This document shows, one piece after another, positions 1 through 58,166 of a stretch of DNA of 58,166 bases. The notes below the pieces were generated by a model that did not search any database, was not told the origin of the DNA, and saw nothing but the letters and a program-made list of their open reading frames with translations. Within the stretch, counting starts at the first letter, position 1. Each line of letters opens with the position of its first letter. Origin of the DNA: a virus (Duplodnaviria; Caudoviricetes). The DNA lies in IMG/VR virus record IMGVR_UViG_3300036944_001184, positions 1-58,166 of that record; one strand, 5' to 3'. The position numbers and the translations under genes were made by a program.

Positions 1-3000
1 AGGAATCACGATTCAGTATGACGAATCAGCAAGGGGGATGATGGTCGCCCGACCCAGTGCTCCTGATACGGTGTTCGTGAATCCGCAGCTGCTCGCCCGG
101 GCGATCGAAGGACTCAGCGAGTTCAACGCCCGTCGCTTTGTGCGCGCCGCAGTCAACCACGAGATCGCCCACCTTGCCGCGTTCAGCGCCTTGTCGGACT
201 CCGACATCGACTACATCGCCCTGAACCTGTCGCCAAGCAAGCTGTGGGAAGTGGCTGACCGCTACTACTCGGCGAGCATCCCGGACGCAGCCACCCGGTT
301 CGAAAGAATCCGGGAAGACCGCGCCGCTGGAAAGCTCAGCATCCGCGAGCTGGCCGACGAGTTCGTCCGCATGGAAATCGAGAAGGCCCGCAGCGGCTTC
401 ATCAGCGAAAGCGACTACTCCTTCTATCGCCGCAACCCCAGCATGCTTTCCCGCATGCTGCGTGCACTCGAAGCGTTCATCGCCAAGCTGACCACCCGCA
501 TCCGCGGCATCGAAGACAGCGAGATCGCCGCCTCGGTTCAGCGCGCCACGCGAGTTTACAACCAGCTGGTGTCGCCTGCCGATCCGACTGGTTTCGAGGA
601 GCAGCTCAACGTGCTCCGCCGTGACGATGTCACCGGACGTTTCAGCCTGCCTGTGAAGAACTACGGCAACAACTCCTACGACGTGGGAGGCAAGTTCAGC
701 CGCCTGTTCAAGGGCGATCTGCCAAGCGCCATCAGGGCGCTGGTCGGAACCCGCGACAACCAACTGCGTCTGGTAGCCCGCATCTCCGAACAGTTCAACA
801 ACCAGATGCAGGCGTTCCGCAAGGCAGGAGTCGTCAACGACGAGAACCTGACGCTGGTTCGCAACGCAATGGGCGACACCGGACTGGTGATCTCCAAGGC
901 GCGCATGGCCCAGATCGAAGCGGTGCTGGATGGTGAGATCACGAACATCGAGAAGACGTTCGAGGATTCCGCGAAGACTGAATCGGACAAACTGATTCAT
1001 GATAAGGGTGTGGAAGAAGCAGCCGCGCGTCATAAGGATCGCGTGATCAAGGAGTATCAGCTGGTCGCCGACAAGGCCCGCGCCGCAGCTGCCGAGGCGA
1101 AAGCCAAGCTGCCACCGAAGGTGGTCAAGGTGATCGAGGACGCACGCGCCGCGATCGACAAGGCTTCCGGAAAGATCGCCACCAACCCGTTCACGCCGGA
1201 TGACATCCGCATCGTGATCGACGCCAACATGGGGATCTACCTGACCCGCTCCTACTACGCCTTCACGCAGACTGGATGGACCAAGCTGCTGAAGTCCGCC
1301 GGTATCGCGCAGGTCGGCAACTCCACGATCGACTTCCAGAAGATCCGCGACAACGCCTTGAAGCATTACACCAACAAGGCCAGCAAGAAACTGGAAGCCG
1401 AGATCAAGAAGGCGCATCCGGAGTTCTCGCCAGCAGAGGTCAAGGCTGCGGTCCTGCGTGACACACCCGCCCGGGCTCAGGTCATGTTCGATGAGTTCGT
1501 CGCCAGCATGGACAAGAATGCAGCGAACCTCGCCACTGGGCAAATCCTCGCAGTGGATGTCGAGAAGGCGCTGTTCGAGGAAGGCTCCACGGAACCAGTG
1601 GTGCGCACTGCTCGGGCCAATGAGCTACGTCAGGAGCTTAGCCGCTTCGCCGAGAAGAAGGAGCTGCCCGAGTGGCTGCGTCAGGCCCTCGGCGAAATCA
1701 CCGACCCGGTTGAAGCAGCTACCCGTTCGCTGATCAGCGTCTCCAAGCTCGCCGCCAATCAGGACCTGCTGACAAGCACGCTTGAAGCTGGGCTTGACGG
1801 AGGCTGGATCACCAAGGACCCGATCGTCGCCGACCAGAAGGGCTACGTCAAACTCTCTGGGGCGAACCCGGCGTACGACGCGCCGCTCGACGGAGCCTAC
1901 GGCCCACCCGAGTTCAAGAAAGCGTTCGATACGATCTTCTCGAAGAGCGCCCCTGAGCTGGAAGACACTGCCGATCAGGCGGTGCGGAACGGTATCAAGG
2001 TCCTGCGTGCAACCGCAGGCGGCGCAATGGCCGCGAAGACCCTGCTGTCGGTCGGCTTCTACTCGCGTAACGCAGTGTCCGACTTCGCCTTCTTCGCCCC
2101 ACTGCAAGGCGTGCTGCTGAACCCGGCCAACGTCAAGCGTTGGTTCCAGTCGAAGGGTGCGGCATTCGCCAAGAGCCCCGGCGAGCATGAGGCTTACATC
2201 CGTGAGCTGATCGAACTGGGCGTGCTTGGCGACGACTCCGGAACACAGGCGCTCCGCGATCAGATCGCAGGATACGCCACGGACGCGGAAGCCACACTCA
2301 ACAAGGTGGAGCGCAGCGCGCTTGCTGCACAGGGCGAAGCCTACTGGAAAAAAGCAGGCGGAGTTCCGGCCAAGATCCTGTCTCTTGGGGCAGACCTGAA
2401 CAACACGCTGTCATCCAACCTCCGCATCGGCATGTTCGAGAACGAGCTTGCAGTTCTGCGCGAAGCCTACAAGGGCGATGAGGCTTGGACGGAGGCACGC
2501 CTGAAAAAGGAAGCCGCCGCGAAAGTCCTGCGCACCACGCAGACTCACTCGCAGGTGTTCCCGGTGGTTACCAGCTTCACCAAGTCCGGTCTCGGTTCCC
2601 TGATCGCGCCGTTCGCCCGCTTCAAGGCGGAGGTCGCCCGCATCATGATCGAGACAGTCAAGCTCGCCAGCGAGGAACGCGCCAGCGACAACGAGGTCAT
2701 CCGCAAGCGGGGCAACCAGCGCCTCCGGGGCTATCTAACCACGCTCACCCTGATGCCACTTACCGTGGCAGGCGTGGTCAGTCTAGCGTTCGCCTTCGCT
2801 TTCGGGGACGACGACGATGTGGCGGAAAACAGCATCCTGAGTTACTTCCTGCCGCGCAACGGCGAGGAGCTTCGCCGTGATCAGGCCCTGCGCGCCGGTC
2901 TTGCCGACTGGCAAAAGGGCAACACGGTCTACTTCACGCAGGTGGGTGACAAGGTCCGCTCGCTGGACATGACCTTCATCAACCCGTTCGCGCTCTACAC

Positions 3001-3799
3001 CGACCCGATCATGCGGTCATATGAACTGATCCGCACCGGCAAGGAAGAGGAGATGCCGAAGGTGTTCTCGAAATGGGTGTCCGGTCAGCTGGTTGGTGAC
3101 CAGATCGCGATTGGTGCGGCGATGGAAGCGTTCAACAACAAGGACGAGAAGGGCAACCCGATCACCACGGAGGACACTCCATTCCTTGAGGCGTTGACCA
3201 CCCGCACCACTTACGCGCTGAGCCAAGGCTACAAGCCCCCGGTAGCCAGCTTCGTGCAGAACTTGGTGTCGGGCGAGAAGGGTTCCCGCAAGCCGGTGAC
3301 CGAAGACGACAAGGCGAGCAACCGCAGCGAGATCCTGCTTGGAGAATTGCTCGGCGTTCGCCCCCGCGTTGACGAGGTCAGCACCTTCTACAACCGGGCG
3401 ATCCGTAGCGCGGCGCTGACCTACTCGCAGTCCCGCCGGGCAACCGGAATCCTGAAGTCCCGCTCGCCGCTTGACGAGGATCAGATCACCGATGCAATTC
3501 AGAAAGCCAACCGCGCGCGGGTCTCCGCGTTCGGCACCGCCGCTGAACTGATGAAGGAGTTCGAGAACATGGAGATGACCCGGGGCCAGCTGATCAGCGC
3601 CGGAACAGACGCCGGGTTCTCCAAGGACCGGTTGAACAAGGCACTCGCCAACAGGACTGATCGCTGGACTCCGTCCCGCGACGACCTGAAGGAAGTCTAT
3701 GACGCGGGCCAAAAGGCGGACGGCAACGGCGCGGGTCGCCTGAAGCGGGTAGTGGCGGAATCGCTGAAGTACCCGGCAGTCCAAGTGCTGAATCCGTGA
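1..3799 (+). CDS. C-terminal part of giant internal virion/ejection protein with an HExxH metallopeptidase-like motif; continues from the ORF at 54910 across the window junction
   Basis: Frame open from base 2 to TGA 3799; motif AVNHEIAHLAAF; Ala/Lys/Glu-rich helical composition; last gene of a virion-protein block, followed by a terminator. Confidence 0.75.
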   Translation, partial: GITIQYDESARGMMVARPSAPDTVFVNPQLLARAIEGLSEFNARRFVRAAVNHEIAHLAAFSALSDSDIDYIALNLSPSKLWEVADRYYSASIPDAATRFERIREDRAAGKLSIRELADEFVRMEIEKARSGFISESDYSFYRRNPSMLSRMLRALEAFIAKLTTRIRGIEDSEIAASVQRATRVYNQLVSPADPTGFEEQLNVLRRDDVTGRFSLPVKNYGNNSYDVGGKFSRLFKGDLPSAIRALVGTRDNQLRLVARISEQFNNQMQAFRKAGVVNDENLTLVRNAMGDTGLVISKARMAQIEAVLDGEITNIEKTFEDSAKTESDKLIHDKGVEEAAARHKDRVIKEYQLVADKARAAAAEAKAKLPPKVVKVIEDARAAIDKASGKIATNPFTPDDIRIVIDANMGIYLTRSYYAFTQTGWTKLLKSAGIAQVGNSTIDFQKIRDNALKHYTNKASKKLEAEIKKAHPEFSPAEVKAAVLRDTPARAQVMFDEFVASMDKNAANLATGQILAVDVEKALFEEGSTEPVVRTARANELRQELSRFAEKKELPEWLRQALGEITDPVEAATRSLISVSKLAANQDLLTSTLEAGLDGGWITKDPIVADQKGYVKLSGANPAYDAPLDGAYGPPEFKKAFDTIFSKSAPELEDTADQAVRNGIKVLRATAGGAMAAKTLLSVGFYSRNAVSDFAFFAPLQGVLLNPANVKRWFQSKGAAFAKSPGEHEAYIRELIELGVLGDDSGTQALRDQIAGYATDAEATLNKVERSALAAQGEAYWKKAGGVPAKILSLGADLNNTLSSNLRIGMFENELAVLREAYKGDEAWTEARLKKEAAAKVLRTTQTHSQVFPVVTSFTKSGLGSLIAPFARFKAEVARIMIETVKLASEERASDNEVIRKRGNQRLRGYLTTLTLMPLTVAGVVSLAFAFAFGDDDDVAENSILSYFLPRNGEELRRDQALRAGLADWQKGNTVYFTQVGDKVRSLDMTFINPFALYTDPIMRSYELIRTGKEEEMPKVFSKWVSGQLVGDQIAIGAAMEAFNNKDEKGNPITTEDTPFLEALTTRTTYALSQGYKPPVASFVQNLVSGEKGSRKPVTEDDKASNRSEILLGELLGVRPRVDEVSTFYNRAIRSAALTYSQSRRATGILKSRSPLDEDQITDAIQKANRARVSAFGTAAELMKEFENMEMTRGQLISAGTDAGFSKDRLNKALANRTDRWTPSRDDLKEVYDAGQKADGNGAGRLKRVVAESLKYPAVQVLNP

Positions 3800-3803
3800 A
3801 CGC

Positions 3804-3842
3804 AAAAAAGCGGCACCCGCCGTGAAGCAGGTGCCGCTTTTG
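3804..3842. terminator. Bidirectional intrinsic terminator between convergent blocks
   Basis: AAAAAAGCGGCACC...GGTGCCGCTTTT hairpin with A-run upstream and T-run downstream. Confidence 0.85.
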
Positions 3843-3869
3843 ATGTGTAGTTGTGCGTCTAGCGCGGGA

Positions 3870-4088
3870 TTAGGGGGTCGCCGCCTCGCAATCAAGCGCA
3901 GCGTCTTCCCATTCGAACCCGAAGGTGGGATCTCGGAAGCGGCGCGCCGCTTCTTTTAGCGCGGAGGCCATCTTTTCACGTTGGCGAAAAGCAGCCCGCA
4001 TCTCCTCGTAGTCCTTGATGTCCACCTCCACGAACCCGAGCCCGGTAATCGCGGCTTGGGATCGGTTGTATTTTTCCCAGTCGATCAC
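3870..4088 (-). CDS. Hypothetical protein (GTG start, MIDWEKYNRS...)
   Basis: Start overlaps stop of the upstream gene (GTGA coupling). Confidence 0.65.
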   Translation of the reverse strand: MIDWEKYNRSQAAITGLGFVEVDIKDYEEMRAAFRQREKMASALKEAARRFRDPTFGFEWEDAALDCEAATP

Positions 4089-4456
4089 AGTGCACCTCCT
4101 AGCGTTTGGAACAGGGCAAGGGCGCGATGTTCGGCGGAGGCATGAGTTACGTGCCAAGCTCCCGGTATTCTTTCTGAACCCGTTGCAAATATCAGCCTCG
4201 CATGGTAAAAAAGCCGCTCTCTTTCGCTAAGAACTTTCTCTGCCACATGACAAGTGTCGAGGCTCGCGAACAGATCCGGTACGTTATGGCGAAACTGGAG
4301 TTCTCCTGCCGGGTCCATCCACCACTTCTCAGGCATGCAGTATCCCTGAGTCCGTGCCGCTGTATCCGGATGGTCGGGTGGACGCCACCCCATTTTAGAG
4401 GCGACGAACTCGTTGATCATCTGTCGCTGATCCAAGGTAAGTGATTCGTGGTTCAT
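4085..4456 (-). CDS. Hypothetical phage protein, resembles phage ABA-sandwich-type proteins; similar to 35959-36330
   Basis: VASKMGW...PDLFASLDTCHVAEKVL...ASAEHRALAL pattern; coupled to neighbours. Confidence 0.55.
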   Translation of the reverse strand: MNHESLTLDQRQMINEFVASKMGWRPPDHPDTAARTQGYCMPEKWWMDPAGELQFRHNVPDLFASLDTCHVAEKVLSERERLFYHARLIFATGSERIPGAWHVTHASAEHRALALFQTLGGAL

Positions 4457-4812
4457 GATTCCTCCTTTCTATTCAGGGTGGCGAGGGCTTCGTCAATGGG
4501 GCCAAGTAGGAGGCAATCATCGCAATCGCATTCGGGTTGGACTCTCCATTCTGCATACTCGTTGCGGATCATCCTCAGCAGGTCCGCCAGATTGTCACAC
4601 TGATTTCGTGTCTCTCGGTAGGCTGACTGCTCGACAACCATCGCGTCAACTACAACAGCGTAGGCAATTCTCGCCTCGTCGCGCTCGCGCACTAACTCGT
4701 TGTGCCGCCCGATCATGTCTTCCAAGGACTCTCGGGTGCAGAGGAACAGGGGGCCGCAGTCCGCGAGTGTCAGCATGCCGTCACGGGATCGGTGAATGGT
4801 TGGCGCGCTCAC
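4453..4812 (-). CDS. Hypothetical coiled-coil protein with CDCDDC motif
   Basis: 119-aa ORF with 4-nt overlaps on both sides. Confidence 0.6.
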   Translation of the reverse strand: MSAPTIHRSRDGMLTLADCGPLFLCTRESLEDMIGRHNELVRERDEARIAYAVVVDAMVVEQSAYRETRNQCDNLADLLRMIRNEYAEWRVQPECDCDDCLLLGPIDEALATLNRKEES

Positions 4813-5534
4813 TTCGCCACCTCCTTCCCGACCACGTAATCCCGCTTGAACGAGAACCCATTCCGGCGACCGTAGAATACCACGGTACCCGGCATCAGGT
4901 TCAACGAACCACTTATCATGTCCACCGAATCGCCTCGACGCAATGCCTCGACGACCTGCTCCTCGTTGCTGTTCCTTGGCCTTCCACTTTTGCCTGACTG
5001 GTAGGTGTAGACCAGATCAGGAGTCAGCCCGGTGGCGTAGGCGATCCCCTCGGCGCTGATGCCAAGACCTTGCAGCCTGCGAATCTCGCCTGCCACCTCC
5101 TTCTTGCGTGCGCTGGAGTGTTTCGGAATCACGATTCCGTTGCGGCTGCACACCTGATAGACGGTCTGTATCTTGACGCCAAGCTCGGCGGCGACTTCTG
5201 GCACAGACTTGCCCTGCTCCAGAAGCGCCTGCATCCGGACGGGTTGCTTGGGTTCCTTGGTGCGGAGCCCGCCCTTCAGCTGGAGGGTGCGTACCCGGGT
5301 CTCGGAGAGGCCAAGAGTCTCGGCGATCTGTTCCTCGGTCTTGCCGTCAAGCATCAGCTTGGCGATCTTCATGGTCTTGTTCGCCGCGTTGGATCGCGCC
5401 TGCGGTGGCATCTTGATGTTGTGGTATCTCATGTGGGCTCGGATGTTTCCTTGGTTGGTGCCGAGTTGTTCGGCGATCTCATTCACTGTGCGTCCTGCGG
5501 ATAGCAGGTTCCTGATAAGGGGTTCGTGTTTCAT
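4809..5534 (-). CDS. Multi helix-turn-helix DNA-binding protein (about 5 tandem HTH units)
   Basis: Repeated motifs GRTVNEIAEQLG, GKTEEQIAETLG, GKSVPEVAAELG, GISAEGIAYATG, GDSVDMISGSLN. Confidence 0.8.
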   Translation of the reverse strand: MKHEPLIRNLLSAGRTVNEIAEQLGTNQGNIRAHMRYHNIKMPPQARSNAANKTMKIAKLMLDGKTEEQIAETLGLSETRVRTLQLKGGLRTKEPKQPVRMQALLEQGKSVPEVAAELGVKIQTVYQVCSRNGIVIPKHSSARKKEVAGEIRRLQGLGISAEGIAYATGLTPDLVYTYQSGKSGRPRNSNEEQVVEALRRGDSVDMISGSLNLMPGTVVFYGRRNGFSFKRDYVVGKEVAK

Positions 5535-5689
5535 GTGTCTTGTGTGTCGAGTGTTTTGATGTAGTCGCTGACGAGCTTGATGTCGTCACTGTCAGATCCG
5601 CCTACCACCAGTCGGTGGGCAGCGGCGCGGATTTCTGCGGGGCAGGCTACCGAGCCTCCCGCCAATCGGTATAGCAGTTGTTTGTTCAT
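5531..5689 (-). CDS. Small hypothetical protein (MNKQLLYRLAG...)
   Basis: ATGA-coupled between neighbours. Confidence 0.55.
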   Translation of the reverse strand: MNKQLLYRLAGGSVACPAEIRAAAHRLVVGGSDSDDIKLVSDYIKTLDTQDT

Positions 5690-5961
5690 GGCTTGTATCG
5701 TCTCTTCAGTTCCTTCACCACGGCTGCTCCGGTTCCCGTAAGTCGGTAAACCGCAGAGCCGTCGCGAAGCCAGTTTGTTTTGGTCAACAGCCCGTCCGCC
5801 TCGGCCCGCTTCAATGCCGACTTGGCGAAGCGAACCGGGACATCGAGCATCGGGGCAGCCTCTTTCGAGGACACCCCATCCACCTCCGCCGCGACCAGCA
5901 CGGCGAAGGTGGAACAACGTCTAGCACCAAGCGTGGCAAGTGCAAGTAGAAACTGTATCAT
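5686..5961 (-). CDS. Winged-helix (MarR-like) DNA-binding protein
   Basis: SKEAAPMLDV...KSALKRAEADGLL...YRLTGTG wHTH pattern. Confidence 0.7.
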   Translation of the reverse strand: MIQFLLALATLGARRCSTFAVLVAAEVDGVSSKEAAPMLDVPVRFAKSALKRAEADGLLTKTNWLRDGSAVYRLTGTGAAVVKELKRRYKP

Positions 5962-7979
5962 ACAGTGGTCTTCCTGCGCGCGTCACTGATGAACTCCTTG
6001 GCGACCAAGAAGTCGAACAGCACCGGGTAAGTCTTGCGCGACTTGGACACGAAGTCCAAGAACGTAGCGGCGTTACCGATGCTGGTCAGGCTGGTGGTTG
6101 CTGGCCGGGTGAAGGCCAGCACCGCCTCGACGAACTCGATGTTGCGGACAAACCCGCCCGGGTCCAGCGTGCCCCGGAAGATCCGGAACTCGATGGTGTT
6201 CGAGCCGGAGGTGTTGACCGCTTCGTATCGGTCGCCGTACTGCGACTTGCCGCTGGTGAGGCGCTTGTCTTGGAACACCGCATAGCGGGAACCCTTGCGA
6301 CCGGCAACCGAGCTGACGATGCGGGACATGTCAGGCGAGTTGACGGTCACCAGAATCCGCCCGATCCACAGCGCACTGAGCGGCTTGCGGCTAACGTGGA
6401 TGTGCATGCCGCAGTAACCGTTGCTCCAGCTGGACATGTGGCGCGTAACCTCCGGGTCGTTGAGCGCACTGGTCCAGATGCGCTTGTGGACAGCAGGCGA
6501 ATCCGGGCGGGTGACCACCTCGAATCCTCCGCACTCGATGCTACCGTCGTGCTTGAAGACTCCGTACTTGGCGAAGTCATCCTTGTCCGACAGCGCGTCA
6601 GCCATGACCCGGGCGCAATCGTCCGTGTCGTAGCCCTTGTCAGTGCCCACCTCCAGTTCGATGCCGAACTTGAGGGCGACGTCCTCCTCGGGCTTCATGC
6701 CAGTAGCGGTGTCGTTCGAGTAGTTGCGGATGCGGGTGCGCGAGCTTCCCGAGCAGCGATGACACTCGCCGTTCTCGACAAGGTGGTTGAGATACCAGTA
6801 GCCGCACTCGCTACAGTAAGTCGCCACTTCATCCAGCTCATGCGCGCGTATCCAAGAATACTCGTGCCCGGTTCGTGAATAGTAGCCGCTTCGGATCTGC
6901 ATGGCCCGGTGCCTCGGGGCACGGTCACCACTCAATGTCGTGACAGCCAGCCCGGTTAAGCTCCACTCCCCTTCCACCAGCTCGTAGGTTGGGTTGTTGG
7001 TTGGCGGCTCCAGAAGGTACTCGTACGGGCTAGACCCATCGGTATGCCAGATGGGAGTAAGTTCGGAAACCGGGTGCCACTTGCCACCATCCACCATGGC
7101 CCGATCCCGGCGACTGCGCACGAACTTCCCAGCGTGAGGCCCGCCAGTAATCGCGAACCCATCACCACGCTTCCCGAAGCTGCCGTCAATGAACTGGATC
7201 AGATCAGCGTGCCCTTCGGGATACCACGTTCCTGATACGGGGACCGCCTTGTCGCGGCGCAAGTACTTCCCTTCCGCGTGACACCACACTGCATCCTCAG
7301 CAGGAACAAGGAAGCGACCTACCTTGACGCAGATAGCTCCATCCTTGCGCGTGGTTCGTGGTAAGCCCGTCATGAGCGCGGGGCTCATGTCGGTGCGCAG
7401 CTCCACGCCCAGTTCGAGAAGCTCCTCGCTGCGGTTTACCACGAGGGAGTTGCGGTCTGCGCTCAGCACGCAAAGCTCCAGCCGCTTGCTGTAGTCCTCG
7501 AACCAGTAGATGGTGCTTCCGTTTGGCAGTACCGTGTTGTCCGCCGAGGAGAGACGCTCCCCGGTGATGCGGTTGAACAAGCCCTTCTCCGGGATCTTGA
7601 GGGCGGTGATGCCCAGCTTGTCAGCGTAGGCCCAGTCGGAGTAGCCTGCGTAGCAGGCACCTGACGGCAGGGGCGAGGTGACTCGGACAAGCCCCTCGCT
7701 CAAGTCGCGGATGGTGTATTCCCCAACCCGTGATCCGATGGATACTGGTTGGCCTTCGTAGGTGTACAGGTATTTCATTTTTGATGCAGTTGGTTGTGTT
7801 GTGTAGTTGTACCAGTTGAGGTGGTCGTTGAGTTGGACTGGCGGGATCTCCGCCCACCCGTCAGGGTTGGTAGCCCCACAGCTCCTTTGTATAGACCGCA
7901 TTCGTCCGTAGAACCCGTCAAGTTGCGCTTGACTAATGTAAGCTAATGGCTCATAAGTACTAGGAGGTTCTTCGGGCAT
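5958..7979 (-). CDS. Amidoligase (COOH-NH2 ligase family) paralog A with long N-terminal extension and Cys-rich finger; alternative start at 7778 (MKYLYTY)
   Basis: KFGIELEV, HDGS, GGFEVVTRP, CGMHIHV, RYEAVN, TIEFRIFRGT motifs; CSEC...CHRC before the ligase domain. Confidence 0.85.
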   Translation of the reverse strand: MPEEPPSTYEPLAYISQAQLDGFYGRMRSIQRSCGATNPDGWAEIPPVQLNDHLNWYNYTTQPTASKMKYLYTYEGQPVSIGSRVGEYTIRDLSEGLVRVTSPLPSGACYAGYSDWAYADKLGITALKIPEKGLFNRITGERLSSADNTVLPNGSTIYWFEDYSKRLELCVLSADRNSLVVNRSEELLELGVELRTDMSPALMTGLPRTTRKDGAICVKVGRFLVPAEDAVWCHAEGKYLRRDKAVPVSGTWYPEGHADLIQFIDGSFGKRGDGFAITGGPHAGKFVRSRRDRAMVDGGKWHPVSELTPIWHTDGSSPYEYLLEPPTNNPTYELVEGEWSLTGLAVTTLSGDRAPRHRAMQIRSGYYSRTGHEYSWIRAHELDEVATYCSECGYWYLNHLVENGECHRCSGSSRTRIRNYSNDTATGMKPEEDVALKFGIELEVGTDKGYDTDDCARVMADALSDKDDFAKYGVFKHDGSIECGGFEVVTRPDSPAVHKRIWTSALNDPEVTRHMSSWSNGYCGMHIHVSRKPLSALWIGRILVTVNSPDMSRIVSSVAGRKGSRYAVFQDKRLTSGKSQYGDRYEAVNTSGSNTIEFRIFRGTLDPGGFVRNIEFVEAVLAFTRPATTSLTSIGNAATFLDFVSKSRKTYPVLFDFLVAKEFISDARRKTTV

Positions 7980-7980
7980 C

Positions 7981-8238
7981 TCAGTTGCAGTGGTGGTTGG
8001 TGAATGTGTCAAGGTCATCCAGCATTGAGCCATCGTCCCCGAGCATGGTGGTCATGGCGAGGTTGATGGACGATGCCTTGTTGCTGTCGTGCGCCGCTTC
8101 GAACGAGGTGGTCTTCCCGAAGGGGAAAGACCACACAAGGGCGCGGTGCCCGGCTTGTGACTCGGTGAGTGAGAGTCGCAGGGACTCGCGCTTATCTGGC
8201 GTGGTGACGACAATCGCGTCTAGTGTTTCGTATTTCAT
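7981..8238 (-). CDS. Hypothetical protein (MKYETLDA...)
   Basis: Coupled ORF in operon. Confidence 0.6.
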   Translation of the reverse strand: MKYETLDAIVVTTPDKRESLRLSLTESQAGHRALVWSFPFGKTTSFEAAHDSNKASSINLAMTTMLGDDGSMLDDLDTFTNHHCN

Positions 8239-8504
8239 GGTTGTTGTGGAGTATCGGTGTTGGTGATCTTGCAAATGAGGATCTGAACTTGGTTGTCTTT
8301 CAGGTTCACTCCGAAGATTCGTTTCATCACGCAGCGGAAAAACGACGTATCCGGTGCGAGGCTGGCGACGTGGCTGCTGATGAACTTGTCCGCGATTTCT
8401 CGCGTGATGAGCCCCTCGTTGACCATCGCAAGCGTGGTGTTATGGAGCGTTCGGGTCATGAGGTCAGCGATCTCGTCGCTGCCGTTGATGGATATAATGT
8501 TCAT
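8235..8504 (-). CDS. Hypothetical protein
   Basis: 89-aa ORF, ATGA-coupled. Confidence 0.6.
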   Translation of the reverse strand: MNIISINGSDEIADLMTRTLHNTTLAMVNEGLITREIADKFISSHVASLAPDTSFFRCVMKRIFGVNLKDNQVQILICKITNTDTPQQP

Positions 8505-8701
8505 GGTTGTTGTTTGGTAATGGTCCAGCCCTTGCCCTCGATCGCCTTGCCGGTGCGCCGCTCCGTCGCCTCGCGACCATCGACCGCGTTGTGGTCGTAG
8601 GTCACGGGGGGTTCGGAGGAGGACAGCTCTGGTTGGCAGAAGCAGTCAGGGGATGGGGTGTGTGGTTTGAGGTCGTTCAGTGGGATGATGTGGTAGGTCA
8701 T
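8501..8701 (-). CDS. Small His/Cys protein (MTYHIIPLNDLKPH...CFCQP...HNAVDGRE)
   Basis: Coupled start; H-x5-CxC...HN possible metal-binding pattern. Confidence 0.65.
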   Translation of the reverse strand: MTYHIIPLNDLKPHTPSPDCFCQPELSSSEPPVTYDHNAVDGREATERRTGKAIEGKGWTITKQQP

Positions 8702-8820
8702 GCTCTTGTTGCAATGATGATGGCGAGGGCAACCGCCGCCGGGAGCAGCGTCCTGATGTCCCCGGTGACGAGGAGCAGCAGGACACTGAGGACAAGCCAA
8801 GTGTATAGGATAAGTCGCAT
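8698..8820 (-). CDS. Small membrane protein (40 aa, two hydrophobic stretches)
   Basis: MRLILYTWLVLSVLLLLVTGDIRTLLPAAVALAIIIATRA translated by hand; fills the gap exactly. Confidence 0.6.
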   Translation of the reverse strand: MRLILYTWLVLSVLLLLVTGDIRTLLPAAVALAIIIATRA

Positions 8821-8824
8821 GGTA

Positions 8825-9841
8825 TCAGACGTGGGTAATGCGCTTCAGGGTTTCATGGTTCGGGATGGAGACGCCGTAGATGTTCTGCAACTCGTCGCGC
8901 AGGACCTCCGCCCCGTCCTTGCGGGAGGCGAGCATCTCCAGATCGTAGAGTGTGTAGCCACACTCGCCCAGCTCGGTGACCATCCACTCGTTCTCCTCGC
9001 CGATCTCGGCGATGATCATGGCGTATGAATCCTCCTCGCTGAGTCCGTCGTCCATTGCCCAGCCACCTTCGGAGACCGTCTCGGAGCGGGCAGAGAGATA
9101 GGCTTCCCAATCCTCTTCATCCATGTCGTCGATCTCCTTGTCGGACAAGGTCTCCTTGACCGGAACGGCGATGACCGGATGATAGGTGGTGGTGCCATCC
9201 GCATTCTTGGTGGTGGTCCAAGCCTGCTTGGGCTTGGCCTTGGCGCTGTACGAGTAGCCGCGCGGGTCGGCACAACGCCAGTCCTCGTAGCTGCTGTTGG
9301 ACCACCAGACTCCGTTCTTCCAGTGACCATTCGCCTCGCCCCAGATGGCGAAGTCGCCGTCCGCATTGAGGAACACCAGCTTGTTGCTGCGACCCACCAT
9401 CATGTCGCCCATCGTAATGAACTCGGGGCGCATGAAGTACTTGTGATCGTTGAGCCAGAACGGGTGCAGGATGTCGCGGCAGATGTGCCACGTATCGCTG
9501 AACGACGGGTTGTCATTGGCTGCCTCGAAGAACATGCCGTTGTGGATCACGGCAGCAGGGCAGCCGCCACCGTCACCGAAGGTACGCAGATCGAACGGAT
9601 GGCAGTTGTCCTGATTGACCTTGCCATGCGTGGAGATGCGGAAGTGGATGATCGCCGCGTACTCGCCGAAGGGTTCGAGCGCCTTCTTGAAATGCTCGAA
9701 CTTGAAGAAGCCCTTCTCGACGATGAGCTGACCGTCAACCGCGACAGCGAAGCCAGCGCCATCCGGGTTGTAGTTCATTCCATTTTCGAGGGCGTTCCAA
9801 TCAGGGGCGATACCGGCTGGTTTGTATAGTGCAAGACACAT
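8825..9841 (-). CDS. Class II (Ntn) glutamine amidotransferase with acidic C-terminal extension
   Basis: N-terminal Met-Cys (MCLALYKP), NPDGAG, HFRISTHG, NCHPF, HNG, SDT motifs. Confidence 0.9.
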   Translation of the reverse strand: MCLALYKPAGIAPDWNALENGMNYNPDGAGFAVAVDGQLIVEKGFFKFEHFKKALEPFGEYAAIIHFRISTHGKVNQDNCHPFDLRTFGDGGGCPAAVIHNGMFFEAANDNPSFSDTWHICRDILHPFWLNDHKYFMRPEFITMGDMMVGRSNKLVFLNADGDFAIWGEANGHWKNGVWWSNSSYEDWRCADPRGYSYSAKAKPKQAWTTTKNADGTTTYHPVIAVPVKETLSDKEIDDMDEEDWEAYLSARSETVSEGGWAMDDGLSEEDSYAMIIAEIGEENEWMVTELGECGYTLYDLEMLASRKDGAEVLRDELQNIYGVSIPNHETLKRITHV

Positions 9842-9925
9842 AATGGTAGTTTGTTTTTGTAGTAGTGGTTTGGGTGTTTTCTGCTGCACCCGCAGCGTCT
9901 TATCCGTTTTTCCGAATAGCGGGGA

Positions 9926-11437
9926 TTACTTGGTGTAGAAGTCCTTCTTCTTGAGGAAGGCAAACAACTCCTTGTAATCCTTGCGCCGCTTGGATACGAA
10001 GTCAAGGAACTTCTCGGGCTCCGCAACATCGCGGTTGCTGGTGGTCGCGGGACTGGTGAAGGCCAGCACCGCTTCGACGAACTCGATGTACCGGATAAAC
10101 GATTCACGAATCAGGGTTCCACGGAACAACCGGAACTCGATCGTCTCGCGGGGCGAGTTGTTGACTGCGTCGTACTTGCGCTCGACTCCGGTCTTCTTGC
10201 CGTTGGTCAGCTTCTTGGTCCGGATCTCCGCGTAGTTGGTGTTGTACCGACCGGACACCTTGGCGACGATCGACCGCATGGAGGGCGAGTTGATCATGAC
10301 AAGGATGCGACCGATCCACAGCGCACTGAGCGGCTTGCGGCTGACGTGGATGTGGACGCCACAGTTGCCACTGTTCCAGCTGGTCAGGTTGCGGCGAACC
10401 CGCGGGTCACTGAGGAACTCCGAGAAGATCCGCTTGTGGACCTCGGGCGCATCGGGGCGGGTGACGATCTCGAAGCCGCCGTCGTTGAGCGAACCGTCCT
10501 CCTTGTAGACCACATACTGGTCAGGGAAGATGGACTCGCACAGCTCGACTCCGTTGTCCGCGTCCCGCCCCTCCACCTCAAGCTCGATGCCGAACTTGAG
10601 CGGCACGTTCTTCTCCGGGCGGAGGTTGGCTGCGGACTTGTCGCTGTAGGACTGGAGCCCGGATGGTGGCGACCAGCAGTTGGTGCAGTTGCCGTCCTCG
10701 GCGTAGTCGTCATTGCTGAACCGCTCGCCGCAGCAGTCGCAGATGAACGTCTCATCGTTGAGCCAGTCACGGCAGTACCAGTCGCCGCACCACTCCTCCA
10801 TCTCGTCGATGAAGTAAGCCTCGTTGGTGCCGTAGCAGTAGGCGACGATGTCATCGTCCGCCCAGCAGTCGTAGTTCTCCATGTAGGTGTAGCCGTCCTC
10901 CGGTTGCTCGGTCACCCATTCGCCACCGCTGCGGCGATCGTAGTAGTTGTAAACGAGGCGGAAGCAGTTGCTCTTCAGGTGGTTCTCTCCGTCAATTTCA
11001 ACAGTCATGGTCTTTGGGTAGTAGTTGGTTTCTTCGTCAAGGGTAACTTCAACAGCATCACTTTTCAGGATTCGTGATCCGTTAAGAGTGATTACTGATA
11101 GGGATTCGTGAACCCACTCGCCGCTTGTGAGGCGCATGTAGTCGCCCGGAATGTCAGAGTCAGGCACAGTAACCAAGCGCACGCTGGTCAAGTGGTCCCA
11201 GTTCCAACCACGGAATACTCTCTGGAAGCTTTCCGTAGTCTCTTCGTCGTACCCGGCGTGTCTCGCGCCTTCCAAGTCCACGAGCTGGACCCCGAAGTTT
11301 TCGATATCCGCCACGCGGACCTTGATGCGTTTGATTATACTGAGGGTCCGGAAGTCCATCTCGATGATGTCTCCCACTTGAACGCGCTTGCCAGTGTTGG
11401 TGTCAATCCATGCTTTCATATCAGTATGTTGTTTCAA
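9926..11437 (-). CDS. Amidoligase (COOH-NH2 ligase family) paralog B with acidic Cys-rich N-terminal region
   Basis: KFGIELEVE, EDGSL, GGFEIVTRP, CGVHIHV, KYDAVN, TIEFRLFRGT; CDCC...CTNC before the ligase domain. Confidence 0.85.
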   Translation of the reverse strand: MKQHTDMKAWIDTNTGKRVQVGDIIEMDFRTLSIIKRIKVRVADIENFGVQLVDLEGARHAGYDEETTESFQRVFRGWNWDHLTSVRLVTVPDSDIPGDYMRLTSGEWVHESLSVITLNGSRILKSDAVEVTLDEETNYYPKTMTVEIDGENHLKSNCFRLVYNYYDRRSGGEWVTEQPEDGYTYMENYDCWADDDIVAYCYGTNEAYFIDEMEEWCGDWYCRDWLNDETFICDCCGERFSNDDYAEDGNCTNCWSPPSGLQSYSDKSAANLRPEKNVPLKFGIELEVEGRDADNGVELCESIFPDQYVVYKEDGSLNDGGFEIVTRPDAPEVHKRIFSEFLSDPRVRRNLTSWNSGNCGVHIHVSRKPLSALWIGRILVMINSPSMRSIVAKVSGRYNTNYAEIRTKKLTNGKKTGVERKYDAVNNSPRETIEFRLFRGTLIRESFIRYIEFVEAVLAFTSPATTSNRDVAEPEKFLDFVSKRRKDYKELFAFLKKKDFYTK

Positions 11438-11445
11438 TTCAGGTA

Positions 11446-11628
11446 TCAGTTCCAGTCAGGGTGAATCTCTCCGCTCTCGGTGACGATCACGGATTGCTTT
11501 TCATGAAGCAGAATCTCCGCATCGGGAGACAGCTTCGGCATGCGGGGTTCGCTGACCCGGCGACCGGCTTGGTCACGGGCAGTGGTGGTGCCGTTGTCGG
11601 CGCGGGTGATGTGGATGAATGGTTTCAT
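11446..11628 (-). CDS. Small hypothetical protein
   Basis: 60-aa ORF directly downstream of a palindrome copy. Confidence 0.6.
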   Translation of the reverse strand: MKPFIHITRADNGTTTARDQAGRRVSEPRMPKLSPDAEILLHEKQSVIVTESGEIHPDWN

Positions 11629-11657
11629 TGTGTTGCTATTCGTTTTATCGGATAAGG

Positions 11658-13028
11658 TCAGGCATCGTTGTGGATCTCGCGATCCTCTGTGTGCATCCGG
11701 AAGCTCCGCGATGGGTCCATCACATCGCGGAACAACTTGTCCGCTGCTATCTCATCCTCCGCTTCGAGGAAGTAGTGCCGCACCTCGGTGATGCGGTACT
11801 TCAACTTCGGGGCAGGGGGTGGTGGGGCAGGCGAAGCCGGGGCGGGTGCTGGCATCGGGAATGCGGGGCGAGCCGCCCGGGGTGTTGCGGGCTGCTGGGC
11901 GCGCGCTTCCTGGTGAATGCGAGAGTGGACGCCTTGCCAGTAATCGTGTCCCTCGGGAGATGCGCCCCAGCTGAAGCCACGACCCAGCGCATCCGATGCG
12001 GAGGTCGCCGCGCCGTCACTTCGGTAGTGCCAGTTTCCGCTCTGGCTTGCCATGTGTCCAAGCGCCACCTCTGACTCAGGAATCGTGTGCAACCATTCCT
12101 CAATCGTGGTTGGCTGGATCTCTTCGACCAGATCGAAGTCGAAGTCACCCGGAGGATTCCACCTACCACGCTCGGTGAACGTCCTGTCCGTTCCGCCTAG
12201 GCGGGCTTCGAACTTGAAGAAGCTGTCCACCCGGGAGGGTGGGAGGCTGCGCATGTATCCGGTTGTCTGCCCATCCCGAGTCCGGTATCGGTAACCCGGT
12301 CTGACGCGGAACTCGCCGAGGGGTGCCGGGGTAGCGGGCGCAGCTGGCGAGGTGAGCAGGTTGCCGTGTTCGTCGCAGGGATCGCAAGACCTGTGAGCCA
12401 TGTCCGCCCGATTAAAACAGGAGCTTACCCAACGGGAACCGGGTTCCCCCCTCGTCTCACCGTTCCCCGATTCAGGCATCCGCCATACCCGATTCGTGAT
12501 TCGGGATCTGAAGTACAGGAACTCCGGTTGAGTGGTTACTGGTTCGGGTTCGGGAGCAGGAGCGAAAGCAGGTTCCGGGGTAAGCGATTCGTGATTCGTG
12601 GTGGGGAAGTACTCGGTCACATTGGCGAGCCCCCAAGTGGATTCGACCATGTCGTGGAGGTTCATGATCGACGCAACCCATGTGCGCCCACCGTCTTCAG
12701 ACCGCCAGCAATCGGTGTCATCAGTCGGGTCACCGGTTACCCGGGTGCGGTAGTGGTCTCCGTTCTGGTGTCTGAAATACCGGTGGGTAGGAGCGGGATC
12801 AGGTGTCGGTTCATTAGCAGGCTCTTCGCCCGGGATAGGTGGGAGTTCGCCAAGGGACACGGCCCGCCAGAAGTCATGCCCCTCAGGGGAATCCTCCCAA
12901 ACGAATCCGGTCACGAATGAATCACGCAGGCCGACGCATTCATCGACCAAGGTCCGGGCTGAGCTGTTGTCGATCGCCCGCTCCATGTAAGCGGCGGGCA
13001 GGGTTTCAAACCATTGTTGTCTCGTCAT
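11658..13028 (-). CDS. Mosaic multidomain protein with a duplicated GFxWxxSPEGHDxW domain and Pro-rich linkers
   Basis: GFVWEDSPEGHDFWRAV near N-term and GFSWGASPEGHDYWQGV near C-term; start MTRQQWFE. Confidence 0.75.
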   Translation of the reverse strand: MTRQQWFETLPAAYMERAIDNSSARTLVDECVGLRDSFVTGFVWEDSPEGHDFWRAVSLGELPPIPGEEPANEPTPDPAPTHRYFRHQNGDHYRTRVTGDPTDDTDCWRSEDGGRTWVASIMNLHDMVESTWGLANVTEYFPTTNHESLTPEPAFAPAPEPEPVTTQPEFLYFRSRITNRVWRMPESGNGETRGEPGSRWVSSCFNRADMAHRSCDPCDEHGNLLTSPAAPATPAPLGEFRVRPGYRYRTRDGQTTGYMRSLPPSRVDSFFKFEARLGGTDRTFTERGRWNPPGDFDFDLVEEIQPTTIEEWLHTIPESEVALGHMASQSGNWHYRSDGAATSASDALGRGFSWGASPEGHDYWQGVHSRIHQEARAQQPATPRAARPAFPMPAPAPASPAPPPPAPKLKYRITEVRHYFLEAEDEIAADKLFRDVMDPSRSFRMHTEDREIHNDA

Positions 13029-13039
13029 TTTCGTAGGAG

Positions 13040-13270
13040 TTAGAGTTCGATGAGGGTGTGGCGGGATTCGACAGGCGAGCCGCAAGCGGTGCCGTCTTGG
13101 TTGTACCAAGTGTTGTTGTCGCCAAGGTAGGTGGTGATTCCACCGTAGCTGGACGAGGTGACGATGGTGACCTGCTCACCTTGACGGTTGCGATAGACGC
13201 GACCGAGGATGGGTGAGGCAGGGGAGGACTGGTCGAGTGTGACCAAGGCGAGTTGGATGTTGGTTTTCAT
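13040..13270 (-). CDS. Hypothetical protein (MKTNIQLAL...)
   Basis: ATG immediately follows a palindrome copy; GRVYRNRQGEQVTI resembles the GYRYRTRDGQTT segment of the 11658 gene. Confidence 0.65.
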   Translation of the reverse strand: MKTNIQLALVTLDQSSPASPILGRVYRNRQGEQVTIVTSSSYGGITTYLGDNNTWYNQDGTACGSPVESRHTLIEL

Positions 13271-13314
13271 ATTCGTTTTATCGGATAAGCCTGCTTCTGC
13301 CGCAGGCGAGGGCA

Positions 13315-13734
13315 TCAGTCGATGGAAAGGTCAGGGTTAGGGATTTCGGGAAGGCCCCATCCAAGGAGGTCCGTGAGGCTCATGGTGTCTTCATACCACT
13401 CGGACTCGCTGTGGTCCCGCGCCTCCACCACGCCGGATGGGTGTACCCGCCATGTAGCCTCCTCATTTTGAAAATACCGGTAAGCGGGTTCCTGATCGGG
13501 ATTAGCCAGCAAGGCGAGAGCCGCCCGGATGGCGGTCACGCCGGTCACGACAGACGGATCATAGTCGTCCAGCGGACCCTCCAAACTTGAGATGGACTCA
13601 TCGGAGCCGTCGCTGCCTACTTCAATGTCCGTATAGCGGATGAACCCGACCAGCCCGGAAATGATTTCCAGCGGGGTGAGGTTGCCTGCTTCTGCCGCAG
13701 GCTCGGCTTCTTTTGGTTTGCAGTGTTTGCACAT
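13315..13734 (-). CDS. Hypothetical protein
   Basis: 139-aa ORF; C-terminal YRYFQN...WRV segment resembles YFR segments of the 11658 gene. Confidence 0.6.
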   Translation of the reverse strand: MCKHCKPKEAEPAAEAGNLTPLEIISGLVGFIRYTDIEVGSDGSDESISSLEGPLDDYDPSVVTGVTAIRAALALLANPDQEPAYRYFQNEEATWRVHPSGVVEARDHSESEWYEDTMSLTDLLGWGLPEIPNPDLSID

Positions 13735-13740
13735 GGTGTT

Positions 13741-13896
13741 TCAGTGGAGGGAGATCAGGATATAGAGGATGGCGAGCATCGCAAGGGCGAAGACCCCGGC
13801 GAGCAGAGATTCCCGAATCCGGAATCCTGCTGCCATGAAAGCGGCAGGGGTTCCGAGAAGGGCGCAGGCGATTGCGGTTTCGATTGCGTAGTTCAC
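13741..13896 (-). CDS. Small two-TM membrane protein (GTG start)
   Basis: Hydrophobic ORF starting just downstream of a palindrome copy. Confidence 0.55.
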   Translation of the reverse strand: MNYAIETAIACALLGTPAAFMAAGFRIRESLLAGVFALAMLAILYILISLH

Positions 13897-13921
13897 GTTA
13901 TTCGTTTTTCCGGATAAGGGT

Positions 13922-14125
13922 TTAGATTCTCTTTGATTCAATGATGCCAGCATGCCGACCAAGGGTATCCCGGTCGGTCATCGGGTTCAGCCCCCAATGA
14001 ATGGCGACTTTCTTCTTCGCGGCTTCGTAGCTTTCGGCTTCGTAGCTTTCGGCTTCGAGCACCACGGTGTCGTGCATGTAGGCGTTGTTGACTCCTCCGT
14101 AGAGGTGGGCGACGTAGGTCTTCAT
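13922..14125 (-). CDS. Hypothetical protein (MKTYVAHLYGG...)
   Basis: ORF with a 15-bp tandem duplication (EAESYEAESYE). Confidence 0.6.
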   Translation of the reverse strand: MKTYVAHLYGGVNNAYMHDTVVLEAESYEAESYEAAKKKVAIHWGLNPMTDRDTLGRHAGIIESKRI

Positions 14126-14126
14126 G

Positions 14127-14258
14127 TTATTTGGTTGGTTTGTAGAGAACCACATCCCGCCCGAGAACCGGGCAAGGTGCGGCGAGTTTGGGGAGAGCCT
14201 TGCGCGAGGCGAGGTAACGGATGGCTGCGTCGATGGACGCTTGTTGCTGTGGGTTCAT
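14127..14258 (-). CDS. Small hypothetical protein (43 aa, MNPQQQASID...)
   Basis: Hand-translated; fills the gap between a palindrome and the next ATG. Confidence 0.5.
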   Translation of the reverse strand: MNPQQQASIDAAIRYLASRKALPKLAAPCPVLGRDVVLYKPTK

Positions 14259-14306
14259 GGTGAGAGGGAATCCCTTATCCGTTTTACCGGATAAGGGATA
14301 AGTGGT

Positions 14307-14471
14307 TTAGATAGCAGGGATTGGTGTGATCTGGATAAGCCCACCCTTGAGGGTGGACACCTTGAATACCGTTCTAACTAGCTGAATACTAGTTAGAACG
14401 TGGAGTGGATCGGCAGACCAGATGATGGCTGGCTTGCCGCTGCGGAGTTGGGCGAGGGCTTGGTTTTTCAC
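14307..14471 (-). CDS. Possible 54-aa protein (GTG start) between two palindromes
   Basis: Open frame fits the cassette, but contains strong hairpins. Confidence 0.4.
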   Translation of the reverse strand: MKNQALAQLRSGKPAIIWSADPLHVLTSIQLVRTVFKVSTLKGGLIQITPIPAI

Positions 14472-14518
14472 TTTGTTATTTGGTTTCGGGTTGGGCTTAT
14501 CCGTTTTACCGGGTAAGG

Positions 14519-15529
14519 TTAGCGGCCTGCCTCCAGTGCGGCGACACGCGCGGCGAGGGATTCAAGGGTGACCGGCTCAGGCTCAGGTGTGGGCTCGGGC
14601 TTCTCCTCAGGAATCCCGGTCTCGACCAAGGTTCCGAAGCAAATGGTTCCTGATTCGAGACGCCCGCAAGTGATAAGTGATTCCTCCAGTGTTGGGTTTC
14701 GCCACAGGCAAAGGCCAGCAAAGATGCGAAGTGCCGAGGCGAGGGCTAGCGTGCAAGTAATTGAGAAGCCTGCTTTGATGCCGGAGCCTGCTTTGATGCC
14801 CTCGCCTGCTTCGATGCCCTCGCCTGCTTCGATGCCCTCGCCTGCTTTGATGCCCAAGCCTGCTTTGATGCCCTCGCCTGCTTTGATGCCCAAGCCTGCT
14901 TCGATGCCCTCGCCTGCTTCGATGCCCCAGCCTGCTTCGATGCCCTCGCCTGCTTTGATGCCCTCGCCTGCTTTGATGCCGGAGCCTGCTTTGATGCCCT
15001 CGCCTGCTTCGATGCCCTCGCCTGCTTCGATGCCCTCGCCTGCTTTGATGCCCCAGCCTGCTTCGATGCCGGAGCCTGCTTTGATGCCCTCGCCTGCTTT
15101 GATGCCCAAGCCTGCTTCGATGCCCTCGCCTGCTTCGATGCCCCAGCCTGCTTCGATGCCCCAGCCTGCTTCGATGCCGGAGCCTGCTTTGATGCCCTCG
15201 CCTGCTTTGATGCCCAAGCCTGCTTTGATGCCGGAGCCTGCTTTGATGCCCCAGCCTGCTTCGATGCCCCAGCCTGCTTCGATGCCGGAGCCTGCTTTGA
15301 TGCCCTCGCCTGCTTCGATGCCGGAGCCTGCTTTGATGCCGGAGCCTGCTTTGATGCCGGAGCCTGCTTGAGCACGGATAAACCCTTTCGCGGATAATGA
15401 ACCAGAGAACCGGACGTATCCCATATCGGGGGCGATGTCGATGTTTCCGTCATAGTCATTGACGGGGGTTGCTCCGATGTAAAGGTTGTCGGAGTTGAGG
15501 TCTGCTTTGGTGATGAGTAGTGTTTTCAT
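14519..15529 (-). CDS. Hexapeptide-repeat (GI[K/E]AG[S/E/W/L]) protein, probable beta-solenoid
   Basis: 33 tandem hexapeptides flanked by unique N- and C-terminal caps. Confidence 0.85.
   Translation of the reverse strand: MKTLLITKADLNSDNLYIGATPVNDYDGNIDIAPDMGYVRFSGSLSAKGFIRAQAGSGIKAGSGIKAGSGIEAGEGIKAGSGIEAGWGIEAGWGIKAGSGIKAGLGIKAGEGIKAGSGIEAGWGIEAGWGIEAGEGIEAGLGIKAGEGIKAGSGIEAGWGIKAGEGIEAGEGIEAGEGIKAGSGIKAGEGIKAGEGIEAGWGIEAGEGIEAGLGIKAGEGIKAGLGIKAGEGIEAGEGIEAGEGIKAGSGIKAGFSITCTLALASALRIFAGLCLWRNPTLEESLITCGRLESGTICFGTLVETGIPEEKPEPTPEPEPVTLESLAARVAALEAGR
14767..15369 (-). repeat. 18-bp tandem repeat, about 33 units
   Basis: GGCATC[A/G]AAGCAGGC[TCC/GAG/TGG/TTG] on the minus strand. Confidence 0.95.
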
Positions 15530-15662
15530 TTGGATAAGGTGCCCCGCGTTTCTGCTGCTATGGGTGATGGCTTCGGTTTATGGGAGAGCTTATCCGTTTT
15601 ACCGGATAAGCGGAGAACGATTCAGGAATAAGGAAACCCTTATCCGTTTTACCGGATAAGGG

Positions 15663-15866
15663 TTATGCTGTCCAAGAATAGCGGCCACCGTTGAATCCGG
15701 TGCGGCGAATGCGGTCATTGCAAGGGTTGTCCGTGCATTCGCCCCGGTAATACCAGACCGTTTGGCCCAGACCGTTCGGAGTCTTGCCCTTGGTTACGTC
15801 ACGGGCGATGAACTCCTTGCCATAGTTGCGGACGACTTGGCCTTCTTTGAGTGTGCTTGATTTCAT
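15663..15866 (-). CDS. Small basic hypothetical protein
   Basis: 67-aa ORF bracketed by palindromes. Confidence 0.7.
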   Translation of the reverse strand: MKSSTLKEGQVVRNYGKEFIARDVTKGKTPNGLGQTVWYYRGECTDNPCNDRIRRTGFNGGRYSWTA

Positions 15867-15971
15867 GATTCGTGGTAAGTGATTCGTTATTCGTTTTAAC
15901 GGATAAGGGATTCGGGATAAGTGAAGCAGGGCTTACCCGATAAAACGGATAAGCCCTGCTATAGTTAATCC

Positions 15972-16412
15972 TCACGCCATCAGCGCGGCAAGGAGTTCCT
16001 TAACCTGAGTCTTTGTAAGCGAAATCGCAAGTGCTGCTTTTCCAACACTTTCGAGTTGTGCTTCAGAGAACTTCACCTTAGCCTTGCGGGGACGCGGCGC
16101 GCTCTTCCGGAGCACGAAGTCATCCGACACGTCGCGGAGGATGTCCGACATGTAGGTCCGGGAATACCCGCCCTTTTCAGCGGCAGCAAGCGCCGCGTTC
16201 CGGAACTCAAGGACGCCGTGACGCTTCACGCTTCCGTCTTCGTTGTAGTACGTCCAATGTTCTTCGCCCCCATCCTTGGACACGATAAAGGAAAGCCACG
16301 CTTCCCCGAGGATGTTAACAAGCTTGCGCTCTTCCTTGTCGATGACAGCAAGCTGTCCAGTGATAAGGGCGGCAAGGGTTTTGACGAGGGCGGAGTTGAT
16401 TTCGTTTTTCAT
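15972..16412 (-). CDS. Hypothetical protein, first gene of the early block (MKNEINSA...)
   Basis: ATG preceded by an A/C-rich leader; followed by a long hairpin at 15925-15960. Confidence 0.7.
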   Translation of the reverse strand: MKNEINSALVKTLAALITGQLAVIDKEERKLVNILGEAWLSFIVSKDGGEEHWTYYNEDGSVKRHGVLEFRNAALAAAEKGGYSRTYMSDILRDVSDDFVLRKSAPRPRKAKVKFSEAQLESVGKAALAISLTKTQVKELLAALMA

Positions 16413-17057
16413 TTGGTTTGGTTTGTTGGAAAGAAAGGCGTCATTGCCTCTCACATAGGGGGGAGGGACGGGGGTCTGGGAACCACGAATCACGAACCAC
16501 TTATCCGGGAAAGCGGATAGCGTTGCCCCTGATACGGGATACGTGATTCATGGTTCATGGTGAGGGGCGGCGGTGGGTAGTGGACTTTTTCTGCTGCGTT
16601 GTGTTGTGTTGTGTATATAGCTTGCAAAAAATTTCTCTGAATTTGGCGGATAAATTTATGGGTATGATTTGCTCAATAACGCGGCAAAAATCTTGAGCGA
16701 CATCTGGCTCAGGCGAGGTCGGTAGGCGAGCATGAAAACGGGGCGAATTTGACCCCGAAGCGGGGGTCCCGAGACGCGAAAAATGACCCGTTTTTGCGCC
16801 TGTTTTGACCCCTATTTCGCCGGTTTCTATTGTCCTACGTGGGACATTTAGAATGTAGATATCTGTTAAATGGAAAGTTATTCGTGGTAAGTTATTCATG
16901 GCTAGTGTTGCGGAAATAATCCGAGACTTAAATATAAATGGGTCGTTGGATATTTGGCCAACACGGCTCTCTAACAGAAAAGGTATTTTTGTCCTAGGCG
17001 AGAGGGTGCCCGGAGGCGAGTAAACCGCTCAACCCGTAGCAAAAGGCTTATGAAATA

Positions 17058-17181
17058 GAGCATTAGATTAGCGACACTACACGCTGTCTCCTAAAAAGAA
17101 TAAGAGACTACGCACATGTGTACACGTACATGTAATCTTTTTCCTTCCTCTATCGTAGTGACGGGAAAATAATGCCCAGTT
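17058..17181. repeat. ~120-bp element, copy 1 (direct repeat of 50965-51087) with terminal inverted repeats
   Basis: ATTAGATTAGC..CACTACACGCT.TCTCCT.AAAAGAATAAGAGACTACGCACATGT...TCTTTTTCCTTCCTCTAT.GTAGTGACG shared by both copies. Confidence 0.9.
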
Positions 17182-17191
17182 GATTTTCTTC

Positions 17192-17220
17192 TTGACGGAA
17201 GCGGGTCGCCGGGCTACCTT
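17192..17220 (+). promoter_or_regulatory. sigma70-like promoter, leaderless configuration
   Basis: TTGACG-17 nt-TACCTT, 6 nt before ATG 17227. Confidence 0.6.
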
Positions 17221-17226
17221 TCCGCC

Positions 17227-18120
17227 ATGTTCGAAATCGTAACCGCGCCAGCCGTCGCTCAGGGCACCCCGTCAGACCAGACCTTCACCCTGCCCGAGTT
17301 CCCCGCCCACCGCTTCACCGAATCAGGAATCCCGATTCGGGTTTCAGTTCCCAAGCGCGGTCGCCAAGTGCCCCTCGGCGAAGAGAAGCCCATCCGCGTC
17401 GAAGGCGACAAGGAGTGGTATCGCCTGTCCCACATCAGCGGAGCGAACCGGGTGGTCTCCCGTCAGTCGATTCGCGGAAGGCTGTTCGGGTTCGGCAACG
17501 ACTCCGAGTTCCTGTACGAGATCGCCGAGTTCCCCAACAACCTCTTCGACATCGGGGGCAGCGCCTATCGCCGCAGCAACAGGAAGCCGGTCTCCTTCAT
17601 CGAAACCCACCTCATGGGCGAGAAGCGATATCGCCTGTGGGACGCAAAGCGCGGCAGGTACCGCGGCATCTCCAACGTCACCCTCGCCCGCTACCTCAAG
17701 GGCAAGTGCGCTTTGGACCACGCCTACCTTCCGGAGGACTACAAGGCTGTTGACCAGTTTCCGGGATACGGGTTTCATCCTTCTGGCGACTCCGTGGTGC
17801 GCTACTTCTCCTTCTCCCAAAATATCTCCGCCCCTCGCGAGCTGAAGTTCAGCAACGACTGGAGCGTGGTCATCACCGACATCGACGGACACAAGCACCG
17901 CCTCAACAAGCGCCAGATTGCCGAGCTTGCAGGCAACGAGAACAGCGACTACGCCCCGGAACCCGAGCCCATCTCCGTCTGCCCTGCCGTGTTCACCCGC
18001 TCCACCGACCCACGAGACCTCCTCCTGCCCCAGCATGTCGCCCAGTATGACGCCGAGCAGGCCCGCAAAGCAGATCAAAATTCCAGTGTCTCCCCAGTAT
18101 GGCCTCCACACCTTCGCTGA
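17227..18120 (+). CDS. Protein with three ~75-aa repeats resembling NUMOD4-type DNA-binding units
   Basis: LPEFPAHRF..SG, IAEFPNNLF..GG, VDQFPGYGF..SG repeats; no HNH catalytic motif seen. Confidence 0.55.
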   Translation: MFEIVTAPAVAQGTPSDQTFTLPEFPAHRFTESGIPIRVSVPKRGRQVPLGEEKPIRVEGDKEWYRLSHISGANRVVSRQSIRGRLFGFGNDSEFLYEIAEFPNNLFDIGGSAYRRSNRKPVSFIETHLMGEKRYRLWDAKRGRYRGISNVTLARYLKGKCALDHAYLPEDYKAVDQFPGYGFHPSGDSVVRYFSFSQNISAPRELKFSNDWSVVITDIDGHKHRLNKRQIAELAGNENSDYAPEPEPISVCPAVFTRSTDPRDLLLPQHVAQYDAEQARKADQNSSVSPVWPPHLR

Positions 18121-18209
18121 CCCCGTTCTGGCGCAGTTTGTCGAAATCCTCCGGCAAACGCGCTACAGACCCCTTCTAGGCCCAGCAAACGGCATCCCAG
18201 CAACTTACC

Positions 18210-18443
18210 ATGAACCCCGAATCACTTACCCCTAACCCCCTACCCGATCCCGAGCATCCGATCGACAAGATCTTCCGAGAGACCGCGGAGGCATTCCAAG
18301 CCGCCTACGACAAAGCCTACGAAACAGACTGCCGCAAGATTTACGCCATGCTCGACGCTGAGTGCGAAGAGCTGCCCATCCCCACCCTGTACACCGGGAA
18401 AGTCGCTTGGATCAACCCGATACCCTTTATCCCCGAACCATGA
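18210..18443 (+). CDS. Hypothetical protein
   Basis: 77-aa ORF coupled to the next gene. Confidence 0.55.
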   Translation: MNPESLTPNPLPDPEHPIDKIFRETAEAFQAAYDKAYETDCRKIYAMLDAECEELPIPTLYTGKVAWINPIPFIPEP

Positions 18444-18577
18444 ACCACTTCCAATGGTACCGCCGCTGGCGTGGTGGCAAGTGGGCTCAAGTCACCGGCC
18501 TGATGTGGGGCAGGAACTGGGTCCGAGTCCCCGCCACGAATCAGGAGCCAGTCGATGAGGAGTATCCTGAAAAATGA
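18440..18577 (+). CDS. Small Trp-rich protein (MNHFQWYRRWRGGKW...)
   Basis: ATGA-coupled. Confidence 0.55.
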   Translation: MNHFQWYRRWRGGKWAQVTGLMWGRNWVRVPATNQEPVDEEYPEK

Positions 18578-18635
18578 TTCCTGATTCGTGATTCAGGCTT
18601 GCATTGAAGCGGCTTACCCCCCGATACTTCGCCCG

Positions 18636-20861
18636 ATGTCAATGACCGGCTTGAACGAACTCGAACTCCTGAACCTCGACGAGAAGGGCAAACCCCCTGT
18701 CGAGTCTCGCCTCAAGGATGCCGCGTCAGCCGTCGCCATCTACGGGGTCCTCAAGAAAGCCGACGAGAAGTCATCCATCAACCGGGCTCGCGTCCAAGCC
18801 GTCTTCGACGGAGCCCCGCCTTACGACCCCGGTCTTCTGCGCTCCACCGGCCAAGGGCAGCGCACCAACCTGAACTTCGGCGAGGCAGGTCGCTACCTCG
18901 ATGTTGCCGTCTCCGGCTACGTGGACCTGATCAACGCGGTCCAGACCCTCGTCAACGTGACGAGCACGGTCGGCGAGGAAGCCGACAAGATGCACGACGA
19001 GACCGTGATCGCCGAGGAGCTTACCCGCTCGCTGCGCGACTGGCCTGAGTTCCACACCAGCTACCTTCGCCTCGTCAACGAGTTCATCATGCACGGGGTA
19101 GGCATCACCTACTTCGAGAACACGCAGGACTGGCGCTTCCGCGTCTGCGGTTTCGGCGACTGCCTCATCCCCCGCCAAACCGTCGCCAGCGAAGCTAGCG
19201 TTGAAGTCGCCGTCTTCCGGCGCAACTACATGCTCCACGAGCTGTACGCCTTCATCTCCGACGCGGAGAAGGCTACCACCCTTGGCTGGAACGTCGCCGA
19301 GGTCAAGCGCGCCATGCTCACCGCCTCGACAGGCAGTACGGTAGGCGACTCGTTCGGCGAGTGGGAACGCCTCGAATCCCAGCTCAAGAACAACGACCTC
19401 TACAACGGAATCCAGTACACCTCGGTTCCGATCCTCCACGTCCTCGTCCGCGAGTTCAAGGGCACGGTCAGCCACTTCATCGTCACCGAAGTCTCGCCCA
19501 AGGACTTCATGTTCAAGGCAGTTGAACGCTTCGAAAGTCCGGAGCAAGCCTTCGTTTTCTTCACCAACGGGGTAGGCACCAACGGCACCTACCACAGCGT
19601 TCGCGGACTGGGCCAGAAGATTTTCCCGCACGTCCAAGTCAGCAATCGCCTCCGCAGCCAAGCCGTGGACGGGGCGATGCTCGCCTCCTCGGTGATGATC
19701 CAGCCCGACAGCCAGCGCGCTCTCGACGAGCTGAGCCTCACCTACTACGGCCCCTATACGGTCCTCTCGCCGAACATCCAGCTGGTCGAGAAGGCGATGC
19801 CGAACATCAGCCAAGCCGTCATCCCCGTCATCAACGATGTGGCGGAGCAGATGTCCCAAAACTTGGACTTCTTCACGACCCGCGGCGCTGCAACCGGTTC
19901 CCCTTACCGCAGCAAGCTACAGGTCGAAGCCGAGCTGGAAGCTGCCACCCGTCTAACAGCCAGCAACCTGAACCTTTTCTATTCGAGCTGGAGACGCCTC
20001 CTTCGCGAGATCGTCAAGCGTCTGGTCAACGGACCCAAGAGCGATGCCGCCGTGCGCGACTTCTTCGCCCGCTGCGAGACCCGCGGGGTCCCAGAGGGAG
20101 TCATCAAGGCCCTCGACTTTGCATCTACCACCGCAGTTAAGGCAATCGGTTCTGGTAACGCCTCTGCGCGCTCAGCTGCCCTCAATGACCTTGAGCAGCT
20201 GATGCCACTTTTCGACGAGACTGGACGGAAAAACCTTGTATTCGACAGGGTTGCGGCCCGCGTAGGTTACGACAGCGCCGCCCGCTACGCGAGCCCGGCA
20301 GACGTCGCCCGCCCCAACAGCGAGGTCAAGACCGCCGAGCTGGAGAACGCCATCATGGAGATGGGCCGGGCGATTACCGTCCAGCCTACCGAGATGCACG
20401 AAACCCACCTTCAGGTCCAGCTCCCACTGCTCCAGCAGATCATGGCTGCCATCGAAGCCGGGCAGGCAGACCCGATGCAGGTGCTTCCCGTCATGCAGCT
20501 CCTCACCGACCACTGCGGAGCGCACACCGAGTTTCTTTCCTCCGACCCGTCCGCCCAGTCCTTCGCCGCCGGAGCCCGCGAGGTCATGGCGAACGCGGGC
20601 ATGGTCCTCAACAACCTCCTCCGCCAGCAACAGAAGGAACAGCGCGAAGCCCCAGTGGCAGAAGGCGCGGCCCCCACACAGGAAGACCCGAAGATCCAGC
20701 AGCAGCTCCTCAAGAATCAGGAACTTCAACTCCGCATGCAGCTGCTCCAGCAGCAGGCCGAGTCCAAGGAACGCCGCGAGGAAATGAAGTTCCAGCAGGC
20801 TCTCGCCCTCAAGGATGCCACTGCCGCAGCCGCGATGCAGAGCGGAAATTCTTCGCTTTAA
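18636..20861 (+). CDS. Portal protein
   Basis: ~740 aa, precedes scaffold and capsid, Gln-rich helical C-terminus typical of podoviral portals; promoter-like TTGCAT-18-GATACT upstream. Confidence 0.75.
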   Translation: MSMTGLNELELLNLDEKGKPPVESRLKDAASAVAIYGVLKKADEKSSINRARVQAVFDGAPPYDPGLLRSTGQGQRTNLNFGEAGRYLDVAVSGYVDLINAVQTLVNVTSTVGEEADKMHDETVIAEELTRSLRDWPEFHTSYLRLVNEFIMHGVGITYFENTQDWRFRVCGFGDCLIPRQTVASEASVEVAVFRRNYMLHELYAFISDAEKATTLGWNVAEVKRAMLTASTGSTVGDSFGEWERLESQLKNNDLYNGIQYTSVPILHVLVREFKGTVSHFIVTEVSPKDFMFKAVERFESPEQAFVFFTNGVGTNGTYHSVRGLGQKIFPHVQVSNRLRSQAVDGAMLASSVMIQPDSQRALDELSLTYYGPYTVLSPNIQLVEKAMPNISQAVIPVINDVAEQMSQNLDFFTTRGAATGSPYRSKLQVEAELEAATRLTASNLNLFYSSWRRLLREIVKRLVNGPKSDAAVRDFFARCETRGVPEGVIKALDFASTTAVKAIGSGNASARSAALNDLEQLMPLFDETGRKNLVFDRVAARVGYDSAARYASPADVARPNSEVKTAELENAIMEMGRAITVQPTEMHETHLQVQLPLLQQIMAAIEAGQADPMQVLPVMQLLTDHCGAHTEFLSSDPSAQSFAAGAREVMANAGMVLNNLLRQQQKEQREAPVAEGAAPTQEDPKIQQQLLKNQELQLRMQLLQQQAESKERREEMKFQQALALKDATAAAAMQSGNSSL

Positions 20862-20899
20862 CCTTGAATCTCTATGCCCTATTCGGGTAATGTCCATTC

Positions 20900-21253
20900 A
20901 TGGCAGCTCGCAAGACGACCGCAAAGAAAGCGGAAGCCCCACCACCCCGACTCCGTCGAGCCCCCTCGACAAACCAATGGTTCGCGAATCTCGAAAACAT
21001 TGAACGCCTGCGAGGAATCCTCGAAGACCCAGTATTCATCGCCGCCGTCAACCTGTTGCTGAACGCCTCCCGCCTGAACACAGGAAACCTGTTCAAGGTC
21101 CCGGCCCTCATCCCGCTGAAAGCAGCCCAAGTCGCGGGCTACAACGATTTCTACAACGATCTGGTCAGCCTCGCCAAGGCACCCGAAACTTTCAATCCGA
21201 CGCTGCCCGACGAGTGGTCGCATATCGGATCTGAGGAAGAACACGAAGCCTAA
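20900..21253 (+). CDS. Hypothetical head-associated protein
   Basis: Between portal and scaffold; TTGAAT-18-TAATGT promoter upstream. Confidence 0.65.
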   Translation: MAARKTTAKKAEAPPPRLRRAPSTNQWFANLENIERLRGILEDPVFIAAVNLLLNASRLNTGNLFKVPALIPLKAAQVAGYNDFYNDLVSLAKAPETFNPTLPDEWSHIGSEEEHEA

Positions 21254-21258
21254 CAACT

Positions 21259-22401
21259 ATGTCTGAACAAGAATCCGGAGCCTTCGATAGCTCCTTTGAA
21301 CAAGCCCTCGCCGCTGCGTTTGGGGATATCCCCGAAGTGCAGGAGCCTGAACAGACGCAGGAGGAGGTCACCCCAGAGGTCGAAGACCTGACGGAAGACC
21401 CTGAAGTTGAGAAGGAGACCACCCCCGAAGAGGATGCGGTCACGCTCCCCATTGACGAGGATGAAACCCCACATGAAGAGGAGGAAGAGAAGGTTGATAC
21501 CAGCGGCATGACCAAGTCCGCGGGTCTCCGTTTCAAGGAACTCCGCACCGAACTGAAGGCTGAAAAGCAGGCGCGCATCGCCCTCGAACAGAAGGCTACC
21601 GCTGCGGAAGCCCGCCTCAAGGAGTTGGAAGGAACCGGCAACATCTCCGAGGAACTCAAGCAGAAGATCGCGGCGTACGAGTCCGAGCTTCAGCTGTCCC
21701 GCCTCGAATCGACTGAAGCCTACCGCACCGCGGTCACCGAACCCCTCAAGGAAGTCGCCACGATTGCTGATGCCATTGCCCTCAAGTACGAGATCAACTC
21801 GGACGAGATCCTCGACGCGCTCGCGCTGACGGACCAGACCGAGCAGGACGAAGCCTTCGAGACACTGCTTGCCGGTGTCAACGAACGCGACAAGCTCAAG
21901 ATTTACGCCCTCGCCGAGAAGCTCCCGGCGATCTTCGACCAGCGGCAAAAACTGCACGAGAACAAGGAGCAGGCTCTTGCAGAACTCGAAGCCCGCAAGG
22001 CCGAGAGCGAGCAAGAAGCTGCCGCCCAGCGCGCGGCTGCCCGCAAGGACGCCACTGACCTCGTTGCCCGCCGTGTCGAAGCCAAGTTGCCGTTCCTCAA
22101 GACGATCGCTGGCGTGGACCTTGACGCGATCAAATCCCAGATCATCGAGACCGACCTTGAGTCCCTCGACGTCGCCAACAAGACCTACAATGCTTTTTCG
22201 GGCCGGGCACTGCCCAAGCTCGCCGCGGCGTACAAGGCTGCCCTCGACGAGATCGAGCAGCTGACCAACGACCTCGACGGCTATAAGAAGTCCACTCCCG
22301 GAGTAAATGCACGAGGCAACCAGCAGTCCGCTACACCTTCTGCGGAACCCGGAGTTGCCTTTGCCGAAGCCGTTGAACGAGCCTTCGCCGGAATCAGGTA
22401 A
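21259..22401 (+). CDS. Capsid scaffolding protein
   Basis: Acidic N-terminus, long coiled coil, position before the capsid gene. Confidence 0.75.
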   Translation: MSEQESGAFDSSFEQALAAAFGDIPEVQEPEQTQEEVTPEVEDLTEDPEVEKETTPEEDAVTLPIDEDETPHEEEEEKVDTSGMTKSAGLRFKELRTELKAEKQARIALEQKATAAEARLKELEGTGNISEELKQKIAAYESELQLSRLESTEAYRTAVTEPLKEVATIADAIALKYEINSDEILDALALTDQTEQDEAFETLLAGVNERDKLKIYALAEKLPAIFDQRQKLHENKEQALAELEARKAESEQEAAAQRAAARKDATDLVARRVEAKLPFLKTIAGVDLDAIKSQIIETDLESLDVANKTYNAFSGRALPKLAAAYKAALDEIEQLTNDLDGYKKSTPGVNARGNQQSATPSAEPGVAFAEAVERAFAGIR

Positions 22402-22419
22402 CACGAACCACTATCCTCT

Positions 22420-22452
22420 AACCCTGACTCGCTTATCGCGGGTCAGGGTTTC
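22420..22452 (+). terminator. Hairpin/terminator between scaffold and HNH genes
   Basis: AACCCTGACTCGC-TTAT-CGCGGGTCAGGGTT. Confidence 0.5.
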
Positions 22453-22457
22453 CTTGT

Positions 22458-23306
22458 ATGAAAGCCCCGATCGAAGAACGCATCGCTGCACACCCTTTCT
22501 GGACTGGCGAAGTGCTGACAGAAGAACAGTGGAAAGCCCTACTCGAATGGCGGAAGTCGAATCCTGATCTAGTGTTCCGCCATACAGATGAAGTTGCTGA
22601 GGGCCGGTTCTTCAGGAACTATCATCCCCGCTCCCGTAATGGAATCAACGCGGGCACTAAGGAGAGCATGGAGAAAGCCAAGGAGCACAAGAAAAAAGAC
22701 TACCGCGAGAACAAGGAGCGCCACAACAAGAAAAGCCGAGAGTTCCGGGAGAAGAACCCCGGCTACGCCAGCGCGTACATGAAGAAGTGGTTGACCGAAA
22801 ATCATGAGCGACATCGGGCATCAGCTATCGCGTACCGAGAAGCAAACCGCAGTCTATGTGCTGATAGGGCTCGGGACTACTACGCGAGGAACCGGAACAA
22901 GGTAATCGCTCAAAAGACAGCATACACGCGCGAACGGATGGCCCGCGATGAACAGTTTTACTTACAGAAGAAAATGTCCGCCCGCCTCAGAATGGCTCTG
23001 CTCAACGGGCAACACAAGAAGAGCACTCGAATTGATGCCGAATCGGTAGAGTTCCTGCTGTGGCAAGCAAAGAAGCTGGGGGTAGACGTGCGGGATTATC
23101 ATGTGGACCACTTGTTTCCGATCTCTTCTTTTGATTTGTCAGATCCAAAGCACCAGCGGGTAGTGAACCTACCTTGCAATGTGTGGCTCATGTCAGAGGC
23201 GGGTAACTTGAAAAAGAGCGATCGGTTCCCTACTGAAGAAGAGATCGCAGCGCACGGAGACCTACTTGAGGAGTGGACTCGAACGAGAAGCGAAGTTTCT
23301 GCTTGA
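22458..23306 (+). CDS. Free-standing HNH homing endonuclease
   Basis: Basic helical repeats then YHVDHLFPIS...N...NLKKSD; inserted between scaffold and capsid. Confidence 0.8.
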   Translation: MKAPIEERIAAHPFWTGEVLTEEQWKALLEWRKSNPDLVFRHTDEVAEGRFFRNYHPRSRNGINAGTKESMEKAKEHKKKDYRENKERHNKKSREFREKNPGYASAYMKKWLTENHERHRASAIAYREANRSLCADRARDYYARNRNKVIAQKTAYTRERMARDEQFYLQKKMSARLRMALLNGQHKKSTRIDAESVEFLLWQAKKLGVDVRDYHVDHLFPISSFDLSDPKHQRVVNLPCNVWLMSEAGNLKKSDRFPTEEEIAAHGDLLEEWTRTRSEVSA

Positions 23307-23332
23307 ATGTTTTATCTCTAATCGGCTATTCT
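23303..23332 (+). promoter_or_regulatory. sigma70-like promoter for the capsid gene with ~170-nt leader
   Basis: TTGAAT-18 nt-TATTCT. Confidence 0.5.
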
Positions 23333-23508
23333 TCTCGCAGCTGAACGACGAAACTCCTTCGCTGGGTAGGTAACCCTTCTATAAGTAGTCCTAAGCAGAA
23401 TCGGAGATAGGCACTTGTGCCGCTGTTACCTTTGACTCCAGTAACGACCAACCGTGTAACAGCGAGTGCTGTTACGATTCTGTTTAATCCCTCTACTTAC
23501 CTACTCCC

Positions 23509-24843
23509 ATGGCTGGATCATTCCCACCCGCTTCTAGTTCTACTGCCGCGATCAACGAGTTGCTTTCCCAAGAAAGCAATCGAATCGGCTCCGATATTCA
23601 CCGCCAGACCCTCGGCATGTCGCCTTGGATGGACCTTATCCGTAAAAGCGAATTTGCTGACGGTCTCGGTTATCAGCGCAACGTGCTGATTTATGACCGC
23701 GCACTTCCGCTCAACGATGGCTCAAATACAGGCACCTTCGATGTGATTGGCCTTAACTGGGCTAACCTTGCTTCGTCCGCCCTTACCTCGGATAACTCGG
23801 CTCTCAATAGCGCCGCGCTTATCGCCGGTTCTTCGATCGACAACGTCGGTCCTTACAACAAGACCGCCCGCATCGACTTCACCCGCAAGCTGAAGAGCTT
23901 CAACCTTCAGCGCGCCACGGTCCAGTCCCCACGCATCAACGTGGAAGACCTCCGCTTCGCCGCCTATCGCCAAGAGCAGCTCGGTGCCATCATGGACATC
24001 CTCAAGGATTCCACGCAGCGCAGCTGGATCGAACGCTACCGCGACGAGTACGAGCGCGTTGCCGCGAACTTCGTTCCCTGCCTTAGCGCCGCTACTCCGA
24101 TCCTCACCACGGTCAACACCGATGGCGACTCGACTGCGGACGACCTCTTCGAAGGTGCTCAGGTCACTGACGTCAAGATCACCACTTCCGGTGCCTCCAA
24201 CGCGGACGTTACCCCGACTGCCAACATCTCCAACAAGGTGCTGGACAAAATCTACTACGCCCTCGTTCGTCAGGGTGGTGGTGCCAAGGCTTACGGTCGT
24301 GAGAACGCCCGCCCGGTCTTTGGTCTGATCCTCAGCTCGGAAGCCAGCTACGCGCTGATGACCGAAGCAGGATTCAGGGATGACGTTCGCTACAACGCGG
24401 CCAAGGTTTCTGACCTGCTCGCCCCGCTTGGAGTTGAGAAGTCCTTCCGTGGCTACTACCACTTGGTCGATGACCTCTGCCCGCGCTACACCATCTCTGG
24501 TGCCACGATCACCCGCGTTCGCCCGGAGGTCTACTCCAGCGGCGTGCTGATCATGAACTCCTCGTACGACACGGCTGACTACGAAGCCGCCTACGTCCTC
24601 CACGAGGAAGTCATGGAATCCCAGATTCCTAACCCGATCACCAGCGGCGGTTCCGGCATCACGTTCAACCCGACCGACTACAAGGGCAAGTTCAGCTGGC
24701 TGAACATCGTCAATGAGACGACCAACCCGGACGGCGTCATCGGCTTCTTCCGCGGCGTCCTCGCCTCGGCCACCAAGCCAATCAAGACGAACTTCGGTTA
24801 CGTCATCCTGTTCAAGCGCACCAGCACCACCCCTGCTGCCTAA
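23509..24843 (+). CDS. Major capsid protein
   Basis: 444 aa, follows scaffold/HNH, strongly biased codons, followed by a terminator; position-based call. Confidence 0.75.
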   Translation: MAGSFPPASSSTAAINELLSQESNRIGSDIHRQTLGMSPWMDLIRKSEFADGLGYQRNVLIYDRALPLNDGSNTGTFDVIGLNWANLASSALTSDNSALNSAALIAGSSIDNVGPYNKTARIDFTRKLKSFNLQRATVQSPRINVEDLRFAAYRQEQLGAIMDILKDSTQRSWIERYRDEYERVAANFVPCLSAATPILTTVNTDGDSTADDLFEGAQVTDVKITTSGASNADVTPTANISNKVLDKIYYALVRQGGGAKAYGRENARPVFGLILSSEASYALMTEAGFRDDVRYNAAKVSDLLAPLGVEKSFRGYYHLVDDLCPRYTISGATITRVRPEVYSSGVLIMNSSYDTADYEAAYVLHEEVMESQIPNPITSGGSGITFNPTDYKGKFSWLNIVNETTNPDGVIGFFRGVLASATKPIKTNFGYVILFKRTSTTPAA

Positions 24844-24849
24844 TCCCCC

Positions 24850-24893
24850 GAGCCCGGTTCGCCCTAAACCAGCGGGCCGGGCTCTTCCCCTTT
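24850..24893 (+). terminator. Intrinsic terminator after the capsid gene
   Basis: GAGCCCGGTTCGC...GCGGGCCGGGCTC followed by a pyrimidine run. Confidence 0.6.
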
Positions 24894-24900
24894 CCCTACC

Positions 24901-25329
24901 ATGCCCACTCTCGACGACGCGCCTATCGTGCGCACCCTCACCTCGCCAGCTGCCGGAGACCTGTTTCAGGTATACGACATCTCGGAACAGCCTACCGGTG
25001 CAAAGGTCCTGCCTTTCAGCTCCATCCTCGGCCTCGGGCTCCTCGCCACCGAAGTTGATGACGCTGTCGCCAACGCGGACACCATCGCCACCAAGATGTC
25101 GGTGGTCACGGGCACCACTCCTACGGTCACGCTCCCTGCGGTCGCTGGTGCTCTCCGTGAAGTGATTGTCCTCAACACCGCATCAGGAAACCTGACTCTG
25201 GATACCCCGGGTTCTGAAAAGATCCTGACCGGTACCGCCGAAGCGGACACCCTCGTAGTCGCCACCGGCAAGTCCGCTTGGCTTCTGTCGAACGGTACCC
25301 GTTGGTACCACGTCTCCAACGACGCCTAA
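24901..25329 (+). CDS. Virion structural protein (head decoration/fibre-like)
   Basis: TVTLPAVAG...SNGTRWY motif, similar to the fibre domain in 27502-30126. Confidence 0.6.
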   Translation: MPTLDDAPIVRTLTSPAAGDLFQVYDISEQPTGAKVLPFSSILGLGLLATEVDDAVANADTIATKMSVVTGTTPTVTLPAVAGALREVIVLNTASGNLTLDTPGSEKILTGTAEADTLVVATGKSAWLLSNGTRWYHVSNDA

Positions 25330-25336
25330 CAACCTA

Positions 25337-25378
25337 CCGAGCCCGGGACGCTGCTACCTTACCCGGGCTCGGTTTCTT
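25337..25378 (+). terminator. Intrinsic terminator
   Basis: CCGAGCCCGGG...CCCGGGCTCGG-TTTCTT. Confidence 0.7.
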
Positions 25379-25422
25379 AAAGGCCCCGCGGAGCCTTCAC
25401 AAGAATCCGCGACCACTTTCCC

Positions 25423-25650
25423 ATGGACCTCGCCTTCCCTATCCCCGCCGGTATTGAACTGCCAGAACTCGCCGAGGGCGAGACCATCGACTTCATGACC
25501 ACCTACACGGTGTCTGAAGGTATGCTGGTGCCGCTCTCTATCGAGGGCGAGCCAATCGCCGAAGCCGAAGAAGAGTCAGAATCCGAAGAGCCTGAAGAAG
25601 GCGAAAGCTTCGGAGCTGCGATCGAGAAGCGCATGGGAGGCATGTCGTGA
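25423..25650 (+). CDS. Small acidic hypothetical protein
   Basis: 75 aa, Glu-rich; C-terminal FGAAIEKRM resembles the scaffold ends. Confidence 0.65.
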   Translation: MDLAFPIPAGIELPELAEGETIDFMTTYTVSEGMLVPLSIEGEPIAEAEEESESEEPEEGESFGAAIEKRMGGMS

Positions 25651-25784
25651 GACTACTCGCCTGCCTCGCTATCACCCTGATACTCGCCTCCTGTGGCGCG
25701 ACCATCGGGTTTGAAGGACCCTACACGGGTCTCCACTACGACGTCACCATCTCTGCACCGAAAGCGGTGCTCTTGGAAAAATGA
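25647..25784 (+). CDS. Small lipoprotein (candidate spanin component)
   Basis: MRLLACLAITLILASC lipobox, 45 aa, coupled on both sides, in the lysis cluster; below the ORF-track cutoff. Confidence 0.65.
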   Translation: MRLLACLAITLILASCGATIGFEGPYTGLHYDVTISAPKAVLLEK

Positions 25785-26122
25785 ATGACTGGCTCATCAA
25801 GTCGATCGGATCTTTCGTACTAGCTGGGGCGTTCTACGCCTCGTCCGCTTTCACGAATCTGGCATCAGAAATCACGACTGGTGAACCACACTCACTTATC
25901 ACGAATGGCGGACAACTTACCGTCGTCGGGATTCTCGCCTTCGCAGTGGTGACATTGTGGAAGGGCGTTCAAGACCTCCAAAGGGAAGTGCGCACCTCGC
26001 TCCAGAGTCAGATCATCAATCAGCAGGGCGAGCTTCAGAAGTCCCACGAAAGCCGCGAGGCGTACACAGAGGCTCTCAATAACCTCATCGCCGAGATCCG
26101 TGCTGGTAGAACCGACAAGTAA
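25781..26122 (+). CDS. Membrane protein, candidate holin/spanin
   Basis: Two hydrophobic segments plus a coiled coil, upstream of the endolysin. Confidence 0.55.
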   Translation: MNDWLIKSIGSFVLAGAFYASSAFTNLASEITTGEPHSLITNGGQLTVVGILAFAVVTLWKGVQDLQREVRTSLQSQIINQQGELQKSHESREAYTEALNNLIAEIRAGRTDK

Positions 26123-26591
26123 GCTACGCTATCGGGAACTCCCCGCCAAGTTTGGCAGCAAGTATCGCTTCGAACTGATCGAAGATTTTTCTGTTCGCGT
26201 TGACCGCAAGCTCGGTACGCATTCCTTCCGCGACAAACGTGGCGCTGAGTGGCTGAGCTTCGACGGCGACACGATCACCGTTCGCCGGTTCTACAACTGG
26301 AATGGCTCCTCGCCAAAGATCGCGGTTGCGGGCAAGTGGATCGGCACGCCCGACACTGTCTCGAACCTCGCGGGTTCTGTCGTTCATGACGCCCTCTACC
26401 AGTACCTCGACGCCCACTGCTTCCCGCTGGATCAGGCGGATGCCAACACTATTTTCTACGAGCTGATGAAGCGCGAAGGTTTCGCCTTGTCGGGCGTCTA
26501 CTTGGGTGCAGTCGCCACTCTCGGCTACCCGTGGAAGTTCTTCGGAGACTTCTTCAAGAAGCCCCCGGAGTGCCACTATCACGGGGATTGA
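26100..26591 (+). CDS. DUF1353-like protein
   Basis: YNWNGSSP...SVVHDALYQ...ANTIFYELM motif. Confidence 0.65.
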   Translation: MLVEPTSKLRYRELPAKFGSKYRFELIEDFSVRVDRKLGTHSFRDKRGAEWLSFDGDTITVRRFYNWNGSSPKIAVAGKWIGTPDTVSNLAGSVVHDALYQYLDAHCFPLDQADANTIFYELMKREGFALSGVYLGAVATLGYPWKFFGDFFKKPPECHYHGD

Positions 26592-26628
26592 GGTTGTATT
26601 GCTGTGCCCTTTCAGGTATCATTTGCCC

Positions 26629-27186
26629 ATGAAAGTCGCAATTTGCGTAGGCCATAGCCGAGATGGAGATGACGGAGCAGAATCCGTATCAGGAATCACG
26701 GAATGGGCATACAATGACACGCTGGCTGGCTTCCTGAAGGAGGCTCTTCGCCTGCGCGGAATCGAGTCTGAGATCATCGACCACTACAAGGGCGGTGGAT
26801 ACTCTGCCGCGATGCGTGATGCCGCGGCTCAGGTTGCCGACTACGGCGCTGATCTCGCCCTTGAGCTTCACTTCAACAGCGCGGACTCCAGCGCCAACGG
26901 CTTCGAGTATCTTTTCTGGCACAGCTCCAACAAGGGCGCTCGCCTCGCCGCCAGTCTGATCTCCACGCACACCAAGAGCTTCTCTGGTTTCAAGAACCGC
27001 GGACCCAAGCCGATCGACGCCAACGATCGCGGCGGCAGCTTCCTCCGCCTTACGCACTGCCCGGCTGTGATCTGCGAACCTTTCTTCGGTTCCAACGAAC
27101 GCGAGTGGGACTTCTACTCCGTCAACTACTCCAAGCTCGCCGAGGCTTACGCCGACGCGATTGTTCTCTACAAAGATGGCCACTGA
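26629..27186 (+). CDS. N-acetylmuramoyl-L-alanine amidase (Amidase_3) endolysin
   Basis: VAICVGHS, E, LELHFNS, PAVICEPFFGSN motifs; TTGTAT-17-TATCAT promoter 6 nt upstream. Confidence 0.9.
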   Translation: MKVAICVGHSRDGDDGAESVSGITEWAYNDTLAGFLKEALRLRGIESEIIDHYKGGGYSAAMRDAAAQVADYGADLALELHFNSADSSANGFEYLFWHSSNKGARLAASLISTHTKSFSGFKNRGPKPIDANDRGGSFLRLTHCPAVICEPFFGSNEREWDFYSVNYSKLAEAYADAIVLYKDGH

Positions 27187-27502
27187 AATCGACCGCACCA
27201 TCAGCCGGGATAGTGATTACGGATTCGCGATCACCTTCTTGGACGATAACGACGATCCCGTAACCGGGGTCGATTTCACTTGTGCCGTTCGCCTGAAGTA
27301 CAAGACGCCGATCGTCACAAGCTTTGAGGTCGCCGAGGATGCGCCCGGCGTCTACACGTTCGTGCTCACCCGCGCCAAGACCCGCCTGCTTTCGCCCAAC
27401 CTGACCTACACCTACGATGTCGCCTACAGCCGCGACGGGGCAGTGACCCGCCCCATCTACGGCAATCTGACCATCCTCGGTGACATTTCCCCAATCGACT
27501 AA
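27176..27502 (+). CDS. Tail fibre adaptor / Ig-like virion protein
   Basis: Beta-rich, YTYDV...PIYGNLTI motif, precedes the tail fibre. Confidence 0.55.
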   Translation: MATEIDRTISRDSDYGFAITFLDDNDDPVTGVDFTCAVRLKYKTPIVTSFEVAEDAPGVYTFVLTRAKTRLLSPNLTYTYDVAYSRDGAVTRPIYGNLTILGDISPID

Positions 27503-30126
27503 TGCCTCTCCTCGTAGACTCTGCTGGTGATGACGTGACGCTGATCCTATCGGATGTCGGCGCTACAGGTCCGTCTGGAACCATCACGGTTGGAACTACC
27601 ACCACGTTGTCCGCTGGGGCGAGCGCCACTGTAACCAACAGCGGGACGTCTACTGCGGCGGTCTTCAACTTCGGTATTCCTCGTGGGGCTACTGGCGCAA
27701 CCGGAGCCGCAGGCCCGAACACGGTTACTACCTCGACCACGACTGACCTAAGCGGGTTGCTGAAAGGTACAGGAGGCAACATTGCACTCGCTGTGGCCGG
27801 GAGCGATTATGTGCATCCAACAGTGGCAGTTATCATTGACCCTGAAAAATCTATTGTCGTTTCACCTGACGGTACTGACGGCGATAGGGGCACGGCACTA
27901 CTGGCTGCTTATGCGGCAGCTAAATTGCTGACTCCGGGAGGCGCAGCCCTGTCTCGGACTAACCGGGCTCAAGTGGTCCTACCCCCAGGCAAATACAAGA
28001 TTGATACCACGTTGATTCTCGACACGGATTTTGTCGATCTGGTTGCACTCGTTCCCGAAAAAGGCGGGGACCGACAGCCCACAGACACGGATCTCCCGAT
28101 GGCCAACCCGACCGAGACCATCGTGGTCAACAGCAGGGACTCCTTCCGGCCATCGCCCACACTGGTCTACACCGAGACGGTGAAAATCTCGACCATCTTG
28201 CAGGACTGCAATGACACCCGCCTTGTGGGGTTCAGCATCGCCCAACTTTCCGCAGGATGGAGAGCCAATGAGGATGTCTATACATCGGTCGGAGCTTTCA
28301 AGATCGGCGACGTTGACAACAGCGCGTCTATCTACGACACGATGTACTTCTGGACGGTCTGCACCGAGAACTTCTTCGGGGGTGGAGTTGCTGCTTATCG
28401 GGATTTCGATGGTGGGTGGACAAACTGCATCGGGAATGGCTTCTCATTCGTAATTGGGAAAGGCACGTTTGACCCAACCTTTGAGACCAGTGACGTATAT
28501 GACGGCAAGTTTCGTGCCCGGATGCGTGACTGCCAAGGTGGCGTATTTTCATTCATCGGTGACGGGCTTGAGGACCCTTCGGCGGATAACGCTGCCATCG
28601 GCTGCAAGCTCATTCGATGCAAGGCCATCGGCAAATGGTCGGACGCGGATACAGATTCAGGGAAAGGATCGTTCGGCGGCTGCGGTTTCGTCGGGGTGGA
28701 CATAGATGCGGCTTGCTACCTTGAGGAGTGTGAAGCCGGAAACGGGTCGTTCGGTCTCGGGAAGCAAGTGTCCGCTGAAATCGTTCGGTGCGTGGGTGGG
28801 GATTTCTGTTTTGCCTCAGACGGAATCTTCTCAGGCGTGGCGGTTGATTCATCGGCAGGACTTTCTTCCTTTGGTGGGACGAACACCAACACGACTACCT
28901 CTTACTGCGACGGTGAACTGCTTCGATGCACCTACAAGGCAGGAAGCTGGCCCACCAACTTGGCGGGCGCTATTCTCACAAATTGCAGCGTCACCCAAGT
29001 CACCACCAATCGGGATTGTATCCGACTTCTGGATGGTAATTCGGTGCTGACCAACTGTGATTTTCGGGTGGTCTCTGGTGGAACCGGGGTCCCAATCAAC
29101 GCGGCCACCGCGAAGTCAGCCGCGATCTACCATTGCCGCCTGAACAACGTCGCATTTGACCCGGACGGACTCGGATCAAATGTCACGAATATCGCGGACA
29201 GTGTGATCAACGGTAATGCCGAAACCTCATCAGCGGCTCTTGGGCTCAAGAGCGCCACCACCACGGTTTCTGTTGCATCGGCGACCGCGCCAACAGCCAG
29301 ACAGGCGTTGGTCGCAACGAGTGGAACGGCGGCAGCATGGACGACTTACGGTGACCTATGCACGGTTGGGCCAAGTGAAGTCTCGATCACTGGCACCACC
29401 ACACTGACAAGCGCCGCGTTCGGTAAGCAGCACGTCTGCTCGGGTACGTCTTCGGATTATGCGGTCACCCTGCCTACCGCTTCAGGGAATGCAGGGCGCA
29501 TCACCTCTCTCCGAATGTCAGCGGCTCTTACCAAGTTCGTGACAATCACGGCGGCTGGCTCCGACCTGATCGACGGCACCTCCACCCGGATCATGTGGGC
29601 TCAAGAGTCCGCTGTTCTGCTTTGCGATGGGGCTAACTGGACGAAGATTGCAGGCAAGCCACGCCCCATGTCTTTTGTCGGACAGAACACATCGGGAGTG
29701 ACCGTTTTGAACGAGGAACTGACACCGATCAGCGCCGCCACTCCACTGTCCAACCCGACCGGAGCGATGACAACCACCTTGTCAGGCTCCACGGTTGTTA
29801 TCATTCGCAGGCCGGGCAAGTATGCGGTGTCCACGACCATCTCGATGACGCGAGCCGGGTCCGCTCCCGGGTTTATATCTTACAACTTCCCGCTGAAAAA
29901 TTCAGTGGATACGACGTTCTCCAACCCCCAGTTCTCGTCACTTGTCCCAACAGCAACCGATGGAGCCGCGACTTTTTCGGTCATCAATCTCACCTCGAAT
30001 ATTGACTTCGCCCTGTCCGACACCATCTGCATGGGCGCTTTCCAAGCGTCAGGAGCGACCATGACCACCATCACCGACGCCGAGCTTTGCCCGACAATCT
30101 CAGTTGTTGAATGCCCCGATTGGTGA
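27502..30126 (+). CDS. Tail fibre/tailspike (beta-helix, Cys/Gly-rich)
   Basis: 874 aa, collagen-like GATGATG, LPPGKYKI beta-helix start, S/T/G-rich. Confidence 0.8.
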   Translation: MPLLVDSAGDDVTLILSDVGATGPSGTITVGTTTTLSAGASATVTNSGTSTAAVFNFGIPRGATGATGAAGPNTVTTSTTTDLSGLLKGTGGNIALAVAGSDYVHPTVAVIIDPEKSIVVSPDGTDGDRGTALLAAYAAAKLLTPGGAALSRTNRAQVVLPPGKYKIDTTLILDTDFVDLVALVPEKGGDRQPTDTDLPMANPTETIVVNSRDSFRPSPTLVYTETVKISTILQDCNDTRLVGFSIAQLSAGWRANEDVYTSVGAFKIGDVDNSASIYDTMYFWTVCTENFFGGGVAAYRDFDGGWTNCIGNGFSFVIGKGTFDPTFETSDVYDGKFRARMRDCQGGVFSFIGDGLEDPSADNAAIGCKLIRCKAIGKWSDADTDSGKGSFGGCGFVGVDIDAACYLEECEAGNGSFGLGKQVSAEIVRCVGGDFCFASDGIFSGVAVDSSAGLSSFGGTNTNTTTSYCDGELLRCTYKAGSWPTNLAGAILTNCSVTQVTTNRDCIRLLDGNSVLTNCDFRVVSGGTGVPINAATAKSAAIYHCRLNNVAFDPDGLGSNVTNIADSVINGNAETSSAALGLKSATTTVSVASATAPTARQALVATSGTAAAWTTYGDLCTVGPSEVSITGTTTLTSAAFGKQHVCSGTSSDYAVTLPTASGNAGRITSLRMSAALTKFVTITAAGSDLIDGTSTRIMWAQESAVLLCDGANWTKIAGKPRPMSFVGQNTSGVTVLNEELTPISAATPLSNPTGAMTTTLSGSTVVIIRRPGKYAVSTTISMTRAGSAPGFISYNFPLKNSVDTTFSNPQFSSLVPTATDGAATFSVINLTSNIDFALSDTICMGAFQASGATMTTITDAELCPTISVVECPDW

Positions 30127-30153
30127 TGCTGGAGCCCGAACCACTTATCACTT

Positions 30154-31077
30154 ATGCCGATTGACCGAGTCACTCTCATTGTTTCCGATGCAGGAATTCC
30201 GGCTCCGCACGCGGCTTCTCACCAGTCTGGTGGCGGAGACGCCCTTGCTCTCGCCGTTGGTCAGATCGCCAGTGTTCCGACAGCACGACTCCTCGGTCGT
30301 TACACCGCAGGAACTGGAGTCGCCCAGACCATCTCTCTCGGCAGTGGCCTCACTCTTCCGTCTGGTGTTCTGACCCTAGGTGCGGAAATACTCGCCGTAT
30401 CAGGCGTGGCGACTACCGGATACCTGAAGCGCACTGGCACGGCAACCTACACGAGCGCGGCTACAGTTCCCTACTCTGATCTCGCCTCAATCCCCGCCGC
30501 AATCGACGCTCTGGACGGACTCACTCCTGCGGCCAATAGATTTCCATACTTCACGGGCAGCTCATCAGCTGCTCTCGGCACTGTGTCTGCTTTCGGTCTC
30601 ACACTTGTGGACGACGCGGACGCTATCGCCGCGCGCACTACTCTTGGCTTGGGCACCCTCGCCACCCAGAACGGAACCTTCAGCGGCACATGTTCTGGCA
30701 CGAACACCGGGGACCAGACGATCACCCTCACGGGCGACGTGACCGGCTCCGGGACTGGGTCTTTCTCCGCGACGATCGCCAATGATGCGGTGACCTACGC
30801 CAAGATGCAGAACGTCTCTGCAACGGACAAGATCCTCGGCAGGTCCACTTCTGGTGCAGGTAACGTGGAAGAGATCACTTGCACACCAATTGCAAGGACT
30901 TTCCTAGCCGCCGCGGACGCCCCTAACCAGCGCGCTGTTCTGGGTCTGGAAACTATCGCCCTCCTTCCAGCGCCCACAGGCCCTTACGCAGACGACACCG
31001 AAGCAGCCGCGGGCGGTATTGCCGTGAACTGCTTGTACTACACAGCCGCTGGAGTCATTCAAATTCGCCTCACTTAA
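30154..31077 (+). CDS. Tail fibre protein
   Basis: ARTTLGLG, TGTNTGDQTITLTGDVTG fibre motifs. Confidence 0.8.
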   Translation: MPIDRVTLIVSDAGIPAPHAASHQSGGGDALALAVGQIASVPTARLLGRYTAGTGVAQTISLGSGLTLPSGVLTLGAEILAVSGVATTGYLKRTGTATYTSAATVPYSDLASIPAAIDALDGLTPAANRFPYFTGSSSAALGTVSAFGLTLVDDADAIAARTTLGLGTLATQNGTFSGTCSGTNTGDQTITLTGDVTGSGTGSFSATIANDAVTYAKMQNVSATDKILGRSTSGAGNVEEITCTPIARTFLAAADAPNQRAVLGLETIALLPAPTGPYADDTEAAAGGIAVNCLYYTAAGVIQIRLT

Positions 31078-32621
31078 TGTCTATCTCAATCTCAGACCTC
31101 TCGCCAGTACGGCAGAAGCTCAAGGCGTTCGTTACCCCGGACGTCGCGGACTACATCGTGTCTGAAACCGTGGACACTTCCAAACGGGAGATCCCCGAGT
31201 TCGGAACCCCACACCCGAACGATAAGAGCTACCCGAACCACATTTTCTGTTTCGCCCAGCCAACGTCGGACGAGCAGGGGCTTCTTTACCGGTTCTTCTA
31301 CGCCGCGCCGCGGGAGAATCAGGACGAGTACAACTGGGAGCACACGGTCGCCGACATCGGCGGCAACAAGTTCAGCGCGGTCACCCGCACCTATGTCAAC
31401 CTTCGTGACGGCTACGTCCCACTCACGCCGACCATGGGCACCGCGATGCCTGACGCTCCGGCGGGCTTGTTCACCGAAGAGTTCATCCTCGCCTCCCGCG
31501 AAGAAAAACGAATCGGGGATCGGGAACTCGATTCAGTATTCATTGTTGAGCAGCTGACTTACGTCAAGCGGGTCACAATCACCGAGGTCACTGTCCGCCC
31601 AAAGACCGGCAAGGGGGACGTCGATGTCACCACGCTGTACTACCGTGGGGAAATCTACTCAGGAAGCACCACGATTGAAGACGCGGTGGACACCTTCGAC
31701 TGGGACGCGAATGGTGATGGCACTTTCAAAAGTGTCAACCAGCTGTCGGAAAACTGGTTCGCGGTTACTGACAAGACTTTTATCGACACGGATACCATCT
31801 ACCGGAGGACCTCTTCCAAACTTCGCCCGCCGCAGTTCTTCTGTCCGCAGGCAGTCAGCACGGACACCGTCACTACTGTATCGACTGGGGTCCCCTCAAC
31901 TGCAACTGCGGGCGACCAACAGGAGATCGTCGTCGATAAAGTCGGCCTAGTTCAGACGGTTTCCACTACCACCCAGTCGGGCAGCCCAAGCACTCTGGTA
32001 GGGACGGACCTAGACGAGCGGACTGGAGCCACGTTCACCGTGACTCAGGAGTCGGTCCTCAAGGCTGCGGTCGCTCCAACCTCGGTCACTTCCGATGGTC
32101 AGCTTGTCACCTACCGGGCGGTGGATGCCTGCCAAGCCATCAGGGAAACCCGGACTGTGTTCAGCACTGAGATCCGCGAGTGGGACATGATTGTCAACTA
32201 CGAGTGGCCCCCGGTCCTTACGGATTTTGCTTTCACTTTCTGGACTCAGAACGCTGGGCGCATGATCGCGCTTCCGGACTTCACTTACAAGCAGGGCTTC
32301 TCTGGCCCGCAGGTAGCGCATGTTCGCCAATGGGTTCAGCTCGATCCGCCTACGGTCACGTCGCCCAATCAGATGATCCCGCAAGGGGCGAAGTTCAACT
32401 CTCCGTTGGTGGACTTTACAATCCCGCCGTGCCTGCATGAGGAAATCACCGGCACATGCTTCATCGGCGCGGACGATCCGGAATGGAACGAGGCTACATA
32501 CAGCAAGGTTTTTCCGGCCACCAATTTCACTGACTGGCCCGACAGCATTGTGTGGACCGAGTCCGACCCCTTCAATGGTGGCTATCGAGTTACTGAGTAC
32601 ACTCTCCCACGACCAGAATGA
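31077..32621 (+). CDS. Tail structural protein
   Basis: 514 aa, Thr/Val-rich beta protein in the tail cluster. Confidence 0.6.
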   Translation: MSISISDLSPVRQKLKAFVTPDVADYIVSETVDTSKREIPEFGTPHPNDKSYPNHIFCFAQPTSDEQGLLYRFFYAAPRENQDEYNWEHTVADIGGNKFSAVTRTYVNLRDGYVPLTPTMGTAMPDAPAGLFTEEFILASREEKRIGDRELDSVFIVEQLTYVKRVTITEVTVRPKTGKGDVDVTTLYYRGEIYSGSTTIEDAVDTFDWDANGDGTFKSVNQLSENWFAVTDKTFIDTDTIYRRTSSKLRPPQFFCPQAVSTDTVTTVSTGVPSTATAGDQQEIVVDKVGLVQTVSTTTQSGSPSTLVGTDLDERTGATFTVTQESVLKAAVAPTSVTSDGQLVTYRAVDACQAIRETRTVFSTEIREWDMIVNYEWPPVLTDFAFTFWTQNAGRMIALPDFTYKQGFSGPQVAHVRQWVQLDPPTVTSPNQMIPQGAKFNSPLVDFTIPPCLHEEITGTCFIGADDPEWNEATYSKVFPATNFTDWPDSIVWTESDPFNGGYRVTEYTLPRPE

Positions 32622-33196
32622 ACAACGTAGAAATTCCTTCGCCCGGGCAGGACCAGAGCGGGCAGGCACAATTTCCAACTGGCGCGACTTCGCGGATGGG
32701 TCGGGAATCCGGACTTCCGCGGCCTTCTTTTCCTGAAGTGGGGCGCATCCCCAAGACTCCATTTGAGATCGAGGTTCGGACTACCAGTCAAACGGGAAAG
32801 GCTTTTCCCTTCTACGAGAGCCTCTACCCACACGCTTTCTACGGCCAGCGCACCGAGTCTGGGGTGCTCATCTACCCGGGGTTGCTTATTGCGTACATCG
32901 AGAGCAGCCAAGGGGGTACGGCGGTCCAGACATTCTACGAGCCAGACGGTTTGACGACATCTCCGCTGTTCGTCTCTGCTGGGAGCGGAGATGCTGTGTG
33001 CCTCAAGTTTGACATCGACGCTACAAGCTACGCGATTACTAATGTCTTGGTCGAGGTCGGCACGCCCGGGCTTTTTCCGGCTGGGGCCGGGGGAACCTGC
33101 GCCGTAGAGATCGGCACCGTTACGTCAAATGGGTTTGCCCAGAAGCTTCGCAGCGATTTCTACTACACCAGCATCTACTCCGACGATGCCCCATGA
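32618..33196 (+). CDS. Hypothetical virion protein
   Basis: Coupled ORF in the tail cluster. Confidence 0.6.
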   Translation: MNNVEIPSPGQDQSGQAQFPTGATSRMGRESGLPRPSFPEVGRIPKTPFEIEVRTTSQTGKAFPFYESLYPHAFYGQRTESGVLIYPGLLIAYIESSQGGTAVQTFYEPDGLTTSPLFVSAGSGDAVCLKFDIDATSYAITNVLVEVGTPGLFPAGAGGTCAVEIGTVTSNGFAQKLRSDFYYTSIYSDDAP

Positions 33197-33828
33197 TCGG
33201 CCTTCTGGTATTCACCTGCGCCAAAGATCGGTTGCTCACGCCGCTGTGCATCGAGGCGTTGCAGCGCGTCCCGGACGCAAGGATTATCGTCTGTGACGAC
33301 GAGCAATTCCCGTCCGGTGTCGAAGGTTACCCGGTCATCCCGTGGAGCATGCGCGGCGAAGGCGGCTGGGCAGGGGGCATCACCCGAGCACTCGCGGAGG
33401 CGCACCGCAGGTTCCCGGAGTGCGACGCTTTCGCCACGGTGGACGCCGACATCGTGATTCTCGATCCCAGCTTCTTCGATCTCCCCGAAGGCTGCGCCGT
33501 GCGCGGGTGCCCTCGCCCACAGAATCGTGGCTGGTTCTCGTTGCGGGTGTTCTGGGCGGAGATGGTGCCACTGCTCCAAGGACTTTCCGGGCAGGAGGAG
33601 GACAAGGTCATCGGTGAGGCCCTGAAGCGGGAGAGCTACGGTCGGTTCGTGGAGGACGGAATGCTCGTCGCCTCGCAGGAGATGAACCCTTCGATGGCTG
33701 CGTTACAGCGGCTCAGAGCCCACGCGGTTCACGTTGGGCAGTTCTATGGCGATCACGAAACCCGTGAGAAAGCCCTGATTCAAGCAGAAAACATTGTTCA
33801 AGCCCTGCGTAGCGAAGTCGCGCCTTGA
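33193..33828 (+). CDS. GT-A fold glycosyltransferase
   Basis: LLVFTC..DR, IIVCDD, FATVDADIVIL (DxD motif). Confidence 0.65.
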   Translation: MIGLLVFTCAKDRLLTPLCIEALQRVPDARIIVCDDEQFPSGVEGYPVIPWSMRGEGGWAGGITRALAEAHRRFPECDAFATVDADIVILDPSFFDLPEGCAVRGCPRPQNRGWFSLRVFWAEMVPLLQGLSGQEEDKVIGEALKRESYGRFVEDGMLVASQEMNPSMAALQRLRAHAVHVGQFYGDHETREKALIQAENIVQALRSEVAP

Positions 33829-33859
33829 ATCCCTTATCATTTACCAGTATCCTTTCACC

Positions 33860-34846
33860 ATGCCTGCACTCACTGCCGCACAGATTTCCCAGCAACTAGG
33901 CCAGTACATCGAGCCGGGTGGGGACTTTCTTGCCGCCCTGAACCAAGTACTGCCAAGAGTCTATTCGATGGGCTTCTGGCGTGATACCATGTACGAGATC
34001 CAGCTGGACGCTGGCAATGGTTACGTGAGCCTTCCAGAGGACACCGAGTCGGTCCTGTCGGCGACTGTGGACAACCTCCCTCGCCCGGTGCGCAACATGT
34101 GGCACGACATCCGCATGATCGGAAGGCAGGAACAGGTACCCGGGTACTACGGTCTGATTGACCTTGGCTACTCGCCTGTTGCAGTGGACCTGACCACGGC
34201 TTACGGGGTTACTGACGAGGCGGACCTTGACTTCATTTTTGCGGATGGGTTTAGCATTTTCAGAGCTGGGGAGCAGACCGAGCTGACCTTGGAAGAGGTC
34301 GCGGGATCAACGATCGAAGTGAAGGCCCTCAACTCATCTACCGGGCAGTTTTCCACTGGAAATATCGGTTTGAATGGTGACGGCCCAGATTGCCTCATCG
34401 TGTTCGACAACGAAACTTTTCAAAGAGTGCTGTCCGTTTCTTACTCGGACCTCCCGTTTGACATAGACGTGAGGGTCACATTCGATAATGTGGACTACAC
34501 GACGATCGCCTCGCTCCCTGCTGGAAGCGGGGTCACCCAGTTCCGTCGCTTCAAGGTCACTGACGCCCGTACCGATTCAGTAGTCACGCTTCTCGTAAAA
34601 CGGAAAGCCCCATACCTGACTTCTGGTGAGGGGATCGTGCATCTCGGAAACATCAACGCCCTCAAGCACGCTCTGCTTGGGCGGATCGCCGAGGACAACG
34701 CTGACGTTCAGCGCGCCAATTACCACTGGGGTGTATGCAAGCAAATGCTCGAAGAAGAGCTGGATGCTTCACGCGGTTCCGCCCGACCGATGATCCAACT
34801 ATCCGGCTTCGGTGAAGGAGCCTCTCGCCCATTCAACCTCTACTAA
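33860..34846 (+). CDS. Head-tail adaptor / tail tubular protein-like
   Basis: YVSLPED...helical C-terminus; TTGAAT-17-TATCCT promoter 6 nt upstream. Confidence 0.55.
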   Translation: MPALTAAQISQQLGQYIEPGGDFLAALNQVLPRVYSMGFWRDTMYEIQLDAGNGYVSLPEDTESVLSATVDNLPRPVRNMWHDIRMIGRQEQVPGYYGLIDLGYSPVAVDLTTAYGVTDEADLDFIFADGFSIFRAGEQTELTLEEVAGSTIEVKALNSSTGQFSTGNIGLNGDGPDCLIVFDNETFQRVLSVSYSDLPFDIDVRVTFDNVDYTTIASLPAGSGVTQFRRFKVTDARTDSVVTLLVKRKAPYLTSGEGIVHLGNINALKHALLGRIAEDNADVQRANYHWGVCKQMLEEELDASRGSARPMIQLSGFGEGASRPFNLY

Positions 34847-34847
34847 C

Positions 34848-35099
34848 ATGCTAGTCAAACAACCCGCCCGATTCTACGGGGCCGTAACCGAAGTAGGAAC
34901 AACCGCAATCACGGGGCAGTTCTCCGAGATTCATTGCATCACCGCCACCACGTTCGCCACGTTGACCGATCTGACGCACAGCGGAGATGTCGCGACCGGG
35001 TTCGCCTATCCCGCAGGATTCATCCTGTACGGGAACTTCACGGCGTTCACCCTTACGAGCGGCTCCGTGCGCGCTTACGTCGCCGGGCCTCTTGGTTGA
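34848..35099 (+). CDS. Small virion protein
   Basis: ...YGNFTAFTLTSGSVRAY beta-rich motif. Confidence 0.6.
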   Translation: MLVKQPARFYGAVTEVGTTAITGQFSEIHCITATTFATLTDLTHSGDVATGFAYPAGFILYGNFTAFTLTSGSVRAYVAGPLG

Positions 35100-35484
35100 G
35101 GCGGGCTTCCTTCTTCTCTATCAGCTCTCCGATCCTCTCGATCGTTGAGCTGAAGAAGTATGCGTAGGCTTCATCGTTCGCCGGGTCAAACTTCTGCCCG
35201 CGCTCGGCGAGCAGGATATTGCAGGCGTGGAAGCATTCATGCGCCAGCGTGCCCCAGCTGGAGGGGTCGGACCTCCAAGCTCGCAGGTAGATCAGCACGT
35301 CCGCGCCCCCACGAGGACCGTCGAACTGCACGCACTGGCCCTCTGTCTCGGACTCGTCTTCAAGGAAGGTCTCGTACTGCTGCTCCAGAAGCTTGACGAA
35401 CTTCGGCAGGTCCAGCCCCCACACCACGTCGATCGTGGCATTCCAGCAGGCGTCGAATACGCGGACCTTCCTTGAGTGTCTCAT
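35053..35484 (-). CDS. Small HExxH metallopeptidase-like protein
   Basis: TLAHECFHAC...NDEAYAY. Confidence 0.7.
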   Translation of the reverse strand: MRHSRKVRVFDACWNATIDVVWGLDLPKFVKLLEQQYETFLEDESETEGQCVQFDGPRGGADVLIYLRAWRSDPSSWGTLAHECFHACNILLAERGQKFDPANDEAYAYFFSSTIERIGELIEKKEARLNQEARRRKRARSRS

Positions 35485-35747
35485 TGATCGTAGAGTCCTT
35501 TCACGATGGCGTCACTGAGCTGGGTCGGCGAGCCGCCGAAGGACTCCGCCGCATCCTTTGACACTTGTTCGATCCACTCGCCAAGCACTCCTTCCGGGGG
35601 TTCGCCGACGAGATTGACGTTCATTTTCACGTCTCCGGTATTCGTGATTGCGACTTCCACGTAGGAGCCCTCGAACGCGATGAAGTACAGTCGCACTTTT
35701 GGGGAACCCGGGAATACGGCTTGCGAGATTCGTGGTTGGGTTAGCAT
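35481..35747 (-). CDS. Hypothetical protein
   Basis: 88-aa coupled ORF. Confidence 0.6.
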   Translation of the reverse strand: MLTQPRISQAVFPGSPKVRLYFIAFEGSYVEVAITNTGDVKMNVNLVGEPPEGVLGEWIEQVSKDAAESFGGSPTQLSDAIVKGLYDQ

Positions 35748-35750
35748 AAG

Positions 35751-35957
35751 TTATTTGAGAGGCAGATGCACGTAGATTTTCATTGTCCCTGCATTGGCGT
35801 CACAACTCGCCCATAACCCCATCTCTTCGATAGCTTTTTCTCTAGTTGGGTGGCGCTCGCCGCTTTCCCATCTGGACCCGTCAGGACGGAAGCCGCGCAC
35901 AAACCAAGTGCGTTTGCGCGGGCTAGGGACAGCAAAGTCTGGATGGATTTGGGTCAT
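35751..35957 (-). CDS. Hypothetical protein
   Basis: 68-aa ORF filling the gap. Confidence 0.55.
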   Translation of the reverse strand: MTQIHPDFAVPSPRKRTWFVRGFRPDGSRWESGERHPTREKAIEEMGLWASCDANAGTMKIYVHLPLK

Positions 35958-35958
35958 G

Positions 35959-36330
35959 TCAATCTTCCCAGAGTCCTTTGGTTAGCAGGAATGCCTCTGC
36001 CCACTGTGCAGCAGTCGCGCGGTAGACGACCCACGGTTTTTCGTAGCTAGACCAGCCTATTACTCCGGCTGTTAGCCGGTCGTGGAACTGTTCCAGTTGC
36101 TTACTGTCCAAGGTCATGACCGCTTCGCGCATCGCGTTGAGGTCTTCAGTGTACTCTTCCCAGAATATAAATTCAGGGTCATAGCTAAGCCCTACAGCCC
36201 CACCGGGGTACTCGGTTATAATACACTTCTTGCCTGCTTTATCTTTTATCTCATACCCGTCTTCAGTAATACATACTAAGTGAGTTCCACAAAGCTCGGC
36301 CAATAGTAGCGTTTGTTTTCGTATAGTCAT
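35959..36330 (-). CDS. Hypothetical phage protein, similar to 4085-4456
   Basis: YTEDLNAMREA...ATAAQWAEAFLLTKGLW; AT-richer codons. Confidence 0.6.
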   Translation of the reverse strand: MTIRKQTLLLAELCGTHLVCITEDGYEIKDKAGKKCIITEYPGGAVGLSYDPEFIFWEEYTEDLNAMREAVMTLDSKQLEQFHDRLTAGVIGWSSYEKPWVVYRATAAQWAEAFLLTKGLWED

Positions 36331-36334
36331 CGTG

Positions 36335-38470
36335 TTAATCCTCTTCGTCGTCGTATTTCTTATCGAGGTCAATCGTGTACCGCTTGCCCTTGCCGCGCGA
36401 CTCGGAAGTCACGGGCCTAGCATTCGGCATACCAGTGTTGAAAGCTTCTTCAGCAGAAGCCAGCCCACGGGCGAGAGCGTATTGGTCACGACTGAAGCTG
36501 AGACCACTGAGGTCCGCGTAGTCGTTGAACAGCGAGCGCAGCATGGTCGCGGTGCCTTTCCACTCGGAAGCTCCGGTCGCGTCACGGTGGACACGGGCGA
36601 ACATTTCGATCGCCTCGATCGCCGGGGCGCGGCTGCCGTTGTCACGCGCTGCGTTCATGATGAACGGGTGCATGTAGTGGCCCACACCGAAGCGGGCGCT
36701 GCCGGTAATCTGCTCGGGCACTTCCCAGTCCAGCAGGAACCGCGCAAAGTAGGGCATCTCATCGGAGATGATCTTCTCAAGCTCGTGGTTCGGTGGGAAC
36801 TTCGGCTTGTGCTTGGTGCTGACCCGGAATCCTAGAAGCTTGTCGGCGTTGCTCACGTCCAGCGAGGGGACCACAGCGAGGGACTGCACGTCCTCGTTGA
36901 GCGAGATGATGATTCGCCCCGCCCATGGAATACGCACGCTGTCCTGATACTTCGCCATGACGTCGATCATCGGGTTGGCGATGCGCGCCTTGAGAAGCTC
37001 GGTGAACTTGCGGTGGTCCGCAGCGTTGGTCGCCGAGGCGGTATCGTCGATCGACCACACCGGGTTCTCGGCCAGCTCCTTGTTGAACTGGGTCCGGGCT
37101 TGCAGGTAGTCGCTGGCAGTCGCCGCGCCGCCCAGAAGACCCGCGAGGATCTTGTTGCTGAAGAGGGTTTTGCCCATTCCGGTCGGCCCGACTAGGATCA
37201 CAGCCTGCCCTTGGTAGAGGTAGCCGTAGTGAAGCGACTCGTAGGCGCGCTTCATCCACGCGAACAGGTAGTCAGCCGGGTTGGAGCCGTCTGGGTCGTC
37301 CAAAAAGTTCTGGAAGAAGCCCGAAAGGAACGGGAAGTCCTTTTCAGTGGCGGCTTCGGCGGGGATTACCGACTTGTTGCGGTTGCTGTTGAGCACAATC
37401 GAGCCGTTTACCTTCACGATCCGGTCTTTCTGGTGAAGGATCGGGGCGCACCCGTGGATTCGGTTGTGCGCTTGGATGTGGAGCAGTGCTTGCTCGACCT
37501 CTGACACCCGTTGACCCTTCTTTTTCTCCGCCGCAAGGCCGATTGACCGCAGTTCCATGGTCAAATCCTCCTTGGGGAAGTCAAAAAGTCCGTTCGCCGT
37601 AAAGCGGTAGTACCTTTTGCCGTCGTACCAGATGTCAGAGACCGCTGTGTTGACCTTCTTCTGCTCGAACGCAGACACGAAAGCCCCACCAAGGATCTCA
37701 GACCAGCTGACGAAGCCCTTTCCGGCGCGGTCGCTGAAGCAGATGATGCCGTGGTCACCCACCTGCCCACCCTCGCGTTCGATCCCGTCGTCAATCCAGA
37801 ACAACGGGACGCGGGAACCCATCTTCAGGCCATTCGGCAGCCTGTGCGCCCAGCGCCTGACACATTCCTCCTCGACTGCGTCGATCGGGATGTTGATGTC
37901 AGTGCCGATGGTCTTCTTGGAGGTAGTGCTGAACAGCGCCTTGGTGATGAACTCAGGCGGGACGAACTCGCCCGTCTGCGTCCAGTCGAAACCCACCTCG
38001 TAGTACTGCGAGGGGTTCAGGGAGCAGTTGTCGAAGCCCGCCGCGAGCGCCGGAGCGTTGATCGCCTTGGCGAACTCGGACAGGAAGGGCTTGATGTACT
38101 CCTCCGAGATGACCAGAGGCTCAGTGAACAACCAGACAAGGCGGAAGTTGCCGCTGCGCGTCCTGTGCGCATAGGTCGGCATGAGCACCATGCGCGGATT
38201 GGTCTTCAAGCGAAGCTCGAAGTCGTCGTAGGCCGGGACGTCGTAGTCTCCGATAAACCCGGAGACACGAGCCACGGGATTATCGACCTTGATTCGGATG
38301 TTGGGGTTCACCCCCTCGCAGAGGGAGTAGAAAAGGTGGTTCGTGTCCGGAAGACCCTGCCATCTGCGCAGTTCCTCCTTGGTGGTGGCAGGGCAGTCGC
38401 CCTTGAAGTTGTAAGGATCGGGAACGAGGTCAGCCCGATCGCTTCGATGGTTCTTGATGCAGCGGAACAT
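36335..38470 (-). CDS. Primase-helicase (AEP-like N-terminus plus P-loop helicase domain)
   Basis: GDYD, RTRSGNFRLVW primase-like motifs; Walker A GPTGMGKT; Walker B WSIDD. Confidence 0.8.
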   Translation of the reverse strand: MFRCIKNHRSDRADLVPDPYNFKGDCPATTKEELRRWQGLPDTNHLFYSLCEGVNPNIRIKVDNPVARVSGFIGDYDVPAYDDFELRLKTNPRMVLMPTYAHRTRSGNFRLVWLFTEPLVISEEYIKPFLSEFAKAINAPALAAGFDNCSLNPSQYYEVGFDWTQTGEFVPPEFITKALFSTTSKKTIGTDINIPIDAVEEECVRRWAHRLPNGLKMGSRVPLFWIDDGIEREGGQVGDHGIICFSDRAGKGFVSWSEILGGAFVSAFEQKKVNTAVSDIWYDGKRYYRFTANGLFDFPKEDLTMELRSIGLAAEKKKGQRVSEVEQALLHIQAHNRIHGCAPILHQKDRIVKVNGSIVLNSNRNKSVIPAEAATEKDFPFLSGFFQNFLDDPDGSNPADYLFAWMKRAYESLHYGYLYQGQAVILVGPTGMGKTLFSNKILAGLLGGAATASDYLQARTQFNKELAENPVWSIDDTASATNAADHRKFTELLKARIANPMIDVMAKYQDSVRIPWAGRIIISLNEDVQSLAVVPSLDVSNADKLLGFRVSTKHKPKFPPNHELEKIISDEMPYFARFLLDWEVPEQITGSARFGVGHYMHPFIMNAARDNGSRAPAIEAIEMFARVHRDATGASEWKGTATMLRSLFNDYADLSGLSFSRDQYALARGLASAEEAFNTGMPNARPVTSESRGKGKRYTIDLDKKYDDEED

Positions 38471-38513
38471 TTAGTGTGCGGAAGTGTGTGGTGGTTTGGC
38501 GGCTAGGTCAAGC

Positions 38514-40262
38514 TCACTTTTCGTAGCGGTCGAGGATTTTCCCCTCCGCGGACAGCGGAATGTCGGAAATCCACTTCGGCGGGGTGCTCATGATCTCCAA
38601 GCAATCGCTCAGGCACTGCTCGGCCATTTCTTCCGGGACCTCAATCACTACTTCGTCGTGGACGTGGAGGATGAGCGGGTAACCCGCCTCCTCGATCCGC
38701 CTAACACATGACATAAATATATCCCTAGCTAATGCTTGACATAAATTCTCCACCAAACTTCCGAACCATAGGCGAACAGTCATCGGGCTGCCGTTCTTGA
38801 CCAGCGTGGCGGTTGTGGATCGTCCACCGCTGGCTGCAACGTCGCGGTAGATGAGGCGGTTGCCGGATGGCAGGACAAACTCCAGCACTCCGTCCTTGCG
38901 GGCGGCAGTCAGGCTATTGTTGAGGTCCTTCCACAGGCGAACCACTGCCTTCATGTTCTTCTTGTAGAGGGCAGTGAAGGACTCCGCTTCCTTGAGTGAC
39001 TGCCCGGAAATGGATGCGATCTTCGCCGCGCTCGCCCCGTACTGGGTACCTAACCCAATGGTTTTGAACGTGTTACGAAGAACAGGATCATGTTTCTTGA
39101 GCGATCCGCGGTCCTTGGACCACATCTTGAACATCACCGCAAAGGCTTCGTAGATGTCATCAGGGGATTCCCGAATCAGGTCCATCGCCTTGTGATCCTG
39201 CGCCAGCCACAGGATGACGCGCACCTCGATCTGCGAAAGGTCCACCACTACCAGCTTATTGCCGGGTGCGGCGGAGATCATTCCGCGAATGTTGGCTCCG
39301 TGAAGCGTGGTTCGGCTCAGGTTCTGGAGGTTGCCGTTGGAGCCACCTCCAGAAAACCGCTTTGTGTGCGCGCCGCAATACATCATGCCACCGTAGTAGC
39401 GCCCGTCCAGTGTGCCACGCTCGAAGCCTTCCAGCTTCTTGATCAGCGCGTTGACGCTGCGCCAGCTGCGGACTGCGGTCGCCCATGGGAGCTTCTCACC
39501 ATAGGTCTCGATCCAGCTATCCGCCTCTTCGCTGTCGATGGCGAGGCTGGCTGGTGGGTCAATGCCGTACTTGCGGCACTCCTCAGCGAACGCCTTGGGC
39601 GAGAGGAGCGGCTTGTCGCCCGCCCACGGGATCATCGCCTCGGCGTCGAACAACACCTGCTTCGTGTTGCGCAGGTTGTTGTGGAGCATGTCGAGATCCA
39701 TCGGCAAGCCGCGGCGCATCATCCGCCGGGTGTGACAGGAGATCCATTTCTCCTGCTCGGGCCAGCTCTCGGAAAGCTCATCCCACACACGAAGACAGTA
39801 CCGGGAATCCTTGAGGGCGTATTCAGTGACCTCTGCCTTGAATTCGGGCGACATGAGTTCCCAGCGCCGGTTCTTCATGTTGTCGCGGGTGGTCTTCGGC
39901 ATCTCCTCTTTCCAGATCCACTTGACTGCGCCCTTGAGCGAGCGGGGGATGTTGAAGTAGGCGCACAGGTCGGCGGTGCAGTGCCATTCCGCGAAGGCCA
40001 CTTCGGGGTACCAGCCCTGCTCGACTCCGAACAGGTAGAGGGTTTCGTCGAAGGCCGCGTTGTGGGAGATCACGCGATGCCCTTCGAGCATCTTCCAGTC
40101 AAAAAGCTTGGGGTGTCCGCAGAACTCGTAGCCGTCGCTGCCGACGACTGACACCATGTAAGCGTCGAAGTCCGGGTGTGAGAAATAGCCTCGGTTGCCG
40201 AGGACTCGGACAGAGCATTCGTCCGAGTAGAAAGTTTCAAAGTCTACTGCGTAGGTGTTCAT
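38514..40262 (-). CDS. polA: Family A DNA polymerase with 3'-5' exonuclease
   Basis: DFET, HNAAFD, YALKD exo motifs; DLSQIEVR (motif A), KTIGLGTQYG (motif B), HVHDEV (motif C). Confidence 0.95.
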   Translation of the reverse strand: MNTYAVDFETFYSDECSVRVLGNRGYFSHPDFDAYMVSVVGSDGYEFCGHPKLFDWKMLEGHRVISHNAAFDETLYLFGVEQGWYPEVAFAEWHCTADLCAYFNIPRSLKGAVKWIWKEEMPKTTRDNMKNRRWELMSPEFKAEVTEYALKDSRYCLRVWDELSESWPEQEKWISCHTRRMMRRGLPMDLDMLHNNLRNTKQVLFDAEAMIPWAGDKPLLSPKAFAEECRKYGIDPPASLAIDSEEADSWIETYGEKLPWATAVRSWRSVNALIKKLEGFERGTLDGRYYGGMMYCGAHTKRFSGGGSNGNLQNLSRTTLHGANIRGMISAAPGNKLVVVDLSQIEVRVILWLAQDHKAMDLIRESPDDIYEAFAVMFKMWSKDRGSLKKHDPVLRNTFKTIGLGTQYGASAAKIASISGQSLKEAESFTALYKKNMKAVVRLWKDLNNSLTAARKDGVLEFVLPSGNRLIYRDVAASGGRSTTATLVKNGSPMTVRLWFGSLVENLCQALARDIFMSCVRRIEEAGYPLILHVHDEVVIEVPEEMAEQCLSDCLEIMSTPPKWISDIPLSAEGKILDRYEK

Positions 40263-40280
40263 GAATTTGGGTGGTCTGTA

Positions 40281-40320
40281 GAAAGTAAAGCGGGTGGATA
40301 GCGACCTGCTACCCACCCGC
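40281..40320 (-). terminator. Intrinsic terminator/attenuator upstream of polA
   Basis: Minus strand GCGGGTGGGTAGC-AGGTC-GCTATCCACCCGC-TTTACTTT. Confidence 0.65.
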
Positions 40321-40331
40321 CCTTTTGCTGC

Positions 40332-40607
40332 TTAGTTGCTGCCGTGGTTGAACTGGACGATGTTGTCTGGTTCAGGGAATGGCAACTCAAGCTGCTCCGG
40401 CTGCTCGGTAGGGGAGTCCGAGTTTTCATCCAGCCAGTCGTCCAGAATGCTCTTCGAGCAAAGCAGCCCGTGAAGGCGTGCCTGTGCTGCGGCGAGCATG
40501 TGTGTCAACTGGGTGATGGTGCCGTCCATCTCGTCGATGTCATTCTGCATCTCTTGGACGGTCGCCTTGACGAGGTCCTCTGGCAGAGGTGGGACAAAGG
40601 TACTCAT
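40332..40607 (-). CDS. Hypothetical coiled-coil protein
   Basis: 91-aa coupled ORF. Confidence 0.65.
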   Translation of the reverse strand: MSTFVPPLPEDLVKATVQEMQNDIDEMDGTITQLTHMLAAAQARLHGLLCSKSILDDWLDENSDSPTEQPEQLELPFPEPDNIVQFNHGSN

Positions 40608-41287
40608 TACTGGGCACCTCCCGAGAGGCGGCTGGCGAAGGCCGCGGTTTCAGGTCCAACGATTCCCTTGCTTGGGGACAGCGAAGGAACGTACCACTTG
40701 TAGGCACCCTTGGTCACAAGATCGCTGGAGAGGTTCCAGACGATATCGCTGACAGGCTTGCCGGGGTTGAACGCCTCGAAGGTGGCGAGACGCTTGAACG
40801 TGGTGTCGTACGCCTTCTTCTGGGCGAAGAACTTGCCGATCGCCCACTGTTCGCCATCGAGGTCGAACGGGAACGCATCCGCGTCCTCAGTGTCCGACGT
40901 CTTCTGGATGAGGAGGGAGATGTAAGCGCAAGTGATGAACTTGAACTCGTTGTCCTCCTCGTTGTAGTGGCGGTCTGCTTCTTCCTGCGAGTGCAGGAAC
41001 ACTGGTTGCTGGTCGCTGTCGAACGGGATGTCCTGCTTCCAGTACTTCTGTGCCGCAATGACAATCGCGGGAACCTTGATTCCCGGACGGTAGAGGATGC
41101 TTTCCCGATTCAGGACGATCGAACCCACTGGGGCTTCGAAGTCGAGGTCGGTCATCTTCTGGACGAACTGGAGGCGCGGCAACTCAATGTCACTGGCTGC
41201 GTAGGCCGCAGCGGGGGCTGGGGCGGCGGCAAGCGCAGTGGTTTCTTCGGGGGCTTCAGCGGTTGATACGAATAATTTGGTAGCCAT
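40607..41287 (-). CDS. Probable single-stranded DNA-binding protein
   Basis: ASDIELPRLQFVQ...KWYVP pattern; located between nuclease and PolA. Confidence 0.6.
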   Translation of the reverse strand: MATKLFVSTAEAPEETTALAAAPAPAAAYAASDIELPRLQFVQKMTDLDFEAPVGSIVLNRESILYRPGIKVPAIVIAAQKYWKQDIPFDSDQQPVFLHSQEEADRHYNEEDNEFKFITCAYISLLIQKTSDTEDADAFPFDLDGEQWAIGKFFAQKKAYDTTFKRLATFEAFNPGKPVSDIVWNLSSDLVTKGAYKWYVPSLSPSKGIVGPETAAFASRLSGGAQ

Positions 41288-41371
41288 AATGGTTGTGTAA
41301 CGGTTTGTGAGAGGGAGCTTTGCCGGATGGCTTGGGAAGGACGTGCTCCGAGGACGCCCTGTCAGGGAAAG

Positions 41372-41686
41372 TTAGGGCTTCTTAGCTTCGATGCGGGACT
41401 GAATGACCTTGAATTCACCCGCCGTGACGTTGCCAGTTCCGGCATATGCCGGGACAAGGGTGTCTCGTATTTCCCGCAGTCGGGTCTCCGTTACTCCAGA
41501 GGCTCTTGTAGACTCTATGATCGCGAGAACGGCTTTATAGACTCTGGAAAATACGTAAAGGGCGAGGAGGCCGCTCCCCAAGTCTTTCAAGAAATCCAAC
41601 GCAAGCCAGCCAATGCCGATCTGCTTCGCTCCTTCAGTGACTCCATCCACGGATTGGAGGACCAGTTTTAGTTGTTCGATGTCCAT
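41372..41686 (-). CDS. Membrane protein
   Basis: 104 aa with a hydrophobic segment. Confidence 0.55.
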   Translation of the reverse strand: MDIEQLKLVLQSVDGVTEGAKQIGIGWLALDFLKDLGSGLLALYVFSRVYKAVLAIIESTRASGVTETRLREIRDTLVPAYAGTGNVTAGEFKVIQSRIEAKKP

Positions 41687-41711
41687 GATTCGGTGTGTTG
41701 TGTGTCAGGTA

Positions 41712-41993
41712 TTACCAGAAGCGGTCTTCAGCGGCTTCAGCAGCCTCGTCGGAAAGGGTGTCCCAAGTTTCGGCGTCCACGTCAATCTCGCCAACTTCCG
41801 CCCACGCCTGCTGGAGGTTTCCAATCAGCCCGTAGAGCTGGCACGCAGCAATTCCGCCCAAGGTGTTCTCAGTCTCAGGTCCTTGGATTCCTTCCAGAGA
41901 TGTACACCCCGGCGAAGACTCAACTCGCATTTCCCGTCCGTCGATCTTGAGGGAGGCGCTGTAGCTGTTGTTAAACTCGATCTCGATTTTCAT
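41712..41993 (-). CDS. Hypothetical acidic protein
   Basis: 93-aa ORF. Confidence 0.6.
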   Translation of the reverse strand: MKIEIEFNNSYSASLKIDGREMRVESSPGCTSLEGIQGPETENTLGGIAACQLYGLIGNLQQAWAEVGEIDVDAETWDTLSDEAAEAAEDRFW

Positions 41994-41997
41994 GCTG

Positions 41998-43137
41998 TTA
42001 CTCCTTGGTAAGGGTTACTCGTTCAGACCCAATCTCGACAGCTCCGGAAGCGACCATCGCCTCCTCGAACTGCTCAGCGTAGGCGGTCTTCTGCCCTCGC
42101 TTGGCAGTAGAAGAATACAAATCGCGGACCTTGGCAACAGGAAAATCAGCGAGAGCCAAAATTTCTTTCGGGTCCATGCCGAGCTTCTCCGCTACGTTCA
42201 GGAAATCCGCAGGGCTGGTCACCTTGCGGGTGCAGCCCATCGACCGGATCTTAAAACCCGTAGGAGGAATCCCGTCAAGAGCTGCAAGGACTCCCTTGCG
42301 CTTGATTCCTTCAGCCCACTTCTCGACGATCGAAGCGATCGTGTAGAGCTTGCCGAGGGTATCCGGGTCTTCAACTTCGGAGGAACGGATCGGTCCTTCA
42401 GGCAACCACTCGGGCTCGTACTTCGCCGCGATCTCGAAGGCGAGGTGGCCGAGGGCGGGGCAGCGCCCTTCCTGTGCGAACTGGCAGTAGTCGCATCCTT
42501 GATTGGGGTTCAGCTCCTCAAGAGGTGGCTGCCGGTCCTTCTCCCAGCGGAGGCGAGTGATCTTGCCTTCGAGGATGACCGTGGCGACCTTGTCCTCCAG
42601 AGCTTCCAGCTGGTCGCGGGTGAACGTACCATGCAACTCCTGCCCGCGTTGCGGAATCAGGAATACGCTGTGGATGGTGTTCACTTCAGGCCAGCGTTGG
42701 AAGACCCCGATGGCGTAGTTGAACGCCTGCCAGTTGTCCGCCACCTCGTCGATCTCGCCGATGCCGGTCTTGTGGTCAAGGTTGAGACAGGTATCGCCTC
42801 CGATGACCACGAGATCCGACGTGCCGAAGTTGCTGGACCCATAGGGGAGTTCCATGTCCAAGGCGACTTCCTTGTGGATCTCCACCGGAGTGTCGCCAAA
42901 GATGTTTTGAATCCAGCGTTCCTCGCCCTCGATAAGCTGGTCATAGATGGCGATTTCAGACTCATCGTGGAGTCCTGAAAAGTCGCGCATCTCTACTGCT
43001 TCGTGAATCCTTGTGCCTTTCTCTGAGGCGGCGCTGGTACCGCCACGAGACTTCCATCCCCGGCACGCCGAGACGTACTTCAGGGAGGAGGGTCCGAAAG
43101 AGTGATGGCCTCGTGAGGCGTGGTCTACTTGGTTCAT
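41998..43137 (-). CDS. Cas4-like PD-(D/E)XK exonuclease (DUF2800-type)
   Basis: PSSL...C, GTRIHE, GTSD...LDHKTG, NWQ..Y, CDYC...CP. Confidence 0.85.
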   Translation of the reverse strand: MNQVDHASRGHHSFGPSSLKYVSACRGWKSRGGTSAASEKGTRIHEAVEMRDFSGLHDESEIAIYDQLIEGEERWIQNIFGDTPVEIHKEVALDMELPYGSSNFGTSDLVVIGGDTCLNLDHKTGIGEIDEVADNWQAFNYAIGVFQRWPEVNTIHSVFLIPQRGQELHGTFTRDQLEALEDKVATVILEGKITRLRWEKDRQPPLEELNPNQGCDYCQFAQEGRCPALGHLAFEIAAKYEPEWLPEGPIRSSEVEDPDTLGKLYTIASIVEKWAEGIKRKGVLAALDGIPPTGFKIRSMGCTRKVTSPADFLNVAEKLGMDPKEILALADFPVAKVRDLYSSTAKRGQKTAYAEQFEEAMVASGAVEIGSERVTLTKE

Positions 43138-43658
43138 GCGTGTAGTGGTGAGTGATATTCAGATACCCAAGCTCGGAGTTCGTCAAGGTTGATCATCGGC
43201 CTGCCGAACTTGGGGTAGATGTTTTCAGGGCAGATGTTGAAATAGCGCGGGTCGCCCAGCGTGGCGCTGTGGACGTGCCCGTGGATGTTGGGCTTGCCCC
43301 GGAGTTCCTGATCGTGGATAGGCGGGTGGCTGAGCCACATGCCCTTGTACTTCAGGAGTCCGTGGATCTGCTTGTAGACTTCCAGTTCTTGTGGGCTGTG
43401 GACATCGTGGTTACCCTTGATCAGGACCTTCCGCCCCGGCATTGCGTGGACAATGCCGAGGCTGCGCTCATTGAAGGCCATGTCGCCGAGGCAGAAGACA
43501 ATGTCTGATCTGTCCCCGGCGGTTTTCTTGCTAACGACGCTGGTCCAGCATTCAGTGATCCACCGCACGTTGTCGGCCTCCGAAACAATCGGGCGATCGG
43601 CAAAGTTTGCGATGTTCTCATGCCCAAAGTGGGCATCCGAAATAAACCAGCAGGACAC
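43134..43658 (-). CDS. Calcineurin-like metallophosphoesterase (GTG start)
   Basis: SDAHFGH, LGD, GNHD, SHPP, HGHVH. Confidence 0.9.
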   Translation of the reverse strand: MSCWFISDAHFGHENIANFADRPIVSEADNVRWITECWTSVVSKKTAGDRSDIVFCLGDMAFNERSLGIVHAMPGRKVLIKGNHDVHSPQELEVYKQIHGLLKYKGMWLSHPPIHDQELRGKPNIHGHVHSATLGDPRYFNICPENIYPKFGRPMINLDELRAWVSEYHSPLHA

Positions 43659-43659
43659 G

Positions 43660-44058
43660 TTAGAGGATATCGTTGAGTTCACCAATGGCGTCGAAGATGA
43701 GTGGAGTCGCTTCGCTATCTGGAGAAGACAAGGCCAGCGCAGCGACCAACATTTCGCGAACCGCGAACAGGCGGGCTCCCGGGCAGTCGCACTCTTCGTC
43801 CTCGTCAGGCTCGCACTCATGGGCGATGATCGCCTCGACCTGCTCGTCGTTGAGGGAAGCGTGGGCGAACACGTTGGTTTCTCCGACGCGGCGGTAGCCG
43901 AATCCGGCATGTAGTTCTTCGTTGGTAGCGCCAGCGCCGGAGGCAACTTCTGCTTCCTCAGCGGAGATTGCCACAAGGGCGTTCACCGAATCAGGAATGT
44001 CGAGAGTGAGTCCGTCGCGGGGGCCTCCGAGGAATAGGCAGTCAGTGGTGTCGTTCAT
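43660..44058 (-). CDS. Hypothetical protein
   Basis: FLGGPRDG motif; acidic. Confidence 0.65.
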   Translation of the reverse strand: MNDTTDCLFLGGPRDGLTLDIPDSVNALVAISAEEAEVASGAGATNEELHAGFGYRRVGETNVFAHASLNDEQVEAIIAHECEPDEDEECDCPGARLFAVREMLVAALALSSPDSEATPLIFDAIGELNDIL

Positions 44059-44070
44059 GGTATGGTAGGT

Positions 44071-45423
44071 TCAGGTTCCGTGTAGGGCTTCCAGATTGGA
44101 GAGCTTCTTGTGGATCGCTTGCAAGACGTACTCCTCAATCGTGCCGCTGGCAACCAAAATCTTTTGGAGCGCGTCACTTTTTGAGTTTGCCCGGTGGATT
44201 CGACCGAGTACCTGCTTGAAAGTCTTGGCGTTAAAGGAGAGAGAGATCAGCGAGACTCTCGGAAACTTCCCGTGCGTGTCCTGCAATCCGTCGATGCCGG
44301 TGCCTCCGGCTTCAGAGTTCAGGACGATGACGCGGAGCTTGTCGTCGCGGAAGCGGTCCACGTAGTCCTGCCTCTCTTCGGCGTTCTGTCCACCGTTGAC
44401 GAAGCCGACTTCCATTTTGAGCGTGGCTTCCAGTGCAGGCACCAAGGCGTCCAGCGTCTCGCGGAAGTTCACGAAGATGACCACCGACTTGTGCTCCTCG
44501 ATCATGTCCTTGGTCATCTCGACGATGTCCGGGACTTTCAGCGCCTCGGTGAGCTGCCTCGCCCGCAGCATGCGGGTCAGCAGCATGGTGACTTTGGCAT
44601 CTTTGTCCCTCGCCTTGGCGCGGTCCTCCTTCTCGAAGGTGTCCATGTGGTCCATCAGCTCGTCAATCACATCGGTCGTGACACCTGCTTCCTCGTAGAA
44701 CTTCTTGATCTTGGCGACTGCGCCGAACTCGATCGGGTCTTCAAGAACCCAGTTCTCGCGGAAGGCTTCCGGCAAGTCGCGCTCGGTGATGCGGACAGCT
44801 CGGTCCTTGTAGAGGCGATCGTGAAGAGGCAGGAGCTTCTTGACTGGCCCGGGCCTCCAGTTCTTCCACTGGTCTTGGAAACAGCCGAAGGACTTCATCC
44901 ACTTGTCCCAGCTGGGCAGCAGCTCGGTGCCGCGGTTCAAGCCATGCAGTTCCAAGGCGTAGCCGATCGCCCGCATCTCGGTCGGGTCTTCCGCCGCAGT
45001 CGCGGACAGGAGCAGCGTGCGCACGCCCTGCATCTTCGCCGAGATCAGCAGCTGGCTGCTCTGGGTAAATGGCGACTTACAGCGTTGACATTCGTCGAAC
45101 ACCACCAGCGTATCTTCCGGCAGATCCCAGCGCATGATCTTCTTCGTCACCTTCTTGAGGTGCGCCGACCCGTTACGGATCTTCTCGTAGTTCGTCACGA
45201 ACACCGGCTCAATGCCCCACTCTTCCAGCTCACGCCTCCACGAAGGAAGGGTGGCCTTTGGAGCGATCACGGCGATCGGGCAGTGGAGCTTTCTGGCCAC
45301 GGCACACGCCATGACGGTCTTGCCTGAACCGGTACAGGACGAGTTCAACGCGCTTCCACGCTCGATGATCGAGGATACCAGAAGCTTGACTGCCTTCTCT
45401 TGGGCTGGGAATAGGGTCTTCAT
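44071..45423 (-). CDS. Superfamily 2 helicase
   Basis: TGSGKT, DECQ, SAT, QVLGRIHR. Confidence 0.9.
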   Translation of the reverse strand: MKTLFPAQEKAVKLLVSSIIERGSALNSSCTGSGKTVMACAVARKLHCPIAVIAPKATLPSWRRELEEWGIEPVFVTNYEKIRNGSAHLKKVTKKIMRWDLPEDTLVVFDECQRCKSPFTQSSQLLISAKMQGVRTLLLSATAAEDPTEMRAIGYALELHGLNRGTELLPSWDKWMKSFGCFQDQWKNWRPGPVKKLLPLHDRLYKDRAVRITERDLPEAFRENWVLEDPIEFGAVAKIKKFYEEAGVTTDVIDELMDHMDTFEKEDRAKARDKDAKVTMLLTRMLRARQLTEALKVPDIVEMTKDMIEEHKSVVIFVNFRETLDALVPALEATLKMEVGFVNGGQNAEERQDYVDRFRDDKLRVIVLNSEAGGTGIDGLQDTHGKFPRVSLISLSFNAKTFKQVLGRIHRANSKSDALQKILVASGTIEEYVLQAIHKKLSNLEALHGT

Positions 45424-45701
45424 TCTACTTCAAGAATCCAACGATCATTCGCGTTGACGATCGCCGTGATTTTCTTCTGCGGTGCTTCGCGGTTGAAGTC
45501 ATTCAGATGGTGCCCGACGCTGACGAACGGCCCGCCCGGAGGATCAACGAACCGGAAGACCCGCCCTTCCGAGGTGTCCTCGAAACCGCACCGGGAGTAT
45601 TCGGCGCAGACTCCAACCAGCTCGACGTAGTAGGTTCCGTCTTCCTGTTCGTGGAAGATCATGGAAAGGCCATGGCGACCTTTGATTGGGAAGGAGTTCA
45701 T
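45420..45701 (-). CDS. Hypothetical protein
   Basis: FVDPPGGPFVSVG motif; start MNSFPIK. Confidence 0.6.
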   Translation of the reverse strand: MNSFPIKGRHGLSMIFHEQEDGTYYVELVGVCAEYSRCGFEDTSEGRVFRFVDPPGGPFVSVGHHLNDFNREAPQKKITAIVNANDRWILEVE

Positions 45702-45705
45702 CGCG

Positions 45706-46137
45706 TTAAAGGGAACCAGCGCCCCAGCTGGTAGCGAAGTCTTCAAGTTTAAACACCGGCGGGTTGGGGTCAACGATGTCCACGAAACCAGAAGGCCCGC
45801 CAGCGTAAGTCTTCTTCGCGGCGGCGGCGATCCGCTCCTCCCTGAGCAACCCCTTCATGAGAATCGCATAGTTGACCAAGTCATCGCAAGCATCGTCCAC
45901 GGATTCCCCATCCACGGCGCAGACTCCGTTCTTGATGAAGGCGCGCACACGCTGGAGCTTGTCTGTAGAGCGTAGGATAATACCCATCACTGGGTGAACT
46001 CCGTAGGCTTCGGCAATCCGGAAGTTGGCAAAGGGGTCGCCGTCGCCTCCGGAGTAGTCCATGTTTTTCTGCCGCATGATCTCACGGCATCGGGTGGTGG
46101 TCTCTTCGTGGAGAGACAAGAGGTTGTCTAGGTTCAC
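45706..46137 (-). CDS. Nucleotide-modification-associated (DUF1599-like) helical protein
   Basis: KNMDYS...DPFANF...DKLQR...ESVDDACDDLVNYA. Confidence 0.7.
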   Translation of the reverse strand: MNLDNLLSLHEETTTRCREIMRQKNMDYSGGDGDPFANFRIAEAYGVHPVMGIILRSTDKLQRVRAFIKNGVCAVDGESVDDACDDLVNYAILMKGLLREERIAAAAKKTYAGGPSGFVDIVDPNPPVFKLEDFATSWGAGSL

Positions 46138-46322
46138 TGCTTCTTGGGGTCAGGTAGTTGTCTCAAATACTCGCGCATGTCATCGCGCGCTTGGGGGTCC
46201 GTGTAAAGGTCAATCTCGCCGTTGCGGGTGAAATCCACCCACCGCGCTACCGGGCGCATGACTTGGATTCCGTAGAGCACGGAACCGTCACGCTGGGGGA
46301 ACTCCGTTGCTTTCGTCTTCAC
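46134..46322 (-). CDS. Small hypothetical protein
   Basis: 62-aa coupled ORF. Confidence 0.55.
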   Translation of the reverse strand: MKTKATEFPQRDGSVLYGIQVMRPVARWVDFTRNGEIDLYTDPQARDDMREYLRQLPDPKKQ

Positions 46323-46491
46323 GCTGGTTGGTCAGGTATTTCTGTTTCCGGTATTCGGGATCATGAGCCACGAGCCACTTGTGCAGCGCCCGGTCAACGT
46401 CTGAGAAGTTGTGGTCGTCCCCGCGAGCTGGCTCACGGAATCCGACTGTCGCTTTGGGGTGGCGGTATCGCCGTTTAGTAGGTCCAGCCAT
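46288..46491 (-). CDS. Small hypothetical protein (MAGPTKRR...)
   Basis: 67-aa ORF. Confidence 0.55.
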   Translation of the reverse strand: MAGPTKRRYRHPKATVGFREPARGDDHNFSDVDRALHKWLVAHDPEYRKQKYLTNQREDESNGVPPA

Positions 46492-46497
46492 GGTTGT

Positions 46498-46962
46498 TCA
46501 GAGAGTCAGGGCGGCGATGATGGCTCGTTCAGATTCTTCCGTGAGCCCTGTGTAGCAGTCAGTTTGAACCAGCTTGTGCCTTAGGTGCGCCATGTCAGAC
46601 CCGTCGTCTACAATGCAGAACCTTTCCGGGGTGCCGTGCTCGTCCATCCATGCTTGGATCTCGTGACCCCGCTCCTTGGCGAGATACAGCCCATTCATCT
46701 TGCGGCGAACAAGATCAGGAGTGGAGTCAAGTATGGAGAGCCCTAGGATGTCAAAAGCCGCGAGGAGTTCTCTCATGGCAAATGGGTAGATCCGCCAAGT
46801 TGACGAAAGTACAATCCGGCAATCGGTTTGGTCCACAATGTTTACCAGCCGGGCGAGTAGGTCTTGCTCTAACCGCATGTGTGACTTGCCACAGCGGTTT
46901 AGAACGCCGTCCACGTCTAGGAATAGGACAGGGAATTTCACGAGCTTAGTAGGTCCAGCCAT
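46498..46962 (-). CDS. HAD-family phosphatase (RNA-repair-type HAD domain)
   Basis: LFLDVDGVLN, LSSTWR, RGHEIQAW, IVDD, GLT. Confidence 0.85.
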   Translation of the reverse strand: MAGPTKLVKFPVLFLDVDGVLNRCGKSHMRLEQDLLARLVNIVDQTDCRIVLSSTWRIYPFAMRELLAAFDILGLSILDSTPDLVRRKMNGLYLAKERGHEIQAWMDEHGTPERFCIVDDGSDMAHLRHKLVQTDCYTGLTEESERAIIAALTL

Positions 46963-47260
46963 TTTGAAGGATCTTTGCGAAGGAATCCAGACGGATGACC
47001 ACCACGGGAACCCGGCGATCCTCCATGAGGACTGCCGCATCTACGTGTTCGGTCAGCGCCGAGGTGATGATGGCGGGCAGCGCCTTGCGCGCCTTGACTT
47101 GGATGCGGCACCCGGCGGACTTCACGTCCACCTCTTCGTGCTCACCCATCGCCCTGCCGTTGGAGCCCCAAGCGCGCTTGGCGTCCAGTCCTTGGGATTC
47201 CAAGTACTTGACCAGCTTGACTTCAGCGCGATTGCCTTTTGCTTTTGAGGGGCTTGCCAT
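46946..47260 (-). CDS. Holliday junction resolvase (PD-(D/E)XK)
   Basis: SKAKGNRAEVKL...VDV...IQVK. Confidence 0.8.
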   Translation of the reverse strand: MASPSKAKGNRAEVKLVKYLESQGLDAKRAWGSNGRAMGEHEEVDVKSAGCRIQVKARKALPAIITSALTEHVDAAVLMEDRRVPVVVIRLDSFAKILQNGWTY

Positions 47261-47445
47261 TACGATTCAAGGGAGTTGTGTTCAAGATACTCAGCGAGAT
47301 CTGACAGGTTGTCGAAGTCGCACAGGGTCTCGAACATACCATCTTGCAGACGCCCCGAGCCATCGGAGTACATCTCTAGTGTGCAGCTAGCAAAGTGCTC
47401 GCCCTCGAAAGCTTTGAAAAGGTTTAATAGGTGCTCTGCTTCCAT
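47260..47445 (-). CDS. Small hypothetical protein
   Basis: 61-aa coupled ORF. Confidence 0.55.
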   Translation of the reverse strand: MEAEHLLNLFKAFEGEHFASCTLEMYSDGSGRLQDGMFETLCDFDNLSDLAEYLEHNSLES

Positions 47446-47447
47446 GG

Positions 47448-47558
47448 TCAGTAGTTGTGTACGTTGTCAGGACCCCCGAAGTTGTCGGAGTCATCGCCGG
47501 GATCGTATAGAGCGATTACCAACATCACAAGAAGAATCAGCGCAATTGCCTCACTCAT
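47448..47558 (-). CDS. Small membrane protein (36 aa)
   Basis: MSEAIALILLVMLVIALY..., hand-translated, fills the gap. Confidence 0.45.
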   Translation of the reverse strand: MSEAIALILLVMLVIALYDPGDDSDNFGGPDNVHNY

Positions 47559-47743
47559 TTTTCGTAGGTGGTGATCAGGCGTTCGAGTTCGGAGACCGTG
47601 TGCTCGTCGGCCATCGGGTTCTGCACAATCAGCTTCAGGCGTTCGATGATCGCCTTGCGCTTTTTGCGTTCGTCATTGACCATGTCCAGCAGCTTGTCGA
47701 ATCGCTGGGTCACGGCGGGTGGGTAGGAGTAGGTTGCGGTCAT
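47555..47743 (-). CDS. Small hypothetical protein
   Basis: 62-aa coupled ORF. Confidence 0.6.
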   Translation of the reverse strand: MTATYSYPPAVTQRFDKLLDMVNDERKKRKAIIERLKLIVQNPMADEHTVSELERLITTYEK

Positions 47744-47976
47744 GATTTCGAGAACCCCGATTCAGGGTCGGTTAGAACGTCTTCAAGTGATTCGTGCTTG
47801 AGGCCACGGATTGTTTCGCAGTACTGGCTTTCGGCGACTTGCTGGAGGAGTCCAGCGGAAACGTCGAACGGCGAGAAAGGTTTCGCCGCAGGCTCCTTCT
47901 TCCTGAAGATTGAATCGTAATTCGTGGCGAAGGCATTCCGATCCTTGACCCGGTTCCAGCTTCCTTTGTGACTCAT
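47740..47976 (-). CDS. Small hypothetical protein
   Basis: KGSWNR...FATNYDSIF motif. Confidence 0.6.
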   Translation of the reverse strand: MSHKGSWNRVKDRNAFATNYDSIFRKKEPAAKPFSPFDVSAGLLQQVAESQYCETIRGLKHESLEDVLTDPESGFSKS

Positions 47977-48218
47977 GCCCTCCTCCAGATTCCTACTTTG
48001 TTTTCCGTTTCATCCAAGCGCACCGAGAACTTGCGTCCGGTATCACTTCCAACTCGCGCGGCATGCCGCCGCAGCGTGGACACATGGGCTGGCCCGGCGA
48101 CTGGCATGACGACCGCTTGGCCGACTTCCAGTTTTCGAATGGCTGCGCCCAGTTCAGAGAAAGATCCTTTGCGGCGACCCGCTCGGGAAGGTGGTAGGGG
48201 TGTTGCTACGATTTGCAT
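47973..48218 (-). CDS. Small basic, probable DNA-binding protein
   Basis: LEVGQAV...RKFSVR...GIWRR; preceded by TTGACT-17-TATCTG. Confidence 0.6.
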   Translation of the reverse strand: MQIVATPLPPSRAGRRKGSFSELGAAIRKLEVGQAVVMPVAGPAHVSTLRRHAARVGSDTGRKFSVRLDETENKVGIWRRA

Positions 48219-48266
48219 TACGCCGCAACAGATACCCCACCCCGAACCCACAGTCAATGAAAATGT

Positions 48267-48821
48267 TCAGAAATTTTCGTCATCCTCTGGATCGACCACT
48301 TCCGCCTCCACAACCGCCCTTGCTGGCTGCGCTTGCAGAACCTTCAAGTCGATGCTGATTCGTCCTCCGACTCCAGCTCCTCCCTTCTTGCCGCTGATTC
48401 CAAGGCTATCCCGAACCATGCTGTCGAGTCTCTGAATATCGCTGACGTTCTTTGGGATGATGACTCCGCTGTTCAGGACTTGCTGAAGGATCTCGGTGCC
48501 CTTGGCTGCGATGAAGGCGTTGTACTGGTCAGCCGGGGTCGCCGCAGTCTGAACCGCGGTCGCCAGTGCGTGATCCCGTTTCTCGGACTCTTGGATCTTC
48601 ACCAGTGGAATCGACTCGTCAGTCTCGATCGGCAGGACGAACTGGGTGTCGTCCACCAGTTCCTCGGGCTTGTCCTTGCGGACTGCCTTGGCATCCCTCG
48701 CCCAGCGCGTGATGGTCTGGGTGGAAACGCCTACCGCCTTGGCGATGGATACGGTCTTGTGCCCGTCACGCCAGAGCTTGAGGGCTTTCTTCTTTACTGC
48801 GGTGGGGTGGGCGATGGTCAC
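48267..48821 (-). CDS. N-terminal HTH protein, candidate terminase small subunit
   Basis: KALKLWRDG...IAKAVGVSTQTITRW; close to but divergent from terL. Confidence 0.55.
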   Translation of the reverse strand: MTIAHPTAVKKKALKLWRDGHKTVSIAKAVGVSTQTITRWARDAKAVRKDKPEELVDDTQFVLPIETDESIPLVKIQESEKRDHALATAVQTAATPADQYNAFIAAKGTEILQQVLNSGVIIPKNVSDIQRLDSMVRDSLGISGKKGGAGVGGRISIDLKVLQAQPARAVVEAEVVDPEDDENF

Positions 48822-48994
48822 AGCGGTTCGTATCCGTTGAAAAGGTATTCGTGAAGCAGTTCCTGCTGGGGCGAATCATCAGTCAGTCGCAGGCGGCGGT
48901 TGAGCTTGTCGAGGATTTCCTCGATATCGGCGCGGGCTTCTTCGAGGTCGGACTGGTTCGCGATGAACCATGTTAGGAAGCGTTCTTCATTCAT
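48818..48994 (-). CDS. Small hypothetical protein (MNEERFLTW...)
   Basis: Coupled to the next gene. Confidence 0.55.
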   Translation of the reverse strand: MNEERFLTWFIANQSDLEEARADIEEILDKLNRRLRLTDDSPQQELLHEYLFNGYEPL

Positions 48995-49054
48995 ATAGTC
49001 TGGTATTGACAGCTCGAACCATGCACAATTCCCGGGTCCCTTGCAAGAAAAATT

Positions 49055-50809
49055 ATGACCCGCCTTCAACTTCAGGCCGATGGCAGCTGGGAAATCAGCG
49101 GATTGACCATCACGCCGTGCAATGTGCTGACCGCCTACCTCTACGCTTTCCGCCACCATGAACTACCCGGAGTCCGGGAGCACTGCTTCTGGGAGATTGC
49201 TGACATTCTCTGGAACAATGATCAGGAGAAGCCGCTTTGCGTCAAGCACAAGTGGGCGGAGCAGACGGTGCGCGCCTGCGTCCGTGAAAAGTACCTCGCC
49301 CTCGGCGGGTCCGCTGGCTCCGGCAAGTCCTACACCCTAGCCGCCTACGCGATTGTGGAGTGGCTCTGCGCCCCGTCCGAGACGCTGGTGCTGGTCACAT
49401 CCACCACGCTTCAGGCATCACGAACCCGTATCTGGGGCGCGATCATCAAGCTTCTCGATGCCGTTGACGGAATCCCGATCAAGGTCCGTGACTCGATCGG
49501 ATCAGCAGCCTACGTCACGCCTGACGGAACCATCCTTGAAACGGCTGGCATTCGCCTGATCGCCGCTGAGAAAAAGCAGACTCGCGATGCCGTGGGTAAG
49601 TTGATCGGGATGCACAACGAGCGCGTGGTTCTTATCGCCGACGAGCTATCGGAATTGTCCGAGGCGATCGTGCAGGCGGGGCTGTCAAATATGACGCAAA
49701 ACCCCTACTTCAGACTGCGCGCTGCGTCCAACCCGAACTCGCGTTTTGACGCCTTCGGAATCTGGTCTGAGCCTGCTGGTGGTTGGGATTCCGTCGATCC
49801 GCACACCGCGCTGAAATGGCGCACAAAGTACGGCGGATTATTCCTTCGTTTTGATGCAGAACAGTCGCCAAACTTGGACTTTGATGAGCCCCCTTACCCC
49901 TACCTCCCGACCCGCGAGGGCGTGGAGACCAGCAAGGAGCAGATGGGCGCAACCAGCCGAGGCTACATGCGAATGTATCGCGCCATCTTCTTCGACTCCG
50001 ACGAGGCAGAGGGCATTTACACAGAGGCGGAGCTGAACAGGTCCGGGGCGTGCACTTCGGAGCAGCTGACCGGCGTGGTGAAGATCGCTGCGCTCGACCC
50101 GTCCTTCACCAACGGCGGAGACGACACGGTCCTGATGTTCGGCGAGCTGGGTTACGACAACCTTGGGCAGTATGTCATGCAGTTCAAGGAATACGTGAAG
50201 CTCTTCGACGATGCCAACAACAAGGCGGTGCCGCGCACTTTCCAGATCGTGCAGCAGGTCAAGGCGCAGTGCGAGAAGCGCGGCATCTTGCCGGAGAACC
50301 TCGCCGTTGACGCCACCAGTGCAGGCAATCCGTTCTGCGACGTGTTGGCGACTGAGTGGTCCCCGCAGATCCTGCGGGTCAACTTCCAAGGAGCCGCGTC
50401 AGGCAAGCGGGTCTCGATGAACGATCGCCGCGAGGCGAAGGAGCTTTATGTGAACCGCGTCAGCGAGCTGTGGTTCGTAGGCAAGGAGCTGATCCGCTGC
50501 CGCCAGCTGCGGGGCATCCCGAACGAGATGGCGAAGGACATGTGCGCTCGGAACTACGAAACCGTGAAAGGCGGCGCGGGCTTGCGCATGAAGGTTGAGA
50601 GCAAGGCGGACTTCAAAAAGCGCATGACTCACTCGCCCGACTTGGCGGATGCGGGCTTCATCATGCTCGAATTGGCCCGCGAGAGGTACAGTTTTCTCGC
50701 CACCGAACCAATAAAAAACGACGACGGGCTGGCCCCGTTGAGGAGAAATTATACCTCCCGAAAATTAGATGCGATCAGTAATTCACCACATAGCATGCTG
50801 CTAGAATAA
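49055..50809 (+). CDS. terL: Terminase large subunit
   Basis: Walker A GSAGSGKS, Walker B LIADE, ASNP, nuclease ALDPS..GGDDT, SPDLAD. Confidence 0.9.
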   Translation: MTRLQLQADGSWEISGLTITPCNVLTAYLYAFRHHELPGVREHCFWEIADILWNNDQEKPLCVKHKWAEQTVRACVREKYLALGGSAGSGKSYTLAAYAIVEWLCAPSETLVLVTSTTLQASRTRIWGAIIKLLDAVDGIPIKVRDSIGSAAYVTPDGTILETAGIRLIAAEKKQTRDAVGKLIGMHNERVVLIADELSELSEAIVQAGLSNMTQNPYFRLRAASNPNSRFDAFGIWSEPAGGWDSVDPHTALKWRTKYGGLFLRFDAEQSPNLDFDEPPYPYLPTREGVETSKEQMGATSRGYMRMYRAIFFDSDEAEGIYTEAELNRSGACTSEQLTGVVKIAALDPSFTNGGDDTVLMFGELGYDNLGQYVMQFKEYVKLFDDANNKAVPRTFQIVQQVKAQCEKRGILPENLAVDATSAGNPFCDVLATEWSPQILRVNFQGAASGKRVSMNDRREAKELYVNRVSELWFVGKELIRCRQLRGIPNEMAKDMCARNYETVKGGAGLRMKVESKADFKKRMTHSPDLADAGFIMLELARERYSFLATEPIKNDDGLAPLRRNYTSRKLDAISNSPHSMLLE

Positions 50810-50964
50810 CGAACCACTTATCATGTATCATTTATCCCTAGTCACGAACAGGTGGATATTATCCACGTATTGTCGTCACCAACAGCTGTTTGAAGTGCTC
50901 GTGCGACTCAATTTCTGAAGCGTGAAAAGTGAATCGTGGTAAGGGATTCGTGGTAAGTGAGTCG

Positions 50965-51087
50965 GAAATTAGATTAGCTTCACTACACGCTCTCTCCTTA
51001 AAAGAATAAGAGACTACGCACATGTATGCAGGGGAACGTATTCTTTTTCCTTCCTCTATTGTAGTGACGCTAATGTAATGCTCAGTT
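50965..51087. repeat. ~120-bp element, copy 2, with ~20-bp terminal inverted repeats
   Basis: ATTAGATTAGCTTCACTACA...TGTAGTGACGCTAATGTAAT (18/20 complementary). Confidence 0.9.
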
Positions 51088-51163
51088 TTCTTTTAGGCTT
51101 CGGCGGAATGGGGTCGCAATTTTTATGTTGACCTCGCCGCGGTTTTCGTGCGATAGTCCCGCC

Positions 51164-51631
51164 ATGTCAGCGACACGCTCCAAGTTTCTCCCTTCGATCG
51201 GCGAAGACCTTCGCCTGTCCGACGTACTCGCGCCAACCGCATGCTTCCTCAGCTTCGCCTTCGGGTTTGCTGTGCGCTGCCTACTCGTGTTGACTCTGGT
51301 CGCGCTGCCTCTTTCCGCCGAGCCCGCCTCGAAAGTTTCCCCGAACAACACCTCCCACGCCTCTCCACGATGCGCACCAAGGGAGGTTCCTTTTCTCAGC
51401 AGACCTCCCGCGCCTCTGCCTGCAAGCGCACTTCGGGAGGTATTTCTACCCAAGTGCCCTGTTGTCGCCCCCGCCAAACCCCAAGGCCCGGTTGCGGAAC
51501 GCCCTCCCCGGGTTGACCGCAACTGGCCCGAGCGGCGAATGGCCTACTCGCCTGACCTCCGCGACCCGAACAAGTGGGTGCGCGAGCAGGAGAAGCAGGC
51601 ATGGCGATTCGTGGATTCCATTGGCAAATGA
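51164..51631 (+). CDS. Membrane-anchored Pro-rich hypothetical protein
   Basis: Hydrophobic N-terminal segments; TTGACC-18-GATAGT promoter 6 nt upstream of ATG. Confidence 0.5.
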   Translation: MSATRSKFLPSIGEDLRLSDVLAPTACFLSFAFGFAVRCLLVLTLVALPLSAEPASKVSPNNTSHASPRCAPREVPFLSRPPAPLPASALREVFLPKCPVVAPAKPQGPVAERPPRVDRNWPERRMAYSPDLRDPNKWVREQEKQAWRFVDSIGK

Positions 51632-51765
51632 TTTCGCGCCTGATGCAAACGGTGTGGGCTTGGGCCTCAAACAACGACCACCGCGACAGCCGGAGAGACG
51701 GCTTCAACTTTCTGACAGTAGCCAGAGCGGGACCGCAAGGCCGAACCAGTCTGGTTCTTCTTTCT

Positions 51766-51837
51766 GCCGAATCGTCCAACCCTAGGACCCCCGGACAGTA
51801 CCGGGGAAATGTGGGTCTGAAATCCCACTTCGGCTCC
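51766..51837 (+). ncRNA. Degenerate tRNA-like RNA
   Basis: Cloverleaf: GCCGAA/TTCGGC acceptor, GTCC/GGAC D-stem, CCCCGG/CCGGGG anticodon stem (loop ACAGTA), GTGGG/CCCAC T-stem with non-canonical loop; no CCA. Confidence 0.6.
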
Positions 51838-51948
51838 TGACTTTCAGCCAATGGCAAAAAGAGTTGCTGGGTAGCTCCCAGCTGATTTGGGTTACGGGCA
51901 GCGGTCCTCCCCCAAAAAGAACGACAAAAGGAGCGCACAAATTTCAAC

Positions 51949-52023
51949 TGCGGGGAGAGTGCTGGTTCTCCCGGGGTCTCATAAGCCGCCGTGACGCGAG
52001 TTCGATTCTCGCCCCCGTAACCA
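51949..52023 (+). tRNA. tRNA with CAT anticodon (Met/fMet or Ile2), atypical D arm
   Basis: TGCGGGG/CCCCGTA acceptor + A + CCA; loop CTCATAA; T arm GCGAG-TTCGATT-CTCGC. Confidence 0.8.
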
Positions 52024-52188
52024 ATTTCAAAGGTCCGCCTCTGGAGAATCCGGAGGAGCGCACGGGTCCTGAGGACGTGAAAAAGCAGCAAGAGCCCAGC
52101 CAAGTCTTTGGACTCAAACTGAGCAGGCTGGAGCCGCAAGCACGAAAGGCTTGCTCCGGACGCGGTAACCGGTTACAATTTCCTCACC

Positions 52189-52470
52189 ATGAGTAAAGAT
52201 CCCCGCCTTGAACGCGCTGGAGTTTCCGGCTTCAACAAGCCGAAGCGCACGCCAAGCCACCCGACCAAGTCGCATGTCGTGGTCGCCAAGGCCGGAGACG
52301 AGGTGAAGACGATTCGCTTTGGGCAGCAGGGTGTCTCCGGGTCCCCCAAGAAAGAGGGCGAATCCCGGGCTTACCGCAAGCGCCGCGAGTCTTTCCGAGC
52401 CCGCCACGCAAAGAACATCGCCAAAGGAAAGCTTAGCGCAGCGTGGTGGGCTGACAAAATTAAGTGGTAA
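52189..52470 (+). CDS. Small basic conserved phage protein
   Basis: KTIRFGQQG...RESFRARH...SAAWWADKIKW; TTGCTC-17-TACAAT promoter upstream. Confidence 0.75.
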   Translation: MSKDPRLERAGVSGFNKPKRTPSHPTKSHVVVAKAGDEVKTIRFGQQGVSGSPKKEGESRAYRKRRESFRARHAKNIAKGKLSAAWWADKIKW

Positions 52471-52497
52471 TTAATCATGTGACTTTAATTACTCCTA

Positions 52498-52806
52498 ATG
52501 CCCTACCTCGACCCAGAGAAACACCGCGAGTCCCGGCGCAATTCGGCGCGGCGGAACAAGGACTGGTTCTTCGAGTACAAGAATACCTTGTCCTGCACCG
52601 ACTGCGGTTTCTCGCACGGCGCGGCGATCCACTTTCACCACCTGCGTGATAAGGTTGCAACCATCGCCACCATGGTGAACAAGGGCGTCAAGCGCGAGGC
52701 GATCATGGCCGAGATCGAGAAGTGCATCCCCCTCTGCGCCAACTGCCACGCCCTTCGCCACTACAACGAGGATTACCACGCCGCTAGAAACGCCCAGTTC
52801 AACTAA
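52498..52806 (+). CDS. HNH endonuclease
   Basis: CTDCG...HFHH...EIEKCIPLCANCHALRH. Confidence 0.85.
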   Translation: MPYLDPEKHRESRRNSARRNKDWFFEYKNTLSCTDCGFSHGAAIHFHHLRDKVATIATMVNKGVKREAIMAEIEKCIPLCANCHALRHYNEDYHAARNAQFN

Positions 52807-52861
52807 GATTTAGATTGACTTGAGTATTGAATGAATCCCGAATCACGTATACTATTCCGGG

Positions 52862-54028
52862 ATGGCAGTTACCCGCTCCCTTTCTTCTCCTTCTCAGGTT
52901 CTCAAACGCGAGGCTCGCCGTGCTCAGCGGGCGGGATTTCGCGGGGTTGCAGAAAAACTCTACGGAGAAGGTGTCGCTACCTCTCTTGAGGAGAAAGAAG
53001 CCCGCGGCTCAAACATCCGCTCCTACGAGGAAGAAGTCGCCCGCGACCGGACCCAACAGCGGGCCGCAGACCTTTCCAATGCTCAGCGAGCCGCCCTGTT
53101 GCGCGGCGAAACTCCTGCAAGTGCCCCCGAGTCCACGCAGTCGCCTGCCCGCTCGACAAACGCTTCTCTGAACGAAGCGCGCCCGGGCGAAACCGCCACG
53201 CAGTTCTACGCGAGGCAGCGCGAATCCCGGATGGGTACTCCCAAGCCTGCCGCCCCCGCCGCTACAGCTTCGCAAACCACTCAACAGCCCGCCCCAGCTC
53301 CCAAGCCTGCTGCCCCGATCGACTACCTCGACACCAGTGGTTCGCCCATGGTCGAGCAGACTCGCGCGGAAAAGGACATGGTTCGCCGGGAGGCTCTACA
53401 GAGTGCCTACGACAGGCTCACCAATCCAACAGGCGCAGCGGGCAGCATGGCGGAAGTCAGCGCGCAGCAAGCCAAGGCGTCTGCCGCCCCCGCAGCCCCG
53501 ACTACTCCAGCTGGACCCACCATGTCTGAGCTTGTTTCCGGTTTGCGCGAGTCCTTTGATCGCCGGAACGCCATCAACAGCGAGGCCAGCAGAAAGGCGG
53601 ACATGGGACGGACAGAAAAAGAAATTAGTGACCCCCGCTCTGAAATGGGTCTTGACGATGTAAAAATAGCCCGCGTCGAAGAGGAAATAGCCCGCATCAA
53701 AGAGGAAATAGCCCGCAACGAAGGGGGAATAGCTCGCAGCAACGCAGAAATAGCTCGCAGCAACGCAGAAACAGCTCGTCTAGAATCCGAGATTTCTCCC
53801 GGAGCGGCTCGTTTTACGGGACGCCTGATTCGGGATGCAGCCACAGAAGTCGGCTCTGCGGCTATTCGCGGCCCCCAAGTCGCCTCTGAAGCAGTTAAGA
53901 GCACGGCCTCTGGAATGCTTGAAGCAAATAGGCGACTCTTGCGAGGAGCTAAAAAAACCGCTTCAGAGAGCGCAGCAGGCTTCCTCCGCAGCCGCCGCGA
54001 GTTTATCGAGGGACTCCAAGGCCAATAA
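52862..54028 (+). CDS. Internal virion protein (Ala/Arg-rich, contains heptad repeat)
   Basis: First of three helical genes preceding the giant protein; TTGAAT-17-TACTAT promoter 6 nt upstream. Confidence 0.6.
   Translation: MAVTRSLSSPSQVLKREARRAQRAGFRGVAEKLYGEGVATSLEEKEARGSNIRSYEEEVARDRTQQRAADLSNAQRAALLRGETPASAPESTQSPARSTNASLNEARPGETATQFYARQRESRMGTPKPAAPAATASQTTQQPAPAPKPAAPIDYLDTSGSPMVEQTRAEKDMVRREALQSAYDRLTNPTGAAGSMAEVSAQQAKASAAPAAPTTPAGPTMSELVSGLRESFDRRNAINSEASRKADMGRTEKEISDPRSEMGLDDVKIARVEEEIARIKEEIARNEGGIARSNAEIARSNAETARLESEISPGAARFTGRLIRDAATEVGSAAIRGPQVASEAVKSTASGMLEANRRLLRGAKKTASESAAGFLRSRREFIEGLQGQ
53663..53788 (+). repeat. 21-bp tandem repeat (6 units) encoding EIARxxx heptads
   Basis: GAAATAGC(C/T)CGC... 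period 21. Confidence 0.8.
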
Positions 54029-54031
54029 GTT

Positions 54032-54877
54032 ATGCCAGTTTCAGACACCGCAGCCTTTACTTCAAATCTGTTTGGGTCCATCCGATCCAACCCAGCCCTG
54101 TCGCCGCGAGCACGAACCGCACTCACGTCGAGCATCCTCGATCAGCAGGAGAAGATCCAAGACGAAGCCCTCAAGCGCAGGCAGCAAGCCCAGCAGATTG
54201 AATTGGGCAACATCCGTCTGGAGGGTGATCGCCTTGCCTTGGAAGAAGCCCGCCAAGCCGCGCAGGTCAAGCGGGATGCCATCGCCCAAGCGCCTGTCGC
54301 CATGCAGACCTTCGAGAGCATCCTTGACGATCCGGCACTCGACCCCAAGACCAAGCGCGCCCGCATTAACCGCGCCGCGATGGGCTTCGCCAGTTCGCTG
54401 ACCTATTCGCCAGAGCTTCAGGCGAAGTATCGTTTTGCTGCGCAGGCGGCAGAGCCTGAAATTTCTGACGGCGAAACACTGACCCCGTATCAGATCACGT
54501 CGCTCAGGAATCAGGATCTCGATAGGCAAGAGAAGGCGCAGGAGAAAGCCGAGAAGCTTTCCAAAGAGCAGAAGGAGGAGCAAGAGAAAGCCAAGAAGGC
54601 GGAGCTTGAGTTCCTCGACCGCATCAAGGACATCCAGATCGGACCTGAGTACGACCCCAACCAGCAGGTGCCAAAATTCAAGACCCTCAACGACAAGGAG
54701 CTTGTATTGGACATCATTGATCGCTACGATCCCGCAACTTCTGATGCCTACCGGGATAAGTCCGACAGCGAGATTTATTCCGCTGCCGCCCAGATCCGAC
54801 GCAAGGCTTTCCGACAGACCGTTTCTCCAGCCGCTGCGGCGGCACCCAAAGTTGATGACCGATCCCGGTTTCGCTAA
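54032..54877 (+). CDS. Internal virion protein (coiled-coil)
   Basis: 281 aa, Q/E/K/A-rich. Confidence 0.6.
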   Translation: MPVSDTAAFTSNLFGSIRSNPALSPRARTALTSSILDQQEKIQDEALKRRQQAQQIELGNIRLEGDRLALEEARQAAQVKRDAIAQAPVAMQTFESILDDPALDPKTKRARINRAAMGFASSLTYSPELQAKYRFAAQAAEPEISDGETLTPYQITSLRNQDLDRQEKAQEKAEKLSKEQKEEQEKAKKAELEFLDRIKDIQIGPEYDPNQQVPKFKTLNDKELVLDIIDRYDPATSDAYRDKSDSEIYSAAAQIRRKAFRQTVSPAAAAAPKVDDRSRFR

Positions 54878-54909
54878 GACGAAACCCTAACCACCCAAGC
54901 TGCACCCCG

Positions 54910-57900
54910 ATGCCCGACACATACACCGACTGGTCCGCCAAGAATCCGATTGCCGACCCAGTCGAATCGCTTCGTAGTTTCAACGATTACAGCCGCGCCG
55001 AATACCTCCGCGCGGGCCAGCTCACACCAGAGCTGAACGAGGAGATGGACAACAATGCGTTTCAGTTCGCAGTAGAGAAAGGGCTGATCCCCGCTCCTGC
55101 CGACGAAGCCGCTCTTCAGGAATCCTTCAAGTCCTTCATCCTTCGCCCGCAGTCGGACAGCGTTCTCGCCCTCGCAGGCGACAAGCTCTCGGACGAGGGC
55201 AACAACGAAGGCGCACTCAAGGTCAAAGGCTACCTCGCCGCGAAGCGTCAGGCAGGCACCCCGATCATCACCGATCAGGAAGAATACGCAGCCCGCCTCG
55301 AATCCCTCCGCAAGGAAGCGGAGCCTTTCTTGGATGAGAACTCCCTGAACAACGCGAAGCGTTACGCAGTCACCACTGGCAAGGCGAAGTTCGCCACCGT
55401 GATCGAAGATGGTCGCTACCGTGTGGTCGCCGATCCGGCCCTCGGAGAACTGGACGACGCCACGATCGCCGCGTACTCCGCAGCCAACCCGGACCTGATC
55501 GACAGCCGCGCGCTGCCACAGATCCAGCAGTCCTTCCGCAAGATCCCCGGGCTTGACGTAACTCCTGCCCAGCTGGAGCGCAAAGGCGATATCGAGTCGC
55601 AGATGCTAGCACTTGCCAACCGCGACCCGGACGCAATGCGCGACTTGCAGTCCGCAATCAAAGGCTTCAAGTCGGACAACCGGACTACTGGTAAGACGGT
55701 TATTGATTCCGTTTTCGGGATTCCTGCTGCCGTGATCAAGGGAATCGGGGAAGGGATTCAGTTCGCCACGACCGGCGTTGCCCCGAAAGGTGATGGCGTG
55801 ATTCCTGATACCGTGGAAGCGGTTGCGGATCGCCTGTCCCGTTCCGAGCTTGGCCGGTTCGCCACCATGCCCGAGATCGCTGAGGCTGTCCGCGACTTCG
55901 CCACTACCAGCGGCGTAGACTCGGTTGAGTTCGACGAGAAAAATCCTGCTTCCGCAGCCCGCCGTCTTTCCACTGGGATGTACGCAATCCCGAAGCGTAT
56001 TCAGGTCAACAAGGATCTCTTCAACAAGACGCTCGAAGCCCTGCCTCTCTCCAAGGAGCAGAAAGCCCAGATGACCGAGAAGCGGGATGCCAGCCTCAAC
56101 GCATACGCCAAGGAGCTTATCCCGCAGCTGATCCAAGCAGACGGGAGCCTCGCCGACGTGTACCAGACGGCGCGGGACGCGGGCAAGTCAGACGGCGAGA
56201 TCATCGAGCAGATTGCCGCGAGCGGTAAGTACAACGGTGCGGCCAACCGCGCCGAAAGCCTCGGCCTCGCTGCTTTGCGGACGGTGACCGATTTGATTCC
56301 CGCCGCAGGGGCGCTGATGCCCTTTGGCTTCGGCAGCCAAGGAGTGAAGGATCTAGGCTTCAAGATCAGCCAAGACATCGGTGAAGAGCAGGCAGCCAAC
56401 GCGGCCCTTGCTGGTGTGTTCGGCAAGGACTTCGGGTGGGGCCAACAACTTGTCGAGCAGCTCCCGCAGCTCGCCGCAGACATCTTCGTATCCCGTGGCG
56501 CGGGTCGCGCTGCTGGAGCCGCAGGCCGGATCGCATCGACTGGTGGCAAGGTTGCGGCGCGTAGTCTTCTTGGCGTCGAAGCCGCCGAGGCCCTCGCCAA
56601 CTTCTCCAAGCGCACTGCTGGCCGCGCGGTATCTGTTGTCGGCAAGACCGTGGCAGACGACTTCGCCAAGGCGCTCAAGGCAGCTCCGAACGAAATCGGC
56701 TGGCTCACTTCCCAAGGAGCCCGCGAGTTCGGCGCTACCTACTCCAGCACCCGCAGTTCACTGGAAGCCCAGCGCGCCCCGGACGGCTCGAAAAAGTTCA
56801 CCCCTGAGCAGGTGGAGAACATGTCCACCGAAGCGGCGGCGCTCTCTGCGTTCTGGTCGAACGCGATCACGCTTGGCATGAACCGCATTGGCGGCGGCAA
56901 GCTGGCTGGTGTGGAAACCCTCGCCACGGGTCGCGGCGTCAGCATGAGCAAACTCAAGGGCTACTACGACGACGTAGTTGCCGGAGTCGAGAAGCTCGCC
57001 CCCGAGGTCCGCTCGCAGATCAGCCTTGCTGACTTCGACACCTTCGCCCGCGACGTGGTGAAGTCTGCCATGTCCCCCGCAAAAGGAGTGCTCTACGGAG
57101 CCCTTGGTGAAGGCGCGGAAGAGTTCATCCAGAATGTCGCTGGCGATGTGGTCGAGTCCGCAGTCACCGGCAAGAACTTTGACCTGACCGACAGCGCCCG
57201 CGCTGCGGCTCTCGCCGCGTCCTTTGGCTTCGCCCTCGGCGGCGGCAGCAAGGGTGTGGAACTTCTCGAACAAAGGTATCTCTCCGACCCAGCTTACAAG
57301 CAGGCTGAGTTCGAGGCAAGCTACCTGTCCCGCACGATCGACAACCTCAAGGCGAACGGCGCTCCGGCTACGGCGACCTTCCTTCAACGCCAGCTGGACC
57401 TCGCCCAGCAGAACAAGGAGACCATCCGCACCCGCCTCACGCAGTTCGCTGCGGACGAGGAAGCCGCTGCGCAGGCGCAAGCTGCTGCCGACGCGACGGC
57501 GGACACGCAGACCGCTGATCAGATCCGCCGTACCCGCGAGCTTCAGACCACCGCTGCCCGCCTCGACACCCTTATCACGAAAGTCGAATCAGGAATCCCG
57601 GAATCCGAACAGACGGATAGCCAGAAGGAAGTCCTCGCCCAGCTCCGGGCGCGTCGTTCCGGAATCGACGATCAGATCAAGCAGGTCGGGTCAGTAATTG
57701 TTTCTGGAGGAGCCCAAGCCGAAGCTTTGGGGCTGGGCGCTGGACGCCGGGTTTCTAGTGCTATCGAACCCGTGGCTACACTGGCCGCACCCCCACAGAA
57801 TCTTTCGCCCGTCGAAGGTGTACCAGTCGAAACCGCTGGACAATTTGAGTTCCCGTTCATGGCTCGCTGGAATGACCTCGGCGTTCGCCTTGGTGGTGCA

Positions 57901-58166
57901 GTCGAGATTGCCCCCGAAGACGCCCAGCTCATCGACAAGGCGCAGATGGAGTTCGGCTTCGTGCCCGAGGCTGAAGAAGCTTCCCGCGAAGCGCAGCTCT
58001 CGCCATCCGAGCGTTCTCTGAAAGTCCTGTTCGACAACACCACTCCTGAAGAACGCGCAGCATTCCAGCAGCGCAGCTTTGCACGTCAGGGCAGGTACCA
58101 GCAGATCGGTTCCAGAGTCGCGGAAATTGATAACGAAATCACGATTCGTGATTCCGGGATAAGTGA
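54910..58166 (+). CDS. N-terminal part of giant internal virion/ejection protein (missed by the ORF track because it has no stop in the window)
   Basis: ATG 54910 (MPDTYTDWSAKNP...), frame open to the last base; GALGEGAEEFIQ motif and Gly/Ala-rich hydrophobic helices. Confidence 0.8.
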   Translation, partial: MPDTYTDWSAKNPIADPVESLRSFNDYSRAEYLRAGQLTPELNEEMDNNAFQFAVEKGLIPAPADEAALQESFKSFILRPQSDSVLALAGDKLSDEGNNEGALKVKGYLAAKRQAGTPIITDQEEYAARLESLRKEAEPFLDENSLNNAKRYAVTTGKAKFATVIEDGRYRVVADPALGELDDATIAAYSAANPDLIDSRALPQIQQSFRKIPGLDVTPAQLERKGDIESQMLALANRDPDAMRDLQSAIKGFKSDNRTTGKTVIDSVFGIPAAVIKGIGEGIQFATTGVAPKGDGVIPDTVEAVADRLSRSELGRFATMPEIAEAVRDFATTSGVDSVEFDEKNPASAARRLSTGMYAIPKRIQVNKDLFNKTLEALPLSKEQKAQMTEKRDASLNAYAKELIPQLIQADGSLADVYQTARDAGKSDGEIIEQIAASGKYNGAANRAESLGLAALRTVTDLIPAAGALMPFGFGSQGVKDLGFKISQDIGEEQAANAALAGVFGKDFGWGQQLVEQLPQLAADIFVSRGAGRAAGAAGRIASTGGKVAARSLLGVEAAEALANFSKRTAGRAVSVVGKTVADDFAKALKAAPNEIGWLTSQGAREFGATYSSTRSSLEAQRAPDGSKKFTPEQVENMSTEAAALSAFWSNAITLGMNRIGGGKLAGVETLATGRGVSMSKLKGYYDDVVAGVEKLAPEVRSQISLADFDTFARDVVKSAMSPAKGVLYGALGEGAEEFIQNVAGDVVESAVTGKNFDLTDSARAAALAASFGFALGGGSKGVELLEQRYLSDPAYKQAEFEASYLSRTIDNLKANGAPATATFLQRQLDLAQQNKETIRTRLTQFAADEEAAAQAQAAADATADTQTADQIRRTRELQTTAARLDTLITKVESGIPESEQTDSQKEVLAQLRARRSGIDDQIKQVGSVIVSGGAQAEALGLGAGRRVSSAIEPVATLAAPPQNLSPVEGVPVETAGQFEFPFMARWNDLGVRLGGAVEIAPEDAQLIDKAQMEFGFVPEAEEASREAQLSPSERSLKVLFDNTTPEERAAFQQRSFARQGRYQQIGSRVAEIDNEITIRDSGIS

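Follow-up and report, generated by a model that had tools for sequence, protein, structure and literature searches.

Two old copies of a predicted amide-bond ligase flank a class-II glutamine amidotransferase-type gene in a phage genome

The window (the entire stretch of viral DNA analysed, 58,166 nt) carries an operon-like block holding a phage-specific two-enzyme module, in which an ATP-driven ligase that forms amide bonds is paired with an enzyme that splits glutamine. This enzyme set is widespread, and the ligase is present here in two old copies. An ancient duplication of the entire ligase gene left ligase B upstream and ligase A downstream of the gene for a class-II glutamine amidotransferase-type enzyme (GATase). 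On the minus strand the order is ligase B, class-II Ntn amidotransferase, four small genes, a 202-nt spacer and ligase A (Table 1). A preliminary description had placed a class II GATase between two COOH-NH2 ligase genes, with four small genes inside the locus, one for a membrane protein and one for a His/Cys protein. The ORF map agrees, with every gene on the minus strand, and the small ORFs include a 40-aa hydrophobic protein and a His/Cys protein of family phrog_2864. The GATase gene is separated by 84 nt from its neighbour on the ligase B side and by 4 nt on the other side, and three overlapping ATGA junctions join the four small genes, from the 40-aa ORF through to the 85-aa ORF.

Table 1. 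Features of the ligase–GATase locus and the genes upstream of it (window coordinates).
Feature	Position	Strand	Remarks
Ligase A (A-type paralogue), 606 aa	5958..7778	-	AF2, Foldseek, phrog_16683, Ka/Ks
Ligase A, N-terminal all-beta region	residues 1-320		
Ligase A, Zn ribbon C322/C325/C339/C342	6753-6815	-	
Ligase A, predicted GS-fold catalytic domain	about residue 367 to 606		
Non-coding spacer ahead of ligase A, 202 nt	7779..7980	-	
Conserved small protein, 85 aa	7981..8238	-	
ORF seen only in this phage, 89 aa	8235..8504	-	
His/Cys protein, 66 aa, family phrog_2864	8501..8701	-	
Hydrophobic (membrane-type) protein, 40 aa	8698..8820	-	stop overlaps next start (ATGA)
Class-II (Ntn) glutamine-amidotransferase-type enzyme, 338 aa from Met-Cys	8825..9841	-	
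GATase core, residues 1-215	9197-9841	-	
GATase acidic tail, residues 216-338	8828-9196	-	
Intergenic gap, ligase B / GATase	9890..9925	-	degenerate copy of repeated palindrome CTTATCCG-N6-CGGATAAG
Ligase B (B-type paralogue), 497 aa from M7	9926..11419	-	ORF extends to 11437
Ligase B, Zn ribbon C233, C236, C251, C254 (503-aa numbering)	10676..10741	-	
ORF directly upstream of ligase B, 60 aa	11446..11628	-	palindrome precedes, motif 11647-11656
Upstream protein, 483 aa	11658..13109	-	

Each ligase is a minimal GS/YbdK-fold ATP-dependent carboxylate-amine ligase, with a Zn ribbon and a fast-evolving region of beta-hairpin repeats ahead of the catalytic part. The PHROG family phrog_16683 matched both ligase A (1.3e-20) and ligase B (1.7e-25), and 64 of 70 members of the ligase family matched PF12224 at E ≤ 0.001, and they form a divergent branch of Pfam Amidoligase_2; PDB chains gave no match at the sequence level. 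For both catalytic domains the structural models indicate a glutamine-synthetase/YbdK-like fold. The AF2 model of ligase A (mean pLDDT 93.2) matched glutamine synthetases and YbdK in Foldseek (E 3e-5 to 1e-4). That of ligase B has a mean pLDDT of 86.2 and is poor over residues 1–100, and its residues 278–503 matched, by VIA, 1tt4 (YbdK-like, Z 11.9), glutamine synthetase (Z 11.0), glutamate-cysteine ligase (Z 10.7), the 1-naphthylamine GS-like enzyme 8wwu (Z 10.4), the gamma-glutamyl-methylamide synthetase 9qur (Z 9.9), Dop (Z 9.2) and PafA (Z 9.0). The motifs G, ExE, D.S, G.E, G.H.H, R, N and T.E.R were invariant in alignments of 70 and of 73 sequences, both paralogues included, and we take the acidic and His motifs to bind metal and ATP.

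Ligase A was assigned 606 aa in preference to a 691-aa frame, as its relatives begin MK[YH][LI]YTYEG. The 85 codons upstream of this start show no codon-position bias, a GC3 of 0.51 (vs 0.72–0.81 in neighbouring genes) and a Ka/Ks of 0.62. For ligase B the probable start is M7 (11419), as judged from a database protein of 497 aa and the near invariance of M7; the protein has a weakly constrained N-terminal region, followed by the Zn ribbon and the predicted GS-fold catalytic domain.

The ligase domains had been described as close paralogues, each bearing a Cys-rich finger, and both points held: the Zn ribbon and catalytic parts align over 284 aa with 51% identity (E 3e-86), and this alignment includes a CxxC-x13/14-CxxC motif. 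The four finger cysteines are invariant in 27/27 aligned ligases, and a CxxC..CxxC lies directly ahead of the catalytic domain in 72 of 101 family members. The further proposal, that the N-terminal modules are different, did not survive. Direct pairwise comparison of the two regions gave no similarity, but hhalign linked them with a probability of 99.0% (E 3e-18, 212 columns), and BLAST single linkage at E < 1e-3 joined the N-terminal regions of all the ligases. Since they are homologous at the profile level, these regions are diverged copies of one architecture. They are built partly of hairpin repeats of ~13 residues; no Pfam family matched them, here or in 12 other ligases from different lineages, and no usable match came from Atlas.

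The 40 ligases that group together in the tree fall into two clades, A (SH-aLRT 92) and B (95). The duplication is old, because each of six two-ligase contigs has one copy in the A clade and the other in the B clade. Ka/Ks was about 0.20–0.29 for the catalytic parts of both ligases, which is also the range for A, and 0.30–0.57 for the N-terminal regions (0.30 in A, 0.40–0.57 in B). Both copies are thus kept by purifying selection and retain their catalytic motifs, and both look active from their sequences, since all catalytic-motif residues are invariant and the catalytic Ka/Ks is about 0.2. Between the clades, 78 positions of the catalytic domain are conserved in both, and one is clade-specific (G378 in A, E289 in B; 20/20 each). 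With one consistent difference against 78 conserved positions, the notion of two specificities is doubtful where the chemistry is concerned; the comparison suggests instead that A and B share the same chemistry and are differently aimed or regulated.

The GATase is predicted to be a stand-alone Cys1 Ntn class-II glutamine amidotransferase. A longer frame was rejected in favour of Met17-Cys (9841), Met-Cys being at or near the frame start in 65/65 distinct homologues. Residues C2, R68, T71, G73, H100, N101, D116, S181 and N182 are invariant, and Asn101-Gly102 is invariant or nearly so. Profile matches were to the GAT domain of GlmS (5.6e-9), PurF (4e-7) and the stand-alone proteins 3mdn (2.5e-5) and 1te5 (7.7e-4); the glmS model TIGR01135 matched the GAT region (1.1e-6). 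The sole Pfam match was GATase_4, sub-threshold at 15.5 bits, a family that includes EgtC/YafJ-type amidohydrolases. An acidic C-terminal tail had been noted and is borne out by 30 D+E vs 8 K+R in residues 216–338 (pI 4.07). Where this GATase has its tail, most relatives have a C-terminal Zn ribbon (a CxxC..CxxC ribbon is found in 61/100 GATases). Ka/Ks was 0.17–0.35 for the core and 0.22–0.83 for the tail.

The ligases had also been proposed to be functionally tied to the GATase, and this is upheld because the two genes are adjacent on one strand (< 300 nt apart) in 101 of 111 distinct loci, the order being ligase then GATase in 85 and the reverse in 16. The ten loci without adjacency all lie at a contig end. 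The 22 phage records common to both homologue searches likewise have ligase and GATase as neighbours on one strand. No fusion of the two was found among longer proteins, which is weak evidence. No third gene family recurs beside the pair across lineages, most of the 111 loci having no recurring partner gene. One shared GATase is not the sole solution, because lineages L106 and L113 each have two complete ligase–GATase pairs, with a GATase for each ligase.

Among the small genes, the 85-aa protein is well conserved (97.6% identity in related locus L006, 89% in L005 and 40% in L086; Ka/Ks 0.05–0.09). The His/Cys protein is kept in the same three loci (Ka/Ks 0.11–0.20); a 99-aa version was rejected for the 66-aa frame, the phrog_2864 profile having 66 positions and matching residues 32–81 of the longer ORF (2.6e-13). 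The hydrophobic protein is kept in L005 (65% identity) and L006 (77.5%), and its Ka/Ks is uninformative because the gene is so short. The 89-aa ORF gave no tblastn match in any of 14 related loci, among which the other three small genes do have counterparts, and no match in Pfam, PHROG or NCBIfam; its GC3 of 0.72 suggests that it is coding. The 202-nt spacer shows no codon-position GC bias in any frame and an RNA fold z-score of -1.71, which is not significant; it is partly conserved with L006, and L086 has no such gap. Upstream of ligase B, the 60-aa ORF, also readable in L006, may belong to the same transcription unit as the ligase. The 483-aa protein, whose gene adjoins a ligase in L006 and L005, is a possible accessory part. 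Its residues 262–339 (approximately) carry a repeat unit, GxRYxTRDG..., that recurs in GATase homologues from related two-ligase phages, within their long C-terminal extensions; BLASTP against P0124 gave E values of 2e-6 and 1e-4, and phmmer matched three of four long GATases (6.5e-9 to 7.1e-6, E-values for a 4-sequence set).

The reading we favour, if tentatively, is glutamine-dependent amidation by ligase and GATase, with A and B performing the same chemistry while being differently aimed or regulated. Each ligase, with ATP/Mg2+, would activate a carboxylate to an acyl-phosphate; if it works as all characterised GS-fold ligases do, the group would be a glutamate-type gamma-carboxyl. The Cys1 enzyme would split glutamine and pass the ammonia to the ligase. 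A common chemistry is expected because the catalytic pockets are nearly identical. The GATase is plausible as an ammonia donor. GS-fold ligases are not known to be supplied with ammonia by a partner GATase. The conserved Cys1, Arg, Asn-Gly and Asp do not discriminate, because a gamma-glutamyl amide would bind as well as glutamine.

Ammonia donation has a serious, if rather unlikely, rival in a cycle of gamma-glutamyl ligation and hydrolysis, where the ligase couples the gamma-carboxyl of glutamate to an amine, on either a small molecule or a macromolecule, and the Cys1 Ntn amidohydrolase later removes or transfers it. Such a cycle needs neither an ammonia channel nor a stable complex. In EgtA/EgtC, PuuA/PuuD and GmaS with NMG synthase, the GATase-type partner of a GS-fold ligase has a gamma-glutamyl amide as its substrate, with no channelling of ammonia, and these precedents accord with the fold matches to 9qur, 8wwu and glutamate-cysteine ligases, with GATase_4 as the sole (sub-threshold) Pfam match, and with the invariant Arg68 and Asp116, which suit any gamma-glutamyl donor. 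However, the GATase profile is closer to GlmS and PurF than to 3mdn and 1te5, and a ligase followed directly by a hydrolase would form a futile cycle, the pair having no third conserved gene. Pup-like tagging, with PafA/Dop-like ligases attaching an operon-encoded small protein or peptide to proteins of the host or the phage, and with the Ntn enzyme serving as deamidase or peptidase, is improbable. The GS-like ligase fold is held in common (Z 9.0–9.2), three conserved small proteins lie between GATase and ligase A, and large, fast-evolving N-terminal regions would fit macromolecule recognition; yet PafA and Dop score below YbdK and glutamine synthetase, the small ORFs end in A, P, P and N with none in Gln/Glu, the partner is an Ntn GAT-II and not a second GS-like deamidase, and the small genes are confined to a sub-lineage whereas the pair occurs across phages.

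Slightly less probable still is DNA hypermodification, where the pair would amidate or extend the carboxyl-bearing side chain of a modified thymidine or other base and the Zn ribbons would bind DNA. Lee et al. 2021 (PMC8989533) describe amidoligase and amidotransferase genes, of functions unknown, that co-associate with thymidine-hypermodification genes in viral contigs, which favours this reading. The ribbons in both ligases (72/101) and GATases (61/100) would fit as well, but most of the loci lack a recurring partner gene. Pfam includes models for thymidylate-synthase-like, 5-HMUDK, aGPT-Pplase and TET/JBP enzymes, and none of these domains turned up among 57 ORFs of the genome, which is 93% complete; the sole hint is a sub-threshold match to DUF1599 ('nucleotide modification associated') ~35 kb away (22.3 bits vs a cut-off of 25). 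Finally, that only one ligase works, the other being a non-catalytic adaptor or a decaying copy, is very improbable: ligase B has poorly predicted residues 1–100 and an N-terminal Ka/Ks of 0.40–0.57, and the B copy of the closest relative (L006) has lost ~140 N-terminal residues, but both copies have every invariant catalytic residue and a catalytic Ka/Ks of about 0.2, and 6/6 two-ligase contigs keep both clades.

Phage amidoligase cassettes of the phiEco32 / LUZ24 / PaP3 / tf / UFV-P2 type were reportedly predicted by Iyer, Abhiman, Burroughs & Aravind in 2009 (Mol Biosyst 5:1636), and the present locus is a variant of this kind with the ligase duplicated. As far as the available texts describe them, these cassettes have proposed roles in cell-wall modification, superinfection exclusion or secondary metabolites, and the LUZ24 type also includes a COOH-NH2_lig (PF14395) protein and an ATP-grasp enzyme (PMC10580990, PMC3890496), neither of which was found within the window. 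On the same descriptions, both cases have an Amidoligase_2-type GS-fold ligase beside a class-II GATase, set among phage genes with no assigned role; the present locus differs from the LUZ24 type in the duplicated ligase flanking one GATase, the long hairpin-repeat and Zn-ribbon N-termini of the ligases, and the acidic GATase tail. The same gene pair occurs, at just 25–37% identity, in cultured phages: Methylophilales (OM43) phages MEP401/MEP402, the Mycobacterium cluster of phage Marvin (gp105/gp106) and Caudoviricetes sp. MW202733. In these the ligase has not been duplicated. YbdK, glutamate-cysteine ligase and glutamine synthetase have the catalytic fold (Z 10.5–11.9) and the acidic and His motifs in common with the present ligases, whose catalytic domain is just about 225–240 residues and whose Zn ribbon, N-terminal region and obligatory GATase neighbour have no counterpart in those enzymes. 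The peptidoglycan amidotransferase MurT/GatD (PMC3267633) is alike in concept, an ATP-dependent ligase and a separate glutaminase that amidate a glutamate carboxyl of a cell-wall precursor. It differs in the Mur-ligase fold of MurT and in GatD belonging to the class-I GATases, where the present pair has a GS-fold ligase and a class II GATase.

The substrates of phage amidoligases had been called largely uncharacterised, in agreement with the literature searched, in which no biochemical data on any member of the module were found. Under glutamine-dependent amidation, A and B would be alternative partners of the one GATase, or would form a hetero-complex with it, and their diverged N-terminal regions would aim or regulate them differently; the net result would be the amidation of carboxylates on a host or phage macromolecule or an envelope precursor.

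The ligase-GATase block lies in a 58,166-bp virus record that is estimated to be 93% complete and has no close relative by megablast among 50,697 deposited phage genomes. Every gene of the block is on the minus strand. The glutamine-amidotransferase-type enzyme (GATase) begins 84 nt 3′ of ligase B, the upstream of the two COOH-NH2 ligases, and ends 4 nt 5′ of a 40-aa ORF, from which three overlapping ATGA junctions join four genes through to the 85-aa ORF. The four small genes placed inside the locus by the preliminary description, one membrane and one His/Cys, are thus present, with the 40-aa hydrophobic and 66-aa His/Cys products among them. The His/Cys protein has the same length as its matching profile. 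The 66-aa and 85-aa genes are conserved in three related loci (L005, L006 and L086), the 40-aa gene in the first two of these; no counterpart of the 89-aa ORF was found in the related loci compared.

Ligase A has the same start (MK[YH][LI]YTYEG) as the database entry and all relatives, which makes it 606 aa long in place of 691. GC3 is 0.51 in the 85 codons upstream of this start and reaches 0.72-0.81 in the genes around it; the Ka/Ks of these codons is 0.62. The true start of the GATase is Met17-Cys; Met-Cys is found at or near the frame start in all 65 distinct homologues.

Coordinates and strands of the features discussed
Feature	Position	Strand	Remark
483-aa gene	11658-13109	-	most upstream in transcription order
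60-aa ORF	11446-11628	-	between 483-aa gene and ligase B
Ligase B	9926-11419	-	after 60-aa ORF
GATase	8825-9841	-	start Met17-Cys
40-aa hydrophobic ORF	8698-8820	-	after GATase
66-aa His/Cys protein	8501-8701	-	matches phrog_2864
89-aa ORF	8235-8504	-	unique to window phage
85-aa ORF	7981-8238	-	last small gene before spacer
Spacer	7779-7980	-	202 nt, in front of ligase A
Ligase A	5958-7778	-	606 aa, last in transcription order
Palindrome sites	9895-9920, 11640-11660, 13275-13295, 14270-14305, 14490-14510, 15585-15665, 15895-15955	-	
abiF RNA (RF03085)	51351-51387	+	Rfam match
Large ORF, left end	38-3799	+	1253 aa
Large ORF, right end	54910-58164	+	at least 1085 aa, 3′ open
DUF1599 match and adjoining HAD_SAK_2 protein	45706-46137 and 46498-47040	-	replication block

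The small ORFs end in ...ATRA, ...KQQP, ...PQQP and ...HHCN. The two ...QQP endings were considered as a tag motif and rejected, as they are a by-product of the start context shared by the next gene (...CAACAACCATGA). The spacer in front of ligase A was likewise unsupported as a structured RNA (z-score -1.71, with only close relatives alignable), and Rfam gave no match within the ligase-GATase locus.

A palindrome of about 22 nt (CTTATCCG-N6-CGGATAAG) is repeated between the genes of the leftward block. The sequence AACGGATAAG, with at most one mismatch, has 16 matches against 2.15 expected, 13 of them between 9.9 and 16 kb, and the perfect copies form hairpins of -15 to -31 kcal/mol. The palindrome could be an operator, promoter or terminator of this block.

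Viral, metagenome and genome collections yielded 160 loci carrying ligase motifs, 111 of them distinct. In 101 of these, a GATase homologue is encoded on the same strand no more than 300 nt away, with the ligase preceding the GATase in 85 and following it in 16; the ten exceptions, which lack an adjacent GATase, all have the ligase at the end of a contig. No further gene family recurs across lineages beside the pair, which is also present in 22 deposited phage records (the Marvin cluster, MEP401/402 and MW202733). At its core the module therefore has two genes and is specific to phages. Scanning the genomes of bacterial species returned three loci only, all in metagenome-assembled genomes, but the patterns are subfamily-specific and so this result is no proof that the pair is absent from bacteria. 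In searches for ligase-GATase fusions, no longer protein with the ligase domain was found, and the four longer proteins with a GATase core are all GATases with TRDG-repeat extensions, again without a fused ligase. In Marvin-cluster records, the gene matching the ligase (e.g., gp105) is labelled 'glutamine amidotransferase domain protein', as is the true GATase adjoining it (gp106); the label on the ligase gene looks like an annotation carry-over. Such pairs are described from over 30 marine viral genomes (PMC10580990). No substrate established by experiment for a phage Amidoligase_2/GAT-II pair came up in full-text literature searches.

The two ligases share 51% identity over 284 residues (E 3e-86) in their Zn-ribbon and catalytic parts, which bears out their earlier description as close paralogs. 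Of the profile and structure searches proposed at that stage, those with Pfam Amidoligase_2 (PF12224) gave 19.6 bits for ligase B and 21.2-21.8 for ligase A, slightly under the gathering score of 22. PF12224 is matched at E ≤ 0.001 by 64 of 70 aligned relatives (best 1e-11), and some relatives are above the cut-off (36.8 bits for a ligase of locus L020 and 37.9 for protein P0129). No PDB chain is similar to the ligases by sequence. The AlphaFold models can be trusted, with a mean pLDDT of 93.2 for ligase A and 86.2 for ligase B, in which residues 1-100 are poor. Superposition via the ligase B model (residues 278-503) matched a YbdK-like structure (1tt4, Z 11.9, rmsd 4.1, 214 residues aligned) and glutamine synthetase (8pvg, Z 11.0), and the catalytic domains of the models also superposed on glutamate-cysteine ligase (Z 10.7), gamma-glutamylmethylamide synthetase (Z 9.9), Dop (Z 9.2) and PafA (Z 9.0). 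Foldseek gave E-values of 3e-5 to 1e-4 for glutamine synthetase (GS) and YbdK. The catalytic domains of both models have a glutamine-synthetase-like fold. The motifs ExE, D.S, G.E, H.H, R, N and E.R are invariant in alignments of 70 and of 73 sequences, both paralogues included (in ligase A, E374/E376, D411, S413, E420, H459/H461, R494, N522 and E530/R532); we take these acidic, His and Arg positions to bind metal and ATP. A CxxC..CxxC ribbon precedes the catalytic domain in 72 of 101 ligases.

By sequence the GATase is a class-II (Ntn) enzyme, with a Cys immediately following the initiator Met and a profile relation to GlmS and PurF. Its profile hits GlmS (GAT domain) at 5.6e-9, PurF at 4e-7 to 1e-4, and the stand-alone class-II proteins 3mdn and 1te5 more weakly; TIGR01135 matches the GAT region at 1.1e-6, and Pfam GATase_4 scores 15.5 bits (cut-off 23). 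Invariant in 33 sequences are Cys2, Asn25, Gly30, His66, Arg68, Thr71, Gly73, His81, Pro82, His100, Asn101, Asp116, Ser181 and Asn182. The extra acidic C-terminal tail reported before is indeed found (123 residues, pI 4.07), and purifying selection acts on it in close relatives (Ka/Ks 0.22-0.32). At this place, 61 of 100 GATase homologues carry a C-terminal CxxC..CxxC ribbon, and in four related phages with two ligases the GATases reach 672-832 aa, with extensions carrying a GxRYxTRDG repeat. The acidic tail gives no phmmer match to the long GATases, and homology to their linker is therefore not claimed.

One GxRYxTRDG-type unit is found in the 483-aa protein encoded upstream of ligase B (E 2e-6 against a long GATase extension). 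It occupies residues about 262-339, and is of the roughly 60-75-residue form (GxRYxTRDGxxT...F.F.A.LG...GRW) common to the extensions of P0122-P0124, which are 672-832-aa GATase homologues from related two-ligase phages. Because of this shared repeat, the 483-aa gene may belong to the ligase-GATase system. The same protein has two EGHD[FY]W-type segments matching phrog_16354, phrog_25460 and phrog_10949.

A survey of relatives, suggested in the preliminary description, recovered the window's order of ligase, GATase, small genes and ligase in L005, L006 and L086, while in another locus (L164) the second ligase is located further downstream. A quick maximum-likelihood tree built from 45 catalytic domains contains a clade of 40 members (SH-aLRT 99) that divides into A (92) and B (95) clades, and all six two-ligase contigs have one copy in each. 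The catalytic parts of both ligases show Ka/Ks of 0.20-0.29 against L006 and L005. The duplication is old, and selection acts on both copies. The same residue is conserved in both clades at 78 catalytic-domain positions against a single clade-specific one, directly after ExE (Gly378 in A, Glu289 in B, 20 of 20 each), which points to the same chemistry in ligases A and B. Two metagenome loci (L106 and L113) carry two complete ligase-GATase pairs in tandem on one phage contig, which is an independent way to double the module.

The N-terminal regions (arms) preceding the catalytic domains had been described as different modules, a wording that was wrong. Pairwise BLAST gives no match between those of ligases A and B, and hhalign with strict orthologues only (3 and 5 sequences) gives no alignment (probability 8.6%). 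With 15 A-type and 16 B-type N-termini, hhalign reaches a probability of 99.0% (E 3e-18) over 212 columns spanning both regions; those of 33 relatives form one single BLAST-linked component at E < 1e-3, in which the P0035 arm matches both ligases (5e-10 for A, 1.9e-4 for B); and HMMs of one type match proteins of the other (e.g., E 1e-13 and 1e-9 in L086). These alignments show the A and B regions to be homologous. The arm of ligase B is less constrained than that of ligase A (Ka/Ks 0.40-0.57), and in L006, the closest relative, it is shorter by about 140 residues.

The part adjacent to the Zn ribbon consists of strand-turn-strand units of about 13 residues, a repeat that is found as long arrays also within unrelated proteins. 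A profile of the arms, searched against 1.84 billion representatives at E ≤ 0.001, gave 18 matches, at least 13 of which are ligases of the same family (by prior identification or a PF12224 match). The remaining five (P0126, P0128, P0130-P0132) match through the hairpin repeats only, and so offer no functional clue. Three of them (P0128, P0130 and P0132) are unrelated proteins of about 460-510 aa with long C-terminal arrays of the repeat (..DG.WY...DDAV..), which seems to be an undescribed module. Pfam searches of the long N-termini of ligases from 12 other lineages found Amidoligase_2 only, save one borderline match (E 0.0099), and residues 1-320 of ligase A had no usable match in the ESM Atlas; neither Pfam families nor Atlas neighbours provide a clue to arm function.

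Fold, motifs and two-gene linkage are established for the module. As for its reaction, the ligase would activate a carboxylate with ATP and then form an amide, for which the Cys1 enzyme would draw the nitrogen from glutamine. In the main rival reading, the ligase performs gamma-glutamyl ligation and the Ntn enzyme then hydrolyses the product. Gamma-glutamyl products are made and then hydrolysed by GS-fold ligases and GATase-type partners in EgtA/EgtC, PuuA/PuuD and GmaS with NMG synthase, and the conserved glutamine-site residues of the GATase fit nitrogen supply and gamma-glutamyl hydrolysis alike. We know of no biochemical description of a GS-fold synthase combined with an Ntn GAT-II glutaminase. 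One GATase may serve two specificities, as the preliminary description proposed. It is possible, but we think unlikely, that the nitrogen-supply reading extends further: the module would be a new, glutamine-dependent amidotransferase class with a GS-fold synthase fed by an Ntn GAT-II subunit, and in the window phage two such synthases would share one glutaminase, as alternative partners or in a hetero-complex. Each synthase would amidate carboxyls of the glutamate type on a different macromolecule of the host, selected by its arm of hairpin repeats and Zn ribbon. Were this so, the targets might include a precursor of the cell wall and a target that is a protein or bound to nucleic acid, and the phage would rewire its host or blunt a defence.

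A link of the ligase-GATase pair to DNA hypermodification has been raised (Lee et al. 2021, PMC8989533). Pfam found no domains of 5-hmdU-forming enzymes, 5-HMUDK kinase or aGPT-Pplase among the 57 window ORFs (60 aa or longer), and with no such partner enzyme this role is unsupported in the window genome. Pfam presumably includes models for all three. In the replication block, a match to DUF1599 ('nucleotide modification associated domain 1') of 22.3 bits (cut-off 25) adjoins a HAD_SAK_2 protein (4.3e-29).

Known systems differ from the locus in composition. The LUZ24-like cassette is described as COOH-NH2_lig, Amidoligase_2, GATase and ATP-grasp (PMC3890496). The window locus, unlike this phiEco32/LUZ24-type four-enzyme cassette, is without COOH-NH2_lig (PF14395) and ATP-grasp, both absent from the 57 ORFs by Pfam (50 searched at E ≤ 0.001 and 7 at E ≤ 0.1). 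Pup-PafA/Dop tagging needs a small protein ending in Gln or Glu, whereas none of the four small ORFs so ends. MurT/GatD pairs a Mur-ligase fold with a class-I GATase, in contrast to the GS fold and class-II GATase here. CfmP of K. pneumoniae (PMC13419641) was rejected as a relevant case, being an ATP-grasp enzyme.

Outside the locus, Rfam identifies an abiF RNA (47.2 bits, gathering score 37, E 1.3e-5). Two very large ORFs without family match lie at the ends of the record; should the genome be circularly permuted, they could adjoin each other or make up a single giant gene.

The locus is real and well-defined. An anciently duplicated ligase around one GATase is a novel form of an already predicted, uncharacterised phage module; the locus alone reveals no function, and what is gained is a more sharply defined module, not a discovery. 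With 111 distinct loci found, the ligase-GATase pair is among the most widespread phage enzyme modules without a known substrate. Genetics is feasible in cultured relatives that grow on laboratory hosts: an OM43 strain serves for MEP401/402, and M. smegmatis mc2 155 for the Marvin cluster. The lineage of the window phage offers a natural experiment, in which near-identical catalytic pockets are combined with diverged N-terminal arms and a single GATase.

What the first reader, a model, noticed from the sequence alone, without database searches (positions are those of the whole stretch)
9899..16520. A 22-bp palindrome punctuates the early genes like cassette boundaries
Seen: CTTATCCG-TTTTAC-CGGATAAG and variants occur about 11 times (~9899, 11636, 13271, 13898, 14274, 14496, 15589, 15639, 15887, 15932, 16500), always intergenic, typically just after a stop and in some cases directly abutting the next start (13271, 13898). 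I saw none outside this block. The asymmetric core points the same way in nine copies and is reversed in the last two. Several copies extend the stem with different flanking pairs (ATCC/GGAT at 14270, AACC/GGTT at 15635, AGCAGGG/CCCTGCT at 15925), which favours a hairpin function over simple sequence recognition. Inference: possible roles are hairpin promoters or operators for a phage protein, RNA processing sites, or attC-like recombination sites that let single-gene cassettes be gained and lost. No recombinase is evident, so the mechanism could be new.
Basis: partly seen in the sequence, partly recalled or inferred. Interest (0 to 1): 0.85.

Follow-up and report, generated by a model that had tools for sequence, protein, structure and literature searches.

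The report
Recombination-site palindromes bounding phage gene cassettes
A 22-base palindrome repeated between the early genes of an uncultured phage has the same sequence and layout as the end palindrome of a family of bacterial mobile elements, which suggests that these genes are swapped in and out as cassettes.

Summary
CTTATCCG-N6-CGGATAAG occurs 11 times in 9899-16521 (12 hits at up to 3 mismatches, 0.08 expected). All 11 lie between minus-strand genes; nine point one way and two the other.

Relatives carry the same array. Two have the same arms. Others have their own inner arms: CTTATTAG, GTTAACCG, CTTAGTGC or CTTAGCCC, CTTGTCCG. The spacer is 6 nt in every genome but one. Homology between relatives breaks exactly at the motif at three of the ten junctions compared with G001, and genes between motifs are replaced, gained or lost.

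The exact palindrome also sits beside three tandem tyrosine-recombinase genes (recombinase-in-trio, RIT-like) in several bacterial phyla. Three of five named RIT trios carry CTTAT-N3-N6-N3-ATAAG upstream of ritA.

No recombinase was found in the window or its two closest complete relatives.

Best reading (about 0.45): orphan RIT-type recombination core sites that make the early region a cassette array, with the enzyme supplied in trans.

Rivals: RNA punctuation hairpins (a subset have extended stems), or operators for a phage DNA-binding protein.

No RNA or binding data exist, and the host is unknown. I class it as a new variant of a known kind.

The parts
16500..16521 (-). Copy 1 (gene strand GCTATCCG-CTTTCC-CGGATAAG). 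The spacer is reversed. It lies in the leader between the conserved promoter-like stretch and the first gene.
15932..15953 (-). Copy 2. The spacer is reversed. The stem is extended by AGCAGGG/CCCTGCT (15925-15960). It lies 18 nt after the stop of gene 15972-16493.
   Evidence: RNAfold -28.8 kcal/mol
15886..15907 (-). Copy 3, start-proximal type (3' arm CGAATAAC), 19 nt before the ATG of gene 15663-15866.
   Evidence: A relative in runs X3/X4 has a 28-nt insertion here that adds a partial copy.
15639..15660 (-). Copy 4, perfect core, stem extended by AACC/GGTT, 2 nt after the stop. It is the only copy that passes the terminator-like scan.
15589..15610 (-). Copy 5, perfect core, 28 nt after copy 4 with no gene between. 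G001 has a gene between the two homologous copies.
14496..14517 (-). Copy 6, 1 nt after the stop of the hexapeptide-repeat gene 14519-15529.
14274..14295 (-). Copy 7, perfect core, stem extended by ATCC/GGAT, with an adjacent extra half-site (GGATAAG GGATAAG on the plus strand).
13897..13918 (-). Copy 8, start-proximal type. The GTG start abuts it. Against G001 the upstream 60 nt are 49% alike, the motif is 22/22 identical, and the downstream 60 nt are 95% alike.
   Evidence: loose ends of relatives' contigs at 13884-13924
13268..13289 (-). Copy 9, start-proximal type. The ATG overlaps its last 3 nt. A 19-nt direct repeat lies beside it.
11635..11656 (-). Copy 10, start-proximal type, 1 nt after a stop and 6 nt before an ATG. 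Against G001 the upstream 60 nt are 53% alike, the motif is 21/22 identical, and the downstream 60 nt are 86% alike.
9899..9920 (-). Copy 11 (gene strand GCTATTCG-GAAAAA-CGGATAAG), 5 nt after the stop of the amidoligase-like gene 9926-11437. It is the last copy of the array.
9926..16493 (-). The gene units bounded by the copies: 15972-16493; 15663-15866; 14519-15529; 14307-14471; 14127-14258 with 13922-14155; about 13741-13896 with 13315-13734; 13040-13270 with 11658-13028; 11446-11628 with 9926-11437.
16625..16660 (-). A stretch conserved in three genomes (TTCAGA-16 nt-TATATA on the gene strand), with one TTATCCG half-site just upstream (16647-16653). It is a possible early promoter, read by eye only.
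   Evidence: not reported by the sigma-70 scan

Best explanation
[quoted passage not shown] Each has two inverted 8-bp recombinase-binding arms (outer CTTAT/ATAAG, inner bases specific to the lineage) around a 6-bp crossover spacer.

Strung between the early ORFan genes, they turn that region into a cassette array. Recombination at or in these sites exchanges, inserts or removes one- or two-gene units, while the mostly direct orientation keeps gene direction intact. The phage encodes no tyrosine recombinase, so the enzyme would have to come in trans from a RIT-type element of the host or a co-resident element.

Shown: the array and its statistics; its conservation, with lineage-specific arms, across a phage clade; mosaic junctions exactly at the sites; sequence and layout identical to palindromes beside RIT-like trios.

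Inferred: that a RIT-type recombinase binds and cuts the phage sites; that it acts in trans; that cassette turnover is site-specific rather than short-homology recombination.

The copies with GC-rich extended stems may also fold in the mRNA and act as attenuators or 3'-end hairpins.
For: (1) Array. 11 copies against 0.08 expected, all intergenic.

(2) Spacer. In W, G001, G006, G002 and G004, scans with spacers of 0-14 nt found no real copy with another spacing. The G008 and G009 families also fit a 6-nt spacer. More than 15 spacer sequences occur, mostly A/T-rich and often themselves palindromic.

(3) Clade. G001 has 10 copies in the syntenic block and G006 has 10, with arms CTTATTAG or CTTATCAG. 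G002 has 11, G009 has 10 (GTTAACCG), G008 has 8 in two arm types, and G010 has 4 (CTTGTCCG). Over 59 copies from 6 genomes, 74.4% of cells are paired against 59.3 +/- 1.1 in shuffles. 123 cells show a change on both sides against 56.6 in shuffles. Only the TA/AT columns are invariant.

(4) Junctions. Compared with G001, copy 13897 has 49% identity upstream, 22/22 in the motif and 95% downstream. Copy 11635 has 53%, 21/22 and 86%. Copy 15639 has 48%, 21/22 and 67%. Unrelated 60-mers average 49%. Genes between motifs are replaced (15663-15866 against G001 50599-50800), present or absent, or differ in repeat number. Contigs of a third relative skip 15662-15874.

(5) Hybrid site. G006 41195 reads GCTATCCG-GAAAAC-CTAATAAG, a window-type left arm and a G006-type right arm, at the edge of an extra gene.

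(6) RIT link. Of 142 loci with the exact palindrome, 12 have a tyrosine recombinase within 4 kb and 8 have two or more in tandem. All 9 trio ORFs tested hit Pfam Phage_integrase. Those ends also carry extra half-sites, 4-6 bp of variable complementary flank, and A/T-rich or palindromic spacers.

Named RIT trios carry the same layout upstream of ritA (0.00 expected in each locus):
- Phaeobacter inhibens pP92_f: CTTATGCC-GACATC-GGCATAAG
- Rhodococcus opacus pLP414: CTTATGTG-GAGTTC-CACATAAG
- Marinobacter nauticus pMAQU02: CTTATGTG-GAGCTC-CACATAAG
Against: No tyrosine recombinase was found in the window, G001, G006, G002, G004, G007 or G008 (my own HMM at E up to 0.01; Pfam on the window's larger ORFs). 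G009 and G010 each have one, far from their arrays.

According to the passages I read of PMC10214605, RIT transposition has never been reproduced in the laboratory. Action in trans is unknown.

130 of the 142 palindrome loci have no recombinase within 4 kb, and many look like ordinary hairpins. Two of five named RIT trios (Cupriavidus necator pHG1, Rhizobium lusitanum) show no such palindrome in the stretch fetched.

The gene present in G001 but absent from the window has its end points 21 nt after copy 4 and about 5 nt before copy 5, not in a spacer. A natural 395-nt deletion used a 19-nt direct repeat beside copy 9. Ordinary short-homology recombination is therefore at work here too.

Break points of blastn blocks lie within 25 nt of a motif in only 3-4 of 10 cases (my own count).

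The start-abutting copies recur in all three close genomes, which hints at a role in expression.

The host is unknown. 0 of 400 further genomes of one candidate phylum hold the palindrome.
Confidence: 0.45

Rival explanations
1. RNA punctuation hairpins. The elements fold in the polycistronic early mRNA right after each stop codon. There they attenuate read-through, are processing sites, or protect 3' ends, like REP elements, T7 RNase III sites or the stem-loop part of PeSLs. Their repetition makes them passive hot spots for homologous recombination. On this reading the likeness to RIT ends is coincidence.
For: Eight of the 11 copies sit 1-25 nt after a stop.

Eleven of 42 copies have 3 or more extra complementary pairs, with at least 7 different flank sequences. 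The four flank pairs are paired in 42.7% of cells against 30.6 +/- 2.9 in shuffles, and 0 of 500 shuffles reach that. Seven of 8 G008 copies have long GC-rich stems.

Sense-strand fold energies of -14 to -29 kcal/mol were found for four window copies.

Unrelated hairpins occupy equivalent places in G006 (after the first gene) and in G002 and G010.

Extended stems occur only in copies 15 nt or more from the next start: 0 of 12 start-abutting copies have one.
Against: Four window copies, and their G001 counterparts, cannot fold on the mRNA strand (-0.1 to -2.7 kcal/mol).

Non-Watson-Crick core cells show no sense-strand G.U excess: 15 sense G.U, 22 antisense, 27 other.

Only 1 of 11 copies passes the terminator-like scan. 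The phage does use a canonical U-tract terminator at 3806-3842.

A structural hairpin does not explain the identical arms in genomes whose core proteins are only 30-39% identical, the fixed 6-nt spacer, or spacers that are themselves palindromic. No Rfam family matches.
Confidence: 0.2
2. Operators for a dimeric phage DNA-binding protein. Candidates are the five-HTH protein 4809-5534 and the HTH protein 48267-48821. The protein would bind each copy to shut off or time early transcription, as with L5 stoperators or the ESAS repeats of Cluster K phages. The arms co-evolve with the protein in each lineage.
For: The sites have dyad symmetry with a fixed 6-bp A/T-rich spacer. Arms are lineage-specific and change symmetrically.

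Copies with non-complementary arms keep recognisable half-sites.

In G002 an HTH gene is flanked by two copies, with its ATG abutting one. It is weakly similar to window 48267-48821 (E 0.009).

The five-HTH protein is 52% identical between the window and G006 (54% in the three-way alignment), where replication, portal, terminase and major structural proteins are mostly 79-93% identical.

In ESAS repeats the left repeat is also closer to the consensus, the consensus differs between subclusters, and the right repeat can abut the start codon (passages of PMC3203893 and PMC12699233).
Against: G008 has two arm types in one genome. G010 has a 4-nt spacer. A duplex-binding protein does not explain the variable complementary flanks.

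No promoter-like signal lies at the copies. No homologue of the five-HTH protein was seen in the fragments G002 and G004.

Other early-region proteins are equally diverged between the window and G006 (50-72%), so the HTH protein's divergence is not special.
Confidence: 0.2
3. DNA-hairpin promoters for a virion-injected RNA polymerase, as in N4.
For: A 4002-aa virion-type ORF exists, and its two ends lie at the window's two ends. In two copies the hairpin centre lies 9-11 nt from a start codon.
Against: The giant ORF hits ART-PolyVal and weakly SprT. It hits no polymerase family in Pfam or PHROGs and has no PDB relative. A regex for polymerase catalytic motifs found none (a weak test). In G002, G009 and G010 the copies lie 30-70 nt from the starts.
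Confidence: 0.03
4. Integron-type attC sites used by an integron integrase.
For: The cassette-like layout. In one Planctomycetales MAG the palindrome lies 75-170 nt from a tyrosine-recombinase gene.
Against: The sites have no R''/L''/L'/R' boxes and no GTTRRRY. They are 22 bp, not 57-141 bp. No IntI is present in the phage. The attC features are recalled from my own knowledge.
Confidence: 0.02

Closest known systems
[quoted passage not shown]
   Same: The 22-bp sequence is identical to that beside RIT-like trios in Clostridia, Ruminococcus, a Bacteroidales-like locus and others. Three of five named RIT trios have the same 8-6-8 layout with outer CTTAT/ATAAG and lineage-specific inner bases. 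Both have variable complementary flanks, extra half-sites and A/T-rich or palindromic spacers. The literature reports terminal inverted repeats or palindromes at RIT ends (passages of PMC10214605 and PMC5737581).
   Different: The phages with the window's arm types carry no ritA/B/C. They have ten or eleven solo sites in an array between genes, rather than one per element end. The sequence of RIT ends is my own finding on a few loci. I did not see it stated in the passages I read. Ricker et al. 2013 is not in the library.
PeSL (promoter-early stem-loop) cassettes of T4-type phages
   Same: They are repeated intergenic motifs that flank ORFans in plastic early regions. Indels and replacements between close relatives end at them. 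They contain a stem-loop (PMC2839356 abstract and section 13; PMC4122927 abstract).
   Different: In PeSLs the conserved part is a sigma-70 promoter and the stem sequences vary. Here the stem itself is conserved, no promoter signal is seen, and the genes lack Shine-Dalgarno sites.
ESAS/SAS repeats of Cluster K mycobacteriophages
   Same: They are imperfect inverted repeats next to start codons of non-structural genes. The left repeat is closer to the consensus, the consensus differs between subclusters, and the right repeat sometimes touches the start codon. Their function is still untested (PMC3203893 and PMC12699233 passages).
   Different: ESAS repeats are 17 bp with a variable 4-13 bp spacer and are tied to a 13-bp SAS. 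Here the arms are 8 bp, the spacer is fixed, and there is no SAS.
Integron attC cassette arrays
   Same: Single-gene cassettes are each bounded by an imperfect palindromic site used by a tyrosine recombinase. The cassettes mostly point one way.
   Different: The sites have no attC boxes and are much shorter, with no integrase and no attI or Pc platform in the phage (recalled features).
Stoperators of Cluster A mycobacteriophages; REP elements; T7 early RNase III sites
   Same: All are many copies of one short element in short intergenic gaps of one transcription unit. They act as roadblocks (stoperators; PMC9283540 abstract) or as mRNA hairpins (REP, T7; recalled).
   Different: Stoperators are asymmetric 13-bp sites bound by a monomeric repressor. 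REPs need a RAYT and occur in hundreds of copies in host genomes. RNase III sites are longer and not sequence-conserved.

Membership tests
RIT-element terminal palindrome | 8-6-8 dyad with outer CTTAT...ATAAG and complementary inner bases | tested here: met
   for the phage. for RIT-like and named RIT loci. Two of five named trios lack it.
RIT-element terminal palindrome | Lies next to three tandem, overlapping tyrosine-recombinase genes | tested here: not met
   No tyrosine recombinase in the window, G001 or G006.
RIT-element terminal palindrome | Accessory half-sites beside the palindrome | tested here: inconclusive
   Extra GGATAAG at 14296 and about 15914. A (CCCTTAT)n run in G001. Four solo half-sites lie in or near the block where about 0.6 is expected. 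No fixed arrangement.
RIT-element terminal palindrome | Bound and recombined by RitA/B/C | not testable with these tools
   RIT transposition has not been reproduced in the laboratory (PMC10214605 passage).
Integron attC | R''-L''...L'-R' boxes with GTTRRRY, 57-141 bp, a cognate IntI | tested here: not met
   Sequence read. No integrase. The defining features are recalled.
PeSL | Sigma-70 early promoter inside the repeat | tested here: not met
   3 promoter-like sites against 3.4 expected, none at a copy.
PeSL | Indel and replacement end points at the repeat | tested here: met
Intrinsic terminator | GC-rich hairpin followed by a U tract | tested here: not met
   Only 1 of 11 copies (15639) passes. 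A canonical one exists at 3806-3842.
N4-type hairpin promoter | Virion RNA polymerase encoded by the phage | tested here: inconclusive
   No polymerase family or motif in the 4002-aa ORF. No fold search was done.
Known RNA families (Rfam 15) | Match at gathering score | tested here: not met

The most novel reading that the evidence does not exclude
A clade of phages with no integrase of its own runs an integron-like cassette system for its early genes, which are probably host-takeover or anti-defence genes. It does so by borrowing the recombinases of RIT transposons resident in its hosts. Each cassette ends in a RIT core site, and the arm sequence tracks the RIT type of the host. This would also give the first defined substrates for RIT recombination.
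Probability: 0.25. Interest if true: 0.85.

Novelty: new variant of a known kind. Interest (0 to 1): 0.65.

Why it matters
If the sites are used by RIT-type recombinases, this would be a phage-borne cassette array serviced by a host transposon's enzymes. That is a new route for rapid turnover of early genes.

It would also give a minimal 22-bp substrate for a widespread family of mobile elements whose mechanism has never been shown.

If they are regulatory instead, they add a well-defined, clade-wide case to the small set of repeated intergenic phage motifs of unknown function (PeSL, ESAS). The lineage-specific arms would be suited to swap experiments.

Tried and rejected
**Close relatives.** A megablast of the block against the phage collection found nothing.

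**Host search.**
None is related to the phage by tblastx.
- 65 of the 120 have a stem extension of 4 bp or more, or at least two extra half-sites. 16 of the 120 have at least two extra half-sites.
- 0 of 400 further genomes of G012's phylum hold the exact palindrome.
- The three MAGs that have it hold only 1-3 sites at up to 2 mismatches.
- The host remains unknown.

**Other collections.**
- The metagenome-contig search with alignment A1 found no relative.
- A viral scan for the G006-type arms gave only single, unrelated hits plus G006 itself.
- The start-type pattern found only G001 and one unrelated contig.

**RNA evidence.** No RNA holder is listed for this DNA. Reads laid were DNA contigs only.

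**Promoters.** The sigma-70 promoter scan showed no enrichment.

**Giant ORF.**
- Pfam, PHROGs and PDB sequence searches showed no polymerase.
- The search for homologous proteins timed out and I did not repeat it.

**Other clade members.**
- G007 (39% GC) showed no repeated palindrome family.
- G011 was only pattern-searched.

**Not run.**
- Structure prediction, complex prediction, the protein atlas and the representative search were not used. None could test DNA or RNA binding.
- Supplementary files of the RIT papers were not opened. They may list RIT end sequences.

Full report
**What the window is.** It is a whole IMG/VR virus record of 58,166 bp, linear and estimated 93% complete. It encodes a family A DNA polymerase, a DUF5906 primase-helicase, a helicase, a PD-(D/E)XK nuclease and a large terminase. 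The two ends of a giant ORF lie at the two ends of the window. That ORF is 4002 aa in the complete relative G001 and carries an ART-PolyVal domain. Only 9 of 36 gene starts have anything like a Shine-Dalgarno site. The host is unknown.

**The observation.**
- CTTATCCG-N6-CGGATAAG matches 12 times at up to 3 mismatches, against 0.08 expected.
- Eleven matches lie in 9899-16521. The twelfth (23635, 3 mismatches) is inside a coding ORF and is probably chance.
- The genes of the block are on the minus strand. On that strand the consensus reads CTTATCCG-GTAAAA-CGGATAAG.
- Every copy is intergenic. Eight sit 1-25 nt after a stop codon. Two (15589, 15886) follow another copy in the same gap. One (16500) sits in the leader upstream of the first gene.
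- The next start lies from -3 to 109 nt downstream of the copies other than copy 1 (16500). It abuts or overlaps the motif at 13897 and 13268.
- Nine copies share one spacer orientation and two (15932, 16500) are reversed.

**Two forms of the copy.**
- Four copies (15932, 15639, 15589, 14274) fold strongly on the mRNA strand, at -15 to -29 kcal/mol.
- Four start-proximal copies (15886, 13897, 13268, 11635) share a G-to-A change in the 3' arm and barely fold on that strand, at -0.1 to -2.7 kcal/mol.
- Stem extension of 3 bp or more occurs in 11 of 42 copies from four genomes, with at least seven different flank sequences. It occurs in none of the 12 copies that abut a start.
- On 41 aligned copies, the four pairs just outside the core are paired in 42.7% of cells, against 30.6 +/- 2.9 in shuffles (0 of 500 reach it) and 24-37% when slid.
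- Non-Watson-Crick core cells show no sense-strand G.U excess: 15 sense, 22 antisense, 27 other.
- Only copy 15639 passes a terminator-like scan, and sigma-70-like sites are not enriched.
- The phage has a canonical U-tract terminator at 3806-3842.
- No Rfam family matches.

**Close relatives.**
- G001 is complete and 81-98% identical in nucleotides across the aligned blocks. It has 10 copies in the syntenic block.
- G006 is complete. Its replication, portal, terminase and major structural proteins are mostly 79-93% identical to the window's, while tail, accessory and early-region proteins range from 43% to 78%. It has 10 copies with changed arms, CTTATTAG or CTTATCAG with CTAATAAG or CTGATAAG.
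- G002 and G004 are fragments whose core proteins are only 30-39% identical to the window's. They have the window's exact arms with spacer GAATTC or a near variant. G002 has 11 copies, 0-25 nt after stops, each followed by a 30-70 nt A/C-rich leader.

**More distant clade members.** A portal-based search found five more. None has CTTAT...ATAAG at up to one mismatch. A de novo scan showed their own families in blocks of small genes:

| Genome | Motif | Copies |
|---|---|---|
| G009 | GTTAACCG-N6-CGGTTAAS | 10 |
| G008 | CTTAGTGC-AAGCTT-GCACTAAR | 5 |
| G008 | CTTAGCCC-ATCGGT-GGGCTAAG | 3 |
| G010 | CTTGTCCG-AATT-CGGACAAG (4-nt spacer) | 4 |
| G007 | none seen | 0 |

- Most G008 copies have long GC-rich outer stems.
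- G011 was only pattern-searched.
- In the window, G001, G006, G002 and G004, no real copy has a spacer other than 6 nt.
- Over 59 copies from six genomes, 74.4% of cells pair (59.3 +/- 1.1 in shuffles; 28-39% when slid).
- In the same set, 123 cells show changes on both sides (56.6 in shuffles). Only the TA/AT columns never vary.
- These cells are not independent events.

**Cassette behaviour.** The block reads as units bounded by copies.
- Gene 15663-15866 is replaced by unrelated genes in G001 and G006.
- A gene present between two copies in G001 and G006 is missing in the window, where copies 4 and 5 stand 28 nt apart.
- Gene 14307-14471 is replaced in G001.
- G006 has further extra genes.
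- The repeat gene 14519-15529 is 336 aa here, 116 aa in G001, and a pentapeptide-repeat gene in G006.

In 60-nt flanks compared with G001:

| Copy | Upstream identity | Motif | Downstream identity |
|---|---|---|---|
| 13897 | 49% | 22/22 | 95% |
| 11635 | 53% | 21/22 | 86% |
| 15639 | 48% | 21/22 | 67% |

Unrelated 60-mers average 49%, with a maximum of 61%.

- G006 41195 is a hybrid site, with a window-type left arm and a G006-type right arm, at the edge of an extra gene.
- Contigs of a third relative, from two runs, skip 15662-15874. They carry an extra partial copy at 15892 and diverge at 13884-13924.

Against a strictly site-specific mechanism:
- The missing gene's end points lie 21 nt after copy 4 and about 5 nt before copy 5.
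- A 395-nt deletion in that third relative used a 19-nt direct repeat.
- Only 3-4 of 10 blastn block ends lie within 25 nt of a copy (my count).

**The link to recombinase-in-trio elements.**
- Among the bacterial loci that hold the exact palindrome, several showed the same picture: three tandem ORFs of about 404, 330-349 and 338-348 aa, then extra half-sites, then the palindrome.
- All 9 trio ORFs tested hit Pfam Phage_integrase.
- With an HMM built from ten such ORFs, 12 of 142 palindrome loci have a tyrosine recombinase within 4 kb, and 8 have two or more in tandem.
- The other 130 have none, and many look like ordinary hairpins.
- The palindrome occurs on the ritA side in some loci and on the ritC side in others.
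- Those ends also carry 4-6 bp of variable complementary flank, and spacers such as AATATT, ATTAAT, AAATTT and GAGCTC.

Of five named RIT trios fetched from plasmids, three carry one exact CTTAT-N12-ATAAG match each, in every case an 8-6-8 palindrome upstream of ritA (0.00 expected per locus):
- Phaeobacter inhibens pP92_f: CTTATGCC-GACATC-GGCATAAG
- Rhodococcus opacus pLP414: CTTATGTG-GAGTTC-CACATAAG
- Marinobacter nauticus pMAQU02: CTTATGTG-GAGCTC-CACATAAG, about 780 nt upstream

Cupriavidus necator pHG1 and Rhizobium lusitanum show none in the stretch fetched.

From the passages I read:
- RIT elements have three tyrosine recombinases and terminal inverted repeats.
- They carry 47-51 bp imperfect palindromes at their ends.
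- They have never been seen to transpose in the laboratory (PMC10214605, PMC5737581, PMC3414803, PMC8138268).
- I did not see the end sequence itself in print. Ricker et al. 2013 is not held, and supplements were closed.

**No recombinase in the phage.**
- Pfam on the window's larger ORFs and my HMM on all ORFs of 100 aa or more found none in the window, G001, G006, G002, G004, G007 or G008.
- G009 and G010 each have one tyrosine recombinase, far from their arrays. Its similarity to a RitB-like protein is weak.

**Reading.**
- The identical arms, the fixed 6-bp spacer and the conserved outer bases with lineage-specific inner bases are all shared with RIT-type end palindromes. So are the variable flanks, the extra half-sites, and spacers that are A/T-rich or often palindromic.
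- A fixed spacer between two inverted arms is the usual anatomy of a tyrosine-recombinase core site (established knowledge).
- With the mosaic junctions and the hybrid site, I take the most likely explanation to be orphan RIT-type core sites that make the early region a cassette array served by an enzyme in trans (0.45).
- The subset with extended stems probably also folds in the mRNA.
- The main rivals are RNA punctuation hairpins (0.2) and operators for a phage HTH protein (0.2).
- For the operator reading, the five-HTH protein 4809-5534 is 52% identical between the window and G006 (54% in the three-way alignment). Other early proteins are as diverged.
- Hairpin promoters and attC sites are unlikely.

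**Novelty.** Repeated intergenic motifs that mark plastic phage regions are known: PeSL and ESAS. RIT elements are known too. An array of solo RIT-type palindromes bounding phage genes, conserved across a clade with lineage-specific arms and no recombinase, is a new variant of a known kind. I found no paper describing it in four searches.

Noticed in passing
window 51351-51387 (+): Rfam abiF RNA motif at 47.2 bits (gathering score 37), just downstream of the terminase gene. A tRNA-Met lies nearby at 51949-52023.
   Followed up: no
window 2-3799 and 54910-58164 (+); L028 7775-19783: The window's two end ORFs are the two ends of one giant ORF. It is 4002 aa in the complete relative G001, with an ART-PolyVal domain, a weak SprT hit and two HExxH motifs. 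The window lacks about 5.5 kb of its middle.
   Followed up: partly
window 14519-15529 (-): A hexapeptide-repeat gene (AGxGIx units), 336 aa here and 116 aa in G001. In G006 a pentapeptide-repeat gene sits behind the same leader. In two marine or seawater runs many other contigs piled up on this repeat.
   Followed up: partly
window 15860-15885, 16480-16500, 12490-12600; L034 8560-8650: Heptamer CACGAAT(C) occurs in tandem beside several copies and inside gene 11658-13109. The same words encode the N-terminus MNHESLT of 4085-4456 and MNPESLT of 18210-18443.
   Followed up: no
L029 10180-10230 (G001 about 50180-50230): A tandem run of about six CCCTTAT units, which repeat the motif's 5' arm, lies directly upstream of one copy.
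   Followed up: no
window 13289-13307 and 13684-13702: A 19-nt direct repeat sits beside copy 9 and inside gene 13315-13734. Contigs from two microbial-mat runs carry the 395-nt deletion between the two repeats.
   Followed up: partly
window about 17077-17162: A stretch of about 60 nt with a palindrome (ATGTACGTGTACACATGTGCGT) is nearly invariant in three genomes. It lies in the divergent non-coding region between the early block and gene 17227.
   Followed up: no
window 4809-5534 (-): A 241-aa protein made of five tandem helix-turn-helix units. The first two units are the most diverged between the window and G006.
   Followed up: partly
window 46498-47040 (-) and 45706-46137 (-): A HAD_SAK_2 domain (RNA-repair 'Swiss army knife' proteins, E 4e-29) and a weak DUF1599 hit (nucleotide-modification associated).
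   Followed up: no
L011 2257-2445: In a provirus-labelled contig, two copies of TTATCCGAAATTTCGGATAAGATAAG lie 167 nt apart. They sit just upstream of two tandem tyrosine-recombinase genes and before an RHS-like gene, a layout like an invertible promoter.
   Followed up: partly
L226 3013-3034 and L227 3113-3134 (G014): A Planctomycetales MAG holds two copies of an element end. Each has the palindrome flanked by direct GGGATAAG half-sites, 75-170 nt from a tyrosine-recombinase gene. Homology between the two copies stops about 95 nt beyond the palindrome.
   Followed up: partly
L007, L009, L012-L014, L016, L019-L026: Fourteen viral contigs share one copy of CTTATCCG-CTTTAT-CGGATAAG in an identical AT-rich context. 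They look unrelated to the window's clade.
   Followed up: no
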